Source of the DNA: an uncultured bacterium
Lineage (GTDB): Bacteria; Fibrobacterota; Chitinivibrionia; Chitinivibrionales; JANQEN01
Assembly (NCBI GenBank): GCA_965372145.1
Contig: CBDVBE010000001.1
Span: 1 to 55,106 of the forward strand
DNA length: 55,106 nt
Direction of reading: 5' to 3'
Shown: one piece after another, positions 1-55,106 of the stretch
Numbering within the stretch: position 1 is the first letter of the stretch
How the letters are laid out: each line of letters begins with the position of its first letter
Notes under the pieces: generated by a model
The model's database searches: none
What the model was told of the DNA's origin: nothing
Seen by the model: the letters and a program-made list of their open reading frames with translations, nothing else
Position numbers and translations under genes: made by a program

Positions 1-421
1 AATACCTTTACGAAATATTTTTCTATCAATAAAGCTGATACCTTGTGCCCAAAACGCACATGGTGCCCTTCAGGGTAGAAAATTATTTCTAAGGTATTAA
101 TGTTTTACACGACATGTTTATCCTAACATCTTTACTTATAAATAATTAGAAATAACCTTCGGGTAAGATTTTATCATTCAATTTTCTTAAGACAATAGAA
201 TTTAGCATAAACCTTATTTATATAATAAGAAATGAGAATTTAAAGAAAAGTCTTTTCTAAATCAATATTTTATCGTATACTACAATTTAAGATTGTTGCG
301 TTTTTCATACGCCAAATTGTTTTTATGGATTATGGTTTTTAGTGGTAAGAACCTCAAGTCTTTATTTTGTCTTCACTTACGCTCTTTTTCCGGGAGTATG
401 TGATTTCTGAAGGAACGGATA

Positions 422-1021
422 GTGAGTTATCGAATTATTACCTGTGAAGAATCTGAAATAATCAGTGAAGATATATGGGAAGTCTGTAATAACAAGTGCA
501 ACGATGCATTGTCGGCAGATGAAATCCATATTGCTGTTCAATTGAGGCCTGAAATGGGTGGTGGTGTTCCATTACTGGATTGGATTGCTAAGTGGCGGGA
601 GAATTTTTTACATGAGGGGAAGACGTTATATATCATCTCTGATGATCCCCAGCAGCAGGAATCAATGGAGCTTTCGCATCCGGATCAGAATCTTGTCTTT
701 GTAACATCAGTAAAAGAATTTAAAGATCAGATGCGCCTTGTTTCTCCAGAGGTTACTGAGGAAAAGAAGGTAGCAGTTGAGGACACGGAAGAAAAAGAGG
801 TGATTGATTCAACCGGTAGTCAAACACCGGTTTCTATTGAAGACCAGAAACAGGCGGTGTTTATGGCCGTCGGCGAAATAGTAGAAATTGCCGGTGAATA
901 TATCTGTCAGAGTTGTGGTTCCACACGAATGTGGATGAAGGGCAAAACCGTTACCGGTTGTCAGAATCCGGAATGCTTTGACCCATCAAAAGGGTGGAAA
1001 TTAGATTTCGATTTGTTTTAG
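422..1021 (+). CDS. hypothetical protein with C-terminal 4-Cys zinc ribbon; N-terminal half possibly STAS-like (tentative)
   Basis: 199-aa ORF with GTG start. C-terminal CxxC-(14)-CxxxxC motif (CQSCGSTRMWMKGKTVTGCQNPEC) after an acidic linker. The N-terminal ~100 aa show an alternating beta/alpha-like pattern, but the fold cannot be confirmed by eye. The stop is 18 nt before the next start. Confidence 0.5.
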   Translation: MSYRIITCEESEIISEDIWEVCNNKCNDALSADEIHIAVQLRPEMGGGVPLLDWIAKWRENFLHEGKTLYIISDDPQQQESMELSHPDQNLVFVTSVKEFKDQMRLVSPEVTEEKKVAVEDTEEKEVIDSTGSQTPVSIEDQKQAVFMAVGEIVEIAGEYICQSCGSTRMWMKGKTVTGCQNPECFDPSKGWKLDFDLF

Positions 1022-1039
1022 GATAGTTGTGGAAATTAT

Positions 1040-1957
1040 ATGGATTGGGGAAATAAAGTTGTTATATCTATAGGCGGTGGCAAGGGTGGTATCGGTAAAA
1101 GCTCATTTGCCGGTAACCTGGCGATCGCAATGGTACAGGCCGGCAAACGTGTCGTCGTAGTCGATGCTGATCTTGGTGCTGCCAACCTGCATACCATTAT
1201 AGGTATTGCTCGTCCGCAGAAAACCTTAAAGGATTTTATTAACAGGCGGTGTGACTCAATTAATGATGTCCTGGTTGATTCTCCCTATCCCAATCTAAAA
1301 CTTATTAGTTCTGCAAGTGATGTTCTTTCGCTTTCATACCCGACATACAAAGATAGACAGAGACTGTTTAACGAAATTAAAAGACTTGATACGGATATAA
1401 TCCTGTTTGATATTGCAGCAGGTACCCATCAACGGGCCATAGATTTTTTTACCCTTGCCCCCATTGGTATCATTCTCATCCAGCCAATCCCGACTTCTCT
1501 GGAAAATGCATTCAGTTTTCTTAAAAATCTGCTGGTACGACATTTAATTCGGGTTTTTTATGCTGATAAAGAGACCCGTTCATTTATCTTACAGGCAAGC
1601 GATCCGCATAATACAGAGCATGCAATCGAGTTAAGCGAACTGATACGGTCGCTCGAATCAAAGGCTCCCGAAAAGATCGCGCTTTTCAAACGGCAACTCC
1701 TTGAAACGGGAAGTAAGTTTTGCATCGTGTCAAATAGTATAAAGACTACCGGACAATCAATTGTGTCTGAAAAATTTGCAAAAATAGTAAAACGGTATCT
1801 AACATTAAATGTTTCTGTATTAGGAAATCTTCCTTTTGAAATATTCATGGATCGTGCAATTTCGGAACGAACACCTTTTATGGTGAAGTATCCTGAGAGT
1901 GAATATTCAAATGCAATGAAAAATATAATGAAGAAGATTGTACCCAATGCAGAATAA
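1040..1957 (+). CDS. MinD/ParA/FlhG-family P-loop ATPase
   Basis: 305-aa ORF. Deviant Walker A GGGKGGIGKSS, followed by VVVVDADLGAANL and IILFDIAAG (Walker B-like). These are hallmarks of SIMIBI MinD/ParA ATPases. Confidence 0.85.
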   Translation: MDWGNKVVISIGGGKGGIGKSSFAGNLAIAMVQAGKRVVVVDADLGAANLHTIIGIARPQKTLKDFINRRCDSINDVLVDSPYPNLKLISSASDVLSLSYPTYKDRQRLFNEIKRLDTDIILFDIAAGTHQRAIDFFTLAPIGIILIQPIPTSLENAFSFLKNLLVRHLIRVFYADKETRSFILQASDPHNTEHAIELSELIRSLESKAPEKIALFKRQLLETGSKFCIVSNSIKTTGQSIVSEKFAKIVKRYLTLNVSVLGNLPFEIFMDRAISERTPFMVKYPESEYSNAMKNIMKKIVPNAE

Positions 1958-1968
1958 TACCCCTTCGT

Positions 1969-2283
1969 TTGAAACAAGCGCCAATGAGTCAGAATAATTT
2001 TGTCATTCAGGATGTTGTCGAGCATGTGTATCGGGAGAGTGATTACCGTACGCCAAGGGCTATTCAGCATGCACTGAAGAAAATGGTTGCGAAACTCTGG
2101 ATTTTTTTACTCATCATAGGACTGTCGGCAGGAATCGGATACGTCGCCGTGTATCTTCCGGATTCTATTGAGAAGCAGAAAGAATCTTTGGGAACAGGAG
2201 CAATACCGGGAATGCCGGAAGGACTGGACCGCCTGTCAGATGACCAGAAACGGCAATTAATGAAACAGATGGGAGGGCAATAA
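1969..2283 (+). CDS. small single-pass membrane protein, unknown function
   Basis: 104-aa ORF with TTG start at 1969 (alternative ATG at 1984). One hydrophobic helix (LWIFLLIIGLSAGIGYVAVYL). Tightly packed between flanking genes. Confidence 0.45.
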   Translation: MKQAPMSQNNFVIQDVVEHVYRESDYRTPRAIQHALKKMVAKLWIFLLIIGLSAGIGYVAVYLPDSIEKQKESLGTGAIPGMPEGLDRLSDDQKRQLMKQMGGQ

Positions 2284-2286
2284 TAC

Positions 2287-3219
2287 ATGATTTCCACTGC
2301 CTTTCTCTTTATCTCAATTCTGTTTTTTCTCCTCCTTGCCGGGTTATTTATACTTCTTAATGTTATTAAGGCACAAAGGGTCATGGCGTATAACCGAAAG
2401 GGTATTCAGTATAAGAACTGGGGGATGTGGGATGACTCAGTTCGCTCTTTTCAAAAGGCGCTCGATATGGATACGGGGCATGCACTCTCACACTACAACC
2501 TTGGTTTTGTGCTCTATTTTGGGAAAGATTTAACGGATGCCGCTATCCTTGAGTTTGAAAAAGCTATTGCAAAAGATGGGAAAATGGCGTCTGCCTATTA
2601 TGCACTTGGCCATGCTCTATTTCACGGTAAAGGGGAACTGGAGAGAGCGATGACCAGCCTGGAGAAATCAATACGGATTGACCCATCACTCGCCCAGGCC
2701 TATAATACCATGGGATTGATTGAGATCAAGCTGGAAGATTGGAAAAAGGCCATAGAATTTTTTCGGATGGCAGTCACCATAAATGATACGTTTGAATCAG
2801 CATACTGTAATCTCTCTATAGCGTTAGTCTATCAGGGGAAAAACACCGAGGCCCTGGAAAGTGCCCGGAAATATACGACTCTTAATCCACATTCAGTGTT
2901 AGCACAAAACAACCTGGGTAATATCTATGGCGCTTGTGGTATGAAAGAAGATGCAATTGAGGCACTGAAGATTTCTGTGAAGCTTAACCCGGATGATTGG
3001 AATGTCTATTTCTGGCTTGGGTGCTTGAGACTGCAGTGTAAAGAATATAAACAGGCAATTGCTTCTTTTCATGCAACGTTGCGATTAAGAGGTGATTTTG
3101 CTTTGGCCCATTACAATTTAGCACTCTGCTATGAGCAGGATGGGAATAAAGCCTTCGCTAAAAAGCATATTGATCGGGCGATCGAACTTAACCCTGCATT
3201 AGGTGAGAACCTCATCTAG
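2287..3219 (+). CDS. TPR-repeat protein with N-terminal membrane anchor
   Basis: 310-aa ORF. N-terminal hydrophobic helix, then about 7 repeats of the 34-aa TPR pattern (W/Y..A...F.KAL..DP....A..NLG). Confidence 0.8.
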   Translation: MISTAFLFISILFFLLLAGLFILLNVIKAQRVMAYNRKGIQYKNWGMWDDSVRSFQKALDMDTGHALSHYNLGFVLYFGKDLTDAAILEFEKAIAKDGKMASAYYALGHALFHGKGELERAMTSLEKSIRIDPSLAQAYNTMGLIEIKLEDWKKAIEFFRMAVTINDTFESAYCNLSIALVYQGKNTEALESARKYTTLNPHSVLAQNNLGNIYGACGMKEDAIEALKISVKLNPDDWNVYFWLGCLRLQCKEYKQAIASFHATLRLRGDFALAHYNLALCYEQDGNKAFAKKHIDRAIELNPALGENLI

Positions 3220-3229
3220 GAGGTATGTC

Positions 3230-3700
3230 GTGGCGGTATTGGATGTTCTAAGAAACGTCGAGCTTTTCAAAGGGCTTAATGAGGATGAGTTACATGGAAT
3301 TGCTGCATTAGGCTCGTTAAAATCATTTACAAAAGGTGATGTTATATTTGAGGAGGATGCGGACGGCAGAGAATTTTATATGGTAACCCGCGGTTGTGTT
3401 GCTATCAATAAAAATGTCGCCGGCGGCAGAAAGAGGAATTTAAGCAACCTGCGGCAGGGTGATATTTTTGGTGAGATTGCACTCTTTGATTCACAACCGC
3501 GCAGTGCCGATGCTGAAGCTGTTGAAGACTCTGAAGTGGTTATCTTTTCAAATGAAAAGTTTAAGGCATTATTAAAAAAGAATCTTGTGATTGCTTTTAT
3601 TATTCAGACACGGATTATTCGTGTCCTCTGCAAACGATTACGTGATACCGATGAAATGCTCAAGGAAGGGGTTATCTGGGGTTTTAAGATGGATGTTTAG
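3230..3700 (+). CDS. stand-alone cyclic-nucleotide-binding (CAP-effector type) domain protein
   Basis: The ORF track opens at 3203. An in-frame GTG at 3230 lies 6 nt after AGGAGG (3218-3223), so I use it as the start. Motifs LFKGL...FGEIALFD...RSADAEA are typical of cNMP-binding beta-barrels. No HTH or other output domain follows. Confidence 0.75.
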   Translation: MAVLDVLRNVELFKGLNEDELHGIAALGSLKSFTKGDVIFEEDADGREFYMVTRGCVAINKNVAGGRKRNLSNLRQGDIFGEIALFDSQPRSADAEAVEDSEVVIFSNEKFKALLKKNLVIAFIIQTRIIRVLCKRLRDTDEMLKEGVIWGFKMDV

Positions 3701-3907
3701 TTTCTTGACGTGATGAGAGCCCTTTTTGTGCCGGTGTTTATTGATTACTATGTACTATGTTTCCACTGGAGAGTATACGATCGAAGTTATTTTCAAGAGT
3801 TGTAGATGGTGAGGATGCAGCCCATGACCGCTATTCAGTTGGGTTTTTACGGAAACAGGGCATTATTATTATAGATGTAAGTAACTGATTTTACATAGAG
3901 GTGTTAT

Positions 3908-4546
3908 ATGAATAGGGTAGAACAGTTTTTTGATAGATACGCATATGATTTTGATGCAATATATGGAACAAGTCAATCATTTTTAAATAGAATATTGAAT
4001 CCCATTTTACGTAAAAGCATGCGTACGAGATATGAAAAAACACTTCTCTATAGCCAGCCGGTCAAAGGCAAAACCGCTCTTGATATTGGTTGCGGCCCGG
4101 GGCATTATTCAATCGCTTTTGCTGAGAATGGCGCTGAGAAGGTAGTTGGTATTGATTTCTCAGAGGAAATGATAAAAATAGCAAAGGAACGAGTTGCCAC
4201 CTTAGGGCTTTCTGACAAGTGTCAATTTATTGTTGAAGATATCTTTACTTATGCTTCATCAGAAAAGTTTGATTTTTCTATTGTAATGGGAGTAATGGAT
4301 TATATCACTGTTCCTGGAAAAATGATTGAGAAGGTGATACGTCTCACTAAACAAAAAGCGTATTTTAGTTTTCCTTCCTCAGGAGGCCTCCTGGCACTTC
4401 ATAGAAGGGTCCGATATATTAAAAGATGCCCACTATATATGTACAATCAAAAACAATTGACGACAGTATTCAATAAATTTTTACCCAATGAGTATAAGAT
4501 AGAAAAGATAAATCGTGATTATTTTGTAACAGTGAGTATCAAATAA
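3908..4546 (+). CDS. class I SAM-dependent methyltransferase
   Basis: 212-aa ORF. Motif [13 protein letters not shown] and an acidic post-I residue (GIDFSEEM). GAGGTG lies upstream of the ATG. Confidence 0.85.
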
Positions 4547-4555
4547 GCAGGTGTA

Positions 4556-5392
4556 ATGAAAAATATATTAACGGTAGATGTTGAAGATTGGTTTCACCTT
4601 TGTGAAGTAAGCTCAACGCCGGATGTAAAAGAGTGGAATAAATTAGAATCACGGGTAAAAAAGAATTTTTATACTTTTCTTGATGAATTTGATCGCACTG
4701 GGACAAAAGTCACGTGTTTTTTTTTAGGCTGGGTAGCAGAGCGTTTTCCTGAGATAGTTAGTGAAGCGAGTGAAAGAGGCCATGAAATAGCCTCGCATGG
4801 TTATTCACACCGGCTTATTTATACACAAAGCAGACAGGAATTCGCTGAAGATATAATTAAAACAAAAAAATTGCTGGAGGATATTGCAGGACAGGAAGTA
4901 ATTGGTTATAGGGCACCGGGTTTTTCGATAACCAAAAACACCATATGGGCTTTGGATGAATTGATACAAGCAGGATACAAATACGATTCTTCCGTTTTTC
5001 CTGGCCCACGTGGTCATGGAGGGATAAGCGATGCGAAAATATTTCCCCATGAAATCGAAACAGATACCGGTACCATTAGAGAATTTCCACTTTCTGTTGC
5101 TGTTCTATTTAAAATGCGTATTTGTTTTTTTGGCGGTGGGTATTTAAGATTGTTCCCATACTCTATTATTCGGTATATGTCTGAACGCGTAAATAAAGAA
5201 AATCGTCCGGTGATTTATTATGTTCATCCACGAGAGATTGACCCGGATCATCCAAGGTTACCAATGAGATGGAAGCGTCAGTTTCAATCCTATATCAATC
5301 TGAAATCAACACTGCCTAAGATAAATAAATTATGTGGTGAACAACAATTAACTTCGTTTAAAAATTGGATAGCTGAATATAATAGCGAATAG
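4556..5392 (+). CDS. polysaccharide deacetylase (CE4), resembling the subfamily found in exosortase/PEP-CTERM EPS loci
   Basis: 278-aa ORF. N-terminal LTVDVEDWFH, then ASHGYSH and YRAPGFS motifs of the NodB/CE4 fold. The N-terminal DVEDWF signature is typical of the EPS-locus subfamily. Assignment is from memory, not searched. Confidence 0.8.
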   Translation: MKNILTVDVEDWFHLCEVSSTPDVKEWNKLESRVKKNFYTFLDEFDRTGTKVTCFFLGWVAERFPEIVSEASERGHEIASHGYSHRLIYTQSRQEFAEDIIKTKKLLEDIAGQEVIGYRAPGFSITKNTIWALDELIQAGYKYDSSVFPGPRGHGGISDAKIFPHEIETDTGTIREFPLSVAVLFKMRICFFGGGYLRLFPYSIIRYMSERVNKENRPVIYYVHPREIDPDHPRLPMRWKRQFQSYINLKSTLPKINKLCGEQQLTSFKNWIAEYNSE

Positions 5393-5612
5393 GATCGGAT
5401 AAGGTCATTCTCAATATAATTCTTAAACCCTTACGATTCTTTCCCTGTATATACCTTCTCAATGCAACTGACCCTTCACTTGCACAATAAATAATAGTAA
5501 ACTTATAGTAATCCTGAAATTGGGGAGCATGATAATCCATGACGTATCGATAAGCCCTAATAATAGTATTTTTTTACCCAGGATATATGATTTTATAAAA
5601 AGGTAAGGTGCA

Positions 5613-6929
5613 ATGTCAACTAAAGGAAGGTTTGTTAAAAACACACTCTCCCTGATGGGTTCACAGGTTGTTATTAAAGCCTTATCATTTGTACTCGGTA
5701 TATTTCTGGCGCGTTACCTTGGGGCGACAGATTATGGAAAATACTCGTTTGGCTATAAATATTTAGCCATTTTTGCACCAATTGCCGGTTTGGGACTTGG
5801 TCAACTTGTTGTACGGGAAGGGGCGAGAAGGAAAGAAGAGTTGCCGGTTCTGGTGGGAACATCGATGGTGTTACGATTTATCTCATCAGTGTGCATGGTT
5901 GCGCTTGCATATATCATTCTTCAATTCATTACTACCACCGATGAGGCTAAAATCGTAGTCTATGTTTTTGGCATTGGATTTATTCTTGAACATCTCTATG
6001 GCTCTGTAAACCTGGCCCTGGCCGCGCGTGAGCGATTTGATGTCTATGCTGTTGTGCAATTTTTAGAGAGAGTTATTAGTTTCGGATTGATAGTAGCAAT
6101 ACTGCTTTTTGGCTATCGCCTTATCATGGTTTCTCTTATTCGTCCTGTTACTGCCCTTATTATACTTCTGATGAGTATAGGAATTGTTTGTATAAAGATT
6201 TTAAAATCCAGTCTTCGTGTTAATCTTCGCGCAGCACCTTTGTATTTAAAAGAGAGTTGGCCATTTGTTGCAGATTTGCTGTTTGTGAATATGTGTTTGA
6301 ATGTTGACAGCGTGATGCTTCAAGCAATGAAAGGCGCAACTACCGTTGGGTGGTACGCTATCGCCGCAGGATTGCTGGGGGTATGCATGCCTTTGCAAAT
6401 GGTAGTCATTTCAACGGTGTATCCAATATTTGCACGGACATTTATTAATGATCAAAGCACTTTTTCGTTGTACTTTGAAAGGATTTCACGATACCTGTTG
6501 TCAACTGGCATAGCGGTTTCGATTGCTCTATCATTTTTTGCTGCACCTTTGGTCTCTTTACTCTATGGCAAAGAATTCAGTCAGTCAATTGCACTGCTGC
6601 GGATAATGATTTGGGCATTGCCCCTCATGTCATTCAGTTCATTGGCACGGGCAGCATTGATGAGCTGCAATCTGCAGAGAATCCCTATGTGGATAGGTGG
6701 AGGTACTGTGCTTGTAAATGTTGCTTTGAATTCTTGCCTGATCCCATTCTATGGTGGTCATGGCGCAGCATTAGCTACAATTTTTACACAGCTTGTGGGG
6801 TGTGTAATACTTGCTATTGTTATTATTAAAAAGACACCCTGGGTAAATGTTGGAAAAAGTATGCTCCCTTTGAGCGTTGAAGATTTCCGTGTAATAAAAG
6901 AGTTGATTTTAAAAAGAGAGAAGCAATGA
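5613..6929 (+). CDS. Wzx-like oligosaccharide flippase (MOP superfamily polysaccharide biosynthesis protein)
   Basis: 438-aa ORF with about 12 hydrophobic segments. The N-terminus KNTLSLMGSQVVIKALSFVLGIFLARYLG is typical of this family. Confidence 0.8.
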   Translation: MSTKGRFVKNTLSLMGSQVVIKALSFVLGIFLARYLGATDYGKYSFGYKYLAIFAPIAGLGLGQLVVREGARRKEELPVLVGTSMVLRFISSVCMVALAYIILQFITTTDEAKIVVYVFGIGFILEHLYGSVNLALAARERFDVYAVVQFLERVISFGLIVAILLFGYRLIMVSLIRPVTALIILLMSIGIVCIKILKSSLRVNLRAAPLYLKESWPFVADLLFVNMCLNVDSVMLQAMKGATTVGWYAIAAGLLGVCMPLQMVVISTVYPIFARTFINDQSTFSLYFERISRYLLSTGIAVSIALSFFAAPLVSLLYGKEFSQSIALLRIMIWALPLMSFSSLARAALMSCNLQRIPMWIGGGTVLVNVALNSCLIPFYGGHGAALATIFTQLVGCVILAIVIIKKTPWVNVGKSMLPLSVEDFRVIKELILKREKQ

Positions 6930-6930
6930 A

Positions 6931-7989
6931 ATGAAGGTTTTATTGGCCGCGCCGCAATCAAATGATACCATATTGGGGACTATCGGCAATCACTGTGTGC
7001 TGGCGTTATCCAGACTTGGCCATAGTGTTACTGCCTTTGACTTTAGACAAAGTCAATATCTGCAAAGTTCAGCAGGTTCAGTTGTTAAAAAGATTGCAAA
7101 AAAGGTACTCGGCAATATGCAATGGCGGCGATATTTTACCAAGTCATTAGAAAAAGACAAGATGAATCATAGATTGATCGAAGTGGCTAAAGAATGCCGT
7201 CCGGATGTTATGCTGGTATTACTGGGAGATACCATTTCCGGTGAAACTATGAAGGAGATTAAACAACTGGGAATCGTAACAGCCAATTGGTTCCATGATA
7301 CTGTTCTCGCACCCCAACGAAAAGAGTTTGTCAAGCTTAATTCCTCATACTATGATTACTTCTTTACGGTAGACTCAGAAAAAATATTAAAGCATAATGA
7401 AATAAATTCGCGTTACGTTACCACAATCCCCCTTGCATGTAACCCGGAAGTTCATAAAAAGGTCACTATTACAGAAGAGGAAGAGAGAAAATACCGGAGC
7501 AAGGTCTCTTTTATCGGAACGGTTAAATTTGAACGGGGAGCAGTACTCAGTCGATTGACGGAGTATGATTTAGGTGTCTGGGGGTATTGGATTGAAAAGA
7601 ACCCATTGCTTGAGGGTTGTTATCGCGGTAAGCATATCTTCGGTGAGGAAGCTGTTAAAATATATAATGCATCGGATATTGTTCTTGATATTAATGAAGG
7701 AAACGAGCACCGGTCTTTCTATGTAACACCACGTGTTTTTGAAGTGCCGGCATCCGGTGCATTTCTCCTGACAAGCAACGATGCCTATCTTTCTGACCTG
7801 TATGAAATAGGGAAAGAGATTATATGCTATAACAATGTCGATGAATTAACTGATCTGGTACGCTATTATTTAGAGCACCAAGAGGAACGAAAAGAAATAG
7901 CTAAAAGAGGACAGCAAAGAGCTTATCGTGAACATACATATGAAAACAGAATAAAAAAAATAATTTCAATTATAGAAAAAAACGGTTGA
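6931..7989 (+). CDS. CgeB-like / DUF3880-type glycosyltransferase (GT1-fold)
   Basis: 352-aa ORF. The C-terminal half (YNASDIVLDIN, FEVPASGAFLLTSN, YYLEHQEERKEIAKRGQQRAYREHTYENR) resembles the CgeB spore-maturation/glycosyltransferase family. It starts 1 nt after the flippase stop. Confidence 0.65.
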   Translation: MKVLLAAPQSNDTILGTIGNHCVLALSRLGHSVTAFDFRQSQYLQSSAGSVVKKIAKKVLGNMQWRRYFTKSLEKDKMNHRLIEVAKECRPDVMLVLLGDTISGETMKEIKQLGIVTANWFHDTVLAPQRKEFVKLNSSYYDYFFTVDSEKILKHNEINSRYVTTIPLACNPEVHKKVTITEEEERKYRSKVSFIGTVKFERGAVLSRLTEYDLGVWGYWIEKNPLLEGCYRGKHIFGEEAVKIYNASDIVLDINEGNEHRSFYVTPRVFEVPASGAFLLTSNDAYLSDLYEIGKEIICYNNVDELTDLVRYYLEHQEERKEIAKRGQQRAYREHTYENRIKKIISIIEKNG

Positions 7990-8012
7990 TATGCTTTGCA
8001 TATCAACATTTT
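7985..8012 (+). terminator. hairpin overlapping the stop codon, candidate intrinsic terminator
   Basis: GTTGATATGC-ttt-GCATATCAAC forms a perfect 10-bp stem at 7985-8007, followed by ATTTTA. The U-tract is weak. Confidence 0.4.
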
Positions 8013-8137
8013 ACCATGATAGTGCAGCTTGCCTGGTAAAGGAGAGTGATAGTATTATGGCTGCACTAATAAAGATTTACCTGTAAAAACATGATTTTGG
8101 TTATCTTAAAAAATGCTGTATGATTAAGTAGGAAAAA

Positions 8138-9106
8138 ATGGATAATAAAAAAATGGATGACAAATTGGAGTGGGTTTTATGTGATTTTTGCGGTGAAAAA
8201 GATTTTAAACATCTTTTTAATGGAAGCGATTACCTGTCATTTTCTCCATTAACCTTTGAGTTGAAAATGTGCAATAGGTGTGGTTTGGTAAATTTAAATC
8301 CCAGGCCGGAAAATATCGCTGGTTATTATGGTACATATCGAAAAGGGTCTACTAAAAAAGATATTTTTGAATTTTTAGCTCCAAATAGAATAAAGAAAAT
8401 AAAGGAATTTCAAAAAAGTGGAAGAGTGCTGGATGTCGGTTGTGGTCAAGGTGGTTTTTTAAACACTATGTTAAAAGATGGTTGGGAAATATATGGGGTT
8501 GAACTATCCAAAGATGCCTGTGATTTTGCTCAAGAAACGTTTGGACTTAAAGAGATATATAATTGTGATCTTCTTTCTTTGGACTTCCCTGATAATTTTT
8601 TTGATATAATCACGTTATGGCATGTTTTAGAACATTTAGGCAAACCTCTCGATACCTTGAAAAAGATTAATAGAATGTTGAAAGAAGACGGTTTGTTAAT
8701 TATTGAATCACCTGATTTTTACAGTATCCAGAGTAGATTTTTTAAAGACAAATGGTTTAACCTGGATTTACCCCGACACCTATATCAATTTTCTCCAAAG
8801 ATGGTACAAAAGTATTTAGAGAAAACAAACTTTAAAATTATAAAAAGAGATTATATCGTAAACCCTCGCATTAATTTTATTTCATTTAAAATGAGTTTAC
8901 TAAGATGGTTAGGTGTTCACCGAGCACCAAAAATAGAAGAAAATGATACATTACCTACGGATGTTAATTTCCGTAAGGATCAAATTGTAAGAAGACTTTT
9001 TCGTTTTTCAATAAACATTTTTTGTTTATTGTTAGCAATATTTTTGAATTTGATACATTGTGATGATTCATTTCGGGTTTATTGTAAAAAGAACAATTTG
9101 CTATAA
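8138..9106 (+). CDS. class I SAM-dependent methyltransferase with N-terminal zinc-ribbon
   Basis: 322-aa ORF. CDFCG...CNRCG pair, motif I VLDVGCGQGGF, WHVLEHL and a hydrophobic C-terminal tail. Confidence 0.8.
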   Translation: MDNKKMDDKLEWVLCDFCGEKDFKHLFNGSDYLSFSPLTFELKMCNRCGLVNLNPRPENIAGYYGTYRKGSTKKDIFEFLAPNRIKKIKEFQKSGRVLDVGCGQGGFLNTMLKDGWEIYGVELSKDACDFAQETFGLKEIYNCDLLSLDFPDNFFDIITLWHVLEHLGKPLDTLKKINRMLKEDGLLIIESPDFYSIQSRFFKDKWFNLDLPRHLYQFSPKMVQKYLEKTNFKIIKRDYIVNPRINFISFKMSLLRWLGVHRAPKIEENDTLPTDVNFRKDQIVRRLFRFSINIFCLLLAIFLNLIHCDDSFRVYCKKNNLL

Positions 9107-9109
9107 GTT

Positions 9110-10051
9110 ATGGAAAAAGAAAACCTAAGTATTGTTATTCCAACGTATAATGGTAAAGAGCTTTTAAAAAAATATTTACCTTCTGTCATAAATGCCTGCA
9201 AACATTATTCTATTGAAAAAACAGAAATGCTGGTTGTTGATGATGCAAGTAAAGATGGAACCGTTGATTACGTAAAATCGAATTTTCCGACTGTTATAGT
9301 AATTGAACAGCAGGTTAATAAGGGATTTTCCGATACCGCGAATCGGGGGATTTTTTCGGCTAAAAACCGGATAGTAGTCCTCCTTAACAGCGACGTACAT
9401 ATCTCTGAAGATTTTTTGCACTATATACCTCGCCATTTTAAACATGATGATATTTTCGCTGTTGGCCCAGGATTAAAGCAAAATAGTAATGACAAAACGG
9501 TTATTACAAATCCAAGAATAGGTGGAGGATTCAAAGGAGGGTTTTTCAATGTGCCCATGGAAAAAAAAGGTACACTCGATATAGCATTCTTTGCCGGGGG
9601 TGGGGCAGCCGCCTTTGATAAAGAAAAATTTGTACAGCTTGGCGGTTTTGATGAGCTCTTCTCTCCTTTTTATTATGAAGATGTCGATCTTTCATATAGG
9701 GCATGGAAACGGGGATGGAAGATTGTATATGAACCGGAAAGTCAGGCCTATCACCAATCCGGAGCTACTATTAAAAAAACATCTACGCCTTTACGGGTGC
9801 AGGCAATTGCAGAGCGGAACAGATATTTTTTAGTATGGAAAAATATTATTGATCGGAGATTGCTGTTCCAGCATATTGTGTTTATACCGGTGAGGCTTGG
9901 AACATCTCTGTTAAAAGGGAGAATTGCTTATATAGCTGGATTTTTTTGTGCTTTAAGACAGTTAAATGGAATAGTTAAAAAAAGACAAGATGAAAAGGAA
10001 TTTTTACAAAGAAGCGATCAGGAAGTTTTTCATCTTTTTAGGGGAAATTAA
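9110..10051 (+). CDS. family 2 glycosyltransferase
   Basis: 313-aa ORF. LSIVIPTYNGKELL, VVDDASKDGT, LNSDV and YYEDVDLSYR motifs of GT-A/GT2 enzymes. Confidence 0.85.
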   Translation: MEKENLSIVIPTYNGKELLKKYLPSVINACKHYSIEKTEMLVVDDASKDGTVDYVKSNFPTVIVIEQQVNKGFSDTANRGIFSAKNRIVVLLNSDVHISEDFLHYIPRHFKHDDIFAVGPGLKQNSNDKTVITNPRIGGGFKGGFFNVPMEKKGTLDIAFFAGGGAAAFDKEKFVQLGGFDELFSPFYYEDVDLSYRAWKRGWKIVYEPESQAYHQSGATIKKTSTPLRVQAIAERNRYFLVWKNIIDRRLLFQHIVFIPVRLGTSLLKGRIAYIAGFFCALRQLNGIVKKRQDEKEFLQRSDQEVFHLFRGN

Positions 10052-10120
10052 AGAACGAAGAAGGAAAGACTGGTGTAAGAATAATAATGGTCTGATTGAT
10101 ACTTTTTGCGGAGAATCAGT

Positions 10121-11131
10121 ATGATAAAACAAAAATATCCGGGTGAATTCTTTGTTGATATTACAGGGTTCTGCAATTTACGATGCAAATTGTGTCCTGA
10201 AGGGAGAAAGGCCAATGACCAGCCGCAAAAAATAATGTCCTTCGAAGAATTTGCAACATTGTCGCAGTCATTTCTCTCTTTTGCGAAAAGCATTTGTCTA
10301 ATCAATTGGAGTGAGCCCTTTTTAAATAAAGACCTATATAAAATTATTGGACACATCAAGAAAAAGAATTCTGAAATTTCAGTTATTTTAAGCTCCAATG
10401 GGAATTACTTTAATAAGACGGATGCGGACAATCTGGTCAACCTGGGTGTTGATTCACTTACCATAACCATGAGTGGCATTACCCAAGAGATATATCAGAG
10501 ATATCATGAGAGGGGTAGTTTAGATAAGTTACTAAAAACTATTGAATATATTACATCCGCCAAGGAACGCTGTAGGAGCTTACTTCCCCGCATTGAAATT
10601 GTCTATCTGGTATTTCCTTTTAACTATATATCGTTACAAAAATTAAAAAAATTTCTTCTTGAAAAAGTTGGTAAAGACAGGTATTCGCAGATTAATACTA
10701 TTCGATTAAATTACGGTTATTTTTCCGGTACCGATTTATCCCTTGAACAAATTAGAGATATTTACGGGAATGATTTTCCGATCTATAATTATCCATTATA
10801 TGCCAGGCCCATGTGTAACAGGGCTCATAATAGTCCTACCATTCGTGCCGATGGGAAAGTGTTCCCTTGCTGTGCCATAACCTATAATACCAGGTATGCT
10901 TTGGGTGATCTTAAGGTGCATACCTTTGATGAGGTCTGGCATAGCAAGGCGTATCAACAATTCAGAGATACATTTGAGGATGGTACAAATCAGTTTTGTA
11001 ATCAATGTAAATGGTATTACCCCGATCATAAAATCAAAATGGATCGGTATATGGCAAATAGAATACTAGGAAAGTTATGGTTAATGAAAAACCTGCGATT
11101 TAGGAAGCTGGTACATGGTTGTGACGCGTAA
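10121..11131 (+). CDS. radical SAM protein with C-terminal SPASM-like Cys cluster
   Basis: The ORF track opens at TTG 10106. ATG 10121 follows GGAGA by 6 nt. CNLRCKLC (Cx3Cx2C) lies near the N-terminus. C-terminal cysteines are CNRAH...GKVFPCCAI...CNQC. Confidence 0.8.
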   Translation: MIKQKYPGEFFVDITGFCNLRCKLCPEGRKANDQPQKIMSFEEFATLSQSFLSFAKSICLINWSEPFLNKDLYKIIGHIKKKNSEISVILSSNGNYFNKTDADNLVNLGVDSLTITMSGITQEIYQRYHERGSLDKLLKTIEYITSAKERCRSLLPRIEIVYLVFPFNYISLQKLKKFLLEKVGKDRYSQINTIRLNYGYFSGTDLSLEQIRDIYGNDFPIYNYPLYARPMCNRAHNSPTIRADGKVFPCCAITYNTRYALGDLKVHTFDEVWHSKAYQQFRDTFEDGTNQFCNQCKWYYPDHKIKMDRYMANRILGKLWLMKNLRFRKLVHGCDA

Positions 11132-11160
11132 GCCGGTAACTGAAATAAAAAGAAATCTTT

Positions 11161-12102
11161 ATGGACACCTATACTAAAAAGACAAAAGAATGGCTTGATA
11201 AAAGGTTTCAAACCACTGATGAAAAAGGGGTGTATAAAAGCCATGCCGCTATATACGGTTTTTCGAAAGATTCCCTTGCACTGGGAATGTACAAAAACGA
11301 TTACACCATTCTAAGGGAAATAGAAAAAGTGTCTTCAGAATATACAATAGATAAATTTTTAGAAGTCGGGTGTGCTGAGGGGTATACGTCACACTTGATA
11401 AAAGAAATATTCGGTTTTGATGTCAAGGTCTGTGATTTGAGTTCTGAAGCGGTAAAGAGAGCAAAAGAGATTTATGGTTTCCGGGGTTTTGCGGCAGATG
11501 TCCAGGCACTGAGAAATATTGAAAATGACAGTTTTGACCTGGTTCTATGTTCAGAAACAATTGAGCACGTTCCTGATCCTGAGAAGGCATTTAATGAGTT
11601 AAAAAGGGTTGCTAAAAAAGTGTTGATTATTACTGTTCCTGCGGCTAAAAATCAAGAAGAAAAGGAGCGTTATGTTCCTCCGGAAGGCCCACATACCCAT
11701 TTGAATATTTTTACAAAGACGGAGCTTGAAAGGTTTGCCGGGGGAGGAAAAGTCAGAGGGATATCATCAAATGGCCTCTTTAAAATTGAGAGTTTGTTTA
11801 CAAATAATAGAAACTTGTTTTCCGGTAAATCAAAAATAGTACAGGGAATATATTCAGTAATCAGACAGCTGTTTTTGCCGGTGAGAAAATGTTATGGGGT
11901 GAATATGGCAAAGATGTTTATACGATTGGATTATTGGTTATGCAGCCTGTTACCGGGTAATGTTTTCACCTATATGGCGATAGTAAAAAAAACGGTTCCA
12001 GAGGGAACCGGTAAAAAGAAGATACATAAAAATATTTTAAAGTATATGCTCAAGGAGGGTAAGGTTGATCCTTATTTCCTGCATGATAACATACCTATAT
12101 AA
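11161..12102 (+). CDS. class I SAM-dependent methyltransferase
   Basis: 313-aa ORF. Motif I FLEVGCAEGYTS, then DLSSEAV and LVLCSETIEHVPDP. Confidence 0.8.
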   Translation: MDTYTKKTKEWLDKRFQTTDEKGVYKSHAAIYGFSKDSLALGMYKNDYTILREIEKVSSEYTIDKFLEVGCAEGYTSHLIKEIFGFDVKVCDLSSEAVKRAKEIYGFRGFAADVQALRNIENDSFDLVLCSETIEHVPDPEKAFNELKRVAKKVLIITVPAAKNQEEKERYVPPEGPHTHLNIFTKTELERFAGGGKVRGISSNGLFKIESLFTNNRNLFSGKSKIVQGIYSVIRQLFLPVRKCYGVNMAKMFIRLDYWLCSLLPGNVFTYMAIVKKTVPEGTGKKKIHKNILKYMLKEGKVDPYFLHDNIPI

Positions 12103-12176
12103 GGAGCAGTATCATTATACCTAAAAAAATAGAGGTCGCACTGGGTATTTTTGCGAAGAAGGCTCTGACAGGTCCG

Positions 12177-13226
12177 ATGGAGGTTTCGGTTGATCTCACA
12201 AGGAAATGCACCCTGGATTGCCTGATGTGCTGGTGGCGCAGTCCGTTAATAAGTGAGCAGCCGGCAAAAGAGTGGCAGAACCAGGAGATGGACTTTGCCT
12301 TATTTGAAGAATTGATAAAAGATTTCAGAAAACTTAGGGTAAAAAGGGTTATTCTGGGTGGTCAGGGTGATCCCATGTTATATCCAAAGCTCTTCGAAGC
12401 TATGGAATTGGCCAAAAGAGCAGGCATTGAAGTGGCTTTAATTACGAGTGGCTTTTATCTTACCGAGAAGAAAGTACGTACACTTTATGACCTGCAGATA
12501 GATCATCTTGATGTGAGCCTTCAGGCAGCAACGTCTGAAACTTATCAGAAACTGCATCCCGGACAAAAGGAAGATTCTTTTGAACGAATAAAAAGCCGGA
12601 TTATGCAACTTTCTCATCTTAAAAAGGAGCATCAAAGGAATGTGCCGTGGATTCACATTATAAATATCGTCTGCTCATATAATTATAATGAGTGCGTAAA
12701 AATCATCGAATTCGCATCAGAAGTCGGAGCGAATTCAGTAGGATTTAAACGGGTGGATGTGGTCCCGCAAACGCAGGAGTTACTTTTGAATGAGGAACAG
12801 TTAAAAGAGGTGGAAAGGCTGTTGGATGAAGCGGAGAGAAAGGCAGACGAATTGGGAGTTGTAACGGGTATCAAGAGATTTAAGAAAATTATCCTGCCTG
12901 GTCTTACCACCGGGAGATACACAACAGATTTTTATGAACAAATTCCCTGTTATGTGGGCTGGAATTCATCACGTATCCTGGAAACCGGCGAGGTCATCCC
13001 CTGTTGCGGCTGTTATGATATAATTCTTGGAAATATTAAGCAGAATTCATTCAGAGATATCTGGTATTCAGACGCCTACAGGAAATTTCGTAAACAGTCA
13101 TTCAGTTTAGATAAAAAAGCAGTCCTTAAAGAGGGGTGCAAGTGTTTTTCCTGTGTTGATCATGGCACCAATCTGGGGATATATCGTAAGCTTCACCCAT
13201 TCAAAGCAAAAAGGCTGGGAGTATGA
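12177..13226 (+). CDS. radical SAM protein with C-terminal SPASM-like Cys cluster
   Basis: 349-aa ORF. CTLDCLMC (Cx3Cx2C), GGQGDPMLYP and C-terminal CYVGW...GEVIPCCGC...CKCFSC. The true start may lie upstream (see finding at 12101). Confidence 0.8.
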   Translation: MEVSVDLTRKCTLDCLMCWWRSPLISEQPAKEWQNQEMDFALFEELIKDFRKLRVKRVILGGQGDPMLYPKLFEAMELAKRAGIEVALITSGFYLTEKKVRTLYDLQIDHLDVSLQAATSETYQKLHPGQKEDSFERIKSRIMQLSHLKKEHQRNVPWIHIINIVCSYNYNECVKIIEFASEVGANSVGFKRVDVVPQTQELLLNEEQLKEVERLLDEAERKADELGVVTGIKRFKKIILPGLTTGRYTTDFYEQIPCYVGWNSSRILETGEVIPCCGCYDIILGNIKQNSFRDIWYSDAYRKFRKQSFSLDKKAVLKEGCKCFSCVDHGTNLGIYRKLHPFKAKRLGV

Positions 13227-13987
13227 GTACAATCTCTGTCGTTATTGCCACAAAAAATGAAGAGCACAATATTAAAACATGCCTTGAACATGTTACCTGG
13301 GCAGATGAGATCGTTATTGTGGATGACATGAGTACTGATAGAACGGTTGAAATATGTAAGGAATACACCTCGAAGATTTTTCTGAACGACAGTAAAGGCA
13401 GCTTCCATACAAATAAGAATCTGGGCTTGGAAAAAGCAACGGGAGACTGGATAGTAAGTCTTGATGCAGACGAAATAATCCAGCTCGAATTAACACAGGA
13501 AATTAAAGAGGTAATTGCGCATACCGATAAAATAGGGTTCTATATACCGCGAAAGAATTATTTCCTCGGCAGATGGATCAATAGGTGTGGCTGGTGGCCG
13601 GACAATATTATACGGTTATTTAGAAAAGGGGTTACCCGGTGGCCCCTGGAAATTCATGACACGCCAAAAATTATGGAGAAGAATAAGGTCGGCACTTTGA
13701 AACATGCACTCATTCACCATACCTACCGCGATCTAAACCACTATTTCAGTAAATTTAATCAGTATACCTCCCGGCTTGCTGAGGAAGAGTTCGAAAAGGG
13801 AGTACGAGTTACGGTTGTAAGTTTTTTCATGTACTTTTTTGTCAAACCGTTATACTGGTTTCTTCGTAAATACTTGTTGTTGCGGGGATTCCTCAATGGG
13901 TTCCCGGGATTGTTTATCTCCTTCTCTTCTGCGTGGGTGATCATTGCGATGTATACGAAATTATGGGAGAAGCAGAAGAATTCATGA
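13223..13987 (+). CDS. family 2 glycosyltransferase
   Basis: 254-aa ORF. ISVVIATKNEEHNI, IVIVDDMSTDRT and SLDADE motifs. ATGA start/stop overlap with the upstream gene. Confidence 0.85.
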   Translation: MSTISVVIATKNEEHNIKTCLEHVTWADEIVIVDDMSTDRTVEICKEYTSKIFLNDSKGSFHTNKNLGLEKATGDWIVSLDADEIIQLELTQEIKEVIAHTDKIGFYIPRKNYFLGRWINRCGWWPDNIIRLFRKGVTRWPLEIHDTPKIMEKNKVGTLKHALIHHTYRDLNHYFSKFNQYTSRLAEEEFEKGVRVTVVSFFMYFFVKPLYWFLRKYLLLRGFLNGFPGLFISFSSAWVIIAMYTKLWEKQKNS

Positions 13988-15102
13988 ATACTCCAATCAC
14001 CATTCTCTATCTTGCGAATTCCGGTGATATTATAGGTGGCGGACAAATAAGTCTGTTAAGTCTTTTAAAAGGACTTAATCGCGACAGATTTAATCCAGTT
14101 ATTGTTTGTCCTGCAGAAGGCGGGTTGTCTGAAGCATTGAAACGAATGAACGTGGAAACATACATCATAAAAATGGGAACATTGCGTAAACTGGATATTT
14201 TTTCATGGATACAGTCCATATATAAAATGGTTAAAATTATCAGGGAGAAAAGTGTACACATTATTCACAGCAATGGTTCCCGTGCTACTATTTATGGCGG
14301 TCTCGCAGCACGCTTAACAAGGACCCCTCTTATCTGGCATGTACGGATTGCGGACAGCGATAGACTGCTCGATACTTTGCTCGCAAAACTTTCTTCACAT
14401 ATCGTAGCTATTTCAGAAGCGGTTCAGAAACGTTTCTGCTGGATTGTAAATTCGACAAAAGATACAACGGTTATTTATAATGGAGTTGACACAAAGGAGT
14501 TCAATCCGGCAATAGATGGAAGCGGTATACGCGAGGAGTTTGGTATATCGCCTGAGACACCATTAATCGGTACTGTCGGACGGATGGATTGGTATAAGGG
14601 ACATGAGTACTTTATTCACGCCGCAGCGCAGGTGATAGAAAAGATACCGAATGCTCATTTTCTTATCGTTGGTGACGGTGAGAACCGTAAGTCACTTATA
14701 ACACTTGTTCAAAATCTACATCTCAGTAATCAAGTCTTTTTTGCAGGTAACCGTGATGATGTGCCGCAGATACTCGCCTGTTTAGACCTGTTTGTCCTTT
14801 CGTCTGTAAGCGAAGGTTTTGGCCGTGCCGCTGCTGAAGCCATGGCATGTGCAAAACCGGTTGTTGCTACAACTGCCGGAGGCCTTCCGGAGGTCGTTGA
14901 AAATGGAATCACGGGGAAGTTAGTGCATCCTCGAGATTCATCGGCATTGGCAGCTGCAATACTTGAAATGATTGGAGATCGAGAAAGGGCTCAAAGAATG
15001 GGTGTTGCAGGCCGTAGACGGGTAGAAACGTTATTTAGTATCGAACAAAATATTTCTCGCACTGAAAAACTTTACGAATCGATGCTAATCAAGTACAATT
15101 AA
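13984..15102 (+). CDS. family 4 (GT-B) glycosyltransferase
   Basis: The ORF track opens at 13933. ATG 13984 gives an ATGA overlap with the upstream stop and the N-terminus MNTPITILYLANSGD. EGFGRAAAEAMACAKPVVATTAGGLPEVV carries the E-x7-E motif. Confidence 0.85.
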   Translation: MNTPITILYLANSGDIIGGGQISLLSLLKGLNRDRFNPVIVCPAEGGLSEALKRMNVETYIIKMGTLRKLDIFSWIQSIYKMVKIIREKSVHIIHSNGSRATIYGGLAARLTRTPLIWHVRIADSDRLLDTLLAKLSSHIVAISEAVQKRFCWIVNSTKDTTVIYNGVDTKEFNPAIDGSGIREEFGISPETPLIGTVGRMDWYKGHEYFIHAAAQVIEKIPNAHFLIVGDGENRKSLITLVQNLHLSNQVFFAGNRDDVPQILACLDLFVLSSVSEGFGRAAAEAMACAKPVVATTAGGLPEVVENGITGKLVHPRDSSALAAAILEMIGDRERAQRMGVAGRRRVETLFSIEQNISRTEKLYESMLIKYN

Positions 15103-15107
15103 GGTAT

Positions 15108-16280
15108 ATGAATGCAAATAGAAAAAAGAGAATTCTTCATATACATGTCCTTCCTGTAATAACGGGCTCCGGGATTAACACTTTCCTGACAATGCAAGGC
15201 TTAAGACATAAGTATCATATTGAAATGGCCTGTGCTCCTGGTGGACCGCTGTATGATCTTACTGAGCAGAATGGTATTCCGGTTCTTCCGATTAAAAACT
15301 TTGTCAGTGAAGCTGCTCCGTTTAAAGATATTCATGCGCTTTGGCAGGTATACCGATTACTTCGTAAAGGGAACTATGATCTTATCCATACGCATAATTC
15401 CAAAGGTGGATTTATCGGTCGCCTGGCTGCAAAGCTTGCCGGCGGTATCCCTGTTATCCATGGTGTCCATGGATACGCCTTCCATAAAAATGAACCATGG
15501 CTGAGACGTGCGTTGTTTTTTCTGTTGGAGTATCTGGCACGTAATTGGAGTGTGCGGATAATCTGCATATCACAGCCGTTGGTTGACCTTTGGGTAAAAA
15601 AGAAACTGGCCCCTGTCGAAAAAATCCGGAAGATTTACAGCGGTATTGATGTACAAGAATTTAAGCAATTTGACAAACGAGAGGTTATACGACAGGAATT
15701 GGGATTGCAGCCGGATGCTATTGCTATCGGACAGGTATCTAAATTGTGGGAAGGGAAAGGCCATATCGATATCATTGCGGCTTGTCCGGATATTGTCAAG
15801 GCATTACCCGGTGCAAAGGTATTCTTCATTGGGGATGGCCCCATTCGGAATAAATTGGTAAATATAGTGTTGAAAAAAGGGCTTCAAGATAGGATAATTT
15901 TTTTAGGACACCGGGATGATGTCGCGGAGATCACCTCTGCATTGGATATTGCCATTTTAGCTTCTTACTATGAAGGCATGGGACGGGTGATTCTGGAAGC
16001 AATGGCTGCGGGATTGCCGGTCGTAGCGACGCGGGTCGGAGGGATTGTCGATCTGGTTGTTGAGCAGGAGACCGGATTGTTGGTTGATCCATATAGTCCG
16101 CAGCAGATAGCCGATGCAGTTATCCGCCTGGCGAAAGATCCTGCACTTCGTAAAATCATGGGGTTGCAGGGGAAAAAACGGGTAGACAATCGGTTTAGTG
16201 CGGCAACTATGGTGGCACAGATAGATCAGGTATATCAGGAGGTTCTTACAGAAAATGAAGAAAGCAGCAAAAATCACTAA
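15108..16280 (+). CDS. family 4 (GT-B) glycosyltransferase
   Basis: 390-aa ORF. HTHNSKGG and EGMGRVILEAMAAGLPVVATRVGGIVDLV motifs. Confidence 0.85.
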   Translation: MNANRKKRILHIHVLPVITGSGINTFLTMQGLRHKYHIEMACAPGGPLYDLTEQNGIPVLPIKNFVSEAAPFKDIHALWQVYRLLRKGNYDLIHTHNSKGGFIGRLAAKLAGGIPVIHGVHGYAFHKNEPWLRRALFFLLEYLARNWSVRIICISQPLVDLWVKKKLAPVEKIRKIYSGIDVQEFKQFDKREVIRQELGLQPDAIAIGQVSKLWEGKGHIDIIAACPDIVKALPGAKVFFIGDGPIRNKLVNIVLKKGLQDRIIFLGHRDDVAEITSALDIAILASYYEGMGRVILEAMAAGLPVVATRVGGIVDLVVEQETGLLVDPYSPQQIADAVIRLAKDPALRKIMGLQGKKRVDNRFSAATMVAQIDQVYQEVLTENEESSKNH

Positions 16281-17457
16281 ATTCCAGCGGATACTTTTTC
16301 TCACAGGCCTTATTATTTCTTCTATTGCCTTCTTTAAATTTCCTATTGCGGAGTCGGAAAAAGTATTTGGATTTTATCTCTTCCTTTTCAGTTTTTTCCT
16401 CTGCCTGAATTTTACGCAGGTATTCCAAAAAGTTGCAAAAACTTTTAATATCTACGACCACCCGAACGAAAGAAAATTTCATAGCCATCCAACACCCTTA
16501 CTCGGCGGGATGGCAATCTTTTTCTCATTTACATTGACAATAGTACTTTTTGAACGGCACATTGATAATACCATGATACTGTACTGGATTCTTGGTATGA
16601 GTTTCATTATCCTGATAATGGGGGCCATTGACGACTATAAGGAGCTTTCTGCGAAGATCCGTTTATTGGTTCAATTTTGTGCTGCGGGTATTGTAATATA
16701 TCATGGTGTCCGTGTATCTTTTCTGCCTAATAATGTTGTTGGTGACACCTTTGAAATTATCCTCTCATTACTCTGGATTGTCGGTATTACCAATGCGATT
16801 AATTTTATTGATGGCATGGATGGCCTGGCAACCGGCTATATAATTATTACTGCATCGTTGCTGGGAATTGTGGCATATCAGTTGGTGATGCCTGAATATC
16901 TCTTTGTTTTACTGGCCCTCGTCGGCGCGTGTTGCGGATTCTTTCCATTCAATTTCCGATGGCACAGGAGAGCAATGATTTTTCTCGGTGACTCGGGTGC
17001 TACGTTCCTGGGATTTTTCATGGGATGCCTGACACTGTTAGGTAAGTGGGGCTCACGGAATGATGTCTATCATTCAACCAATGAAGTCGGGGTTATAATT
17101 CCGTTACTCATTCTGGGTGTTGCGGTTTTTGACACCATTTTTACCTATGCCATGCGTTTAAGGGAAGGGAATATTACAAAACTTGATCACCTTCTGACCT
17201 ATGCCGGCAAGGATCATTTTCATCATTGCCTGCATGATATAGGCCTGCCGGAAAAAGCCATTGTCGTGGTAATCTTTATGATCACCCTTTGCCTTGGCCT
17301 CGGTTCGATTGCCTTACGCAACGCCCGTAAAATTGATGCCGTCATTTTATTACTACAGGCGATAATTGTTTTTGCCCTGATTGGTGCATTCATGGCGTTT
17401 GTAAAGAAAACACATATTACTCCTAACAATGGAAATAATAGTGATAAGTTGGATTAA
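16255..17457 (+). CDS. polyprenyl-phosphate HexNAc-1-phosphate transferase (MraY/WecA family), likely initiating transferase
   Basis: 400-aa ORF with about 10 TM segments. GAIDDYKEL and NAINFIDGMDGLATG signature motifs. Confidence 0.85.
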   Translation: MKKAAKITKFQRILFLTGLIISSIAFFKFPIAESEKVFGFYLFLFSFFLCLNFTQVFQKVAKTFNIYDHPNERKFHSHPTPLLGGMAIFFSFTLTIVLFERHIDNTMILYWILGMSFIILIMGAIDDYKELSAKIRLLVQFCAAGIVIYHGVRVSFLPNNVVGDTFEIILSLLWIVGITNAINFIDGMDGLATGYIIITASLLGIVAYQLVMPEYLFVLLALVGACCGFFPFNFRWHRRAMIFLGDSGATFLGFFMGCLTLLGKWGSRNDVYHSTNEVGVIIPLLILGVAVFDTIFTYAMRLREGNITKLDHLLTYAGKDHFHHCLHDIGLPEKAIVVVIFMITLCLGLGSIALRNARKIDAVILLLQAIIVFALIGAFMAFVKKTHITPNNGNNSDKLD

Positions 17458-17506
17458 CAGGTATGGATATTCTGGCATATCAAGTTTATGCTTGCATTCA
17501 TAACTA

Positions 17507-17783
17507 AAATTAAATGTAAGCGTTCACAGAACGCTGAAATTGGAAATTTGGTATTCATACTTTTATAATTAGTTTCTGTTAAATATTGACAGATGACCGT
17601 CATTCCCGCATGCTTTTGGCGGGAATCCATGCCCTTAAACACTTAAAAATCTTGATTCCGGCCAAAAGCATGCGGGAATGACATTCAAAACAAGCTATAT
17701 TTAACAGATAATAATTATTATAAACATCCAATTTCTAATTTCCAATTTCAAGCCGCGAACGTCTACAATTAAATTTGTATATT
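17507..17783. repeat. long imperfect palindrome with a nested-hairpin core
   Basis: Perfect 22-bp inverted repeat GTCATTCCCGCATGCTTTTGGC (17599-17620) / GCCAAAAGCATGCGGGAATGAC (17661-17682). Each arm is itself a hairpin (ATTCCCGC...GCGGGAAT). Outer imperfect arms share ATATTTAACAGA, AATTTCCAATTTC and GAACG words out to about 17507 and 17783. Confidence 0.8.
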
Positions 17784-17970
17784 GAACGGTGAAGAGGTGA
17801 AACATCAATATGTAGTGGTGTGAGAATGGATAAGAAATATTAGTCTTGCATTTAACCGGGTTTTATTAAATAATTTAAATATATTTGTCGATAATAAAGT
17901 ATTAGAGGGATTGTTTTCTTCCAGGACGAGTAAGTAACTGGGAATCCGGGCAAAAGGGTAGGAAAGACAA

Positions 17971-19011
17971 ATGCAACCGCAAAAAACACTCAGTGAGTTC
18001 AAACATTATCTCGAATCATTACCGATTTTTGTGATTCTTGATACGCAGTATGCAAAAAGTAAGGATTCGGCAATTGCATCTCATAAAACCGTTGAGGCAC
18101 AGTACGCAGAACTGGTGAATAAACTGGAAGAGCTATTGCATGATAAATTACAGAATAACACACGTGATTCGGTTCGGGAGCTTCCCTTTACAACACTCTT
18201 TTCACTTGCTGATATGGTTATTTACAGTATCGTAAAATCGGGTGTTATTTTCCAACAGGTAATGAATCCTGATTATCTCTCAAATTATCTTTCCTGTCAC
18301 TCATTAAATGTAGCATTTATCAGTTGTAAGATCGGCATGGGTATGCGTTTTTCATATGAGCAGCTTGGTCAACTGGGTGTTGCAGCACTGCTGCATGACA
18401 TCGGTATGACCCAGCTCCACCCCAGTATTTATGAACATCAGGATGGCCTTTCTGCAGAAAAACGCAGAGCTATTGAGAGTCACTCATTGCTGGGTTATCA
18501 GTTTTTTGAGAAAGTGAGAGATGATTTCCCATGGCTGATGAGAGTCATTCTCGAGACACATAAACGTGAAAATAATAACGGGTATCCTGATATGGTGAAG
18601 GATGATCTGCATCTTTATTCAAAGATTATCGGAGTGGCGGATACGTTTGAGGCATTGACCCACAAAAGGTCATTCAGGAATGCTTATCATCCGGCTGATG
18701 CCATTAAAACGATTATTGACGGTAAGAAAGATTTTTTTGCTACTGATATACTTCGCGCGACAATCGAATCAATCGCGATATATCCGGTAGGAAGCCTGGT
18801 CCAGCTTAATAATAAAAACATTGCTCTGGTAATCGATACTATTGAAGGCTCTCCGATGAGGCCTTTGGTAAAAATTGTCAGTGAGGATGATCTGAACGAA
18901 ACAACAGAGCAGAAAATTATTAACTTATCAGAGGAAAATAATATCTATATTACCGGTCTGGTTTACAGCACACAATATTTAACGCCGGAAAAAATAAAGA
19001 AATTGCGGTAA
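17971..19011 (+). CDS. HD-GYP domain protein (putative cyclic-di-GMP phosphodiesterase)
   Basis: 346-aa ORF. LLHDIGM, HSLLGYQF, HKRENNNGYPD and VADTFEALTHKRSFR motifs of HD-GYP. Confidence 0.8.
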   Translation: MQPQKTLSEFKHYLESLPIFVILDTQYAKSKDSAIASHKTVEAQYAELVNKLEELLHDKLQNNTRDSVRELPFTTLFSLADMVIYSIVKSGVIFQQVMNPDYLSNYLSCHSLNVAFISCKIGMGMRFSYEQLGQLGVAALLHDIGMTQLHPSIYEHQDGLSAEKRRAIESHSLLGYQFFEKVRDDFPWLMRVILETHKRENNNGYPDMVKDDLHLYSKIIGVADTFEALTHKRSFRNAYHPADAIKTIIDGKKDFFATDILRATIESIAIYPVGSLVQLNNKNIALVIDTIEGSPMRPLVKIVSEDDLNETTEQKIINLSEENNIYITGLVYSTQYLTPEKIKKLR

Positions 19012-19038
19012 TTTCTATTTTGCTTCTTCACAGTTTTC

Positions 19039-20082
19039 ATGACTAATCACTTTTTAAAGGTTCTTACCTCCGACCGGTTGTTTACCGCAGCTCATTTTAA
19101 AAATATTGATTGGCAGAAGCGGTGTAAACAGTTACGTGATGACGGTATCGCGTCTCTTTTTTATCCGAAAATTGAAAGTGTTAAAAATAATCTCCCTCCG
19201 GATATAGTACAGTTTTTCCGTACCTGCTATGAAAACGCTATAATTTTTAAAGATTTTACTGTCCAAATATTAAAAGATATCCAGCCTGCATTAAGTTCAA
19301 CCGGAACAATTGTTCTCACGCAGGGATTGGCACTCAGCGAAACCGTATATCCTGAGCCGATGTGCCGTGCCATGGGTGATGTTGATCTTTTCCTTCCTGA
19401 CGGAAATATGCGGAGGATTCGTGATATTTTTCTGGACTATGGATTTACACCGTATCGGGATTATGAGAATGTACTGGAATATAACCGGATAATGGTTGAC
19501 CTGCATGAAGGGTTGTGGGGTACTGACCGTTTTCCTCAGCGGGAGTATTTGATTCCCAGAAAGAATGTCGAATGGCAGCCGAGTAAACTCATCCCGGGTT
19601 TTTTCGTGCTGAGTCCTGAGTATTTAGCCCTGCACTGTGCGTTTCACGGGGTAAAACACGGATTCAATAAAGGGATTTGGGATTGTGATTTAGTGCGGTT
19701 GTATAACACCGGATACTTGACACCTGATGTGAAAAACCGGCAGGAATATATGATAAAGTTCATGGCCTTTGAACATCTGCGTCAAAAAAAAATATTACCG
19801 GCACAATTGACTGAGAAGAGAAAGGCATATTTATCTCCATTTACGGGGATTGCAGTCCGTGCTCTGGTTCAGCGGAGCAGCCGTCCCGGTTTTGGTCAGC
19901 TGCTGCTTGCATTTCTCTGCCCGACTTTCAAAACCGGGCTCGAATATCTTATCGCGATTGTGATCCCGCAAAAACGTATTTTGCAGCAGATGTATGGTAG
20001 ATCGATCTATCCGGTACTTGTAATGAAACGGGTATGGAATCTCATGAAATATGCGGGAATGGCAGTACTGAAATGGCGCTAA
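19039..20082 (+). CDS. uncharacterised nucleotidyltransferase-fold protein (NTP_transf_5-like)
   Basis: 347-aa ORF. MGDVDLFLP and MVDLHEGLWG carboxylate motifs are typical of the 'uncharacterised nucleotidyltransferase' family seen next to HprK-like kinases. Confidence 0.6.
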   Translation: MTNHFLKVLTSDRLFTAAHFKNIDWQKRCKQLRDDGIASLFYPKIESVKNNLPPDIVQFFRTCYENAIIFKDFTVQILKDIQPALSSTGTIVLTQGLALSETVYPEPMCRAMGDVDLFLPDGNMRRIRDIFLDYGFTPYRDYENVLEYNRIMVDLHEGLWGTDRFPQREYLIPRKNVEWQPSKLIPGFFVLSPEYLALHCAFHGVKHGFNKGIWDCDLVRLYNTGYLTPDVKNRQEYMIKFMAFEHLRQKKILPAQLTEKRKAYLSPFTGIAVRALVQRSSRPGFGQLLLAFLCPTFKTGLEYLIAIVIPQKRILQQMYGRSIYPVLVMKRVWNLMKYAGMAVLKWR

Positions 20083-20858
20083 TACTCTCTATCGGCGGTA
20101 TACCGGTCCAATTTGAAATCCGGTCAAAAGAGATGGTGTCCCGTATAACGAAGCGATATAAAGGATTCCTGCGAAAGCGGGTTACCCCGGTAGTAACCTT
20201 CCAGTGCAGCTTTGCAAAAAGGCAGGCTGTGGATACTGATGAGGTAGTTGTTACTCAGGAAGATAGTGCTACCTGGTGCATCCACCGGTCTGATTTTATC
20301 TGTACCTTTCGGGAGGCGTATGGTACGATAGAGATGCGCCGGTCTATATATTCGTTTGATGCATGTATTCGGGTTCTGTATGCCACACTTATCACACGAA
20401 ACCGCGGCTTGCTTCTCCATGCGTCCGGAGTTATGAAGAATAAAAAAGCCTATTGTTTTGCCGGGGTTTCGGGAAGCGGCAAGACAACCATTGCGCAGCT
20501 TTCAAAGGCGGTTGGTACGGTTATAAATGATGAAATAGTTGCAGTAAGGATCATGCCTGGAAATAAAGTCAGTATCTATGGGACTCCGTTCTGGGGTGAA
20601 ATGCGTACCGGCCCGGCACATAATAAAAAATGCCCATTACAAGCTATTTACTTTTTAAAAAAAGGTACAACATCATATCCGGTTGTACTTAATAAGGATG
20701 TCGCATTAGCAAAACTATTGCGCTGCTGCTGTATCTTCAGTAATGATTCCCATGATATGGACCGAATTATGAATCTGGGTATTGTTTTTGTAAAGGCTGT
20801 GCCGGTATTTGAATTACACTTTGAGAAAAGTGAGGCGTTCTGGGAAGTGATAGAATAA
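20073..20858 (+). CDS. HPr-kinase-related P-loop protein
   Basis: The ORF track opens at 20034. ATG 20073 gives a 10-nt overlap with the upstream gene. LLLHASGV...AYCFAGVSGSGKTTIAQL resembles the HprK C-terminal kinase core (H...G-x-SG-x-GK-S/T). Confidence 0.6.
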   Translation: MALILSIGGIPVQFEIRSKEMVSRITKRYKGFLRKRVTPVVTFQCSFAKRQAVDTDEVVVTQEDSATWCIHRSDFICTFREAYGTIEMRRSIYSFDACIRVLYATLITRNRGLLLHASGVMKNKKAYCFAGVSGSGKTTIAQLSKAVGTVINDEIVAVRIMPGNKVSIYGTPFWGEMRTGPAHNKKCPLQAIYFLKKGTTSYPVVLNKDVALAKLLRCCCIFSNDSHDMDRIMNLGIVFVKAVPVFELHFEKSEAFWEVIE

Positions 20859-20905
20859 GAAAACAGAAGTCTGAATAACGAATGACGAAGTCTGAATAAA
20901 GACAT

Positions 20906-21370
20906 ATGGAATCGATACATAAAAAAATGCTTCTTACAACCCTGGGAAAATGTAACACCTGTGACGTCACTGTCGGTGGCACCAGTATGTGGCCTTTTAT
21001 TCAGGATGGTGATGTGCTTTCGTTACGGCATAAGCCGTTTAAACCGCGGCTCGGTACTGTTGTCGGTTTTTTTAATGAAGATCAGCTTATTACGCACAGG
21101 ATCATCTGGTATAAAAGAAAAGGCCCACACCGGTGGGAGGTATATGTTCATGGTGATGCAAGTCCTTTTTCCCTGGCGAAAATTGATTCTGAAGAAATTG
21201 TTGGAACAGTCGAGTATGTAAAAAGGCGGAATAAAATAATAAAAAGCTGGTTTACCTATCCGCTTCAAATAGGTATCATACCAATCGGATTTTTACTGCA
21301 ATCTATAGTTGCATTAAAGATATATGCAAAGAGGAAAGAACAAAAAAGGAGAGTGAGGCAGGTAAAGTAA
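20906..21370 (+). CDS. S24/S26-family (signal-peptidase/LexA-like) serine peptidase with C-terminal TM helix
   Basis: 154-aa ORF. GGTSMWPFIQDGDVL matches the G-x-S-M-x-P nucleophile motif. A hydrophobic segment (IGIIPIGFLLQSIVAL) lies near the C-terminus. Confidence 0.55.
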   Translation: MESIHKKMLLTTLGKCNTCDVTVGGTSMWPFIQDGDVLSLRHKPFKPRLGTVVGFFNEDQLITHRIIWYKRKGPHRWEVYVHGDASPFSLAKIDSEEIVGTVEYVKRRNKIIKSWFTYPLQIGIIPIGFLLQSIVALKIYAKRKEQKRRVRQVK

Positions 21371-23220
21371 TGTGTGGTATTGTCGGCATGGTTGGCGGCG
21401 GCAGCAGGGAACTGCTGCAGAAGATGTGTGATTGCATTAGGCACCGGGGGCCGGATAGCGAAGGTGTTTACAGCAAGGATGAGATACATTTTGGTATGAG
21501 ACGTCTGGCAATTATTGACCTGTCCGGAGGCACACAGCCAATCTACAATGAAGATAGGACACTGGTCATTACCTTTAATGGAGAAATTTATAACTATCAG
21601 CCCCTGAAAAAAGACCTCGAAGAAAAGGGGCATACCTTTACAACAAATTCAGATACAGAAGTTATACTGCACCTCTATGAGGAAGAGGGCGAAAAGTGTC
21701 TTGAAAAATTAAACGGTATGTTTGGCCTTGCTATCTGGGATTTAAAGAAACGCGAATTGTTTCTGGCGCGGGACCGGCTGGGTATCAAACCGGTCTATAT
21801 ATTTGAGAAAGATGGATTTCTCGCGTGGGCCTCGGAGTTAAAGGCACTTACACTACTACCGCAGGTTTCAAAGGAATTGGATATTCAAGCACTGCAAACC
21901 TACCTGCACGTTCTCTATATTCCTGCACCGTATACAATTTATACCGGTTGTAAAAAATTGAGAGCAGGCTACTGGCTTAAATGGAAAGACGGCACGGTAA
22001 CGCAACAACGATACTGGCAGCCTTCAGGTGCGGTACTATCTGATATATCGGTACAGGATGCTGTGGAAGCAGTGCGGGAAAAACTTACCCAGGCGGTTAC
22101 GCGGAGATTGATAGCAGAGGTACCGCTTGGCGCCTTTTTAAGCGGCGGTCTTGATTCAGCATCCATTGTTGCTTTGATGAGCCGTGTGTCTGATAAGCCG
22201 GTCAAAACATTTACCATGGGATATGCAAAGGAATATGCATCCTATAATGAGTGGGACAAAGCGCGGCTGGTAGCGCAGACTTTCGGCACAGAACATCATG
22301 AATATGTTGTTGAACCTGATATCGTTGATCTGGTGCCGAAAATTGTCAATAGCTTTGACGAACCTTTTGCTGATTCATCGTCTATACCTACCTACCTCGT
22401 TAGTCGTGAGACTCGACAAGAGGTGACTGTCGCACTTTCCGGGATCGGAGGAGATGAGGCATTCGGCGGGTATCCCCGTTATCTTGGCGCGGCCATGTCC
22501 ATGGGTTACCAGGCATTGCCGATGATTGTGAGAAAGATGTTTGCTTCTTTGTCTCACTGTATACCACAGCGCCCGACAGCTACCAATTATGGCGGAAGGA
22601 TAAAACGATTTTTACAGGGAGGTGTAGCAGATCCCCTGTCGCGGTATTTACAGTGGATAAGTTATTGTGATGATGCGATGCAATCGGCACTGTTTCAAAA
22701 TCCTTTACAGGGACAACCATATACGTTACACCGGCAGGCATGGCAGCAATCGCCGTATAAGGATTATCTGCGCAGGATCCAGTATCTGGATACGAGTACC
22801 TATATCAGTGATGATCTTCTCTGTATGGGAGACCGCATGTCAATGGCGCATTCCCTGGAACTCAGGGTACCGTTCTGTGACCATGAACTGGTTGACTTTT
22901 CTCTTTCTCTGCCGCCAGAATTGAAAATGCAGGGTAACACACTTAAATTCCTGTTGAAAAAAGCTATGAAAGGTATATTGCCTGAACAATTACTCCATGC
23001 CCGAAAACAGGGATTTATGGTTCCCCTTGCAAGCTGGCTTGCAAAAGATTTACAAAAGTACAGCCTGGATATCTTAGAACCGGATAAAATTGACAAACAG
23101 GGAATATTCAGAGGAGAAACAATTCGGAAGCTGGTAACACAGCAGGCCCGGGGCGAGTATCATCTTACCCATCTGGTGTGGGCCCTGCTAATCTTTCAGG
23201 TGTGGAACGAAAACAGTTAA
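21370..23220 (+). CDS. asnB: asparagine synthase (glutamine-hydrolysing)
   Basis: 616-aa ORF. N-terminal MCGIVG (Ntn-glutaminase Cys), HRGPDSEG, and the PP-loop LSGGLDSASI. Its start overlaps the stop of the upstream gene. Confidence 0.9.
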   Translation: MCGIVGMVGGGSRELLQKMCDCIRHRGPDSEGVYSKDEIHFGMRRLAIIDLSGGTQPIYNEDRTLVITFNGEIYNYQPLKKDLEEKGHTFTTNSDTEVILHLYEEEGEKCLEKLNGMFGLAIWDLKKRELFLARDRLGIKPVYIFEKDGFLAWASELKALTLLPQVSKELDIQALQTYLHVLYIPAPYTIYTGCKKLRAGYWLKWKDGTVTQQRYWQPSGAVLSDISVQDAVEAVREKLTQAVTRRLIAEVPLGAFLSGGLDSASIVALMSRVSDKPVKTFTMGYAKEYASYNEWDKARLVAQTFGTEHHEYVVEPDIVDLVPKIVNSFDEPFADSSSIPTYLVSRETRQEVTVALSGIGGDEAFGGYPRYLGAAMSMGYQALPMIVRKMFASLSHCIPQRPTATNYGGRIKRFLQGGVADPLSRYLQWISYCDDAMQSALFQNPLQGQPYTLHRQAWQQSPYKDYLRRIQYLDTSTYISDDLLCMGDRMSMAHSLELRVPFCDHELVDFSLSLPPELKMQGNTLKFLLKKAMKGILPEQLLHARKQGFMVPLASWLAKDLQKYSLDILEPDKIDKQGIFRGETIRKLVTQQARGEYHLTHLVWALLIFQVWNENS

Positions 23221-24182
23221 GCCTTTTCGACAAACACTTTCCAGCCAAAATCACCGTCTGCTTCGATAGTATGTCTTTTCACTTTTTCAGATTTGTCAAT
23301 CCACGCGTGTAGATCTTCTTTGTTGTAAAAATTACTTATTGGAGCAGATAGCCGGTCGAACCAGTCTGTCTGGCATGTTCTGAATGAATGTTTTGCATAC
23401 TCTTTTATATGAGAAGGAGTAAGGGTATCAATGGGCGCAAAGCTTTTTATACATTTATATGGAGTGATAAGGAAAAAGTAATCGAGTATGCTACAGGTTG
23501 TTGCAAGAGCGTGAAGCAGGGAGTTCGGTAACTTTTTAGTAATAACACGAAAATATTCCAAAACGACTTTTCTGAGAGTCCTTTGATATACCCATACGAA
23601 GAGACATCCTCCGGGTTTTAATAGTTCAATTAAATGGTTAAAGCCCTTTTCAGGGTCAGGCAAATGCATTAAAACACCAAGGCTATAGATAAAATCAAAG
23701 GTGTTTATCGGGATGGGTATATGATAAATATCACATTGGATAATTATCAAGTTATCATTTGGATGATTGTGCGTATACGCCGCATCAACTGCATGCGAGA
23801 TATCTACACCAACCATTTCCGCTCCCAGATCCAGTGCTGTTTTCAAATGTCGCCCCGCTCCGCATCCGGCATCCAGTCCCCGTTTACCTTTGAAAAAGTC
23901 TTTACCAATATTTTCGGGGAGCCACCGGAAAAAATTGTCGACATTATAATCATGAAACGTTGTCCATTCATACCCGAACTTTTTTATAGTTTCCAGTTTG
24001 ACCGTTTCATCAATATCATCAATAAACCGGGGTATTCCTTCTTTTATCTGGATACCGTTATTGCATAAACATGATAGTATGCCCTCTTTTATTTCTCCAT
24101 TTTCTTCAGAGACAATATTAGATAGTTTATAGGTAGAGTTACAGGTGTTGCAAAAAAGTAGATCGGTATATTTGGCATGCAT
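23217..24182 (-). CDS. class I SAM-dependent methyltransferase with N-terminal Trm112-like zinc-ribbon
   Basis: 321-aa ORF. CNTCNS...CLCNNG pair and motif I GLDAGCGAGRH. Its stop overlaps the asnB stop by 4 bp in convergent orientation. Confidence 0.8.
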   Translation of the reverse strand: MHAKYTDLLFCNTCNSTYKLSNIVSEENGEIKEGILSCLCNNGIQIKEGIPRFIDDIDETVKLETIKKFGYEWTTFHDYNVDNFFRWLPENIGKDFFKGKRGLDAGCGAGRHLKTALDLGAEMVGVDISHAVDAAYTHNHPNDNLIIIQCDIYHIPIPINTFDFIYSLGVLMHLPDPEKGFNHLIELLKPGGCLFVWVYQRTLRKVVLEYFRVITKKLPNSLLHALATTCSILDYFFLITPYKCIKSFAPIDTLTPSHIKEYAKHSFRTCQTDWFDRLSAPISNFYNKEDLHAWIDKSEKVKRHTIEADGDFGWKVFVEKA

Positions 24183-24289
24183 TTCTGCTCCTTCCTGTCA
24201 ATAGCGTTTCCTTACAAATCAATCAGGTTACTGTTAATTATTTACTAATTTTTTTCTAAATTGAGCGGTTACTATTGACTTGTGATATC

Positions 24290-24452
24290 ATAACCTCACC
24301 CCCTGGCCCTATCAGAGAGGGGAGAATTATTGATAACCAAATGTGATTCATATAAACAAAATACCTGTTCGGTAAGATGGGATTTAAATTACTATTAGAA
24401 TATAACCACCTTATTTTACCCCTGATAGGAGAGGGGCAGGGGGTGAGGTTAT
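24290..24452. repeat. intergenic palindromic element
   Basis: Terminal inverted arms ATAACCTCACCCCCTGGCCCTATCAGAGAGGGGAG (24290-24324) and CCCCTGATAGGAGAGGGGCAGGGGGTGAGGTTAT (24419-24452). The outer 16 nt match perfectly, and each arm contains a CCCCT/AGGGG mini-hairpin. Confidence 0.75.
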
Positions 24453-24480
24453 AAAAATTAAAATCCATGCTAACAATCGC

Positions 24481-25668
24481 TCAATTTAGGTCTTTATAAC
24501 AATTCTCAACCTGTTCTGCAATGTGTTCCCATGAGAATTGCTGTGCAAAGTCTATACAGGTCTTTGAGTCTATTCTCTTATCCGGCTCCCGGTAAAATCC
24601 GAGAATTGTCTCGGCCATGTCGCCAGCCCCGCTTCCCGGGGTCAGCAGCCTTTCATCCAGTGCACGCAGTAATTCTACATTTGCGCCAACCGGTGTGGCC
24701 ACAACGGGGGTGCCACAGGCAAGAGACTCTACCGTTATCAGCCCGAATCCTTCAAGCTTTTGGGTCGGCACAACAAAAAGGTCTGCAGCCTTATAATACA
24801 AAGGAAGTTTTTCATCGGGTACTTTTCCTATTAGTGATACACTCGATTGAAGATTACTTGTGACAATTTTATTCTCTAAATCGTGTTGTAACGGACCTCT
24901 GCCTGCTATTATAAGATGGATACCCGGAATGCCCTTCTGTAATAAGGTTATGGTTTCCAGCAATTCAAAGAGGCCGGTACGATGTCTTAAACTACGGACA
25001 GTAAATAACAGAAAAGGATACTCAGTAAACCCCAGCATTTTCTTTGCCTGATTTTTAGATTCTGTCGGGGAAAAATGATCAATGTCTATACCACCGGGAA
25101 TTTTTATGCACCGTTCTTTCAAATGGTGGTATTGATCCACTTGCCCCATCGAATAGTTACTGAGGACAATGAATTTCCGGCAACGATTGACAACATATCG
25201 CTCAATGGCAAATCTGGTCCAATATCCCGGATTCAAACCAGGGTCTTCACCCTTCGCTTGATCCACCAGATATTCTGCGTGCCATGGGGAATAGTAATTG
25301 TAGAGCATGGGCTTGTTTCTCGGTGAACCCTGATACGTAAGGAAGCCGGAAAAGGGTTGATGAATATGACAAAGATCAAAATTTTCCCGTTTCCACAGAG
25401 CTTTAACCAGCGCCTTGCCCTGGAAAAAACACGAGAGGCCATTGAGCAATGAATTCTCTGGCGTTTTACCATAACGAAATACCTGTATGCCGTCTATAGT
25501 CTCCTTTGCAGGTAGATCCGGCCTGAACCGCCGTACTACCAATGAAATTCTGTTTCCCCTTTTGACCAGACATCTGGCAACTTCAAACAACCATCGACCG
25601 GCTCCGCCAAGGAAATCAGGTGCGAATTCCTCAGCGGCCATCAGTACATTAAAATTTTTTATTCTCAT
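24481..25668 (-). CDS. family 4 (GT-B) glycosyltransferase
   Basis: 395-aa ORF. EGFGLITVESLACGTPVVATPVGANVELL motif. Confidence 0.85.
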   Translation of the reverse strand: MRIKNFNVLMAAEEFAPDFLGGAGRWLFEVARCLVKRGNRISLVVRRFRPDLPAKETIDGIQVFRYGKTPENSLLNGLSCFFQGKALVKALWKRENFDLCHIHQPFSGFLTYQGSPRNKPMLYNYYSPWHAEYLVDQAKGEDPGLNPGYWTRFAIERYVVNRCRKFIVLSNYSMGQVDQYHHLKERCIKIPGGIDIDHFSPTESKNQAKKMLGFTEYPFLLFTVRSLRHRTGLFELLETITLLQKGIPGIHLIIAGRGPLQHDLENKIVTSNLQSSVSLIGKVPDEKLPLYYKAADLFVVPTQKLEGFGLITVESLACGTPVVATPVGANVELLRALDERLLTPGSGAGDMAETILGFYREPDKRIDSKTCIDFAQQFSWEHIAEQVENCYKDLN

Positions 25669-25957
25669 TTTTTTCCTTTACAACTGCTTAAGCATCATGA
25701 GCTCATATAGTTAATTATATTATATTGGAAAAAAATTTAAATAACAATCAGGTAATATTTTCTAAGGTACTTATCCCCCGCTTTGCGGGACTAAAGCCCC
25801 GTTAAACGGGATTAAAACAGTTTATCTGGGTTAGGTAATAAAAATCAGATGTTTTTTCCCGGATTAATTCGCATACATGGTATTCAACACAATTTTAATC
25901 TACAATATAGTCGATACTGTCAGTAATTAATGTAAAAAAACAGTAGAAAGCGGCTTT

Positions 25958-25973
25958 TGGCATATTTTTTGCA
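25958..25973 (+). promoter_or_regulatory. candidate sigma-54 (-24/-12) promoter
   Basis: TGGCATATTTTTTGCA has GG and GC in exactly the consensus spacing of TGGCAC-N5-TTGCW. It lies 139 nt upstream of the Wza-like gene that opens the export operon. Confidence 0.45.
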
Positions 25974-26111
25974 AACTTTAGAGTGGGAAATTATATCCCA
26001 TCATAATATAATTATGGATACTAAGGTAATTATCATAACTTACCGATACGTAAGTATATAGGACAATGTGGTAATAAAGTAATTAAACTGAATAGCTACT
26101 GGTAAATAATC

Positions 26112-26894
26112 ATGAAAAAAGTAATTGACTGTAGAGGTGTTTTGCTTTTTGTCCTACTTGTTGTAATTGTATTTACAAGCTGTGCAAAACGGCAGACACA
26201 ACCGGCGCCAACGAGCGACAAGGTAGAAGTTGACAAGGAAGAATTTCTCCAGTATCTTGACAAAGATTTAAAACCGCAGGGAGAGGAAGCTGATAAAGCC
26301 CTTTTCCAAACGGAGACTATCATGCCGGGAGATCGTATCTCATTATACATTTATGAGAAACTGCCGGTGAGTCAGGAAAAACGGGAGGAAATAAAGCGTG
26401 TGGATGAAGAGGGTAATATTTTTATTCTGCCGATTGGCGAAATGAAACTTTCCGGACTGCGTATTTCAGAAGCCGAACAATTGATAGAAGACAAGTTTTC
26501 CGATTTTGTTGTTTCGCCCCACTGTGAAGTACAAATTATTGAAAAACTGTATGAACCACGCATTTATGTTTTCGGTGAAGTAGAAAAATCCGGTTCAGCT
26601 GCATTCAAGCGGGGTGACAGGCTGCTTGATGCAATTTCCTCTGCACAGGGATGCAAAGATAATGCCTATAAACGATCAATCAAAGTAGTGCGTTTTGAAA
26701 ATAATAAAATCAGTATTTATACCATAAATCTCAAAGAGATCCTGGAAGGCGGGAATCTGTATAAGAATATTCCATTGCGGGATCGGGATGTTGTTTTTGT
26801 TCCGCGGAGATTCCTCACAGGATTTAAGGAAGTCTTCGGGGCACTCGCACAGGTAATGCCATGGTATGTACTCGTACGGACGATAATTCCGTAA
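26112..26894 (+). CDS. Wza-like polysaccharide export lipoprotein (Poly_export + SLBB)
   Basis: 260-aa ORF. Signal peptide with a lipobox-like VFTSC, then the PGDRISLYIYE and YVFGEVEKSG motifs. Confidence 0.8.
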   Translation: MKKVIDCRGVLLFVLLVVIVFTSCAKRQTQPAPTSDKVEVDKEEFLQYLDKDLKPQGEEADKALFQTETIMPGDRISLYIYEKLPVSQEKREEIKRVDEEGNIFILPIGEMKLSGLRISEAEQLIEDKFSDFVVSPHCEVQIIEKLYEPRIYVFGEVEKSGSAAFKRGDRLLDAISSAQGCKDNAYKRSIKVVRFENNKISIYTINLKEILEGGNLYKNIPLRDRDVVFVPRRFLTGFKEVFGALAQVMPWYVLVRTIIP

Positions 26895-26951
26895 CCCAGA
26901 TAAACTAAAAGTAATTGAACTGAAAAACCGGTAACAAAAAGGAAAATATCT

Positions 26952-29204
26952 GTGGAACAGTATGAATTTTATATCACCGATTTTCAGAGAATTCTCAGGA
27001 AGCGGTATAAGATTGTTATTATTACCGTTATTCTTTCTCTTGGCTTCAGTATATTTTTTGTGCGCATTAAACCACCGCTCTATGAAACCACTGCCACAGT
27101 AAAAGTTGACCGAAACAGTATAATGGGCCTGGGAATGGAATCAATGATTTATGGGGTATGGGATAATATTGAAACCGAAACTATAGTAATCACCAGTTTC
27201 CCTGTGCTGCTACGCGCCGCAAAGCGGTTAAACCTTATTGCGGACAGTATCCCTAATGATACCTATCCTACAGATAATGAAATATTAACCACCTTACAAA
27301 CACTTCGATCGAAGGTTACAACATCGTTGTCAGGTAATACCAATATCATTAAAATAGCAACCAAGTCGAATGATCCGAAAAATGCTTCAGAAACAGCAAA
27401 TGCGGTGGCGCTCTCCTACCGGAATTTTTGCAGGGACGGGAAAAAGATGCATGCAACGAAAACAAAGCAGTTTGTGGAGGAGCAGTTCGAACGATGCAAA
27501 CGTAACTTAAGCGAAGCAGAGCATGCAGTACGTTCATTTGAAGAGCAGCAGGAGATACCGTCAATAAATGATAATGCAAGAATAGTCATACAAAAGGAGT
27601 TGAAAATCCAGGAAGAACTTAAAAGGATTGACGAAGCCAACACCGTAATCGTGATGCAGGAAAAAAACCTTCGTGAATTTAATGATGTGAAGGATATGGT
27701 CAAAAGTTTTGCAAGAGTGAATCAGGACCGGATAACCGACAGTGTGGAATCCGATACCGCTTCTGCAATGCGAATGGGATGGGTTTCAGAGTTTACCGAT
27801 AGAGATCCGGGGTTGCAGCAGTTGAACAGAAGACTTCTTTCATTACAGATACAACTTGCCGACCAGGTCAGTTTCTATAAAAAAGATCATCCGGCAAACC
27901 GGGAGATCGAAAGAAGAATTAAAGAAACCACCAATCAAATTCTCGGTGAATACGAGAAAAAACGTAACATTCTTGATGATAAAAAGAAAAAACTTATTGC
28001 TGAACGCAAGGATGTCGAGCGTGAACTGAGGAGAATTCCAGGCAACCAGATGCAGTATGCCCGTTTGATGAGAGACAGGGAGGTGAATGAAGAGGTGTAT
28101 ACGCTCCTGTCAAAGAAACATCAGGAGGCAATGATAACCGAGGCGGGTATTGTTGATGATGTTACGATCATGTCTCTTGCAACAACGCCTTCGGCACCGG
28201 TAAATAAAAGTATGGCCAGGGTCGCTGCTATAGGCATTCTTTTTGGTCTGATCCTTGGCCTTATTTTCGGTATTCTCAGGGAAGTGCTGGATACCTCTAT
28301 TGGAACGATTGAGGAGGTCGAGCGGACCATTAAACTGCCGGTACTTGCGGTGATCCCTCATATCCTCCATGAGAGCCCAAAGGGGAAAAATGGTAAAAGA
28401 TTTGGATCAAGGAAGGAAACACAATCCCTTATAAAGCCCAGTTCTCTTTTAGTAACCCAATTGCTTCCTAAAGACCCTTCTTCCGAGGCATTCCGTATAC
28501 TGCGGACCAACATGGAATATCTCTTTCATGACAAGCCCGTAAAAACAATTCTTATAACATCTGCAACAATGCAGGAGGGAAAGAGTACGGTTATTTCGAA
28601 CCTTGCCATCGCCCTGGCACAGGAAGGTAAAAAAGTCCTTCTGGTTGGATGTAACCTGCGTCGCCCGTCAATGTTTCGATTGTTCGGACTCGATAGAGGA
28701 CCGGGGACGGCCGATATTCTTATTGAAAAGGTAAAATGGCAGGACTGTATCAGATCGGTCACAGACCTGGTTCTTGGAGGGATGTCAATGGATGAAATTC
28801 TTAATGTCCCCGGCCTAGAGAATCTGAATTTTATTACCTACGGACAGAAGCCGCCCAACCCGGTTGAACTGATTTCCTCGGACAAGATGACTCATCTGTT
28901 GGATGAGCTTAAAAGTCAGTATGATATTGTTCTGGTTGACGCACCGCCACTCTTACCGGTGGCCGATTCAATCGTCCTGTCAAAAAAAGTTGACGGCGTG
29001 TTCCTTGTCTATAAAGTCGGTAAAGTTCCTAGAAATTCTTTGCGACTGGCTAAGGAACGGCTTGAAGCGGTATCGTCAAATGTTATGGGTGTTGTATTAA
29101 ATGATATCAAACCTGAAACAAGTGGTTTCCCGCATGCATCGATTTATTATCAATATCATGAAAAAAAGGACCTCGAGAAAAAAAAGAAACCTGTGCATGC
29201 CTGA
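26952..29204 (+). CDS. Wzz/GumC-type chain-length determinant fused to a BY-type tyrosine autokinase (Wzc-like)
   Basis: 750-aa ORF with GTG start. Two TM helices flank a long coiled-coil periplasmic region. C-terminal Walker A (SATMQEGKST), DIVLVDAPPLLPVADS and a terminal Tyr cluster (IYYQYH). Confidence 0.85.
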   Translation: MEQYEFYITDFQRILRKRYKIVIITVILSLGFSIFFVRIKPPLYETTATVKVDRNSIMGLGMESMIYGVWDNIETETIVITSFPVLLRAAKRLNLIADSIPNDTYPTDNEILTTLQTLRSKVTTSLSGNTNIIKIATKSNDPKNASETANAVALSYRNFCRDGKKMHATKTKQFVEEQFERCKRNLSEAEHAVRSFEEQQEIPSINDNARIVIQKELKIQEELKRIDEANTVIVMQEKNLREFNDVKDMVKSFARVNQDRITDSVESDTASAMRMGWVSEFTDRDPGLQQLNRRLLSLQIQLADQVSFYKKDHPANREIERRIKETTNQILGEYEKKRNILDDKKKKLIAERKDVERELRRIPGNQMQYARLMRDREVNEEVYTLLSKKHQEAMITEAGIVDDVTIMSLATTPSAPVNKSMARVAAIGILFGLILGLIFGILREVLDTSIGTIEEVERTIKLPVLAVIPHILHESPKGKNGKRFGSRKETQSLIKPSSLLVTQLLPKDPSSEAFRILRTNMEYLFHDKPVKTILITSATMQEGKSTVISNLAIALAQEGKKVLLVGCNLRRPSMFRLFGLDRGPGTADILIEKVKWQDCIRSVTDLVLGGMSMDEILNVPGLENLNFITYGQKPPNPVELISSDKMTHLLDELKSQYDIVLVDAPPLLPVADSIVLSKKVDGVFLVYKVGKVPRNSLRLAKERLEAVSSNVMGVVLNDIKPETSGFPHASIYYQYHEKKDLEKKKKPVHA

Positions 29205-29225
29205 TTTTTCTCACATGCTGGTACT

Positions 29226-30656
29226 ATGACACACTATTCTTTACAAGATAATAAGAAAGCTATTCTGCTCCTTCTCTTCCCTGTTTTCCTTCTTGCCGGA
29301 GTTGTACTGTTATATCAGATTGTCGTCCAGGAAAAAAGCATTATATTATTTTGTATATTAGCTGTTCTCTTTTTTATCATCTGTTTTTCAAGTATACGGA
29401 TTTCGCTTATTCTGCTTATTTTTTCAATGCTTCTTTCCCCGGAAATAGCAGTTGCGCAAACTACGGCACGGGATGTCACCATCCGTTTTGATGATCTGCT
29501 CCTTTCTATTATGACAATCAGTTGGCTCGCACGGATGGCAATATTTTCAGATCTGGGAATTATTCTTAAGAATCCTATTAATAGACCTGTTATTCTATTT
29601 TCTTCCCTCGCGATAAGCTCAACAATATTGGGGACTATGTATGGGTCTGTGAGCCCCTTAGCAGGAACTTTCTTTGTGCTTAAGATGATTGAGTACTTTT
29701 TCCTTTTTTTTATTGTGGTTAATTATGTGCATAAAGAGGAAGAGATACATCAGTTGCTGAGTTCGCTGTTGATTGTTTTTGGTATTATCTGCTTGTATGG
29801 TATATTCCAGGTTATTACCGGTGGAGATATCAGCGCTCCGTTTGAAGGGGAGCATGCGGAAAGGAATACTCTGGGGGGCTATCTGGTGTTAATGGCATCG
29901 GTTGCAGGCGGTGTTATGCTTTATACGGAATCGAAACTTGAAAAAGTTCTGATAGCATCATTTCTTCCACTGTTTTTTATTGTTCTGCTTTTTTCGATTT
30001 CCAGAAGCGGCTGGGTTTCCGGAATTACTGCTTTAATAGTACTCTTCGTTTGTACAAAGGAGAAAGGAATCTTTTTTCTCATTATTCTTGTAGTCTTGCT
30101 GATATTTCCATTTGTCATGCCGGAAGTGGTACAAGATCGATTCGATTTTACCTTTTTCCAGAAATCCCAGTATAGCAGCCAGATTAGAATAGGTCCGATT
30201 TTATTAGACACCTCGACATCGGCAAGGATTTTCTCCTATAAGTTAGTACTCAATCGTTTCTTAAAACATCCGTTCCTGGGATATGGCATAACCGGATTTG
30301 GATTTATTGACGGGCAGTTTTTCAGGGTATTAATAGAAATGGGTATTATTGGTCTTACCTCTTTTCTATGGGTTCTGACCGGTGTACATGGAATAATACG
30401 AAGGGGTATGAAAACTGTCGGCTCACCAAGGCTTCGTGGTATGGCTGTCGGTTTTTATGCCGGTTTCTGGGCGATGATGATTCATGCTATGACGGCAAAC
30501 ACTTTTATTATTGTCCGTATTGCCGAGCCATTCTGGTGTTTAACAGGGCTTATTGTTGCCTATTCATATACGATGGCAAAAAGTAATTTAGTAGAGGAAG
30601 CGGAAGTAGAAATATCAGCAGAACAAGAGGAAAAAATCCAAAAAGGAGATAGGTGA
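29226..30656 (+). CDS. O-antigen ligase / Wzy-like polymerase family membrane protein
   Basis: 476-aa ORF with at least 10 TM segments and one larger loop (SRSGWVSG region), typical of the Wzy_C/O-antigen-ligase family. Confidence 0.7.
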   Translation: MTHYSLQDNKKAILLLLFPVFLLAGVVLLYQIVVQEKSIILFCILAVLFFIICFSSIRISLILLIFSMLLSPEIAVAQTTARDVTIRFDDLLLSIMTISWLARMAIFSDLGIILKNPINRPVILFSSLAISSTILGTMYGSVSPLAGTFFVLKMIEYFFLFFIVVNYVHKEEEIHQLLSSLLIVFGIICLYGIFQVITGGDISAPFEGEHAERNTLGGYLVLMASVAGGVMLYTESKLEKVLIASFLPLFFIVLLFSISRSGWVSGITALIVLFVCTKEKGIFFLIILVVLLIFPFVMPEVVQDRFDFTFFQKSQYSSQIRIGPILLDTSTSARIFSYKLVLNRFLKHPFLGYGITGFGFIDGQFFRVLIEMGIIGLTSFLWVLTGVHGIIRRGMKTVGSPRLRGMAVGFYAGFWAMMIHAMTANTFIIVRIAEPFWCLTGLIVAYSYTMAKSNLVEEAEVEISAEQEEKIQKGDR

Positions 30657-30973
30657 TGACGGTAAAGAAAAAATTAGTAGTGAAAACAGGTATGTGTAAT
30701 GGTATAGATTCTATCGGTATTGTAGGCCCGTTTGATTCGGTTGACGCGCAGATTGATGAGATTGCTGATACTATCATTAATCAGGGAAAAAAGAATATTG
30801 TCTTCGATTTCAGTGAAACAACCTATCTTACCAGCTCAGGTATAGCAGTGATCATTAAAGTCCTTAAGAAATGCCAGAAGGCGCAGGGTGCATTATATAT
30901 TGCTAATATTACGCAGGATATGTATGATCTGCTAAATTGTTCTTCGTTGAATAATTTTCTTCAGTATATTTGA
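30653..30973 (+). CDS. single-domain STAS protein (anti-sigma-factor-antagonist type)
   Basis: 106-aa ORF overlapping the upstream stop. IVFDFSETTYLTSSGIAVIIKVL contains the canonical (D/T)SSG phosphorylatable-serine loop. Confidence 0.75.
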   Translation: MMTVKKKLVVKTGMCNGIDSIGIVGPFDSVDAQIDEIADTIINQGKKNIVFDFSETTYLTSSGIAVIIKVLKKCQKAQGALYIANITQDMYDLLNCSSLNNFLQYI

Positions 30974-31255
30974 AGATTTAGTAAAATTCAACTATTTAAT
31001 TTAAACCCAACATTTTGTTAGGACTATAGCCTTCAGCTCTGCTGCACAAAAATATGCTATTCAACTTCTCATATATCTTTCATCCCTTTTTGAACTTTAA
31101 TTTACTCCAAACTCACAAACTTGCAAACTTATTCGTATGGCTTACCTGCAATCATTTAGTATTTTCTTTCCAGCATAAAACACAAAAAGTAATTTATAAG
31201 TAGACATTCCATACACTTCTAATAAACCTTTTGGGCTATACCGGAAAAGTACTGA

Positions 31256-31570
31256 ATGATTAGAAGCAATCTCATTGTTAAAAAGGGCATGTTTAATGGC
31301 ATAGATTCAATCGGTGTTGTTGGCCCGTTTGATCAGATGGACGGCCAGATTGAGATTCTCACTGATGAAATACTAAAGCAAGGTAAAAAGGATATCGTAT
31401 TTGATTTTAAGGAGACAATTTATATCACCAGTTCCGGTGTGGCTATGCTTGTTAAAGTTCTGAAAAAAGTGCACTGGGCAAAGGGAGCGTTATACATTTC
31501 CAATATTACTCAGGATATGTGGGCACTCCTTGCGAATTCCGCGTTGGATAGATTTTTAAAAGTTATTTAA
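31256..31570 (+). CDS. single-domain STAS protein, tandem paralog of 30653-30973
   Basis: 104-aa ORF. More than half its residues are identical by eye to the previous STAS protein. IVFDFKETIYITSSGVAMLVKVL. Confidence 0.75.
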   Translation: MIRSNLIVKKGMFNGIDSIGVVGPFDQMDGQIEILTDEILKQGKKDIVFDFKETIYITSSGVAMLVKVLKKVHWAKGALYISNITQDMWALLANSALDRFLKVI

Positions 31571-31721
31571 TATCTGTTCAAAATTGACTGTTTGGGAACC
31601 TTGCGCCCCCTAAATCCCCCGGAGGGGGACTTGTAAGGTGTTGATTTTATTATAACATTATTTCAACACAAGTCCCCCTCCGGAGGATTTTGGGGGCGCA
31701 GATGTCAATTCTGAACAGATA
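31571..31721. repeat. nested-hairpin palindromic element, family A copy 1
   Basis: Outer IR TATCTGTTCAAAATTGAC (31571-31588) / GTCAATTCTGAACAGATA (31704-31721). Inner arms GCGCCCCCTAAATCCCCCGGAGGGGGACTTG (31603-31633) and their reverse complement (31669-31699). It starts 1 nt after a stop codon. Confidence 0.85.
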
Positions 31722-31803
31722 CTATTTAGATGATATCTCCCGGTTTTTTCACGTTTTATAATCCAAAGAAATAATAGTTTCGACCGTCACAACGCTTTAG
31801 CAG

Positions 31804-32934
31804 CTATTTCCCGGCAGTATAGGTGTCTATAAGAAGATTATAGAGCGAGTGCGCATACATTGCACTGGTAAATTGTGCAGCCCGTTCCAGCCCCCGTTTT
31901 GAAATTGTTGAAGCCAACTCCGGTGATGTAAGTACTGACAGGATTTTCTCAGCGATCTGCCGATGATCGCGCGGATCAACAACTATACCGGCATCCCCGA
32001 CAATTTCTTTAAGCGATGTTTCAACCGATGATACCACCGGTGTACCGCATGCCATAGCTTCCAACGGTGGATAGCCGAATCCTTCATATAACGATAGCAT
32101 AACAAAGACCTTCGCTGACGAGTAAAGAACGACTTGATCTTTGATGGGGATCTTTCCGGTAACGATGATATTATTTCTGGCAGTGGATGACTGTATGCAC
32201 CTTTCAATTTTATTGGCAGATATTATCGGTGCTCCCGCAAGTACGAGTGTAATATCTGGTACAGTTTCTACAACACTTTCAAAGGCTTTTATTAACACGT
32301 CGACATTCTTATGCGGCTTAAAATTACCGGTATACAGTATGAAATCTGAATTGATACCGTATCTTTGCTTAACTGCTTTTACCAAGTCAGGGGCACGAAC
32401 CGGTTTGTAGATATCATCCAGTCCAAGGTAGATCACTTTTATCTTGTCAGGTTTAACGCCATAAAACCGTATGATTTCAGTCTTTGAATACTCTGAACAG
32501 GTAAATATGACGTCTGCTCTGTGTGCCATGAGCCTGCCGAATGTTTTCAAATAGAGGAGTGCCAATGGGCTTAAATCCTTTTTATAGTATTCGCAGTATA
32601 CATACATTAAATCAAACAGCGCACTGACACAAATACCGGGGCAGAAGACCGGGATCTTATAATAGGGAGAATAGAAGATATCTATAGTGTTATTTTTAAT
32701 TAAACTGCGTAGAACAAATTGATCCCATAACCATGTATGTTCCTCTTTTTTTACACAGTTGCTGATGCGTGAAGAGAAACGGACACACTCTGCGGGAACC
32801 GGTTTGCTTGAAAAAAGAATGCAGGTGTTGTCATCATGCTGGTCTGCAAAATAATCAAGAAATACTGCAAGTGCACGGCCCATACCCGTTGTTATACCAT
32901 CCTGAATCTCCCGTGCGTCAATTCCTATAATCAT
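31804..32934 (-). CDS. family 4 (GT-B) glycosyltransferase
   Basis: 376-aa ORF. EGFGYPPLEAMACGTPVVSSVETSLKEIVGDAG motif. Confidence 0.85.
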   Translation of the reverse strand: MIIGIDAREIQDGITTGMGRALAVFLDYFADQHDDNTCILFSSKPVPAECVRFSSRISNCVKKEEHTWLWDQFVLRSLIKNNTIDIFYSPYYKIPVFCPGICVSALFDLMYVYCEYYKKDLSPLALLYLKTFGRLMAHRADVIFTCSEYSKTEIIRFYGVKPDKIKVIYLGLDDIYKPVRAPDLVKAVKQRYGINSDFILYTGNFKPHKNVDVLIKAFESVVETVPDITLVLAGAPIISANKIERCIQSSTARNNIIVTGKIPIKDQVVLYSSAKVFVMLSLYEGFGYPPLEAMACGTPVVSSVETSLKEIVGDAGIVVDPRDHRQIAEKILSVLTSPELASTISKRGLERAAQFTSAMYAHSLYNLLIDTYTAGK

Positions 32935-33120
32935 GGCGACTATTCCTGCTGAAGCAGTTTGTCGAACGTATTAGACATGTTCACTATGTTATTTCTCTTT
33001 ACAATTTCAGTATATATGTGTACTATTTATATACTACTATGATACAGATAATACGACTATAAAAAATATAGTGATTACACTTAAATAATAGTAACAATAA
33101 TTTTAATCAGTATATCGATA

Positions 33121-34191
33121 ATGGAAAACACAAAACAGGTTTTAATTGCTGAGAACGATAAAACAATTCGCACGGCATTAACCATGGTGCTGCAGGAGAT
33201 CGGGTTGAAAGTATTTGCAGTGGATAATGGTGTTAGTGCGATGGGAAATATTCGGACCAGAGAGATTAATTTGGTTATAACCAACCTGCTCCTTCCGCAG
33301 CTCAATGGTGTCGATCTTATAAAAAACACACAGACTACTCATCCCCATACGGAGATTGTTGTTCTTTCGGATGTCGTTAATGATGCGGTATATGAACTCA
33401 TGCGAAAACTTGGTGTATTCCGCCTGTTTCAGATTCCGTTTAAGATTGACGATATTAAAGATGCAGTCCTCCGGGGCCTTGCGAGTAACCGGGAAGAACG
33501 TCTTACTACCCAAATTCCGTTACTGCATGAATTCATGCAGGACTTTATACGGATAGTCGTGGCACATCCGGATATTGATGTGTTTGAAAAGATATTGGGA
33601 ATCGGATTAGCAGCAGGATGGACGGTTGATCATGCTCAAAATGCCGAAGAGTTTACGAAGTTACTTACCATTGGTTTCTATGACATACTTGTTTCTTCGG
33701 AATCGTTTAGTAAAGCATTAAACCGGAATGATCTTCACACGCTGACCCAAAGCTCATGCAAACCGGTACTCTTTATCCTTTCAGATGTACCGAACTCATC
33801 AAAGGTCAGGAATGTTGCCTTTGCTTCATCTGTTTTATATCTGCCTGAGGGATTTGAAAAAAATACTTTTATAAAAGTGTTGCAGGAGGCTCTCCCGGAG
33901 TATCTTGATAAGAAGGAGAAATATTCCCTGGAACAGGAGTTGAAGCAGTGCAGAAAGGTGACCCCGGGATCCTTTGTGTTCTGTTTGAAGAGACGCTTGA
34001 GGAAAGCGATGGGGCCTGTATTTATTCTCTACTGTATTATGATACTTCTTGCGGGGCTTGCAGGATTCTGGATCAGTACCATGATGGGAAGAGGGTATAA
34101 AGAAAAAGAAGAGACACAGCAGAGTGATATGCTTCATAAGATGGAGCAGTATCAGGAAATGCAGAAGTTGTATGAACAGCGGGGAAAATAG
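33121..34191 (+). CDS. membrane-anchored tandem pseudo-receiver protein (REC-like, phospho-acceptor Asp replaced by Asn)
   Basis: 356-aa ORF. The N-terminal REC fold (VLIAENDKTIR...INLVITNLLLPQLNG...VVLSD...IPFK) has Asn where the acceptor Asp should be. A second degenerate REC-like region follows, then one TM helix (VFILYCIMILLAGLAGFWI) and a charged tail. Confidence 0.65.
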   Translation: MENTKQVLIAENDKTIRTALTMVLQEIGLKVFAVDNGVSAMGNIRTREINLVITNLLLPQLNGVDLIKNTQTTHPHTEIVVLSDVVNDAVYELMRKLGVFRLFQIPFKIDDIKDAVLRGLASNREERLTTQIPLLHEFMQDFIRIVVAHPDIDVFEKILGIGLAAGWTVDHAQNAEEFTKLLTIGFYDILVSSESFSKALNRNDLHTLTQSSCKPVLFILSDVPNSSKVRNVAFASSVLYLPEGFEKNTFIKVLQEALPEYLDKKEKYSLEQELKQCRKVTPGSFVFCLKRRLRKAMGPVFILYCIMILLAGLAGFWISTMMGRGYKEKEETQQSDMLHKMEQYQEMQKLYEQRGK

Positions 34192-34216
34192 GGATATAGT
34201 ATCCTACATTTAGCAG

Positions 34217-34286
34217 TTCACCGCAGAGATCACAGAGAAGAAATAATTTTAAATTTAAGATTTTTCTCTGCGTGCTTTGCGGTGAA
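34217..34286. repeat. inverted repeat / probable bidirectional terminator between convergent genes
   Basis: TTCACCGCAGAGATCACAGAGAA (34217-34239) and TTCTCTGCGTGCTTTGCGGTGAA (34264-34286) are imperfect reverse complements, followed by TTTT. Confidence 0.6.
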
Positions 34287-34383
34287 TTTTAGTTGAGTTT
34301 TTAGGATTATTCAATAGGACACAATGTTATAGCATCAACCGGGAACCCTTTAACCCGGAACCTGTGAACGGTTACGTTTTATC

Positions 34384-34716
34384 TTATGAGTTTATCAGGT
34401 CATCCATCGTGGGAAATATTTCAATCACGCTATCAAGGTCCAGTACATTGAATGTAGACAATATATCTTCATTTGGTTGAACTAATACCAGTTTCCCCTC
34501 TTTATCTTTAATCAATTCAAAACATTGCATGATAACCCTGATAGCATTTGAGAAGAGGTATGATTTATCTGAAAAGGAGAAGGCAATCCGGGTCTCGTTT
34601 TGCTGGAGCGCCTGTTCCACTACAGTGACGAGTTCTCCTATGTCGGTATAGATTCCAATGTGATCTTTAACCGAAATTATGCGATAGCCGTTTTGATAGG
34701 ATGAATCAATATTCAT
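34384..34716 (-). CDS. STAS-like small protein (degenerate serine loop), paralog a
   Basis: 110-aa ORF. About four-fifths identical by eye to 35506-35832. IAFSFSDKSYLFSNAIRVIM sits where STAS proteins carry the SSG loop. Confidence 0.6.
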   Translation of the reverse strand: MNIDSSYQNGYRIISVKDHIGIYTDIGELVTVVEQALQQNETRIAFSFSDKSYLFSNAIRVIMQCFELIKDKEGKLVLVQPNEDILSTFNVLDLDSVIEIFPTMDDLINS

Positions 34717-34815
34717 AGGTTCCCCGTCGTTAATTACACCTTGCTATATATTCCCGGATTCTTTTTAACAAAATAGTAACTTTAATTTTAATAATCAAAT
34801 CTATAGTGTTTATTT

Positions 34816-35091
34816 TTAAAATGGAGAGGGGAACTTACCAACTATAGAAATCTTATAGGTAAGGCCCAAGCGGGACGAGGCAATAGGCATTGCATAGTCA
34901 ACACCAAACCACGAATAACGCATTCCCAGTCCAACCGAGAAATCAAAATCCCGATAATCCCGTTCTGCTATATCAAGGCCTGTTGCCATGCCGCCGCGGA
35001 TCATAACAATACCAAATAGTTTGTAGAAAAATTCAATATAATATAATCTGATGATTAAAAAGGTGTACCGGAAACCGTTACTGTACTTCAA
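34816..35091 (-). pseudogene. truncated duplicate of the 3' end of the PorV/PorQ-like gene
   Basis: The C-terminal ~62 aa of this 91-aa ORF (GMATGLDIAERDYRDFDFSVGLGMRYSWFGVDYAMPIASSRLGLTYKISIVGKFPSPF) nearly repeat the C-terminus of 35926-36882. Nucleotide similarity stops near 35025. Confidence 0.7.
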
Positions 35092-35121
35092 TTACAAGTT
35101 AAAGGCATGATGGAATTTTCA

Positions 35122-35460
35122 TTAACCTTCTGCATTCAGAAGATCTTCTTTTAAAGGAAAGACCTTAATCACACTGTCAAGACCCAGCATCTTCATCAAT
35201 GATTGAATGTCTTCGTTCGGTTGAATTATTGCAAGGGAGCCGCCCTCTTTCTGTATCAAATCAAAACAGGACATGATTGACCTGATTGAATCAGAAAAGA
35301 GAAATGACTCTTTAGTAAAGGAAAAAGCTATATGAGGCTCGTGCTGCTGAAGAGCACCTTTTACGACGTCTATAAGCTCATCAAGATTAGTGTCGGCTAT
35401 TATTCGATCTTTAATCTCAAAAATACGAAAACCGTTTTGAAATGAGGAATCAATATTCAT
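35122..35460 (-). CDS. STAS-like small protein (degenerate serine loop), paralog b
   Basis: 112-aa ORF sharing MNIDSS.QNG.RI...ALQQ.E..IAFSF...S.LFS..IR.IM.CF.LI with paralogs a and c. Confidence 0.6.
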   Translation of the reverse strand: MNIDSSFQNGFRIFEIKDRIIADTNLDELIDVVKGALQQHEPHIAFSFTKESFLFSDSIRSIMSCFDLIQKEGGSLAIIQPNEDIQSLMKMLGLDSVIKVFPLKEDLLNAEG

Positions 35461-35505
35461 AACATTTTTAATTAATCTATTAGTGACAGGTGATAGTATA
35501 AAATC

Positions 35506-35832
35506 CTATTCTATTTCATCCAGGGAAGGAAACACTTTAATAATCTTATCCAGATCCAGCACATTGAATGTAGACAATATATCGTCATTTGGTCGCACCA
35601 ACCCCAGTGTACCCTCGTTATCTTTTATCAATTCAAAACATTGCATGATTACCCTGATGGAATTTGAAAAAAGGTATGATTTGTCGGTAAAGGAGAAGGC
35701 AATCCAGGTTTCATTTTGCTGGAGTGCCTGTTCCACTATAGTGACGAGTTCTCCTATGTCAGTATACACGCCAATGTGATCTTTAACCGAGATTACACGA
35801 TACCCGTTATGATAGGATGAATCAATATTCAT
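35506..35832 (-). CDS. STAS-like small protein (degenerate serine loop), paralog c
   Basis: 108-aa ORF, 93 nt downstream of the PorV/PorQ-like gene on the same strand. Confidence 0.6.
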   Translation of the reverse strand: MNIDSSYHNGYRVISVKDHIGVYTDIGELVTIVEQALQQNETWIAFSFTDKSYLFSNSIRVIMQCFELIKDNEGTLGLVRPNDDILSTFNVLDLDKIIKVFPSLDEIE

Positions 35833-35925
35833 AGGTCCCCAATCGTTATTTTCCTCTCTATATTCGTCCCTGGATACTTTTTAACAAAATAGTACCTTGA
35901 ATTGAAATAATCAAATGTACGAGAT

Positions 35926-36882
35926 TTAAAAAGGCGAAGGGAACTTGCCAATTACCGAGATTTTATGGGTAAGTCCCAGGCGGGCGGAGTTAATAGGCAT
36001 TGCATAATCAACACCGAACCACGAGTAACGCATTCCCAGTCCAACCGAGAAATCAAAATCGCGGTAATCCCGTTCTGCTATATCGAGGCTTGTAGCCATC
36101 CCAGCGCGGATCGAAAGAATACCAAACAGTTTGTATTGTAGCCCGAGTGAGACATCTATCGGCTGCCGCAGGGTTTTTGCTACGTCAAGCTCTGCTATCA
36201 ATGTCGTATCAAGGAATCTGCCGGCTATACCGAGTTGTGCTGTGGGCAGTACCTGATCCCGATGGTCTGTTGTCCACCAGAGGTATGATCCGATGTTCCG
36301 GCCGCTTATGCCGATACATAACTGCTCTATCGGCCAGTACGTTGCACCGATATCAAATCCACATCCGTGACCCTGTTCACCTGCCATCTGTTCATGAATG
36401 TACCGTGCGGTGATACCCAGCGAAACAGGCCATTGCAACCGGCCGGCTACACTGAGGGCTACTGTATTAGCACTATAGTCAAAATCCTCGGTTGGATTTC
36501 CCAGGCTGTCACGGCCTTCAATGTCCCCGACGCCGTATTTCATAAGGGAAAGGCCGGATATAACAAAATCACCAAGCGGCATTGCAGCATCGACTCCCTG
36601 ATGTTTTCTATCCCATGTCATGAATGAATAGGTTGCGATAACCGGAACAATATCAACGACTGCATCGAGAATTGCCGGATTATATTGAATACCCGCAAAT
36701 TCCTCCTGCCACGCGGCAGTTGCACCGGCAAGAGCCGCACTGTGCGCATGGCGCGGCAGCTTGAGGTATTCCGCTGCACCGCGAGCATAGCCGGAGGATG
36801 CGAAATCTGATTCCCCGGCCTGGAGTGCTGTGATTGTTAGGAATAGAAGGAGTATGTGGTTTAGTTGTTTCATTTTTATCAA
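35926..36882 (-). CDS. PorV/PorQ-family-like outer-membrane beta-barrel protein (T9SS-associated)
   Basis: 318-aa ORF. Signal peptide, then LKLPRHAHSAALAGATAAWQEEFAGIQYNPAIL, which resembles the N-terminal signature (araa.GgA...NPA.L) of PorV/PorQ-type proteins. Alternating beta-strand pattern and a C-terminal aromatic residue (SPF). Confidence 0.55.
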   Translation of the reverse strand: MIKMKQLNHILLLFLTITALQAGESDFASSGYARGAAEYLKLPRHAHSAALAGATAAWQEEFAGIQYNPAILDAVVDIVPVIATYSFMTWDRKHQGVDAAMPLGDFVISGLSLMKYGVGDIEGRDSLGNPTEDFDYSANTVALSVAGRLQWPVSLGITARYIHEQMAGEQGHGCGFDIGATYWPIEQLCIGISGRNIGSYLWWTTDHRDQVLPTAQLGIAGRFLDTTLIAELDVAKTLRQPIDVSLGLQYKLFGILSIRAGMATSLDIAERDYRDFDFSVGLGMRYSWFGVDYAMPINSARLGLTHKISVIGKFPSPF

Positions 36883-36890
36883 TCCTGTTT

Positions 36891-36985
36891 GCGCCCCCTA
36901 AATCCCCCGAAGGGGGACTTTTAGGGAATTGGTTTTATAATAATCCTTTTCCATTTAAGTCCCCCTTCGGGGGATTTAGGGGGCG
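36891..36985. repeat. nested-hairpin palindromic element, family A copy 2
   Basis: GCGCCCCCTAAATCCCCCGAAGGGGGACTT (36891-36920) and AAGTCCCCCTTCGGGGGATTTAGGGGGCG (36957-36985). The arms are nearly identical to those at 31603-31699. It lies between two genes of one minus-strand operon. Confidence 0.85.
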
Positions 36986-36999
36986 TAAGATAGTGGTGC

Positions 37000-38607
37000 T
37001 CACCGCAACACCGCAATCTTCAGCACTTTCTTATCATCTCCGCCATCATCGTATGTAACCTTAACCAGCGCAAAGTACACACCGTTAGCGACATCTTTTA
37101 TGTTCCAGTCATATATATATTTTTCTTCCGCGTTCAGCTTTTTCGAGAACCGGAGGACCGGTTTTTCAGAAGCATTGTATATAGTTACCTTTACCGTAGC
37201 ACTTTTGGTGACATACAGTTGAATGTGGGAGACCTTGCCCCGCGCAGGGTTGGGATAGCAATAGGTGCTCTTTTTAAAGCTTACCGGCTCAGGTCCTCCC
37301 GGAACATACGTTACAATAGAGCCGTTATACGTTGCGAAATAGAGACGGCCGTTTGATGCCGTCGGTGATGAAAAGATATCACTGTCCAGGCTGTCTTCCC
37401 AGACCTTGGTACCTTTTATTGTATGAAATCCATATACTTTTCCTTCACCCCAGCCGAAGAACACTACCGTGTCAACAACCAGCGGGCTTGAGCAGAAGCC
37501 AAGCTTCGCGTAATTGCGCAGCTCACTGAAATACCACTGTTCAGCACCGGTTTTTTTGTTAAAAGCCGTTATGGTAAATCGTGGTTTAGGATCACCATAC
37601 TCTTTATGAATCACAAATACATTCGAATCCCCAATTGCCGGTGATGATGTTGCATTACCGCCAAGAGGTACAAATATCTGCGTGTTTTCTCTTGTTAACG
37701 GCGCAAGCTGATCGAGTACTGCATTATCCATACGGTAATATTTCCTGAATCCCCGCAGCATCTTTCTGCGGACTTTTGGACTGTGCACAATAAACTGCCG
37801 GAAGATATTTCTATCAACAGCAGTGGCTGCAGATTCTATACTGCTTATATTCTTCCATAACAGTGAACCGTTGGTCAGTGAGAGCGCATAGATATTCTTA
37901 TCATACCCGCCGGGCGAGAAGTAGGTAATGCTACCGGAAATGGCGGGAGATGATAGATACACGCCGCCCTGAGTCTGGTAACTCCATATCGGTGTGCCGG
38001 TGTGGGCATCCAGAGCAACAAGATTGCCGCTGTTTTCACCATAACAGAGAATAGAATCAGAAAATGCAGCGGATGAATAGACCGGCTGGCTGTTGGATTT
38101 AAACCAGACATACCGGTTGGTATTTAAATTATAAATGTCAATCTGCCTGTTTCTTCCGCCTCTGCCAAACGCGACAAGGCTGTCGTAAATCAACGGTGAT
38201 GAGCACTGGGTGTTGTTATTTACAATTACTGCTAACGAGTCACCTGTTACGGAATTCAGAATATAGAGGTTGCCGTCACGGGAGCCGGTATAGAGTGTCC
38301 CCGCACAATAGGCTGGCGTCGCGTCAATCCAGCCCCGGGTTTTCCTGGACCAGATAAGTGTACCATTATAGAAAGCGTATATCGTGCTGTCCCGTGCACC
38401 GATATACAGGGTGTCATTTACTACTATGGGTGAAGAGGTTGCCGGACCCTTAATAGTGGTTGTAGTGAGTTTTTTTAATGGCAATGAAAGTGAAGATGCA
38501 GCGCGCCCGGTGCGTGCATTATCCTCGCGGAAGGTATGCCCGTATGGGACACCCAGGCTCAGGAGCACTATCAGGATGGGTGTGTTTTTAAGGAACAGGG
38601 TATGCAT
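37000..38607 (-). CDS. PQQ-like (BamB-type) beta-propeller repeat protein with T9SS C-terminal sorting domain
   Basis: The ORF track opens at 38655. The start is more likely ATG 38607 (AGGAAAGG upstream, signal peptide MHTLFLKNTPILIVLLSLG). Repeated G.LY.....G.L.A(L/I)D motifs. The last ~85 aa (YCYPNPARG...IYNASEKPV...GVYFALVKV...KIAVLR) match the T9SS type A CTD pattern. Confidence 0.8.
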   Translation of the reverse strand: MHTLFLKNTPILIVLLSLGVPYGHTFREDNARTGRAASSLSLPLKKLTTTTIKGPATSSPIVVNDTLYIGARDSTIYAFYNGTLIWSRKTRGWIDATPAYCAGTLYTGSRDGNLYILNSVTGDSLAVIVNNNTQCSSPLIYDSLVAFGRGGRNRQIDIYNLNTNRYVWFKSNSQPVYSSAAFSDSILCYGENSGNLVALDAHTGTPIWSYQTQGGVYLSSPAISGSITYFSPGGYDKNIYALSLTNGSLLWKNISSIESAATAVDRNIFRQFIVHSPKVRRKMLRGFRKYYRMDNAVLDQLAPLTRENTQIFVPLGGNATSSPAIGDSNVFVIHKEYGDPKPRFTITAFNKKTGAEQWYFSELRNYAKLGFCSSPLVVDTVVFFGWGEGKVYGFHTIKGTKVWEDSLDSDIFSSPTASNGRLYFATYNGSIVTYVPGGPEPVSFKKSTYCYPNPARGKVSHIQLYVTKSATVKVTIYNASEKPVLRFSKKLNAEEKYIYDWNIKDVANGVYFALVKVTYDDGGDDKKVLKIAVLR

Positions 38608-41503
38608 ACACCTTTCCTTCATTTGAGGTAAAAACAACAACACCGTTGGCAACATCTACTGTAGGTGAATTTGGTATTGTCCCGCCGGCTGTTTTCGGCC
38701 AACCCGTTTTGGCGGCCATTGTTGCAACGTCAACTGCATATACTTCGCCATCATCATCACCAAAGAATGCGGTGCCGGCGGATGTTACGACAGGCATGGA
38801 ATTGATGGTATTTGCAGGAGTAGAATATGTTCCGGCGACGGACCCGTCGCTGGAGTTCATTTTTTTCAGATTGGTCCCGGCACCGACATAGATATAAACG
38901 CCCTGCCTGAATGCTGCACTGGTTGTCGTAGCAAGTAAATCATCAGAGGTCCAGGCGGTACCCATAGTTGACAAATTCACTGCATAGACATAATTATCAT
39001 TTGATGCAACGTACATTATGTCAGACCATGCGTTAAGTGATATATTCGCATTAGGTGCATGGGCATTACTGCTCTGGTACGTATTATCAACAGCATACTT
39101 TTCTACATTGCCGGTCACGGGAAAATAGACATAAGAGGCCTCTACAATTGCAGAGGAAGTGGCAATCGGTGAATTGCTTTCAATAGTCCATGCGATACCA
39201 CCATCACTGGTTGATACTTTATAGGAATCGCCATTGAAAGTCAGGTACAGATAATCCCCGTCAGTTGACAGGATAGGATCAGACATATCAGTTGCTGTTC
39301 CCCAATCCACATAGTCGAATTTTGATTCGGCTGAAGAGCCATTATCCCAGACTGCGCCGATTTGAGCTTTGTGATTGGTGTAGTATATGGCATATTTCCC
39401 CTGAGCAGAGTGATAGTAAAGACAAAGATTCGTTACAAAACCGCCTTGTGCTCCACTGGCATCGTATGACCATTTTTCCGTGCCGTTGTCAATATCATAA
39501 CTGTAAATAGTTTGCTGGGCGCCCACGTATACAACTCCGTCGCCGATAACCGGTGATGTACAGGGACTGATTACACCGGAGATCCATAACGCACTACCGG
39601 TGGTAAATGAATAATCAGAAGAGACGGTTCCGGTGTTGCCGTAACTGTCACGTGCATTTACCCGCCAGGAGTATGTGCTGCCGGCCGCAAGTTCCGACGT
39701 CTGCCAGGTGGCTCCGCTCTGCCAGCCGCTGTTTGCAATGGCTGTGACAAACGGGTCGGCATCGTCTAATTCAATATAGTATTCTATTGTGGATATATCG
39801 CTTGCAGTGCTGCTGGTCAGCACGGGCTGAATGGAGGTGTTGGTTGCCGCATCTGACGGGGAACTGCAGCCGTAGCCGGTCGGGTCCGCATTGTCAAGAA
39901 CAAATGCCGTGGAGGTCGTTGCGTTGCCGGTATTAGCCGAGGCATCTTTTGGCGTGATACGGATATAGAACGTTGCATCTTCAGTGGTTGAGACGTCAGT
40001 CTCATTACTGCCGTTCTGGCTGTCCCATACAAAGGTGACATTGCTCTGATTGGTACTGATAGTGTGAATCTGCCTGGTGGCAGTTCCTCCACTGACACCG
40101 GTATTATCGATTGTTCCGACAGAGGCGCTGCTGATATACGCCTGGTAGTATGTAGAATTGTCAGCCGAGTATTCTATAAGAAGTTCACAATTCTCAGGTG
40201 CCTGAGGATCGCTGAGGTCATACTGAACCGTCACAAGGCCGGTGCCGTTGGTAGCATGGGTGACATTGTCAATAACAACGCTGGGCTTAACATTCGAAAC
40301 GGTAAAATTATAGATTGAGGAATAGGCGGTTTCATTGCCATAGAAATCTTTAACTTTAACACGCCAGTAGTACGTCTGACTTACACTCAGGCCGGTTGCA
40401 ACCCAGTCGGGATCGGCGCTCTGCCAGCCGCTGTTTGCAATGGGGCTGCTGCAATCCGAATCAGTATCGATTTCCAGGTAGTAAGAAATTGTGCTGGCAT
40501 CGCTGGCTGTCGCTGAAGTAAGCGTTACATCAGGGCCGCCCGGGGAAGAGCCGATAGTCGGTGTACTGCAGGCCCAACCGGTAGGGTCCTTGGTATCGAT
40601 AACAAAATTGTTCGATGAAAATTTTAATGTGTCGGTAAGCGGGATTGCGTTTACCGCAATAATCTGCATGTTATAATTTGAGACTTCCGTTGGAGTGGCA
40701 AGCTGGGTTGCGGCGTCCCAGATAAGCTGGCGGTTTGTTCCCGGATTGTCAGCATTAACCGATCCTTCACCGGTAAGAGTGGCATCGGTACATGCAACAA
40801 AGGCGGAACCGTTCCAGTACTCTGCCTTTATCGTTACGTCCGAATAGTCATCGTCAGAGATCCGGTAATTCATCTCAACGTCCCCGGACCCGTCTGTCCG
40901 CTGAAAGCAGGTGGCGCTGGTAAAGGATTCGGCCGTATTGGTATCAACCAGTGTTGGCGGACCCGTATAGGTTACAATAACCTCCAGATGATCCACATCG
41001 ATCTGGCTCCAATCCACTCCACCGGAAGCAACCGCTTTACAGCCACATCGAACATCATCAATATCAGTCCACGTCCATGCACCTCCGCCTGGTTTTTCTG
41101 TAAAGTCAGCTGAATAATAGGCGTATGAGGTGTTTAATTCATGAACTGTGCCATCCAGGAGAGGGTCATAAATCAATTCTATTCTAACCTGAATGCCTTC
41201 GCTGGTTCCGGAAAGATTAATATCGGCCTTCGCATATAAGCGGACAGTAATCTTGGCGATGGTTCCAACGCCGCCTACATGGTTTTCAATCGGCACATCG
41301 AGTAGATCACTTTTTGTTGTTGTATAGGCAGCAGTACCGCCTGTTTCAGAACAATCAGTACCGACATCGGTGCCGCCGGTGTTAAAGTCGTTATCCGGAC
41401 CTTCTCCGGTTCCCGCATCCAGGGTCATTGTAGATGCAAAGGGAGATAATACGGCAAGTAAAGAGATGAGAGTGATTGTAATAACGAATTTTTTCATATT
41501 CAT
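38588..41503 (-). CDS. large secreted protein: two tandem (Ig/FN3-like + FN3-like) module pairs plus C-terminal PQQ-like beta-propeller
   Basis: 971-aa ORF. Signal peptide MKKFVITITLISLLAVLSPFAS. An internal ~100-aa repeat (D.(K/A)DPTG..CS.P...(L/I)E(I/L)D...IANSGWQS...Y.WRV...D.YGN) occurs twice. The C-terminal third has propeller-type repeats. No T9SS CTD is present. It overlaps the next gene by 20 nt. Confidence 0.8.
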   Translation of the reverse strand: MNMKKFVITITLISLLAVLSPFASTMTLDAGTGEGPDNDFNTGGTDVGTDCSETGGTAAYTTTKSDLLDVPIENHVGGVGTIAKITVRLYAKADINLSGTSEGIQVRIELIYDPLLDGTVHELNTSYAYYSADFTEKPGGGAWTWTDIDDVRCGCKAVASGGVDWSQIDVDHLEVIVTYTGPPTLVDTNTAESFTSATCFQRTDGSGDVEMNYRISDDDYSDVTIKAEYWNGSAFVACTDATLTGEGSVNADNPGTNRQLIWDAATQLATPTEVSNYNMQIIAVNAIPLTDTLKFSSNNFVIDTKDPTGWACSTPTIGSSPGGPDVTLTSATASDASTISYYLEIDTDSDCSSPIANSGWQSADPDWVATGLSVSQTYYWRVKVKDFYGNETAYSSIYNFTVSNVKPSVVIDNVTHATNGTGLVTVQYDLSDPQAPENCELLIEYSADNSTYYQAYISSASVGTIDNTGVSGGTATRQIHTISTNQSNVTFVWDSQNGSNETDVSTTEDATFYIRITPKDASANTGNATTSTAFVLDNADPTGYGCSSPSDAATNTSIQPVLTSSTASDISTIEYYIELDDADPFVTAIANSGWQSGATWQTSELAAGSTYSWRVNARDSYGNTGTVSSDYSFTTGSALWISGVISPCTSPVIGDGVVYVGAQQTIYSYDIDNGTEKWSYDASGAQGGFVTNLCLYYHSAQGKYAIYYTNHKAQIGAVWDNGSSAESKFDYVDWGTATDMSDPILSTDGDYLYLTFNGDSYKVSTSDGGIAWTIESNSPIATSSAIVEASYVYFPVTGNVEKYAVDNTYQSSNAHAPNANISLNAWSDIMYVASNDNYVYAVNLSTMGTAWTSDDLLATTTSAAFRQGVYIYVGAGTNLKKMNSSDGSVAGTYSTPANTINSMPVVTSAGTAFFGDDDGEVYAVDVATMAAKTGWPKTAGGTIPNSPTVDVANGVVVFTSNEGKVYAYPVP

Positions 41504-41519
41504 TAATTAATATATTGTG

Positions 41520-41675
41520 TTACGATGTTGACGGCAGCCTGAAGCAGGCATGCTGCTTATGCGGTCCAGTACGGCATTTTCCGCAGGCTAGTGCACGGCG
41601 TTCGAATATCTCCTCAGATTCGACATCAGGAGGAGAGTAGACCGGTTTTTTAACGGGTTTTTCGTTTTTTTTCAT
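41520..41675 (-). CDS. candidate 51-aa Cys/His-containing small protein (hypothetical)
   Basis: Hand translation gives MKKNEKPVKKPVYSPPDVESEEIFERRALACGKCRTGPHKQHACFRLPSTS. It is too short for the ORF track. The stretch is GC-rich in an AT-rich spacer and ends 16 nt before the start of the 971-aa gene on the same strand. Confidence 0.3.
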   Translation of the reverse strand: MKKNEKPVKKPVYSPPDVESEEIFERRALACGKCRTGPHKQHACFRLPSTS

Positions 41676-41834
41676 AAATAGTCTTACGTAACGTTAATGA
41701 AATGAAGTAGTTACAAGAAATATATATAGTGCTATATATCTATAATACTTAATTATATACCCATTTGCGGGGATTGTCTAGTAAAAACAAAAAGTCATTG
41801 GTATAGAATTTTATTAGTAAAAGAGTATTTATTT

Positions 41835-42070
41835 GGAGGAGGAAGCCGCAAGCGCATCTGCCACTGGCAGATGTGCTCCCTAAGCGGAGCTAAGTCTCGT
41901 TTCGAATAAAAGACTGTAACATTCCACCTGTTTTCATTATTCATTCAACCAGTCGGAATTAACAGCCGTTAATTCGTTACTCAACTGGATCTCCGCTTAC
42001 CCCCTCGCAATTTATATGTCTGGTCGTTTGGCCAGACACAAACCTGTAGTGGCTCAACATGTTGAACCCT
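41835..42070 (+). other. candidate structured RNA or regulatory region in a 750-bp spacer
   Basis: Several helices are visible.
- Hairpin 41852-41876 with a G-U pair possible only in plus-strand RNA.
- Long-range TAAGCGGAG (41881-41889) / CTCCGCTTA (41991-41999) enclosing two hairpins: 41893-41915, and 41949-41988 with an inner perfect 8-bp GAATTAAC/GTTAATTC stem.
- Hairpin 42018-42037.
- A 12-bp perfect palindrome TCAACATGTTGA (42054-42065). Confidence 0.25.
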
Positions 42071-42285
42071 GATAAAAGCGTTACAACAGAATAAAGTGGT
42101 TGAAAAAAGAGAGTGGTGGCATATAATGAATAAAAGGGGTATAATTAAAAGAAAATTAAAATTAAAAAATGTCTCATGCGTTATGAACTTTTTTTTGTTA
42201 TATTATTATCATGTAATAGATGGATGAAAAAGGGTATTAATTTACCAATAATTTGTCCACATTTATTCATGAAATGGAGTTTGAG

Positions 42286-44052
42286 ATGAATATTTTAAAG
42301 ATTTTCTTTTTAGGGCTTTTTATTTCTGCAAATCTCTTTGCACAAACAACAACACTCACTCTTCAGAATGGCAACAGTGGTTACAATGGCTGTTCTGATG
42401 CTCATATTTGGGATGGATATCACAATTCCTCACTAAATAGTGAAAACTATGGTGACGAGGAAGATTTAATAGAGTTCTTTGGTAATGACGGTAGTTACCT
42501 CAATCCGGGATCCCGCTGATGTGAATCTGAGGCCCGGGTGGTCATTAAATTCGATCTTTCAGACATTCCTGAAGACGCTATTCTTGAAGGAGCTGTTTTA
42601 AGTCTGTATGTATATAAGGGATATGATTCATGGGACAACGGCCTTAAAACCCTTCATGAAATAACTAGTAGTTGGGATGAAAGCAGTGTGACATGGAATT
42701 CTAAACCAAGTAATAATTCTTCGAAAATTGCAGAATGCAACAGCAGTTCCATAAATGTATGGGAAGACTACGATGTAACTGGTGAAGTCAAGGATATTGT
42801 TGAAAACAGCAAAGATAATTACGGTTTTATGCTAATATACGGTGATTATTACACGGGAGCCCATTTCCGTTCATCAGAATATTCATCCACAGAGTACAGG
42901 CCAAAACTTACAGTAACTTATCTCGGAGATGAAGCCTTTCTTGAAATTAAATCACCCAATGGCGGTGAAGAGATCGAACAGAACAGTACTTGTATTATTG
43001 AATGGGCTGATAATATTGATGGTGATGTAAAAATTGAACTTTATCAGAACGGTAATTTCATAGAAACTATTGCTGATGCAATTGAAAGTAATGGCTCATA
43101 CGATTGGCTGGTACCAATTGGTGTAACACCGGGAGACGGTTATTCGATAAAAATCATTAGTGTAGATAGCACTGGCCTTGTAGATGAAAGTTCTCAACCG
43201 TTTAGTATTTTGAGTGAAGTTTTTATTTCTGAATTCCCCTATATACAGAATTTTGATAACATGGATACTGTCAACAGCAGAGACCTTTCTGAGAATTGGA
43301 AACAACTTACTAATGATGACATTAATTGGAAAGTCCACACTGGCCCGACGCCATCCAAAGTGGGTAGTGATCCTGATAAAACCGGCCCGGACGCTGATCA
43401 TACCTCAGGTAATGGCAATTATGTTTATATAGAGGCATCTGATCCAAATAATCCCGAAAAGAAAGCCACTATTATTACACCAAAGTTTAAAATAAGCGGG
43501 CTGGTCAATCCTGAATTTGTAATATGGGCGCATATGTTCAGTGCAGATAATCAAATGGGAGATCTGTACGTTGACATAAATGTTGATGGTACTTTGTACA
43601 ATGATGTGATTCATCTCACCGATGATCATGGTGATGACTGGTTTGAAGTAAAACAGTCTCTTTCTGAGTATCAAGGGGAGCGTGTACAATTCATTTTTCG
43701 TGGTATAACAGGAACTGGCTGGTGCGGTGATATCTGTATTGATGATTTTTTTATTGACGCGTCAACTGAAGTTACGACGAATGTAAAAATACCGGGACAT
43801 TGTAACGTTACATTTTGTGGTTCACGGATAAATTTCCATTTGCCCGAGTCAGATAATAACACACGGCGACATGTCAGTATGAAAATATATAATCTTCAGG
43901 GAAAAATGATCGCTACATTGTTTAATGGTCACCTCTGTTCCGGACACCATTCAGTAAATCTGGATAAGTTTAACAGGATAGGTAGTGGTGCCTATATCTG
44001 TAAGATAAAAACAGAAGGTTACAATAAAAGTTTGTCCATAATTAAACAATAA
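42286..44052 (+). pseudogene. T9SS-sorted surface protein (DNRLRE-like domain + Ig-like domain + MAM domain + CTD) interrupted by one in-frame TGA
   Basis: ORFs 42253-42519 and 42538-44052 are in the same frame, separated only by TGA 42517-42519. Likely start is ATG 42286 (GGAG 5 nt upstream), giving the signal peptide MNILKIFFLGLFISANLFA. VIKFDLSDIP...SSWDESSVTWNSKP is DNRLRE-like. NWKVHTGPTPS...GPDADHTSGNGNYVYIEAS...CIDDFFI is a MAM signature. The C-terminal KIYNLQGKMIATLFNG...GAYICKIKT is T9SS CTD-like. Confidence 0.65.
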
Positions 44053-44081
44053 ATAAAAATACATCCGTTTAAAAAATGGTT

Positions 44082-44118
44082 AAAAAGCTACCGTTCTTAA
44101 CGGCAGCTTTTTTTGTTT
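44082..44118. terminator. bidirectional intrinsic terminator
   Basis: AGCTACCGTT-ctt-AACGGCAGCT (10-bp stem, one mismatch), flanked by AAAAA upstream and TTTTTTTGTTT downstream. It sits between convergent transcription units. Confidence 0.7.
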
Positions 44119-44378
44119 GGTTCACTATTAAAAGTCAGTTTTCATACCCAAATTATGCAGTAGAAACGGAGTACACTAATGCATAATCTGGGATTAATTT
44201 TACCGGATTTAAAGGATTCTGATGAACACATCGCTATAAAATAAGTTTTTTTATAAACCATTTTTTCAGTATTAAAACATAAAGGATTTGTGTGTCACGG
44301 CCTTCAGACCGTGTGTTTTTGTTTTATAATCCAATGTTATGTGAAGTTGTCCTATAGGGGGATGCGTCTTAATTATTG

Positions 44379-45413
44379 TTACGATAAGGCTAATCGTCCT
44401 ATTGCCTCTGCCCTCTCACACAAACTCGGACTCTTCCCTTTCCACAATCCTGTTTCCAGAAACGCGAAACCGTGGCAGCGTGAACAGGCGTTTTTTATAG
44501 TACAGGAGACACACTCTTCAGCAAGCGTCTTTTCATCAGCTCTGAATTGACCGGCTTTATCACTGTGCCAGATTGTTTTAAAGGGTGTGTCAACAAGATT
44601 GCCGAATAGTATCGGCAGGATAATACAGGGATAGACATCGCCGTTCGGTGCAATACCGCAAAGACTTCTTCCTGCATCGCAATGGAGCGCTGACTCGTCA
44701 CGGGTTGTGCTGCATGAGGTTATTGGTTTGATGCCCATATCTTTGAGAAAGGTGCGCTGCTGCTCTCTGGAAAGGGCATAGGGAGATATGGTTTTCCGTT
44801 CAGAGGGAAGTATGCCGGAGTCGCATTCGAATCCGCAGCCCTCTTCATCGGCGATTTTTTCCAGCATAGTATATTCACCGAAGTTTGCACTGGAAACCGA
44901 GTGCTTGATAAGAACTTTAACACCCTGTGCGGTCAGCAGCCGTATTGCCTGCAGTGCATCGTTGAAACTGCCGATAGCGCCGCTGAGTTCATCATGCAGA
45001 ATAGCATTAGCGGCATGCAGACTGATACCGACATCCATGACCCCGAGGTCAGCCAATCCGGCTGCCCATTCCCGGGTGATCAGCAGCCCGTTGGAAATAA
45101 TACTCACTGCAAAGTCATGTTTGCGGGTGCTTGCAAGGATCTCAAGAAAATCATCCCGTAAAAACGGTTCCCCGCCGGAGAACGTGATATAGAGTGTTCC
45201 CATTTCAGCAAGCTGCTTGAGCACGGTGCGCCATTGCTGCAGGGTGAGTTCTGGCTGCTGTGGGTAGGAAGCCTGGTAGCAGTAGTAACAGTGCAGGTTA
45301 CAGTGGTGAGTCAGCTCGATAAACACACTAAGGGGAATAAGCTTTTTCGCGGCTTCGAGGTTTATCTGCTGGGCTATTGTTTTTTCGGGCATAGTGGTTC
45401 TGGATGCTGTCAT
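44379..45413 (-). CDS. radical SAM / SPASM-domain peptide-modifying-type enzyme (PqqE-like)
   Basis: 344-aa ORF. CNLHCYYC (Cx3Cx2C), FSGGEPFLRDDF, and C-terminal CDAGRSLCGIAPNGDVYPC...CVSCTIKNACSRCHG. An alternative start at 45392 (MPEK) would keep the ATG outside the palindromic element. Confidence 0.85.
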   Translation of the reverse strand: MTASRTTMPEKTIAQQINLEAAKKLIPLSVFIELTHHCNLHCYYCYQASYPQQPELTLQQWRTVLKQLAEMGTLYITFSGGEPFLRDDFLEILASTRKHDFAVSIISNGLLITREWAAGLADLGVMDVGISLHAANAILHDELSGAIGSFNDALQAIRLLTAQGVKVLIKHSVSSANFGEYTMLEKIADEEGCGFECDSGILPSERKTISPYALSREQQRTFLKDMGIKPITSCSTTRDESALHCDAGRSLCGIAPNGDVYPCIILPILFGNLVDTPFKTIWHSDKAGQFRADEKTLAEECVSCTIKNACSRCHGFAFLETGLWKGKSPSLCERAEAIGRLALS

Positions 45414-45486
45414 TGCGAGGAGTGTAACGACGAAGCAATCTCGCTATTGTTTAAAAATGGGATTGCCGCGCTTTGCTCGCAATGAC
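45409..45486. repeat. palindromic element between pqqD-like and rSAM genes
   Basis: GTCATTGCGAG (45409-45419) / CTCGCAATGAC (45476-45486) is a perfect 11-bp IR. The inner arms carry ATTGC...GCAAT(C) mini-hairpins. Confidence 0.75.
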
Positions 45487-45490
45487 ACTA

Positions 45491-45784
45491 TCAATTTTCC
45501 TCTTGTTCTACCTCAACCAACTTTTTTTCTAATAATTTCTCAACAAAAACAGTAATATCGTCCGTCAACTTTTCCTCATCAACACCATCAAATTGAGTTT
45601 TGATAGCCTCACAAATCTCATCCGCGGTTTTGGGTGTTTCCAGCAGTTGCCATATAAAGGTACCCACTTCATTAAATCGATGGAGCATGCTGTCCCGCGG
45701 TGTTATCACCAGCATCCGCTCTTCGAACAGCCGTTGTGCGACATTGTCCGCCCGAACAATGGCGGCATTTTTTTCACTAGTCAT
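45491..45784 (-). CDS. PqqD-family (RRE-type) peptide chaperone
   Basis: 97-aa ORF. LVITPRDSMLHRFNEVGTFIWQLL...TADEICEAIKTQFD...DDITVFVEKLLEKKLV follows the PqqD pattern. GAGGA lies 6 nt upstream of the ATG. Confidence 0.7.
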   Translation of the reverse strand: MTSEKNAAIVRADNVAQRLFEERMLVITPRDSMLHRFNEVGTFIWQLLETPKTADEICEAIKTQFDGVDEEKLTDDITVFVEKLLEKKLVEVEQEEN

Positions 45785-45884
45785 TCGTAATCCTCACAGT
45801 TAGTGGGGGTAGTAAAAAATCCAGCATTTCATCTTACCGGTACGAGCGAAATGAAATGCTTAGCTTTTGCTAGGGGGAAACTTC

Positions 45885-46058
45885 CCCATTGGCGCTAACT
45901 TTAGATTTACAAAGCCCCAAAACTGAGGGGAAATATCGAATATTGAATATCGAATGATGAATTTTGAAGTTTTTAAATCTTTATTTTTATTCATTATTCG
46001 AAATTCATCATTCGATATTCAATATTTTCTTTAAAAGAAAGTTTAAGTTAGCGCGTAT
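45885..46058. repeat. long palindromic element with a 26-bp perfect core IR
   Basis: AATATTGAATATCGAATGATGAATTT (45939-45964) and its exact reverse complement (46001-46026). The outer imperfect arms share AAGTTAGCGC. Confidence 0.85.
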
Positions 46059-46118
46059 GGGAAACGTCCTCCACAAAATAGTTATATCTTTTTTTACAAG
46101 AGTTATCTTTATAATAAT

Positions 46119-49100
46119 ATGAATGCCGATTATACTGCAATAAAAAAATTCTGTAAGCGTCACCGGTTTATTTTTGTCACGGCACAGGTCATCAACGCGT
46201 GGCTGCTGTTTTCCGGGATACTCTTCGGGCTTGGGGCAGCCTGTACTGTCGGGTTTGCTTTTTTCCCCTGGACCGTGCTGCCGGTTATATTTGATCTTGC
46301 GTTGGTACTTACCGTTTTTGCCTGTATGATACTACTGATTAACCGGGCTGTTATCCGTTTGCCGAAGCTCGATGTTATTGCAGCGATCCTGGAAAAAAGG
46401 AATGCAGTTGTACACCAATATGTTTCGATAGCTCTGGAGCTTGGGCGGACAGTATCCGGAGGCTCCTCACAGCTTGTTGATTATGTGTGTGCTGCGGCTC
46501 GAAAATCATTCGGCACTTATCCGAAACGAATCACCGGTGTCATTTCCCGAAAAAGAGTTGTGATTTTTTGTATAACCATTGTTACATTTGCCGGTGCCAC
46601 CTATGTCTGTACACCGCGAATGCTCAAATGGTGGGATATCCCGCTGTCGCTGTTTGCACAGGTTTCTGCAACGGTGTACCCGGGTACCATCACAGTCCCC
46701 AGAAATGCGCAGGTGATACTGAGTTGCATACCGCTGGAAACAGTATACCCCTCAGCAGCAGTGTCGCTCGTGAACCTGTCTCTTCATAGTGCTCCCAGGA
46801 CACGGCACCTCCTCCGCCCGGACATGAACGGCAGCTTTACCTATACCCTCGATTCGCTTGCCACATCGTATGCTTATACGTTTACCTTAGGAAAGGAGGC
46901 GTTCGGGCCGGAGACGGTAACCGTGGTGCCGCCGCCGATACTGTACTCGCTGCAGGTAACGCTCACCCCGCCGCGATATACCCGGCGGAAACAGGTGCGG
47001 TTGCAGGAAGGACAGGGATCGATTGCCGCGTATGCCGGTACGCGCGCACACTTTACTATCGGTTCTTTATATCCGTTGCAGTCGGCGCAGTTTATCCCCG
47101 AGCATGGCGACACCGTACCGTTTACCATTAAAGAGGGCATAGCAGCAGGTGAAGTACGACTCTGGCGCCCTGGCAGATACACCTTTACCCTTGAAGATTC
47201 CCTCTTGCAGCAGAGTGATTCACTTCCGTCATTTTATATCAGCCTTCTTCCCGACTATGAGCCGAATGTCCGTATTGTAAAGCCCGGGGTGAATGCAATG
47301 CTTGCGCCTGCGCAGCAGGAAACCCTGTGGGTGGAGGCGGTCGATGACTTCGGTATACGGGAGTTGAAGCTCGCCTGGAAGGTGTCGCATGATGACGTTG
47401 ATACGGTCTACGCGAGGAATATTTTACAAAAAGGGAAGAACCGGAAACTGATCCGCAGGCAGCTGGCATGGGACCTGTCCGACTTGTCTCTCTACCCCGG
47501 TGATACGGTGTTTTACTGGGTCCGTACCCGGGATAATAAACCGTACGGAACACCGCAGGTATGTGTCAGTGATACCTTCTATTTCCGCCTGCCGACCTTT
47601 GCAGAAATTCATAAACGCATTGCCGGCAGGGAAGATGACGCGGAAAAGGCTCTTTCATCAGTACAGAAACTACAGGAAAAGATGGAGAAACGGCTTGAAG
47701 ACCTGATAAAATCGGCAAAGGGGAAAGAATCACTCTCGTGGGAAGAGAAGAAAATCGTTGAAGACCTGGGAAAGAATATGCAGGAGCAGGCTGATTCATT
47801 GACCAAAGCGGTAGAGGCCCTGCAGGAAGCTGTTGAGAAAATGAGGGAATCGTCGGTAAGCAGTGAGATTCTTGACAAGATGGATGAAGTGCAGAAAACA
47901 TTACGGGAGCTGATTGAAGAGTACGGTGACAGCCTGTTGTTTCAAGCGCCGAAGCCGGATGAAAAGTTGAGCTGGCGGGATATGAAAAATGCGGTTGAGA
48001 AAATGACGGAAATGCTTCCCGATCTGAAGGACAGACTTGATAATGCGCTGAAATATCTTGAGATGCTGAAAAAGGAGAATGAGCGTGCGCTTCTTGCGCA
48101 GCAAGCGAGAAAACTTGCCGAACAGCAGATGCAGATCGCGCAGTCAAAGGATGCTGAAAATAAACAGCTCTGCAGGCAGAAGGATTTATCACAAAAAATT
48201 AAAGAGCTTCTTGATAAGCTGCGGGACAAATTGGACGATGATAGCCCAGTCGGATTAAAAGATATTCCTTCGCACCAGCAGGTTGATAAACAGCAGAAAG
48301 CTATGCAGAAGCAGCTCGCTGCACAAAATATGCCGGGTATGAGTGCAATGAACCGGATGAGTGCAGGATTGCAGTCGATGTCTGAAGAGCTGGAATCCAC
48401 GCTCAGCAGTGTTATGGCGGCAAAGGCTATGCAGGATCGGGAGACCCTGCTGGATATGGCGCAGGATGGCCTTAACCTTTCCCAGTGGCAGGAGTGGCTG
48501 AAACAGTCCATGGGTGGTTCTATTGATAAGAAACTTTCGGCAGCGGAACAGCAGGCACTGAAAGAAGCTTTACGGACCAGCATGAAAAAACTTGACAGTC
48601 TGCAAGCTGTCCCGCCCGCTCTGCTTCAGAAGATTCAGGGTGATGCCGGCAAAGCCATGCAGGCAATGAACGGCGCCTTACAGTCGATGAGCGGCAGTAG
48701 GCCCGGGTCCGGTATGAAACAGGCGGTGAACGGCCTTAACGCGTTGACTGAGACGCTGCTCTCCTCTGCCAACAGTATGCAGCCGGGGAGCGGCGGGCAG
48801 GGAGGTACCGGCAGTATGATGGGCGGATTACGCAAACTTTCCGCGAAGCAGGCTGCTATTAATTCAGCCACGGCTGAACTGCTGCGTCAGATGTTCTCAC
48901 AGTCAATGAAAGAGGGTGGCAGCGGGTCGCAGATGGGACAGAATGCCGAGGCCGCCCGAAAAGCAGCCGGGCGCGCACAACGCCGGCTAGCGGACCAGCT
49001 TGAAGAGTTGGGTGAAAAGTATGGGGACGGTGCTGGGAAAGGGCTGGCAAAACGGGTAAAGGAGCTTGAGAAGGAGGCACGGCGTATTGCAAAGATGCTT

Positions 49101-49394
49101 GAAAAACCGCAACCGCAGGTGCAGGATCGTCAGGACCGCTTTCTCGTTCGTATGCTGCAGACCACCCTCTCAATGCATAGACAGGATGAAGGTAAAGAGG
49201 AACGGAAGTCGAAATCCGCGGTAACAATTTATTCTGATCAAACCGGCGATGCCTATGAGGGCGGGTTTGATGAAACAGATACCTTCTATAAACTCCGCAT
49301 GAAAGCGCTTGACGGCAACTTTCCCGATTCCTACCGGCAGAATGTGCAGAAGTATTTTGATGCGTTGGGTGAGTTGTTTTTAAAGGAAAAATAG
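46119..49394 (+). CDS. large membrane-anchored coiled-coil / low-complexity protein (possibly DUF4175-like)
   Basis: 1091-aa ORF. Three or four N-terminal hydrophobic helices, Ig-like beta-rich middle, then about 600 aa of E/K/Q/A/M-rich coiled-coil and G/S/M low complexity. The family assignment is tentative. Confidence 0.8.
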   Translation: MNADYTAIKKFCKRHRFIFVTAQVINAWLLFSGILFGLGAACTVGFAFFPWTVLPVIFDLALVLTVFACMILLINRAVIRLPKLDVIAAILEKRNAVVHQYVSIALELGRTVSGGSSQLVDYVCAAARKSFGTYPKRITGVISRKRVVIFCITIVTFAGATYVCTPRMLKWWDIPLSLFAQVSATVYPGTITVPRNAQVILSCIPLETVYPSAAVSLVNLSLHSAPRTRHLLRPDMNGSFTYTLDSLATSYAYTFTLGKEAFGPETVTVVPPPILYSLQVTLTPPRYTRRKQVRLQEGQGSIAAYAGTRAHFTIGSLYPLQSAQFIPEHGDTVPFTIKEGIAAGEVRLWRPGRYTFTLEDSLLQQSDSLPSFYISLLPDYEPNVRIVKPGVNAMLAPAQQETLWVEAVDDFGIRELKLAWKVSHDDVDTVYARNILQKGKNRKLIRRQLAWDLSDLSLYPGDTVFYWVRTRDNKPYGTPQVCVSDTFYFRLPTFAEIHKRIAGREDDAEKALSSVQKLQEKMEKRLEDLIKSAKGKESLSWEEKKIVEDLGKNMQEQADSLTKAVEALQEAVEKMRESSVSSEILDKMDEVQKTLRELIEEYGDSLLFQAPKPDEKLSWRDMKNAVEKMTEMLPDLKDRLDNALKYLEMLKKENERALLAQQARKLAEQQMQIAQSKDAENKQLCRQKDLSQKIKELLDKLRDKLDDDSPVGLKDIPSHQQVDKQQKAMQKQLAAQNMPGMSAMNRMSAGLQSMSEELESTLSSVMAAKAMQDRETLLDMAQDGLNLSQWQEWLKQSMGGSIDKKLSAAEQQALKEALRTSMKKLDSLQAVPPALLQKIQGDAGKAMQAMNGALQSMSGSRPGSGMKQAVNGLNALTETLLSSANSMQPGSGGQGGTGSMMGGLRKLSAKQAAINSATAELLRQMFSQSMKEGGSGSQMGQNAEAARKAAGRAQRRLADQLEELGEKYGDGAGKGLAKRVKELEKEARRIAKMLEKPQPQVQDRQDRFLVRMLQTTLSMHRQDEGKEERKSKSAVTIYSDQTGDAYEGGFDETDTFYKLRMKALDGNFPDSYRQNVQKYFDALGELFLKEK

Positions 49395-49434
49395 TAGCCG
49401 TTCACGGGTTCAGGGTTGAAATCCAAAATTGTTT

Positions 49435-49530
49435 GATTGCGGATTGTGGAATGTTGATTGTGGAATGCGGATTGGGGATTGCGGATTGAAAAAATCCAAA
49501 ATCCAAAATCCAAAATCCAAAATCCAAAAT
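49435..49530. repeat. opposed heptanucleotide tandem repeats
   Basis: About 8 degenerate units of GATTGNG (49435-49488), then 5 perfect AAAATCC units (49491-49525). The two blocks are roughly complementary (GGATT / AATCC). Confidence 0.85.
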
Positions 49531-49809
49531 TAAAAAATGTTTACAAACTCAAGCATTATCACAACGTTTTTTTACAGAAAAACGTGATTTAACCTTTGAA
49601 CGGTTACCTTTTTTTATACTATTTTCTACTTCAATTACACGTGCATTAATGATATTATTAGACTCTCTGTCTGAAAAAGCTACGTTTTTTAGTAGATTTT
49701 TCAGGCATAGAGAGTTTTATCCAGCTTCGCTGGGTTAGACTTCATAAAAATGAAATAATACTGTATATTGAATTAATTCATCAACATATTAACTGCACTG
49801 GAGGGATTA

Positions 49810-52023
49810 ATGAACAACCTCTATCTTTATGGCCCTATAGGAGCCGCTGTTCTGGCTCTTATCTACGCTTTTATTAAAGCTTCCTGGGTCGAGAAACAGG
49901 ATCCCGGTAATGAACGGATGCAGAAGATCGGTGGCTGGATAGCTGATGGTGCAATGGCCTTTATGAGAAGGGAATATAAGGTTCTTGCTGTTTTTATTAT
50001 TGCAGTAGCCGTTGCTTTGGGAGCATCAAATGCCGGCCTGGAAGATTCCTCCTGGATGATTGCCGTATCCTTTATTGCCGGTGCCCTTTGTTCGGCTCTT
50101 GCCGGTTTTATCGGCATGAAAGTTGCCACAAAGGCCAATATCCGTACGGCAAGTGCCGCCCGTAAAGGATTAAACGGAGCCCTTCAGGTAGCATTTTCCG
50201 GAGGCTCGGTTATGGGGCTCTGTGTAGTCGGTCTTGCGTTGATGGGACTTGGTGCGCTGTTTATTATATACAGCAAGATGTACGGTGTTGAAACAGAGGG
50301 TACTCTGACTCTTACTCTCAATGTACTATCCGGATTCTCACTCGGCGCATCCTCAATAGCGCTTTTTGCCCGCGTTGGCGGCGGTATATACACTAAGGCA
50401 GCCGACGTTGGTGCCGACCTTGTCGGTAAAGTTGAAGCCGGTATCCCGGAAGACCACCCTTTGAATCCCGCTACTATAGCAGATAACGTTGGGGATAATG
50501 TCGGAGACGTCGCCGGTATGGGAGCCGACCTGTTTGAGTCGTATGTCGGCTCAATCGTTTCTTCCATGATTCTCGGAACCGCCTGGGCAGCAGGTCTTGC
50601 AAAGCTGGGTGGAGACAATATGGGAGCAGTCTATCTGCCGCTTGTCCTCGGTATGATCGGGATACTCTGTTCAATTATCGGGACTTTTTTTGTTAAAACC
50701 AAAGAGGGAGGCAACCCTCAAACCGCTCTTAATACGGGTACTTTCGGTGCAGCGATTCTGATGATTATATCCACCATAGCAGTTACCAGGTATATGATAC
50801 CCCAGGGCTCTATTGAAGTCATAAATGTACTTAAACCCTCGGCCGAACCACAGGTATATCAATGGTGGGGACTGGCAGTAGCCGTATTCGGCGGGCTGCT
50901 TGCCGGCACTCTTATTGGTATAACAACAGAATATTATACGGCGACTGAGCGAACTCCGGTTAATAAAATAATAGAGTCGGCTCGTACAGGTCCGGCTACT
51001 ACAATAATCCAGGGGCTCGCACTCGGTATGAATTCTACAACGATTCCTATTCTCCTCATCTGTGCGGCCATAATCGTGGCATACCTGTTTGCCGGGCTTT
51101 TTGGTGTGGCACTTTCCGCGGTTGGCATGCTTTCGACTACCGGTATCCAACTGGCAGTTGATGCCTATGGACCGATTGCCGACAATGCCGGCGGCATTGC
51201 TGAAATGGCGCAGTTAGGCCGGGAGGTAAGAGCCCGTACTGATAAGCTCGATGCTGTCGGGAATACAACAGCCGCTGTTGGTAAGGGTTTTGCCATTGGT
51301 TCAGCCGCACTCACTGCTCTGGCTATGACCTCAGCTTATATTACCAAGATGAACGGCAGGGTCGAAATTAATGCTGCAGACCCGTTTGTTCTTGTCGGGC
51401 TTTTAATCGGCTGCATGCTTCCCTTCAGGTTTTCAGCCATGGCCATGGTTGCCGTGGGACAAGCTGCTCAGGATATGATAAATGAAGTGAGAAGGCAGTT
51501 CCGGGAAATACCCGAGCTTAAACCGGCGCTTCTGGCGGCCCGGAAGGCTGAGAGCGAAGAGAGGGAGCCGAACGAAGAAGAAATGAAGATTATTCATGCT
51601 GCAGACGACAAAGCGCAATATTCTCATTGTGTTGAGATTGCTACCAGCGCAGCAATTCAGAAAATGATTGTTCCCGGACTTATTGCTATTGTTGTTCCCG
51701 TGGCAATTGGCCTGATTCCGGTGTATGGCCCGAATATGCTTGGCGGACTGCTGATTGGCTGTACTATTTCAGGGGTATGCATGGCTATCTTCCAGTCCAA
51801 TGCCGGCGGTGCATGGGATAACTCAAAAAAGCAGGTAAAAGACGGCGGCCATGCTGTATATGGCGATGCGTATGACGAAATGCATAAAGCCACGGTAACG
51901 GGAGATACGGTTGGGGATCCTCTGAAGGACACCTCAGGCCCGAGCCTGAATATACTTATCAAGCTGGTTTCAGTTGTTGCCATGATTATCGCGCCTATTC
52001 TGTATGCCTTGCATTTCAAATAA
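49810..52023 (+). CDS. hppA: membrane-integral pyrophosphate-energised cation pump (K+-dependent type by signature)
   Basis: 737-aa [42 protein letters not shown] and [32 protein letters not shown] has Ala rather than Lys, which is the K+-dependent subfamily signature. GGAGGG RBS upstream. Confidence 0.92.
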
Positions 52024-52050
52024 GTCGATTTCATCATTATATTGATTAAA

Positions 52051-52079
52051 GGGACGTGGTTTACCGCGTCCCTTTTTTT
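52051..52079 (+). terminator. intrinsic terminator of hppA
   Basis: GGGACG-(loop)-CGTCCC hairpin at 52051-52072, followed by TTTTTTT. Confidence 0.7.
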
Positions 52080-52275
52080 ATACCCGGTGAATTGTACCAT
52101 TTGAAGGGGTCGCCTGAGATCCAGTTGAAGCCTGAATTAATTATTGTTTTCTCACAGAAAACACTTATTAAGAAAACACCTCCTTTTCAACCCCCAATAG
52201 TTAAAAAAAATGGGTACAATTAATAATAAGGACCCAGTACTTTTTCTCAGTAAACCAGGGACATGAGGGAAGTGA

Positions 52276-52914
52276 GTGAAAATGACCCGGAAAAAGCCGA
52301 TACTATTTCTGTTATTGTGTCTCTCCTTTCAGCTTTCTCAAGCATTTGTGCTGTCCCCTTCAGACACCCTGAAAATTACCATGTTAGGATCGGCGATTCT
52401 AAAAAGCAAATCCCCATTTCTTGTCGAGTTCAACAAGCAGGCAGGTATAAGTTTCTCATCGCGTCATGCGATAAATCATAACGCCTATGTCTATATGTCT
52501 GTGAACGGGGTGAAAAAAGAGGGGATACCCTTTTTGGATGAGGGATATGTTGCAGTAAGGAGAAATGGTTATTCAGCATCGGGAGGGGTGCTGAAAAAGG
52601 AATTCGGCAAGTGCAGAATATTTAAATCAACGACCCTGTATGATCCGAAAATGGAAAAGGTTGTGTTGTGGGATGTGTTCGGTAAATGCCGGGTATATAA
52701 ATCAGCAACGAGATATGACCCTATGGTAAGAAACTGGGTATTATGGGATGCTGAAGGCTTGGGGTTTTCATTTGAAAAGGAACTAAAGCGGGTTGGCATA
52801 CAGGGCGCTTATACTATTAACCTGGAGAGAGATAAGGCGTTATATCTGCTTGGGAAAATCAGGTATAAAGGCCTCCAAGGCCGGTATTCTCTGGGGTATG
52901 CAATCATTGGCTGA
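52276..52914 (+). CDS. secreted/outer-membrane hypothetical protein, N-terminal part (probably frameshifted with the next ORF)
   Basis: 212-aa ORF. Signal peptide MKMTRKKPILFLLLCLSFQLSQA. Internal ~25-aa tandem repeat FGKCR(I/V)(F/Y)KS(T/A)T.YDP......VLWD(V/A). Confidence 0.55.
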   Translation: MKMTRKKPILFLLLCLSFQLSQAFVLSPSDTLKITMLGSAILKSKSPFLVEFNKQAGISFSSRHAINHNAYVYMSVNGVKKEGIPFLDEGYVAVRRNGYSASGGVLKKEFGKCRIFKSTTLYDPKMEKVVLWDVFGKCRVYKSATRYDPMVRNWVLWDAEGLGFSFEKELKRVGIQGAYTINLERDKALYLLGKIRYKGLQGRYSLGYAIIG

Positions 52915-53386
52915 TGGTACCCGGGACGACCATATAATTACCGGCGCTGAGATTTTCCTTGATAACCGTTTACTCTTCGTGCATACTGTTTGTAAATACG
53001 ATTATACAACCCGATTTAATTGTCCCGATACTGAACCGCTGCATACAGGAAGACTGTTTGCAGGATATATTGAAGCACGTATGAGGGTTTTGCCGTTTGC
53101 TGATATGAATGTATTAGCCTTTTATAAAAGCTATTCAGACCAGATGAATGCCAGATCAAAATATGGCGGATTTATTTGTGAACTCATGCTGAATAAGTTT
53201 TTTGGCATTGGCTGTGGATTTGAGAGGCTCAGTAAAAACAGAGAGGCAGTCACTTCACCGGAAATTTTCATTACCCTCAAGCCGATTAAAGACCACACAG
53301 CAATCAAGCTCAGTTTTAAAAATAGAAAAAAAGAGGAGTCTCTTGGCCCGGGGAAATGGTCGGGAAGTGTCTGGTTTGAGCTTTGA
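52793..53386 (+). CDS. hypothetical protein, likely the C-terminal continuation of 52276-52914 in the +1 frame
   Basis: This 197-aa ORF overlaps the previous ORF by 122 nt. The beta-strand-like alternation continues from about ADGTRDDHIITGAEIF. No RBS or signal peptide of its own. Confidence 0.4.
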   Translation: MAYRALILLTWREIRRYICLGKSGIKASKAGILWGMQSLADGTRDDHIITGAEIFLDNRLLFVHTVCKYDYTTRFNCPDTEPLHTGRLFAGYIEARMRVLPFADMNVLAFYKSYSDQMNARSKYGGFICELMLNKFFGIGCGFERLSKNREAVTSPEIFITLKPIKDHTAIKLSFKNRKKEESLGPGKWSGSVWFEL

Positions 53387-53399
53387 TTAATTCATTATT

Positions 53400-53558
53400 C
53401 GGTTACGGTTAGGGTGAAGATGCCCGTTTCGTTAATCGGTAAAGGTAACAAATAAAAAGAGATTGACGATTAGCGAATGACAAATGTCGAATTTCGAAGT
53501 TTAAACTGTTACCATAACCTATAGACAATACGGGCATCGTAACCGTTTACCGTTACTG
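53400..53558. repeat. imperfect intergenic inverted repeat
   Basis: CGGTTACGGTTAGGGTGAAGATGCCCGT (53400-53427) versus ACGGGCATCGTAACCGTTTACCGTTACTG (53530-53558). The 9-bp core GATGCCCGT/ACGGGCATC is exact and both arms carry GGTTAC/GTAACC words. Confidence 0.55.
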
Positions 53559-53612
53559 TTTTCTAATGCATAATAATTACTTATAGTAAAGACCTGTATA
53601 AAAAGGAAGACT

Positions 53613-55106
53613 ATGGAAAATGATAATCGATGTGATGTTCTTTTAACCTATCCAGCGGAACAGATTCAGCTTTTTGAGTCTATGATACCACTGGGCATTG
53701 CAAGTATAGCAGCGATGCTGGAGAGACATCATTACTCTGTAAAAGTTGTCGATTTTAATCAATATAAAGGGGATTACAGAAGAGATGTTAAATCATGGAA
53801 ACCGGGAATAATCGGAGTAGGCGGTACAACCCCAACTCGCAAAGGAAGTTTTTTAACCGCCAGGTTATCAAAAGAGGTCTTTCCTGATGTGCCTGTTGTT
53901 TATGGAGGGGTACATGCATCGTTTACTGCACGCGACACTCTTGAGCATGTACCGGAAATAGACTATATAGTTAAAGGTGAAGGTGAGTATACATTTCTTG
54001 CACTCTGCGAGAAGTTTGTCAGAAACAGGCCTGTGGAGATTTCTTCGCTTGAAGGCGTGTGTTATCGTTCACATGGAGAGATAAAGGAAAATAATCATGC
54101 CCGGATACATGACCTTGATGCACTGCCGATTCCGGCACGCCACCTTTTTGATGACGGCTACTCCATGTCACTTGATTGCAATAATGTACAGGCGGATTTT
54201 ATCATGACCTCGCGCGGCTGTCCTGCAGGGTGCTCCTTTTGCTCTGCATCGCGGATGTTTCCCGGCGGGGTACGATTGCGAAGCATGCGCTCGATACAAA
54301 GGGAGATAGATGCCATTCTCTCGCAGAGACCGATTAAGGCACTGAAGATATTTGACAGTACATTTACCGCACATAGATCGCATGCACTTGATTTCTGCAC
54401 GATGATACGTCCCTATGAACTTTTGTGGGAATGTGAAATCCGGGCTGATACAGTAGATTATGACCTGCTCAGGCAGATGAGAAATGCCGGCTGCTGCTCA
54501 ATCGATGTAGGGCTGGAAACAACGAATGAGCAGCTCCTTAAGAAGATGGGGAAGAATATTACACTGCAGCAGGTTGAGCAGGTATTATTCTGGTGCCGGA
54601 AACTGGATATCAAGACAAAGGTATTTTTTACCTTCGGTCATCTTGGGCAGACCTATGGTGATTGTTTACGCGATATATCCTATATCCGGAAGAAGAAAGC
54701 GGTGATTGATTTTTATGCAACAACTATTGGGATACGGGTATATCCGGGGACCGCATTGGAAAAGCAGTTGCAGAAGCACAGGTTTCTGCCGAAAAAGTTT
54801 TCCTGGGCACAATTCACACCCCCGTTAAAGAATTTATTACTCCTTGAGCCGAGCGATGTGCTGCTCCTGGAGCAAAAGAGGCTGCCCTTCTTTAAATTGT
54901 CTACCCTGATCGTCAGGCTGTGTCTGCAGGGAACCGTTTTATCCACCAATTATATTGGAAAGATGTTTTTGCAGAATGTAGTTGGTATTATTGAATGGAT
55001 TAGTGCACAATTCAGATATACGCGGCACAGGGTTGAAAGGATGATAATTAGTTTTTATGGGGGTATCTCCTTGACTGGAGTAACCCCTACCCATTGTGTT
55101 CCTTGG
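53613..55106 (+). CDS. B12-binding-domain radical SAM protein (class B type), 3'-partial at window end
   Basis: Hand translation shows an open frame of 498 codons from ATG 53613 (AAGGAAG upstream) to the window edge. It is absent from the ORF track because it has no stop. The N-terminal Rossmann-like region (IIGVGGTTP...VVYGGVHASF) is followed by TSRGCPAGCSFC (Cx3Cx2C). Confidence 0.8.
   Translation, partial: MENDNRCDVLLTYPAEQIQLFESMIPLGIASIAAMLERHHYSVKVVDFNQYKGDYRRDVKSWKPGIIGVGGTTPTRKGSFLTARLSKEVFPDVPVVYGGVHASFTARDTLEHVPEIDYIVKGEGEYTFLALCEKFVRNRPVEISSLEGVCYRSHGEIKENNHARIHDLDALPIPARHLFDDGYSMSLDCNNVQADFIMTSRGCPAGCSFCSASRMFPGGVRLRSMRSIQREIDAILSQRPIKALKIFDSTFTAHRSHALDFCTMIRPYELLWECEIRADTVDYDLLRQMRNAGCCSIDVGLETTNEQLLKKMGKNITLQQVEQVLFWCRKLDIKTKVFFTFGHLGQTYGDCLRDISYIRKKKAVIDFYATTIGIRVYPGTALEKQLQKHRFLPKKFSWAQFTPPLKNLLLLEPSDVLLLEQKRLPFFKLSTLIVRLCLQGTVLSTNYIGKMFLQNVVGIIEWISAQFRYTRHRVERMIISFYGGISLTGVTPTHCVPW

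Follow-up and report, generated by a model that had tools for sequence, protein, structure and literature searches.

A kinase, nucleotidyltransferase and peptidase module in a Fibrobacterota polysaccharide locus as the probable half of a dispersed RiPP pathway

The stretch of DNA analyzed here (the window, 55,106 nucleotides) comes from an uncultured bacterium of the Fibrobacterota, and our attention was on positions 19039-23220, where a reading made from the letters alone (the sequence-only reading) had described a nucleotidyltransferase, an HPr-kinase-like protein, a small peptidase and an AsnB protein as one cassette. All four co-directional ORFs were found there, and the tight junctions of that description are real: the kinase ATG at 20073 precedes the NTP_transf_5 stop codon (TAA, 20080-20082) to give a 10 nt overlap, 47 nt separate the kinase from the peptidase, and the last base of the peptidase stop codon (TAA, 21368-21370) is also the first of the AsnB ATG. 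The conserved module consists of three genes only, those for the NTP_transf_5 protein, the ScmC-family HprK-like kinase and the S26B peptidase, which we call the trio. Table 1 lists the features of the window.

Table 1. Features of the window relevant to the trio and its proposed partners
Feature	Position	Strand	Basis
WecA/MraY-family initiating phosphoglycosyl transferase	16255..17457	+	PF00953, 1.4e-35
HD-GYP type (HD_5) phosphohydrolase	17971..19011	+	PF13487, 4.2e-17
NTP_transf_5 nucleotidyltransferase-fold protein, LppN/PsmN counterpart	19039..20082	+	PF14907, 2.8e-25
ScmC-family HprK-like P-loop peptide kinase, LppK counterpart	20073..20858	+	LppK homology, PF27840-bearing homologs
Small S26B (archaeal/ER-type) signal-peptidase-like leader peptidase, LppS counterpart	20906..21370	+	LppS homology, triad, fold
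Gln-dependent asparagine synthase-family amidotransferase (AsnB)	21370..23220	+	TIGR01536, starts MCGIVG
PorV/PorQ-like outer-membrane protein and two secreted PQQ_2 beta-propeller proteins	35926..41503	-	NF033709, PF13360, PF18962
Unannotated 51-aa candidate precursor MKKNEKPVKKPVYSPPDVESEEIFERRALACGKCRTGPHKQHACFRLPSTS	41523..41675	-	Cassette-linked small-ORF family, profiles
Radical SAM/SPASM maturase	44379..45413	-	PF04055, PF13186
Discrete PqqD-family RRE	45491..45784	-	PF05402, 6.9e-16

The linear polyphosphorylated peptide (LPP) is a RiPP of Paenibacillus alginolyticus encoded by lppA-K-B-S-D-N (Popov et al., Nat Commun 2026; PMC13381572), and by sequence homology the trio corresponds to its LppN, LppK and LppS. 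LppK polyphosphorylates Ser3 of the LppA core (PMC13381572). The window kinase and P. alginolyticus LppK are of equal length (261 aa) and 30% identical (E 4e-30), and the family profile of the window kinase scores better against LppK (1.2e-49) than against the lasso kinase PbaK (9e-18), which sets it apart from the phosphorylated lasso clusters. It gives weak matches to HprK-related kinase B, ScmC and HprK-related kinase A, and its homologs carry the PF27840 ScmC domain. The sequence-only reading had staked its kinase call on the catalytic residues, and these are kept on alignment, H116, the Walker-A motif GxSGSGKTT (G131-T139) and D153 being invariant in 40 homologs; the AF2 model (pLDDT 95) has a PEPCK-like fold. 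The NTP_transf_5 protein keeps the GDVDLF (DxD) motif, and the profile of its family matches LppN (1.2e-21) and PbaN (1e-33), while the pairwise comparison with LppN gave no similarity. LppN itself showed no activity when expressed heterologously (PMC13381572), and PsmN adds a hexose to the phospho-Ser of pseudomycoidin (PMC6993621).

For the small peptidase a Ser/Lys dyad had been proposed. This does not hold, because the invariant residues are S27, H64 and D84, so that the enzyme is of the S26B type with a Ser-His-Asp triad; the other three domain calls stand. It has a weak archaeal signal peptidase I match (TIGR02228, 32.7 bits against a family cut-off of 51.85), its best solved-structure sequence matches are SEC11A/C (7e-10), and a fold search with its AF2 model (pLDDT 80) returns only S24/S26 folds, so the 154-aa protein does have a peptidase fold. 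The source gene call, of 127 aa from M28, omits the catalytic Ser. Identity to LppS is 25% (E 6e-8 pairwise; 7e-27 with the family profile). LppS (S29/H68/D93) removes the leader by cutting after FET and depends on the RRE to do so, and its N-terminal helix docks the RRE-leader complex (PMC13381572). The window peptidase likewise begins with a helix, followed by the triad and a C-terminal hydrophobic helix with a strongly basic tail, which leaves its topology ambiguous. It shares fold and Ser-His-Asp residues with SipW, archaeal and ER-type signal peptidase I (MEROPS S26B) and SEC11; unlike signal peptidase I it has no N-terminal membrane anchor, and its genomic partners are RiPP enzymes instead of secretory substrates. 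The earlier suggestion that a small peptidase stands in for the transglutaminase-type enzyme that usually removes the leader was sound.

Upstream of the trio, WecA is a conserved neighbor in the polysaccharide-embedded subtype, and the order WecA, HD_5, NTP_transf_5, ScmC, S26 is kept in three other loci. HD_5 directly precedes NTP_transf_5 in five loci, and NTP_transf_5 directly precedes the kinase in seven. In every locus of the window lineage, the trio comes after WecA and HD-GYP within a polysaccharide operon. An HD_5 protein 24% identical to that of the window (E 8e-20) is encoded 5 kb from the lpp cluster of P. alginolyticus. The HD_5 protein of the window may be regulatory or may trim phosphates.

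The remaining parts lie 20-25 kb from the trio on the opposite strand. The sequence-only reading had noted that no PqqD gene adjoins the cassette, which is true of the immediate surroundings; the window as a whole does contain one, paired with a radical SAM/SPASM gene. The best NCBIfam match of this PqqD is ScmD (1.5e-10), and its best solved-structure match is LppB (9x8z_B, 1.1e-5). The radical SAM/SPASM protein matches ScmE and ScmF under their cut-offs, is the top window match to every cassette-linked radical SAM enzyme (E 1e-39 to 1e-49), and is on these similarities the ortholog of the enzyme encoded next to ScmC and PqqD outside this phylum. The candidate precursor has a YxxP leader motif (PVYSPP), a putative FER cleavage motif, a core with three Cys and a C-terminal Ser. 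The suggestion to look for short ORFs with such a C-terminus near orthologous cassettes proved fruitful: YxxP, FEx, ACGK and the terminal Ser are common to the family, and that Ser occurs in 16 of the 17 members, and in the seventeenth too if a TGA is read through. All four features agree with how RREs and leaders are known to work. The PorV/PorQ-like and PQQ_2 genes come immediately after the precursor, one of the two beta-propeller proteins having a T9SS sorting domain; these gene types are recurrent neighbors, adjoining the ScmC-S26-precursor group in two other loci and lying within the cassette in a third.

The two blocks come together in other genomes. The kinase and peptidase adjoin PqqD, radical SAM/SPASM and the small conserved ORF in Acidobacteriota, Nitrospirota, Chloroflexota, Fibrobacterota, Methylomirabilota, Omnitrophota and Methanobacterium, and this grouping is the orphan SynChlorMet (SCM) cassette. 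Across 15 independent ScmC-anchored loci we found an S26-like peptidase in 12, PqqD in 13, a cassette-type radical SAM enzyme in 11, NTP_transf_5 in eight and the precursor family in at least nine. Gene fusions also link parts of the system, S26 being joined to GNAT in one locus and to GNAT and NTP_transf_5 in another, and PqqD to the precursor in a third. In one locus related to the window-type polysaccharide arrangement, PqqD and the radical SAM gene lie 9 kb downstream of the peptidase, which indicates that the split layout is conserved. On the strength of this adjacency in other genomes we infer that the two halves are functionally linked in the window genome.

The sequence-only reading knew of no described system of this composition. 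This no longer holds, since the LPP cluster combines a kinase, an NTP transferase, a SpI-like peptidase and an RRE inside capsule loci (PMC13381572). Kinase, peptidase, NTP transferase and RRE of the window are homologous to the LPP proteins and keep the catalytic residues. The systems are alike in the ScmC-family kinase and in a SipW-like S26B leader peptidase (about 153 aa) that starts with a helix and has its Ser, His and Asp at matching distances. Both also have an NTP_transf_5 protein, a discrete PqqD RRE and a leader with YxxP and FE[T], and both are set in a capsule/exopolysaccharide locus where an HD_5 gene is close by. They differ in that the window system has an additional radical SAM/SPASM enzyme, is split into two blocks, and belongs to a T9SS-bearing organism outside the Bacillota. 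Its precursor family has an ALACGK core with Cys and a C-terminal Ser, whereas LppA has a G/N-rich core with Ser3, and the window precursor has a YxxP-to-FEx spacing two residues shorter than LppA. The window contains neither an MsbA-like ABC exporter of the LppD type nor an LppA-type precursor. We regard the window system as a previously undescribed non-Firmicute variant of this RiPP family, first reported in 2026.

The SCM models (ScmC TIGR04249, ScmD TIGR04248 for the PqqD-like protein, ScmE/ScmF TIGR04250/04251 for the radical SAM/SPASM enzymes) describe the same composition of kinase-like protein, PqqD and radical SAM/SPASM, and rank first or close to first among the NCBIfam matches of the three window proteins. 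None of these equivalog models reaches its cut-off (29 against 125, 41 against 100 and 99 against 400 bits), and the window has one radical SAM enzyme where SCM has two. The SCM definition is not known to include the peptidase, the NTP_transf_5 protein or a precursor, and no mention of the cassette was found in the literature searched. In paeninodin and pseudomycoidin clusters (PadeK/PsmK, PsmN) a C-terminal Ser is the target of an HprK-like kinase, an NTP_transf_5 enzyme decorates the phosphate placed there, and the YxxP/WxxP leader is recognized by a PqqD RRE; no macrolactam cyclase, transglutaminase-type B2 peptidase or lasso-type precursor was seen in the window. The earlier idea that such genes form a real module for peptide tailoring, found repeatedly and akin to the phosphorylated lasso-peptide pathways, is upheld for the kinase, nucleotidyltransferase and peptidase.

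We consider it probable that the trio is half of a dispersed RiPP pathway inside a Wzx/Wzy polysaccharide locus, of which AsnB is not a component. The discrete PqqD chaperone would bind the 51-aa precursor through the PVYSPP motif, and the adjacent radical SAM/SPASM enzyme would modify the Cys-containing core, thioether-type cross-links being the obvious guess. The ScmC/LppK-type kinase would then phosphorylate a serine, possibly several times, most likely at the C-terminal Ser, and the NTP_transf_5 protein may elaborate the phosphate as PsmN hexosylates phospho-Ser of pseudomycoidin. Finally, the S26B peptidase would remove the leader after the FE[T/R/Q/K] motif in an RRE-dependent manner. 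These chemical steps, with the phosphorylation and cleavage sites, we infer by analogy.

The sequence-only reading had treated all four genes as one unit that could phosphorylate or nucleotidylate a substrate and then amidate or cleave it. On such a model, with cyclization as a further option, AsnB would be a lasso-cyclase-like or amidating enzyme. The overlap of the AsnB start with the peptidase stop means that the two are probably co-translated in the window, AsnB is probably co-transcribed with the trio, in the nearest relative the two genes meet in the same way and AsnB is 86% identical, and two lasso clusters do combine AsnB-like cyclases with HprK-like kinases and NTP_transf_5 proteins. 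We nevertheless hold a four-gene unit to be very unlikely, because AsnB adjoins the trio only in that nearest relative. The trio recurs elsewhere, and AsnB is absent from 14 of the 15 independent ScmC-anchored loci, the exception being a lasso cyclase 7 kb away; another relative (kinase 78% identical) has a GT4 glycosyltransferase after the peptidase instead. AsnB matches TIGR01536 (509 bits, cut-off 267), and its top NCBIfam model is the polysaccharide-type XrtA/PEP-CTERM amidotransferase TIGR03108 (592 bits over the full length, below the equivalog cut-off of 817), compared with 247 bits for the lasso cyclase NF033535 (cut-off 525). It keeps Cys2, as had been read, and a complete glutaminase domain, and its alignment with the cyclase PbaC (24% identical) begins at residue 53. 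Like the XrtA-type enzyme it lies in an exopolysaccharide locus with a DUF3473 polysaccharide deacetylase; no exosortase or PEP-CTERM protein was seen in the window. AsnB is a variable polysaccharide-locus gene outside the conserved module, likely a polysaccharide-tailoring enzyme.

The trio could instead tailor a glycan, the kinase and nucleotidyltransferase acting on a sugar or undecaprenyl-linked intermediate and the peptidase serving as a SipW-like signal peptidase for matrix or T9SS proteins, with PqqD, radical SAM enzyme and precursor forming an unrelated RiPP. The trio lies between WecA and Wza/Wzc/Wzy genes in the window and three other loci, its constant position after WecA and HD-GYP would be compatible with a glycan or lipid-linked substrate, and both the membrane-type C-terminal helix of the peptidase and the inactivity of LppN on peptide fit this account, as does SipW, which is likewise an S26B enzyme and serves as a signal peptidase for the biofilm matrix. 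We think it unlikely, since in ten loci outside this lineage kinase and peptidase stand directly beside PqqD, radical SAM and precursor genes with no polysaccharide genes, the fusions tie the parts together, and the peptidase has the LppS-type docking helix in place of the anchor of true signal peptidases. In experiments the substrate of LppK and LppS is a peptide (PMC13381572). It is also conceivable, and we judge it highly improbable, that 41523-41675 is a chance ORF and that the trio really acts on the product of a gene in another part of the genome, or on a larger protein, for instance one of the neighboring beta-propellers. The ORF is not among the proteins of the source annotation and has no obvious Shine-Dalgarno sequence, and the SCM family description presumably gives the precursor as unknown. 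However, in leave-one-out profiles it is the sole window match (E 3.9e-16, and 4.7e-10 with a profile from other phyla only), the next best of 1582 six-frame segments having E >= 1; homologs lie 0-1.7 kb from the cassette in a dozen loci of bacteria and an archaeon, and the shared motifs and terminal Ser agree with RRE and leader logic.

The LPP system is said to be restricted to Bacillota (PMC13381572). If the dispersed RiPP pathway proposed here is true, relatives of the LPP type reach beyond that phylum, contrary to this restriction.

The four flagged ORFs were present as the sequence-only reading had described them, and its domain calls were mostly confirmed by Pfam and NCBIfam. That reading had joined all four genes into one tailoring cassette with lasso-pathway-like parts. 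What stands of it is a three-gene enzyme module (nucleotidyltransferase, kinase and peptidase); the asparagine synthase, AsnB, is not a member. The real unit is this module together with a distant block of PqqD, radical SAM (rSAM)/SPASM and precursor genes, of the kind represented by the linear polyphosphorylated peptide (LPP) and SynChlorMet systems. The analysis itself shows that the proteins are homologous to those of the LPP system and keep their catalytic residues, that the genes cluster across phyla and are in places fused, and that a precursor family exists. Within the flagged region the kinase ATG at 20073 makes a 10-nt overlap with the upstream stop, the kinase and peptidase genes are separated by 47 nt, and the AsnB ATG and the peptidase stop have one base in common. 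The spacer between kinase and peptidase holds two copies of the direct repeat GAAGTCTGAATAA.

A Wzx/Wzy-type polysaccharide locus spans 4.5-33 kb of the window and contains a deacetylase with DUF3473, a Wzx flippase, many GT2/GT4 glycosyltransferases, methyltransferases, two rSAM/SPASM genes that may serve in sugar modification, a WecA-like initiating transferase, an HD-GYP protein, the flagged cassette, and Wza, Wzc and Wzy. Downstream of it are a PorV-like gene, a third rSAM/SPASM gene, and genes for secreted PQQ_2 beta-propeller and CBM96/MAM proteins that carry T9SS sorting domains; these domains and the PorV-like protein place the organism outside Bacillota. Around the end of the polysaccharide locus are four small STAS-like paralogs (~105-112 aa), and a STAS-like homolog also comes after Wzy at three of the compared loci (L004, L017 and L019). 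An Rfam scan of the window gave no match.

Coordinates of the features discussed in the text
Feature	Position	Strand	Remarks
rSAM/SPASM gene	10106-11131		inside polysaccharide block, interleaved with methyltransferases and glycosyltransferases
rSAM/SPASM gene	12177-13226		as preceding
HD-GYP (HD_5) protein	17971-19011		~345 aa; recurs beside the module in the window lineage
NTP_transf_5	19039-20082	+	PF14907, 2.8e-25
ScmC-type kinase	20073-20858	+	261 aa
Kinase/peptidase spacer	20859-20905		47 nt
S26B peptidase	20906-21370	+	154 aa
AsnB	21370-23220	+	begins MCGIVG
STAS-like gene	30653-30970	+	
STAS-like gene	31256-31567	+	
STAS-like gene	34387-34716	-	
STAS-like gene	35125-35460	-	
PorV/PorQ-like, PQQ_2 beta-propeller and T9SS cargo genes	35926-44052		
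Candidate precursor	41523-41675	-	MKKNEKPVKKPVYSPPDVESEEIFERRALACGKCRTGPHKQHACFRLPSTS
rSAM/SPASM gene	44379-45413	-	
PqqD	45491-45784	-	PF05402, 6.9e-16; top NCBIfam match ScmD

The kinase gave weak matches to the HprK-related kinase B, ScmC and HprK-related kinase A models of Pfam/NCBIfam, and its homologs carry PF27840 'ScmC', a recent Pfam family; the kinase family is large, with 2,472 50%-identity clusters at E ≤ 1e-30. With regard to whether this kinase-like protein keeps its catalytic residues, H116, the Walker-A motif G-x-S-G-S-G-K-T-T and D153 were invariant in 40 diverse homologs. The closest structures to its AF2 model (pLDDT 95) are ATP-dependent PEP carboxykinases, and the catalytic domain of HPr kinase belongs to the PEP carboxykinase-type P-loop kinase superfamily. 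The window kinase shares 30% identity (E 4e-30) with LppK, the kinase of the LPP system, which is of equal length and is also a member of PF27840; by profile, the family of the window kinase is nearer to LppK than to the neighboring lasso kinase PbaK. The nucleotidyltransferase is likewise connected to this system through its family profile, which matches LppN at 1.2e-21, while the pairwise BLAST comparison to LppN was not significant.

The 154-aa protein had been read as an S24/S26-type peptidase with a Ser/Lys dyad. The fold was confirmed, its AF2 model (pLDDT 80) retrieving only LexA, UmuD, SEC11 and SpsB folds (S24/S26); the dyad was not borne out, and an S27/H64/D84 triad was found instead. 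S27, M28, H64, R65, G83 and D84 are invariant in homologs from several phyla, and the top sequence matches with solved structures are human SEC11A and SEC11C (7e-10). These residues, matches and fold retrieval together identify the protein as a Ser-His-Asp enzyme of the S26B (ER/archaeal) type. It matches the NCBIfam model of archaeal signal peptidase I weakly, the TIGR02228 score of 32.7 bits being below the cut-off of 51.85. The fold and triad are those of the archaeal/ER signal peptidase I, which the window enzyme differs from in having an amphipathic helix (residues 4-16) in place of the N-terminal membrane anchor, or transmembrane segment; it also has a long hydrophobic helix in its C-terminal part. 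Its identity to LppS is 25% (E 6e-8 pairwise, 7e-27 by profile). The source record truncates this gene to a 127-aa call that starts from Met28 and thereby loses the catalytic Ser27; because residues 1-27 are conserved, the 154-aa form is supported.

The comparison covered 42 loci, found by way of the kinase, the peptidase and LppB, which we scored with profiles of the window proteins; a contig scan with the ScmC alignment, in which the P-loop was the only usable pattern, confirmed at least 8 loci. The expectation that the four families would co-occur in other genomes was partly upheld. Among 15 independent kinase-anchored loci, an S26-like peptidase accompanied the kinase in 12 and NTP_transf_5 in 8, whereas AsnB was found in one, as a lasso cyclase 7 kb away. 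PqqD was present in 13 of the same 15 loci and a cassette-type rSAM/SPASM gene in 11. These genes were organized in two ways. A compact layout (PqqD, rSAM, ScmC, S26, with or without NTP_transf_5) occurs in Acidobacteriota, Nitrospirota, Chloroflexota, Fibrobacterota, Methylomirabilota, Omnitrophota and one Methanobacterium. A polysaccharide-embedded layout (WecA, HD-GYP, NTP_transf_5, ScmC, S26, then Wza, Wzc and Wzy) is shared by the window and three other loci (L001, L004 and L017); at L019, PqqD and rSAM genes were found another 9 kb downstream. Several of the components are also fused. In a Methanobacterium MAG (L037:10387-11334) the S26-like peptidase is joined to a GNAT acetyltransferase, a single 722-aa protein of an Omnitrophota MAG (L039:8879-11047) comprises S26-like, GNAT and NTP_transf_5 regions, and in a Methylomirabilota MAG (L038) PqqD is fused to a precursor. 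In the last of these (L038:8785-11402) the precursor-like sequence lies in frame, C-terminal to the PqqD domain of a 146-aa ORF, and a CBM96/PQQ_2 beta-propeller gene is found within the cassette.

The statement that no PqqD gene is adjacent to the cassette was correct as to adjacency, yet the window does encode a PqqD, 24.6 kb from the kinase, where it adjoins the third rSAM/SPASM gene; its top PDB match is LppB. The rSAM/SPASM genes at 10106 and 12177 were considered as cassette partners and rejected, since every cassette-linked rSAM has its best match in the gene at 44379; the two are not orthologs of the cassette-linked rSAM. A search for short ORFs near orthologous cassettes, which the sequence-only reading had suggested, led to a candidate precursor family. 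No common family emerged from the small ORFs that precede the PqqD genes; only when the small ORFs of all loci were compared with one another, all against all, was the family found. At about a dozen loci a member lies 0-1.7 kb from the cassette, and the window contains one. They are characterized by a basic N-terminus, a P-Y-x-x-P-x-(hydrophobic) motif, a (hydrophobic)-F-E-[T/R/Q/K] motif, and A-L-A-C-G-K followed by one or two more Cys; 16 of 17 sequences end in Ser, and so does the 17th on read-through of a TGA. When the window sequence is left out of the profiles, they match the window precursor at E 3.9e-16, and those built from other phyla only do so at 4.7e-10; no other six-frame segment of the window fell below E 1. 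Neither Pfam nor NCBIfam has a model for the family, and the 51-aa ORF in the window, omitted as a gene from the source record, is missing from the protein collection. The 17th sequence (L027:2569-2720) stops at TGA after ...LSLICGKA, read-through giving the Ser-ending ...GKA[U]AVTCPMMITIS, and this TGA may be a selenocysteine codon. Between the precursor and the rSAM gene the window encodes a PorV/PorQ-like protein, a CBM96/MAM T9SS cargo protein and two PQQ_2 beta-propeller proteins, one of which has a T9SS C-terminal domain. At two other loci (L003 and L022) the cassette likewise has beta-propeller and PorV-like genes of a similar kind beside it.

AsnB is a complete glutamine-dependent asparagine synthase, with PF13537 and PF00733 and a TIGR01536 score of 509 bits, above the cut-off of 267. 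It was rejected as a lasso cyclase, with an NF033535 score of 247 bits vs a cut-off of 525 and with Cys2 and a complete GATase domain retained, and should not be annotated as a lasso-type cyclase. The nearest relative (L042; kinase 80% and AsnB 86% identical) is the only one in which AsnB comes after the peptidase, and a GT4 gene takes its place in another relative (L041; kinase 78% identical). The variable polysaccharide part therefore begins with AsnB, which is outside the module and a bystander. As for the rest of a paeninodin-type lasso cluster, the transglutaminase-like B2 peptidase PbaB2 had no tblastn match in the window, and no lasso-type precursor was found there. A precursor/ScmC/PqqD/rSAM cassette does lie ~6 kb from a classical lasso cluster in a Thermomonas MAG (L010:9023-20585), the latter having two Ser-ending precursors, PqqD, an AsnB-like cyclase and an HprK-like kinase. 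Co-localization of LPP and lasso clusters has been reported for Bacilli; here a parallel arrangement is seen in a proteobacterium.

The three-gene module with its distant block is better compared with LPP and SynChlorMet. The sequence-only reading knew of no described system of this composition; the LPP cluster has counterparts of the kinase, the NTP transferase and the peptidase (PMC13381572). LPPs come from Bacilli, in clusters inside capsule loci that encode a precursor LppA, a discrete RRE LppB, an ABC exporter LppD and an NTP transferase LppN; the HprK-like LppK polyphosphorylates Ser3 of the core, the SipW-like LppS (S29/H68/D93) cuts the leader after F-E-T with LppB required, and the system was stated to be restricted to Bacillota (Popov et al., Nat Commun 2026, PMC13381572). 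We recovered the Paenibacillus alginolyticus locus (L036) via the LppB sequence in PDB 9x8z. The window has in common with it an HprK-like kinase, an S26B Ser-His-Asp leader peptidase and a PF14907 protein. As in the window, an HD_5 protein occurs near the lpp cluster (5 kb away, L036:2817-3842), and it is absent from the LPP core gene list. The window differs in adding an rSAM/SPASM enzyme, in having another precursor family, in its two-block arrangement, in its location outside Bacillota and in having no ABC exporter: LppD had no tblastn match in the window, and the ORFs scanned contained no ABC domains. A strict regular expression for the LppA-type motif (YxxPxVLxHQxIxFETxxS / Px9Fx[T/A]), run over the six-frame translations of the window and of every locus, gave no meaningful match, and no phmmer match to LppA reached an E-value under 0.8; the precursor family present in the window is a different one, with the pattern YxxPx(phi)...(phi)FE[TRQK] and shorter spacing. 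The SynChlorMet models (TIGR04248-04251) are the nearest named families. The ScmC-like protein, PqqD and PqqE-like rSAM/SPASM of that cassette are all in the window, in two blocks, and are contiguous in 11 of the 15 related loci. The window proteins are related to the curated equivalogs and fall outside them (ScmC 29.4 bits vs 125, ScmD 41.1 vs 100, ScmE 98.7 and ScmF 80.8 vs 400). Neither radical SAM enzymes nor ScmC are mentioned in the LPP paper (PMC13381572), no paper in the searchable literature mentions the SynChlorMet cassette, nothing relevant was found on HprK or SipW together with radical SAM, and these enzymes go unmentioned in two RRE genome-mining papers.

By analogy with these systems, PqqD would bind the YxxP leader of the precursor and the rSAM enzyme would modify its Cys-containing core. 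The kinase would phosphorylate a precursor Ser; on the precedent of paeninodin and pseudomycoidin, we favor the invariant Ser at the C-terminus as the site. NTP_transf_5 might then elaborate the phosphate (in pseudomycoidin, PsmN is required for hexose addition to phospho-Ser; PMC6993621), and the S26B peptidase would be expected to cut after FE[R]. We propose tentatively, and regard as rather doubtful, that the true content of SynChlorMet is an undescribed bacterial and archaeal RiPP class, of which the window encodes one member. In this class an rSAM/SPASM enzyme would modify the conserved Cys residues of a YxxP-leader peptide, a ScmC kinase and an NTP_transf_5 enzyme would (poly)phosphorylate and perhaps glycosylate its invariant C-terminal Ser, and an S26B leader peptidase would release it; in the lineage of the window the pathway would be wired into cell-surface biogenesis. 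If so, exopolysaccharide might be primed, anchored or regulated by a phosphoglycosyl-peptide made in this way, or alternatively the product could be a ligand or cofactor of the secreted PQQ_2 beta-propeller proteins encoded beside the precursor. These results extend the LPP-type logic of phosphorylation and an SpI peptidase, which a 2026 report had confined to Bacillota, to many other bacterial phyla and an archaeon, and join it to the long-orphan SynChlorMet cassette. With a concrete, conserved candidate precursor, the chemistry of the cassette becomes directly testable. Because such systems are repeatedly found inside polysaccharide loci (capsule loci in Paenibacillus and Wzx/Wzy loci here), a role of phosphorylated peptides in matrix or capsule biology becomes a testable idea.

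Follow-up and report, generated by a model that had tools for sequence, protein, structure and literature searches.

The 55,106-nt contig analysed here (the window) carries five STAS genes, which we interpret, with slightly better than even confidence, as two unrelated layers within an exopolysaccharide (EPS) locus. In this interpretation a plus-strand pair (STASp1 and STASp2) would act as EPS switches resembling SypA of Vibrio, and a minus-strand trio (STASm1-3) would be an expansion specific to this contig. The same interpretation, held with the same confidence, takes the source of the window for a Chitinispirillia-like member of the Fibrobacterota and the window itself for a Wzx/Wzy-dependent EPS locus of the XrtA-associated type. 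A deacetylase scores above the TIGR03006 equivalog cut-off (302 vs 276 bits), and the Wza, Wzc, Wzy and AsnB proteins best match XrtA-associated NCBIfam models, at scores below the cut-offs of those models.

The five STAS open reading frames described in an earlier note on this DNA lie where it had placed them, and all exceed 22.6 bits, the gathering score of Pfam PF01740 (STASp1 39.5, STASp2 29.1, STASm3 35.6, STASm2 25.4, STASm1 28.2). Its division into two families also holds: STASp1 and STASp2 are 62% identical, STASm1 shares 81% identity with STASm3 and 51% with STASm2, and identity between the families is about 20%, with homology still apparent at the profile level (hhalign probability 97%). 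Both AlphaFold2 models (pLDDT 85.2 for the minus family and 81.7 for the plus family) show the order beta-beta-alpha-beta-alpha-beta-alpha, and their best PDB matches in Foldseek are TM1081, SpoIIAA, RsbV and RsfB (TM 0.73-0.79). The STAS fold is thus confirmed for both families, including the minus-strand paralogs. We looked for hydrophobic segments, signal peptides and transmembrane (TM) segments in the STAS proteins, and none were predicted. The clustering of these genes is the product of gene duplication and not of chance. That the duplication is recent is true of STASm1 and STASm3 (dS ~0.5) but not of the remaining pairs, as the split between STASp1 and STASp2 predates the divergence of the lineage (dS ~1.8) and dS between STASm1 and STASm2 is saturated.

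In Chitinispirillia-like Fibrobacterota, the plus-strand STAS genes accompany the Wza-Wzc-Wzy_C operon as a conserved accessory. The first gene of this conserved Wza-Wzc-Wzy-STAS unit encodes a Wza-like polysaccharide export protein (26112..26894, plus strand; Pfam Poly_export and SLBB_2; best NCBIfam match pepcterm_export, under cut-off), which is syntenic in loci L005 and L029. It is followed on the same strand by a Wzc-type chain-length determinant fused to a bacterial tyrosine (BY) autokinase P-loop domain (26952..29204; Pfam Wzz, GNVR and AAA_31; TIGR01007 159.8 bits vs a cut-off of 108; 53% identical to the L029 counterpart) and by a Wzy_C/O-antigen-ligase-like polytopic membrane protein (29226..30656; Pfam Wzy_C 41.1 vs 31.7 bits; best NCBIfam match PEP_O_lig_1, under cut-off). 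STASp1 (30656..30973, plus strand; PF01740), a single-domain STAS protein whose AlphaFold2 model matches SpoIIAA with a TM of 0.79, starts at an ATG at 30656 that overlaps the TGA of the Wzy gene, with a AAAGGAGA motif 7 nt upstream. The open reading frame tool gives a GTG start at 30653 for this gene. STASp2 (31256..31570, plus strand; PF01740), the second conserved paralog, comes after a 282-nt spacer, so that the proposed translational coupling of both genes to Wzy is borne out by the stop/start overlap of STASp1 but does not extend to STASp2. Both proteins keep the T-S-S-G loop reported for them (Ser60 in STASp1).

Adjacency of Wzy_C and a downstream STAS gene recurs in seven other loci (L005, L006, L007, L018, L029, L030 and, in part, L009), reaching down to 53% Wzc identity and 46% identity of the outer-membrane protein described below. 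The stop/start overlap is found in the window and three relatives (L005, L006 and L007), in which the gene coordinates share one base. Orthologs of STASp1 occupy the first position in L005, L006, L007 and L018 (60-67% identity; the L029 STAS protein is 46% identical), and those of STASp2 the second position in L005, L006, L007 and on one short contig (L019). Each tandem position makes up an orthologous group of its own, T59, S60 and G62 are invariant, and dN/dS between STASp1 and STASp2 is 0.16. The suggestion that STAS proteins are linked to envelope polysaccharide export is therefore strongly supported for the plus-strand family by this conserved adjacency. All conserved loci belong to one fairly narrow lineage, so that common descent rather than selection may account for part of the synteny.

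Such an arrangement has a precedent. SypA/RbdA is a single-domain STAS regulator encoded in the syp polysaccharide locus of Vibrio (PMC4517449), much as STASp lies in the Wza-Wzc-Wzy_C operon, and the syp versions of V. vulnificus and V. parahaemolyticus are without the kinase/phosphatase gene sypE (PMC4517449), just as such a gene is missing locally in the window. SypA is the closest analogue, and its own target is still not known (PMC4517449); no NCBIfam model specific to SypA picks up the STASp proteins. STAS control has also been published for a polysaccharide glycosyltransferase (PMC13555669) and, through BtrV, for type III secretion (PMC8256260). With STAS regulators already described in an EPS locus and in secretion, the "undescribed use" of STAS proteins put forward in the earlier note was an overstatement. 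By analogy, the plus-strand pair is best seen as a variant of the SypA type of polysaccharide regulator, and not as a new secretion adaptor. The stop/start overlap would keep production of STASp1 in line with that of the Wzy-like membrane protein, and both STASp proteins would work post-translationally as cytoplasmic STAS switches at the cytoplasmic side of the polymerisation/export machinery, as SypA might. They may target the Wzy-like protein, the autokinase domain of Wzc or a glycosyltransferase. Phosphorylation of the invariant Ser60 could control their activity, with the kinase and phosphatase presumably encoded elsewhere in the genome.

A Pfam scan of every open reading frame of at least 100 aa in the window found no HATPase_c, HATPase_c_2, SpoIIE/PP2C or Sigma70 domain, in agreement with the earlier observation that kinase, phosphatase and sigma partners are absent from it. 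Because the contig is only 55 kb long and constitutes the whole record, this absence says little about the genome; a kinase or phosphatase, should there be one, must have its gene off the contig. That leaves room for classical partner-switching in trans, in which all five proteins would be anti-sigma-factor antagonists served by an RsbW/SpoIIAB-like kinase, a PP2C phosphatase and a sigma factor encoded elsewhere, with a transcriptional output such as EPS or motility genes. The serine equivalent to Ser58 of SpoIIAA is invariant in 5/5 window proteins, and in the structure comparison SpoIIAA and RsbV, each bound to its kinase, come out on top. The nearest relatives of the minus-strand trio also have a fliA-like sigma-70-family gene at a distance of about 1.3 kb and a REC-HisKA-HATPase_c protein beside them. 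However, the strict place of STASp after Wzy_C and the overlap, which the window shares with L005-L007, favour a partner in the assembly machinery over one in a distant sigma module. No kinase, phosphatase or sigma gene turned up in the related EPS/OMP loci annotated with Pfam, and SypA, the closest analogue, acts on a target that is still not known (PMC4517449). We regard this alternative as rather unlikely. Phosphorylation of the STAS proteins is something that we purely infer, and the invariant serine, which caps the N-terminus of helix alpha-2, could have a structural role.

Were phosphorylation not involved, STASp could instead be an accessory subunit that binds and tunes a P-loop ATPase of the locus, in the way that the STAS protein MlaB does with MlaF. 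The locus holds two P-loop proteins of the MinD/ParA fold, the Wzc autokinase domain and a ParA-like protein at 1040-1957; the window has neither kinase nor phosphatase, STASp would be co-produced with the Wzc-Wzy genes, and MlaB of the MlaFEDB complex is among the significant fold matches (e.g. 6zy3_B, E = 5.5e-3). SpoIIAA and RsbV are nevertheless much better structural matches than MlaB, and the invariant T-S-x-G loop is the signature of a phosphorylated antagonist; MlaB-type STAS proteins are not known to need this loop. We consider such a role improbable.

The minus strand carries a different set of envelope genes, in which the PorV/PorQ-like protein and its propeller neighbours are as they had been described. 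The outer-membrane beta-barrel protein (OMP; 35926..36882) belongs to the PorV/PorQ family (NF033709, 95.3 vs 90 bits). Assignment as the PorQ or PorV equivalog was rejected (59.9 vs 220 and 39.9 vs 250 bits, respectively), and the protein represents a distinct subfamily, with about 50 homologs found, the named ones from Chitinispirillia. Next to it, a 551-aa PQQ-like/BamB-like beta-propeller (37000..38655, minus strand; Pfam PQQ_2 and Por_Secre_tail) ends in a type-A C-terminal sorting domain (CTD) of type IX secretion (T9SS; PF18962 29.6 vs 27 bits, TIGR04183 33.1 vs 23 bits), and a CTD-propeller adjoins the OMP gene in all related loci whose contig extends far enough. A large secreted Ig-like/propeller protein is encoded beside the 551-aa one (38588..41503, minus strand; Pfam PQQ_2 and Ig_Rha78A_N), with an N-terminal hydrophobic signal-like segment, no detected CTD, and counterparts in L006 and L007.

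The minus-strand trio had been proposed to be coupled to this operon, and on that basis the STAS proteins, above all the trio, might be dedicated T9SS adaptors or regulators of the CTD-propeller acting via the PorV-like protein. STASm1 (35506..35832, minus strand; PF01740; pLDDT 85.2; TM ~0.73 to TM1081 and RsfB) starts 93 nt downstream of the OMP gene in the same orientation, with no terminator-like site predicted between them. STASm2 (35122..35460, minus strand; PF01740) is the divergent paralog, and STASm3 (34384..34716, minus strand; PF01740) arose with STASm1 by segmental duplication (85% nucleotide identity, dN/dS 0.2). The duplicated unit includes the 3' end of the OMP gene, left as a truncated remnant of a second PorV/PorQ-like gene at 34816..35025 (minus strand; direct repeat D2, 85% identical to 35925-36135) that has no match in a Pfam scan. 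The remnant's protein identity is 87% over 69 codons and its dN/dS 0.13, which implies that there were once two copies of the OMP-STASm pair and that they stayed functional for a while, mild evidence against a chance pairing. The linkage of EPS and OMP/propeller genes in many relatives and the BtrV precedent for STAS control of another secretion system (PMC8256260) would also suit an adaptor.

Comparison with relatives speaks against it. None of 13 related OMP loci (L001-L009 and L027-L030), including that of the 82%-identical L008 ortholog, has a co-oriented STAS gene downstream of the OMP gene, so that the proposed coupling is not conserved, and no STASm homolog was found in the related loci, the trio being unique to this contig. 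A search of 5.8 billion proteins returned only the window's own paralogs as close relatives, and 1.84 billion cluster representatives yielded none. The nearest relatives are proteins 39-41% identical from Chitinivibrionales MAGs; the two with readable context (L016 and L017; 34-41% identical) adjoin a flagellar flhF/flhG/fliA-like sigma cluster of other Fibrobacterota, and OMP or T9SS neighbours were never found among the distant relatives, whose contexts are unrelated. Without a signal peptide or TM segment the STASm proteins are most likely cytoplasmic and cannot touch the outer-membrane barrel, which makes a direct adaptor there topologically implausible. Our literature search found no paper linking STAS domains to T9SS. 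A dedicated T9SS role thus seems doubtful at best. The minus-strand loop, earlier called degenerate, keeps a serine at the acceptor position in all three proteins, and this column is Ser or Thr in 38/38 aligned members of the wider family. In the interpretation that we favour, STASm1-3 would belong to another STAS subfamily, which has expanded on this contig only and landed downstream of the OMP gene; they retain the acceptor serine and are under purifying selection. The trio would most likely add further cytoplasmic inputs to partner-switching, or serve as decoys for the kinase, encoded in trans, that would also act on STASp, and is unlikely to consist of T9SS adaptors.

Between the two STAS sets lies, as described earlier, a membrane-anchored pseudo-receiver (33121..34191, plus strand; Pfam Response_reg 56.9 bits) with an N-terminal REC domain and a C-terminal TM segment at about aa 293-323; a domain search of aa 126-356 found nothing. 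Relative to Spo0F it carries D11->N, D54->N and K104->I and so lacks the phospho-acceptor Asp, and in L009 the ortholog (42% identity) likewise has N and I at these sites and is anchored by a TM segment. The same interval encodes a GT4-family glycosyltransferase (31804..32934, minus strand; Pfam Glycos_transf_1 and Glyco_transf_4), orthologs of which adjoin the OMP gene in L005 (71% identity) and L009 (61%). A palindromic repeat of about 95 nt occurs between the convergent STASp2 and GT4 genes (copy A, 31600..31702) and, in an alignable copy B (36889..36991), between the propeller and OMP genes; a motif search gave 4 matches vs 0.04 expected, and copy B forms a 29-bp hairpin (-70.3 kcal/mol, z = -10.3).

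Finally, a radical-SAM/SPASM maturase (44379..45413, minus strand; Pfam Radical_SAM and SPASM) is 53% identical to the OMP-adjacent maturase of L027 and L029, where a PqqD gene precedes it, and accompanies the OMP/propeller module in relatives. This module and the EPS genes occur together in L005, L006, L007, L009, L029 and L030, and the EPS genes and the PqqD-rSAM-PorV-like-CTD-propeller module are linked at the locus level even in distant relatives. In Porphyromonas, T9SS cargo is reported to be attached to A-LPS (PMC12704123). By comparison, the EPS and cargo modules may be linked in these Fibrobacterota because the polysaccharide and the T9SS-type cargo share one surface structure.

All five open reading frames that the earlier note had read as STAS proteins are present, and each scores above the gathering threshold of Pfam PF01740 (22.6 bits): on the plus strand STASp1 (30656-30973, with an alternative GTG start listed at 30653; 39.5 bits) and STASp2 (31256-31570; 29.1 bits), and on the minus strand STASm3 (34384-34716; 35.6 bits), STASm2 (35122-35460; 25.4 bits) and STASm1 (35506-35832; 28.2 bits). 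The NCBIfam model TIGR00377 aligns over residues 1-106, with a score below its cut-off. The plus-strand pair is 62% identical; on the minus strand, STASm1 shares 81% identity with STASm3 and 51% with STASm2. Identity across the two families is about 20%, and their profile-profile alignment has a probability of 97% with the acceptor serines in register. AlphaFold2 models of one member per family (mean pLDDT 85.2 for the minus family and 81.7 for the plus family) both display the order beta-beta-alpha-beta-alpha-beta-alpha, and their best Foldseek matches are TM1081, SpoIIAA, RsbV and RsfB (TM 0.73-0.79). Profile and structure comparisons thus confirm the STAS fold of the minus-strand proteins.

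A serine at the position of SpoIIAA Ser58 is invariant in the five proteins of the window, and helix alpha-2 begins at this acceptor serine in both models. The T-S-x-G motif is invariant in the plus family (7 of 7 members), with T59, S60 and G62 fixed. The loop of the minus-strand trio had been described as degenerate, but the acceptor column holds Ser or Thr in all 38 aligned members of that family, so at the decisive position the loop has not degenerated. On every defining feature tested, the five proteins are members of the STAS family. Since none of them contains a hydrophobic segment that could act as a signal peptide or transmembrane segment, their sequences make a cytoplasmic location most likely.

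The plus-strand pair follows genes for Wza (plus strand, start at 26112), a Wzc-type tyrosine autokinase (plus strand, start at 26952) and a Wzy_C/O-antigen-ligase-like protein (plus strand, start at 29226), the last of which directly precedes STASp1. The ATG of STASp1 overlaps the TGA of the Wzy gene (…GTGATGA…), with a AAAGGAGA motif 7 nt upstream, while a spacer of 282 nt precedes STASp2. Translational coupling to the Wzy gene, which had been proposed for both STAS genes, therefore holds for STASp1 and does not extend to STASp2.

This arrangement recurs in other genomes. In three related loci (L005, L006 from the MAG GCA_030619215.1, and L007, with an outer-membrane protein (OMP) 65-69% identical to that of the window), the genes run Wza-Wzc-Wzy_C-STAS-STAS, one base is shared by the Wzy gene and the STAS gene next to it, and the Wza-to-STAS unit is convergent with genes for a big protein, a propeller with a type IX secretion (T9SS) C-terminal sorting domain (CTD) and the OMP. 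In L018, a Wzy gene (77% identical) is followed by a STAS gene (64%). The more distant loci L029 and L030, whose OMP and Wzc are only 46% and 53% identical to those of the window, have the single co-directional order Wza-Wzc-Wzy_C-STAS-GT4-GT4-WbqC-DegT-PqqD-rSAM/SPASM-OMP-big protein-CTD propeller; their STAS protein is a member of the STASp family (46% identical) with a T-S-P-G loop. The Wza-Wzc-Wzy_C-STAS arrangement is thus found in the window and in L005, L006, L007, L018, L029 and L030. A further locus, L009, has one STASp gene, at the contig edge and adjoining a pseudo-receiver gene. A search of metagenomes with the STASp alignment returned nine loci, with true family members only in L018 and L019, both short; the other matches were discarded as generic STAS proteins of about 31-34% identity without neighbours like those of the window. 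The conserved synteny, the separate orthologous groups formed by the two tandem positions, the fixed T59, S60 and G62 and a dN/dS of 0.16 between STASp1 and STASp2 indicate that the STASp proteins are a conserved component of the exopolysaccharide (EPS) assembly operon.

No classical partners accompany these proteins. A Pfam scan of all window ORFs of at least 100 aa gave no match to HATPase_c/HATPase_c_2, SpoIIE/PP2C or Sigma70, in agreement with the earlier note, which had recognised no kinase, phosphatase or sigma partner. A rescan at E values up to 5 of the unannotated ORFs (422-1021, 1969-2283, 20034-20858, 20906-21370, 52276-52914 and 52793-53386, the C-terminal part of the REC protein and a 1091-aa ORF) revealed no hidden kinase or phosphatase, and no GHKL kinase was found in the related EPS/OMP loci annotated with Pfam. 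As kinase, phosphatase and sigma features are all lacking locally, the STAS proteins cannot be shown to belong to a classical partner-switching module, judged within the 55,106-bp contig, all of which the window covers. They resemble the antagonists of the SpoIIAA/SpoIIAB and RsbV/RsbW/RsbU systems in fold and in the position of the acceptor serine. Unlike in those modules, no gene for a GHKL serine kinase/anti-sigma factor, a PP2C phosphatase or a sigma factor is present in the window or related loci, and the genomic context here is envelope polysaccharide assembly.

SypA, a STAS protein that turns on a polysaccharide locus, has been known for more than ten years. The STASp proteins share with SypA, RbdA and SypA-VP of Vibrio a length of about 105 aa and a place in an EPS locus with Wza-, Wzc- and glycosyltransferase-type genes; as with SypA, a single-domain STAS gene is conserved inside a polysaccharide biosynthesis and export locus and carries a conserved phosphorylatable serine at the start of helix alpha-2. 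This likeness is drawn from size, locus context and serine position, the NCBIfam matches of STASp being to generic antagonist models only. There are also differences. The phylum is Fibrobacterota, the STASp genes usually form a conserved tandem pair of two orthologous groups, and STAS closes the Wza-Wzc-Wzy unit, with STASp1 overlapping the Wzy stop, whereas sypA opens its locus. The window also lacks a SypE-like REC-kinase-PP2C protein, its sole REC protein being a membrane-anchored pseudo-receiver without enzymatic domain; cognate sypE is likewise missing in V. vulnificus and V. parahaemolyticus (PMC4517449). A literature search combining anti-sigma-factor antagonist, Wzy and exopolysaccharide returned only a paper on the Vibrionaceae syp-like locus. 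By analogy, the best-supported reading is that the STASp proteins would work most like SypA, whose target in polysaccharide production, like that of RbdA, is still unknown (PMC4517449).

A precedent for direct control of a polysaccharide glycosyltransferase by STAS is known from Anabaena (PMC13555669). In All4160 of Anabaena PCC 7120, the STAS domain is fused to the glycosyltransferase, and the HenR phosphatase and Alr3423 kinase have been identified. Control of the All4160 type is the mechanism that we infer for the STASp proteins, although these stand alone and have no such partners among the window genes.

The pseudo-receiver (33121-34191, plus strand; PF00072, 56.9 bits) conforms to its earlier description: the REC fold is present, the Asp/Lys quintet is lost and a C-terminal hydrophobic anchor is found. 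Relative to Spo0F, it carries D54->N at the phospho-acceptor, D11->N and K104->I. Its ortholog in L009 (42% identical) keeps these changes and the C-terminal anchor.

The minus-strand trio is far more restricted. A word-indexed homolog search with STASm1 over 5.8 billion proteins returned the window's own paralogs only. No related OMP locus has a STASm homolog, including L008, where the OMP is an 82% identical ortholog followed by a gene for a secreted repeat protein, and in none of these loci does a STAS gene follow the OMP gene downstream in the same orientation. The linkage of STASm to PorV-like genes, on which the earlier note had relied, is therefore a peculiarity of a single contig. An exhaustive profile search of 1.84 billion representatives did recover a wider STASm subfamily (135 representatives at E < 1e-10), whose closest members outside the window, at 39-41% identity, are from Chitinivibrionales MAGs; a locus search with a narrower alignment, limited to the closest relatives, yielded only two loci. 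Among the contexts read, no OMP or T9SS gene adjoins a STASm-family relative. In L010, L011 and L014, the relatives lie between cinA and an SNF2 helicase gene. L012 (GCA_964621685.1) has three tandem STAS genes at 5445-6662 and a fourth 3 kb off at 10001-10366, and the 10.7 kb of its contig that were read contain no gene for a kinase, a phosphatase or a sigma factor, so kinase-less STAS arrays are not unique to the window. In L016 (PLWQ01) and L017, relatives of 34-41% identity are convergent on an flhF-flhG-x-fliA-like sigma-x-HDOD cluster and divergent from a REC-HisKA-HATPase_c gene; a fliA-like sigma gene near the closest minus-family relatives is found in L017 only. This setting suggests an ancestral tie of the STASm subfamily to flagellar sigma-factor control. 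At 10001-15600 of L016/L017, the closest readable minus-family relatives end a cluster of flhA-size, flhF, flhG-like, fliA-like sigma and HDOD genes.

The history of the trio involves the neighbouring OMP gene. The final ~210 bp of that gene, the spacer behind it and a STASm gene together form a segment of about 640 bp, of which a second copy with 85% identity lies 1,110 bp further downstream. This copy retains, as a remnant, the truncated 3' end of a second OMP gene of the PorV/PorQ-like kind (34816-35025, minus strand; 85% nucleotide identity to 35925-36135), and the 91-aa ORF listed at 34816-35091 is probably not a real gene. With a dN/dS of 0.20 for STASm1/STASm3 and 0.13 for the OMP tail, the latter value indicates that the remnant spent most of its divergence within a working second OMP paralog. 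The OMP-STASm unit was thus present twice before a deletion took most of the second OMP. This duplication is the sole evidence favouring a functional pairing, and it is limited to this lineage. Multi-copy OMP/propeller arrays are found in the relatives L002, L004 and L027. In L008, an inverted partial copy of the OMP ortholog's own 5' end (1-222) precedes it; together with the 3' remnant of the window, it makes the OMP gene region a hotspot of rearrangement.

The OMP itself (35926-36882, minus strand) passes the PorV/PorQ family model NF033709 of NCBIfam (95.3 against a cut-off of 90 bits) and none of the equivalog models, with 59.9 against 220 for PorQ, 39.9 against 250 for PorV and 36 against 325 for PorV2. 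It resembles PorV and PorQ of the Bacteroidota T9SS in passing the family model and in always adjoining a type-A CTD protein, but its distance from the equivalog cut-offs makes it a distinct subfamily and, unlike them, it is embedded in an EPS locus with a PqqD/radical-SAM pair. Its homologs come from Chitinispirillia-type Fibrobacterota. Next to it on the minus strand are a PQQ/BamB-like propeller of 551 aa with a T9SS type-A CTD (37000-38655; PF18962, 29.6 against 27; TIGR04183, 33.1 against 23) and a large Ig/propeller protein of 971 aa recognised with Pfam (38588-41503), in which no CTD was detected.

Several further elements lie nearby. An 88-aa ORF with a signal-peptide-like N-terminus (42253-42519, plus strand) is followed 18 nt on by a 504-aa CBM96-MAM-Por_Secre_tail ORF (42538-44052, plus strand), in which the CBM96 match begins at profile position 44; the region 42253-44052 has the look of a single T9SS cargo gene interrupted by a stop codon or frameshift, or else of an error in the assembly. 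A palindromic element of about 95 nt occurs in two copies, one between the convergent STASp2 and GT4 genes (31600-31702) and one in the propeller-OMP intergenic region (36889-36991). Each copy forms a GC-rich hairpin of 29 bp with almost perfect pairing (-70 kcal/mol, z = -10), and the element looks like a REP/MITE-type repeat; its core has no exact match in the related loci, and no Rfam family matches within 29000-42500. A promoter and terminator scan gave counts near shuffle expectation, with a promoter consensus that does not cover this phylum.

Could the STAS proteins nevertheless serve type IX secretion, as the earlier note had proposed? Regulation of a protein secretion system by a STAS protein has a precedent in BtrV, as partner switching by BtrV/BtrW/BtrU controls type III secretion in Bordetella (PMC8256260), but that is another secretion system and comes with a full kinase and phosphatase set. 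No conserved STAS-T9SS linkage was found in the related loci, and our literature search found no paper that joins a STAS domain with type IX secretion. Having neither a signal peptide nor a transmembrane segment, the STAS proteins are topologically implausible as direct adaptors at the PorV-like barrel.

The conserved association of the cargo module is with the EPS locus. A large EPS locus of the Wzx/Wzy type takes up the rest of the window, with genes for a flippase, at least eight glycosyltransferases, methyltransferases, radical-SAM/SPASM enzymes, an AsnB-like amidotransferase, a WecA-like initiating transferase, a cNMP-binding protein and an HD_5 (HD-GYP-like) protein. Its deacetylase (4556-5392) passes the TIGR03006 equivalog cut-off of NCBIfam (302 against 276 bits), and the Wza, Wzc, Wzy and AsnB genes have XrtA-associated NCBIfam models as their best matches, below the cut-offs; no exosortase gene is present in the window. 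By these matches, NCBIfam places the EPS locus (1-31600) near the XrtA/PEP-CTERM-associated type. In the relatives L006 and L027-L030, the EPS locus travels with PqqD, a radical-SAM/SPASM protein, a PorV-like OMP, a large secreted protein and a CTD-propeller, an arrangement that may be a T9SS-based analogue of the "protein plus EPS" arrangement of exosortase systems.

The EPS locus opens with a five-gene module (422-3700, plus strand) encoding an unknown 199-aa protein, a ParA/MinD-like ATPase, an unknown 104-aa protein, a TPR protein and the cNMP-binding protein. The whole module adjoins a PorV-like OMP in L001 (1198-4892), while only the 199-aa-like protein and the ParA-like ATPase adjoin the propeller module in L027 (17328-18967) and L028. 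The 104-aa ORF beside the ATPase was considered as a sixth STAS protein and ruled out (hhalign probability 0.2%). The HD_5 protein (17971-19011, plus strand) and the cyclic-nucleotide-binding protein (3203-3700, plus strand), whose genes both lie within the EPS locus, would be alternative routes by which second messengers control EPS without involving the STAS proteins. An HD_5 gene also lies beside the propeller/OMP module in L002.

We propose that STASp1 and STASp2 would be small SypA-like switches acting post-translationally on the polysaccharide assembly machinery, with their activity set by phosphorylation of Ser60 through enzymes encoded elsewhere in the genome. Two features suggest the polymerase/co-polymerase complex as the putative target: the stop/start overlap with the Wzy gene, and a place immediately behind Wzc. 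STASm1-3 are most plausibly a lineage-specific expansion of a second antagonist subfamily that could feed extra inputs into, or titrate, the same trans-encoded kinase. At the level of the locus, the linkage of EPS genes with the PqqD-rSAM-OMP-propeller set is plausibly due to co-assembly at the surface. The glycan A-LPS depends on Wzy and WaaL. It carries attached T9SS cargo in Porphyromonas (PMC12704123).

A bolder reading, which we regard as unlikely, would make the STASp pair a gate that acts directly, and possibly without phosphorylation, on the Wzy/O-antigen-ligase-like enzyme, which would build the glycan that anchors the CTD-propeller shuttled by the dedicated PorV-like barrel. Such a cytoplasmic switch would co-ordinate matrix polysaccharide synthesis with surface protein display, in an XrtA/PEP-CTERM-like "protein plus EPS" system reconstructed from T9SS parts, to which the contig-specific STASm trio would contribute further inputs.

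In these loci, an independent lineage has fixed a STAS gene onto a Wzy-like gene (with overlap in the window and three related loci), after the Wzc autokinase. This fixation narrows the candidate targets of EPS-locus STAS regulators to the polymerase/co-polymerase complex, and makes the Wzy-STAS unit of Fibrobacterota a second system in which to seek the SypA-type target. The adjacency of STAS and PorV-like genes being a one-off, a STAS-T9SS adaptor model is not worth the effort. A separate lead is the conserved association, in Fibrobacterota, of an XrtA-type EPS locus with genes for a PorV-like barrel, a CTD-propeller and a PqqD/radical-SAM pair; it bears on the co-assembly of matrix polysaccharide and surface proteins outside the Bacteroidota.

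Follow-up and report, generated by a model that had tools for sequence, protein, structure and literature searches.

Linear polyphosphorylated peptides (LPPs) are encoded by lppA-K-B-S-D-N in Paenibacillus alginolyticus (Popov et al., Nat Commun 2026, PMC13381572). LPP clusters contain a RiPP recognition element (RRE), an HprK-like kinase, a SipW-like peptidase and an NTP transferase, and they are sited in capsule loci (PMC13381572). The LPP leader carries the pattern YxxP...FET and is cut after T-1, with LppS depending on F-3, E-2 and T-1; LPPs were described as confined to Bacillota, and their role is an open question (PMC13381572). The C-terminal Ser of lasso precursors is phosphorylated by HPr-kinase homologues (PMC8498205). 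The LPP family of Bacillota is the closest known system to the locus analyzed here, which lies in a stretch of 55,106 nucleotides (the window) from an uncultured bacterium of the order Chitinivibrionales (Fibrobacterota). A sequence-only reading had taken two genes of this window, encoding a PqqD-family protein and a radical SAM (rSAM)/SPASM enzyme, as the marker of a RiPP-type peptide-maturation pathway. We consider it likely that a RiPP maturation system is split in this window, that the pair provides its recognition and radical-chemistry functions and that a 51-aa peptide is the substrate; we read the system as a split, rSAM-bearing LPP variant.

Both reading frames of the pair proved genuine (Table 1). 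The best NCBIfam matches of the PqqD protein were ScmD (1.5e-10) and lasso_PqqD_Bac (1.4e-8), both under cutoff, and its best solved-structure match was LppB (9x8z, 1.1e-5), which ranked above the lasso RREs TbiB1 and PbaB1. The genome holds only two PqqD genes. In some relatives, a DegT gene is located upstream of PqqD. The rSAM enzyme has no fused RRE and probably starts at ATG 45392, since its orthologues begin with MPEKTIAQQ. None of the NCBIfam models reached its own cutoff with this enzyme; its CxxxCxxC motif and six SPASM cysteines were invariant among 30 orthologues. An AF2 model of the enzyme (pLDDT 92.4), in which the barrel begins at residue 22, had SuiB, SkfB, PqqE, CteB and anSME as top Foldseek matches. 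The nearest rSAM structures are peptide-modifying SPASM/twitch enzymes (SuiB, SkfB, PqqE, CteB), in agreement with the pathway type that had been assigned to the pair. The proposed terminator-like hairpin downstream of the pair is likewise present and scores on both strands, and the neighboring gene at 42538-44052 (+) does carry the T9SS sorting tail ascribed to it.

Table 1. Positions of the features discussed in the text, numbered over the window.
Feature	Position	Strand	Remarks
HD-GYP-type (HD_5) protein, opening the conserved accessory operon	17971..19011	+	Pfam HD_5 4.2e-17
NTP_transf_5 nucleotidyltransferase (LppN-like), 347 aa	19039..20082	+	Pfam PF14907 2.8e-25
HprK-like P-loop peptide kinase (ScmC-like), putative, 274 aa	20034..20858	+	HprK_rel_B 1.2e-7, ScmC 4.9e-7, both under cutoff
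SipW-like (archaeal-type signal peptidase I, S24/S26) leader peptidase, putative, 154 aa	20906..21370	+	TIGR02228 6.2e-8, under cutoff
Precursor peptide gene, putative, 51 aa	41520..41675	-	Conserved downstream of PqqD-rSAM; leader MKKNEKPVKKPVYSPPDVESEEIFER, core RALACGKCRTGPHKQHACFRLPSTS (cut predicted by LppA analogy)
Promoter-like site TAGACA-17-TATAAT, ~77 nt upstream of the peptide ATG	41752..41780	-	11/12 consensus matches; consensus match only
Bidirectional terminator-like hairpin closing the PqqD-rSAM transcript	44082..44112	.	14-bp stem and T run on the minus strand; scores on plus too
Mini-ORF, 39 codons	44142..44261	-	AT-rich 3' spacer; chance ORF
Radical SAM/SPASM peptide maturase, putative, 337 aa if begun at ATG 45392	44379..45392 (ORF open to 45413)	-	Radical_SAM 2e-26, SPASM 1.1e-13
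PqqD-family RiPP recognition element (discrete RRE), 97 aa	45491..45784	-	Pfam PqqD 6.9e-16
Mini-ORF, 10 codons, MKCWIFYYPH	45800..45832	-	Stops 15 nt before the PqqD ATG; chance ORF

Two mini-ORFs flanking the pair had been put forward as candidate substrates of a minimal two-gene pathway. Both are present, on the same strand as the pair and within its likely transcript, and the 39-codon ORF contains Cys; neither, however, stands out beyond chance. Searched by tblastn in ten orthologous loci, they gave nothing better than E=0.1 and never a match at the syntenic place (best value anywhere for the 39-codon ORF, E=0.14), so that the check suggested with the proposal revealed a conserved small ORF at neither position. 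Even the same-genus genome G001, whose rSAM is 73% identical, has kept neither of them. The 39-codon ORF had no match in Pfam or NCBIfam, the 10-codon ORF is too short for a leader, the YxxP motif occurs in neither, and ORFs of such size are plentiful (99 of at least 30 codons in a 10-kb stretch). Based on tblastn against the ten orthologous loci and on ORF inspection, both were dropped as precursors, and we regard it as extremely unlikely that one of them is the substrate.

The statement that a substrate gene is missing does not hold for the whole window. A gene for a 51-aa peptide is located 2.7 kb downstream of the PqqD-rSAM pair, from which it is separated in the window by an inserted opposite-strand T9SS cargo gene. 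The sequence-only reading had listed this ORF separately, as a possible metal-binding peptide, and had made no connection with the pair. By tblastn, the peptide matched nine of ten orthologous loci (1e-20 to 5e-29); it is found 3' of PqqD-rSAM in G001, G002, G003 and G012 and on two metagenome contigs, and in G002 the distance from the rSAM stop is 184 nt. Close relatives of the peptide form 16 protein clusters, and profile search revealed 90 representatives. Codon differences were dominated by third-position changes (1030 synonymous versus 437 non-synonymous), as for a translated peptide under strong purifying selection. The peptide together with 91 family members hit no family model in Pfam or NCBIfam; the family is undescribed and absent from both collections.

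The family follows the pattern of a leader YxxPxV...FE(T/R), and then ALACGKC..GP..Q.AC......S. Among 170 distinct peptides, the Y and P of the leader motif are conserved in 97% and 99%, respectively, the F-E in 89% and 98%, the A-L-A-C in 86-100%, and the C-terminal Ser in 96%; Cys residues at 0, +3 and +13 were found in 110 of the 170. The peptide of the window ends in PSTS. By analogy with LPPs, the leader/core cut is predicted to follow the FE(T/R) triad. A cut between ALA and C, according to the -3/-1 rule for signal peptidase, was considered first and is now ranked below the FE(T/R) site, because LppS needs F-3, E-2 and T-1. A metal-binding mini-protein was also considered as a reading of the peptide and was set aside: its His residues are not invariant, and AF2 gave no fold (pTM 0.25). 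The peptide gene is preceded by a promoter-like site (Table 1), although such sites occur in the region at a count equal to shuffle expectation. An Rfam scan of 41400-46200 yielded only sub-threshold eukaryotic noise.

Peptide and enzymes are distributed together. Among 81 genomes of the order, the peptide was present in seven and the rSAM orthologue in six, all of which also carry the peptide; in the seventh peptide-bearing genome, a contig break is located upstream of the peptide. A kinase orthologue was detected in six of the seven peptide-bearing genomes and in none of the 74 others. For the search across phyla we used a degenerate DNA pattern for FExxALACGKC, which gave 95 loci compared to approximately one estimated by chance. 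Twenty-one loci extended 2.5 kb or more to either side of the peptide; of these, 18 contained rSAM, 19 PqqD, 15 the kinase and 16 the peptidase. In Elusimicrobiota, Armatimonadota, Fibrobacterota and Firestonebacteria, members of the peptide family adjoin PqqD and an rSAM orthologue. This co-occurrence of a conserved precursor, adjacent across several phyla, bears out the assignment of the PqqD-rSAM pair to a RiPP-type pathway. In Elusimicrobia the gene order is kinase, PqqD, peptide, peptidase, rSAM, and in locus L122 kinase, peptidase and peptide are contiguous, with the peptidase gene directly upstream of the peptide. The cultivable Elusimicrobium minutum has the cassette in its compact form. 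Five Armatimonadota genomes with a non-adjacent rSAM encode the orthologue (about 1e-110) elsewhere in the genome. NTP_transf_5 was detected in none of 80 Elusimicrobial loci in the stretches searched. The gene that follows the peptide differs between loci and encodes a 971-aa protein, a lipoprotein or a PorV-like protein; in Fibrobacterota, beta-propeller PQQ_2 proteins are encoded 3' of the peptide, and none were found at Elusimicrobia and Armatimonadota loci.

The remaining enzyme genes of the window lie in an accessory operon on the opposite strand, and with them neither the reported lack of a protease nor the idea of a minimal two-enzyme pathway applies to the whole window: an HprK-like kinase, an NTP transferase and a SipW-like leader peptidase also belong to the proposed system. 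The order HD-GYP, NTP_transf_5, HprK-like, SpI-like is conserved in G001, G002, G003 and G012. Ser27 and His64 of the peptidase were invariant among eight homologues and Asp84 was present in seven of them, matching S29/H68/D93 of LppS. The kinase has an invariant Walker A motif (GxSGxGKT) and matched the kinase of the Elusimicrobial cassette by phmmer at 3.6e-24. The HD-GYP-type protein is only a tentative member of the system, although genes of the HD_5 or HDOD type adjoin the cassette repeatedly elsewhere. The AsnB encoded next to the operon (21370-23220) scored 509 bits with asn_synth_AEB (cutoff 267) and 247 bits with the lasso-cyclase model (cutoff 525). No exporter was found, the only ABC_membrane (MsbA-type) gene of the genome being located on contig C178, and the claim of a missing dedicated transporter thus stands.

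Together, these data establish that the genes exist, that they are co-distributed and adjacent across phyla, and that their catalytic motifs are intact; every chemical step, as well as the biological role, we infer. The single PqqD would bind the leader via YxxPxV (with Y13 and P16 in the peptide of the window), as judged from LppB and lasso RREs, and hand the peptide to the rSAM, which would modify the invariant Cys core ALACGKC...C. Given the three invariant Cys of the core (C31, C34 and C44), the most likely products would be Cys-derived thioether bridges. PqqD would also hand the peptide to the SipW-like peptidase for a cut after F-E-(T/R), as described for LppS. The HprK-like kinase would phosphorylate a Ser, most plausibly the nearly invariant one at the C terminus, and the NTP_transf_5 enzyme may extend the Ser phosphate.

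Several observations count against this proposal. In the window, its parts are spread over 27 kb and both strands, and co-regulation is therefore only presumed. The core is far more conserved than usual among RiPP natural products, and this peptide lacks the Ser that is phosphorylated in LPPs at core position 3. NCBIfam matches of kinase, peptidase and rSAM are all under curated cutoffs; furthermore, NTP_transf_5 is missing from the searched Elusimicrobial stretches, and an exporter was not found.

In the window, the peptide gene lies 17 nt upstream of the gene for a 971-aa secreted protein (distance from the peptide stop 17 nt in G000 and G003, 13 nt in G010). Given this short distance and the promoter-like site of its own, the peptide could serve that operon instead, as a small Cys/His protein with a metal-binding or regulatory function of its own, and PqqD-rSAM would act elsewhere, on a larger protein, a sugar or a cofactor. 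The CxxC...C pattern, a degree of conservation extreme among RiPP cores, the presence of two cofactor enzymes (AhbD and NirJ2) among the best NCBIfam scores of the rSAM and the DegT gene before PqqD in some relatives would all fit such a function. We nonetheless consider it highly improbable, given that the downstream neighbor changes while the association with PqqD and rSAM holds over four phyla, and that the Elusimicrobial peptide sits between PqqD on one side and peptidase and rSAM on the other. Moreover, the leader carries the RRE-binding YxxP motif, the variable His residues and the lack of a predicted fold argue against a metal-binding protein, and the AhbD/NirJ scores reach only about one quarter of the cutoffs and cover the generic rSAM half only.

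The same gene set might also perform another chemistry than thioether formation (epimerization, C-C cross-linking, Cys oxidation or desulfurization), or its product might be a peptide-derived redox cofactor, similar to PQQ or mycofactocin, for the neighboring PQQ-like beta-propellers. A discrete PqqD combined with a SPASM rSAM that has no fused RRE is the arrangement of PqqD/PqqE and MftB/MftC, and MftC and PqqE are among the best NCBIfam matches, although their scores are far under the cutoffs. A core that is invariant across phyla fits a cofactor better than an antibiotic, and the lack of a detected exporter and the PQQ_2 beta-propellers encoded after the peptide in Fibrobacterota point in the same direction; the Elusimicrobia and Armatimonadota loci, however, have no beta-propeller neighbors. 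Three invariant Cys and few conserved aromatics favor S-linked bridges, and the PQQ and mycofactocin pathways have no counterpart of the kinase, the signal-peptidase-like protease and the NTP transferase. We therefore hold these variants to be rather unlikely, albeit with a weight that is not small.

A split RiPP maturation system acting on the 51-aa peptide thus remains our preferred reading. Because the locus lies within a polysaccharide and cell-surface setting, a role in envelope or biofilm biology is suggested. The near-invariance of the core from Elusimicrobiota to Fibrobacterota and the recurrent links to polysaccharide, T9SS and c-di-GMP genes point to a housekeeping or signaling role rather than to warfare. 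More speculatively, the product could be a thioether-bridged peptide, conserved in several phyla, to whose C-terminal Ser phosphate the NTP transferase adds sugar; rather than being an antibiotic, it would serve exopolysaccharide or cell-surface assembly as a primer, an anchor or a checkpoint. A Wzy_C ligase-like protein encoded in the surrounding locus may also take part. We rate this as decidedly unlikely; if true, a RiPP would be tied directly to envelope polysaccharide biogenesis and c-di-GMP control.

With these findings, an orphan PqqD-rSAM pair gains a concrete substrate candidate. The LPP toolkit (RRE, HprK-like kinase, SipW-like peptidase and NTP transferase) is now found in at least four phyla besides Bacillota, with a radical SAM/SPASM enzyme and a Cys core, and the peptide family provides a second handle on the role of LPPs. 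This combination of toolkit, rSAM/SPASM enzyme and Cys core is absent from Pfam, NCBIfam and the searched literature, where searches on Elusimicrobia PqqD plus radical SAM, on SynChlorMet, and on HPr kinase plus radical SAM plus PqqD found nothing. With parts that are 20-25 kb apart or on different contigs, the precursor would be missed by cluster-based miners.

Among known systems, PQQ and mycofactocin biosynthesis are set apart by model scores and by the substrate. PqqE scored 122 versus a cutoff of 381 and PqqD 24.1 versus 46, the peptide has no E-x3-Y, and PqqB and PqqC were not found nearby; MftC scored 122.9 versus 265, and the peptide ends in PSTS rather than GVY. With the phosphorylated lasso peptides of the paeninodin/pseudomycoidin type, the system shares a PqqD-type RRE that recognizes a [Y/W]xxP leader, and members of the peptide family end in Ser (96%). 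In contrast to lasso systems, the window has no B2 cysteine protease, the AsnB is under the lasso-cyclase cutoff, and the core has neither Asp nor Glu at positions 7-9, where a macrolactam would need one.

The rSAM resembles the sactipeptide and ranthipeptide maturases (SkfB, CteB, AlbA, PapB) as well as SuiB and PqqE in its CxxxCxxC core and full SPASM domain. These SPASM peptide maturases are its nearest solved structures by sequence and fold, and, like them, it would act on a Cys-bearing, leader-carrying substrate. Except for PqqE, however, they have a fused N-terminal RRE, whereas the window encodes a separate PqqD, and the enzyme falls outside the curated maturase families (SkfB 86/300 bits, AlbA 88/850, StsB 105/625; for the PapB model, 44 bits versus a cutoff of 340 with the Elusimicrobial homologue).

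The SynChlorMet cassette (ScmC TIGR04249, ScmD TIGR04248, ScmE TIGR04250, ScmF TIGR04251) likewise combines an HprK-like protein, a PqqD homologue and a PqqE-like rSAM/SPASM enzyme, and ScmC, ScmD and ScmE are among the best NCBIfam matches of kinase, PqqD and rSAM. The bit scores of the window are nevertheless well under the cutoffs (ScmD 41.1/100, ScmE 98.7/400, ScmF 80.8/400, ScmC 29.4/125, with a range of 29-41 for ScmC). Furthermore, the window has one rSAM instead of two and a SipW-like peptidase, and the phyla differ.

Beside flagellin genes, the same genome carries a compact paralogous cluster (contig C2, 6966-9791) that also occurs in other Chitinivibrionales. This cluster encodes HprK-like, PqqD, rSAM/SPASM and SpI-like peptidase proteins; its precursor of 55 aa has a K-Y-E-K-P-V-I leader and a Ser-Ser end, with NTP_transf_5 genes opposite. 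Unlike the system of the window, it is contiguous and not split, its neighbor is flagellin and not polysaccharide, its core is unrelated, and the two rSAMs are only 26% identical.

Compared with LPPs, which were described as confined to Bacillota, the family described here occurs in Fibrobacterota, Elusimicrobiota, Armatimonadota and Firestonebacteria. LPP clusters have no radical SAM enzyme (the word 'radical' is absent from PMC13381572), their MsbA-like exporter is not found in the window, and the genes of the window are dispersed across 27 kb. Cores of LPPs vary and are phosphorylated at Ser3, whereas the core of the window family is nearly invariant, with three Cys and a C-terminal Ser. 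The LPP leader consensus YxxPxVLxHQxIxFETxxS is matched in part: the peptide of the window has no HQ, its spacing is two residues shorter and core position 3 is Leu, while YxxPxV and IFE(R/T) are present. The two systems have in common a discrete PqqD-type RRE, with LppB as the best PDB match of the PqqD in the window, and, as judged by sequence, an HprK-like kinase, a SipW-like leader peptidase with a Ser/His/Asp triad and an NTP_transf_5 enzyme. Both further share the YxxPxV leader with an F-E-T/R triad at the predicted cut, and both are embedded in polysaccharide loci.

A PqqD-family gene followed by a radical SAM/SPASM (rSAM) gene had been read from the sequence alone as the mark of a RiPP-type pathway; both genes are borne out by Pfam matches (see table), and the interpretation is supported. 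Two mini-ORFs had been offered as precursor candidates (10 codons, 45800-45832; 39 codons, 44142-44261). Both exist exactly as described, but the precursor role did not stand: in orthologous loci from five related genomes (rSAM identity 73, 61, 52, 52 and 51%) and from metagenome contigs neither had a syntenic counterpart, and tblastn of both against ten loci gave no match better than E=0.1 anywhere. With no conserved small ORF at either position in the orthologous operons, the two are, judged by sequence comparison, chance ORFs; ORFs of 30 codons or more number 99 in a 10-kb stretch.

Features in and around the proposed PqqD-rSAM system in the window
Feature	Position	Strand	Evidence
HD-GYP protein	17971-19011	+	Pfam HD_5 4.2e-17
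NTP_transf_5	19039-20082	+	PF14907 2.8e-25
HprK-like kinase	20034-20858	+	HprK_rel_B 1.2e-7, ScmC 4.9e-7
SipW-like peptidase	20906-21370	+	TIGR02228 6.2e-8
AsnB	21370-23220	+	TIGR01536 509 bits, above cutoff
Probable precursor gene	41520-41675	-	51 codons, encodes MKKNEKPVKKPVYSPPDVESEEIFERRALACGKCRTGPHKQHACFRLPSTS
T9SS cargo neighbour	42538-44052	+	T9SS sorting tail
Terminator-like hairpin	44082-44112		
Radical SAM/SPASM ORF	44379-45413	-	344 aa; Radical_SAM 2e-26, SPASM 1.1e-13
PqqD-family ORF	45491-45784	-	97 aa; Pfam PqqD 6.9e-16

The likely precursor of the PqqD-rSAM pair is a 51-codon ORF, kept downstream of the pair in four related Chitinivibrionales genomes (G001, G002, G003 and G012) and on two metagenome contigs. 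It begins 184 nt past the rSAM stop in G002. An opposite-strand T9SS cargo gene separates it from the rSAM in the window, an AAA_14/DUF4143 ATPase gene in G003 and an HD-GYP gene in G012. Across the order, the peptide was found in 7 of 81 genomes and an rSAM orthologue (E below 1e-50) in 6, all six of which carry the peptide; in the seventh peptide-bearing genome the contig breaks just upstream of it. Over the last 39 codons at 11 loci, synonymous codon differences numbered 1030 and non-synonymous 437, with 463, 252 and 1328 differences at first, second and third codon positions. AlphaFold returned no fold for the peptide (pTM 0.25, no secondary structure), which fits a precursor of extended form better than a mini-protein. 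A promoter-like TAGACA-17-TATAAT, a consensus match only, lies ~77 nt upstream, and further upstream of it an otherwise AT-rich spacer contains a GC-richer stretch of ~260 nt (41800-42060, minus strand) that had no match in Rfam.

Several features of the surrounding DNA were also observed. Orthologues of the rSAM begin MPEKTIAQQ or MPDKTIAQQ, so translation in the window probably starts at ATG 45392. A perfect inverted repeat of 11 nt (45409-45486; arms GTCATTGCGAG ... CTCGCAATGAC, 56 nt apart) takes up the 98-nt spacer between PqqD and rSAM; the two genes abut in G002, and G003 has a spacer with a different repeat. The T9SS cargo gene (42253-44052), which the relatives lack at this position, consists of two same-frame ORFs divided by an in-frame TGA at 42517-42519 (...GSR*CESEARVVIKFDLS...), for which a nonsense mutation, recoding and a sequencing error are possible explanations. 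An AAA_14/DUF4143 gene also precedes the peptide in G010 and follows the rSAM in G040; such genes lie in or beside the cassette in three Chitinivibrionales genomes, G003 among them (loci L029 8259-9626, L043 283-1101 and L031 about 5330-5560), and in 8 Elusimicrobia loci, perhaps through repeated insertion, perhaps as an accessory gene not yet recognised.

The peptide belongs to a family spread over several phyla. A profile search with 18 peptides against 1.84 billion proteins recovered 90 representatives of 43-88 aa, and no Pfam or NCBIfam model matched any family member. The degenerate DNA pattern FExxALACGKC hit 95 loci in GTDB contigs (one genome per species), against ~1 expected by chance by our own estimate; most were Elusimicrobiota, the others including Armatimonadota, Fibrobacterota and Firestonebacteria. 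In 170 distinct sequences the leader conserves Y (97%), P (99%) and S/T-E (94%), then F (89%) and E (98%), followed by A-L-A (94%, 98%, 86%) and C-G-K-C; 110 have a third Cys at +13, in 109 the tail counted from the first Cys is 21 residues long, and 164 have a C-terminal Ser. An rSAM homologous to that of the window (1e-33 to 1e-116) was present at 50 of 80 examined peptide loci and a PqqD at 59. Where at least 2.5 kb was available on both sides of the peptide (n = 21), we found an rSAM at 18, PqqD at 19, an HprK-like gene at 15 and a small S24/S26-like peptidase at 16, the Elusimicrobia order being HprK-like, PqqD, peptide, peptidase, rSAM. In five Armatimonadota genomes no rSAM lies next to the peptide; each encodes an orthologue (~1e-110) on another contig, their rSAM paralogues scoring 1e-39 or weaker.

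The earlier picture of a two-enzyme pathway, for which no protease was annotated, is not supported, as a plus-strand run of five genes (17971-23220) within the window encodes an HprK-like kinase, a SipW-like peptidase and an NTP_transf_5 protein. The window kinase, with a conserved Walker A motif, gave a 3.6e-24 match to the kinase of the Elusimicrobial cassette, and L122, a MAG from the Fibrobacteria, has kinase, peptidase and peptide side by side. Of the 7 genomes that carry the peptide, 6 also encode a kinase orthologue (E ≤ 1e-42); the remaining 74 of the order encode none, having only paralogues (~1e-12) beside other rSAMs. HD-GYP, NTP_transf_5, kinase and peptidase are kept as an operon in G001, G002, G003 and G012, and kinase and peptidase are present in G010. 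Across 8 peptidase homologues Ser27 and His64 are kept, and Asp84 in 7. The peptidase gene ends on base 21370, which is also part of the start codon of the AsnB-type gene. Against the XrtA/PEP-CTERM amidotransferase model the AsnB-type protein reaches 592 bits (cutoff 817); G010 and G012 have a Wza-like gene in place of AsnB.

The whole genome contains only two PqqD genes, the second in a compact paralogous cluster of its own, so the window's PqqD most likely works for the rSAM and the peptidase, and perhaps for the kinase as well. That second cluster (contig C2, 6966-11035) has an SpI-like peptidase and a 55-aa precursor ending Ser-Ser. Similar compact clusters (HprK-like, usually PqqD, rSAM) occur at L020, which has a 58-aa precursor, L146, L147 and L149; in this genome and three other Chitinivibrionales, such clusters follow immediately after flagellin genes.

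The window rSAM is a member of none of the curated NCBIfam families, its top scores being AhbD 136 bits (cutoff 500), MftC 123 (265) and PqqE 122 (381). A fused RRE is absent from its structure model (pLDDT 92.4), which lies nearest SuiB, SkfB, PqqE, CteB and anSME. Thioether formation would be the most economical guess at its chemistry, because three Cys of the peptide are invariant and conserved aromatic residues are few. Two further rSAM/SPASM genes (10106-11131 and 12177-13226, plus strand) lie amid methyltransferase and glycosyltransferase genes of the glycan locus, with no PqqD beside them; their best matches, below cutoff, are tungsten-cofactor maturase and Geo_metal models.

In Chitinivibrionales the system flanks, on both sides, a locus for polysaccharide export and biosynthesis (Wza-like exporter, Wzc-like chain-length/kinase protein, Wzy_C, STAS, glycosyltransferases, DegT). 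PorV-like and large secreted beta-propeller proteins are encoded downstream of the peptide; Elusimicrobia cassettes neighbour pilin-like proteins and an Rrf2 regulator. HD-GYP (HD_5) or HDOD genes recur near the cassette (in the window's five-gene run; L032 7897-9252; L105 20-1690; L076 82-936), one such protein being fused to STAS, which may point to a connection with c-di-GMP signalling. Because no exporter or immunity gene is conserved across the system's loci and the core barely varies across phyla, we favour, speculatively, a role in the envelope, in biofilm or in signalling over that of an antibiotic.

The closest known system is that of the linear polyphosphorylated peptides (LPPs), called restricted to Bacillota by Popov et al. 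2026, whose clusters sit inside capsule loci and comprise precursor, HprK-like kinase, discrete RRE, SipW-like signal peptidase I, exporter and NTP transferase (PMC13381572). The LPP leader (YxxPxVLxHQxIxFETxxS) is cut after T-1, which needs F-3, E-2 and T-1; the RRE presents the cut site to the peptidase, and core Ser3 is polyphosphorylated (PMC13381572). Likewise, the best solved-structure match of the window PqqD is the LPP RRE, LppB (9x8z, 1.1e-5), and YxxPxV is present in the peptide, as is the triad, which reads F-E-R here and F-E-T in Elusimicrobia; cutting as predicted would yield the core RALACGKCRTGPHKQHACFRLPSTS. Unlike LPPs, the peptide lacks Ser at core position 3, and the window has no exporter. 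Since HPr-kinase homologues phosphorylate lasso precursors on the C-terminal Ser (PMC8498205), the nearly invariant C-terminal Ser of the peptide is the best candidate phospho-acceptor. An rSAM, an enzyme never mentioned in the LPP paper (PMC13381572), is added. We conclude that the window system is most likely an LPP-like pathway bearing an rSAM.
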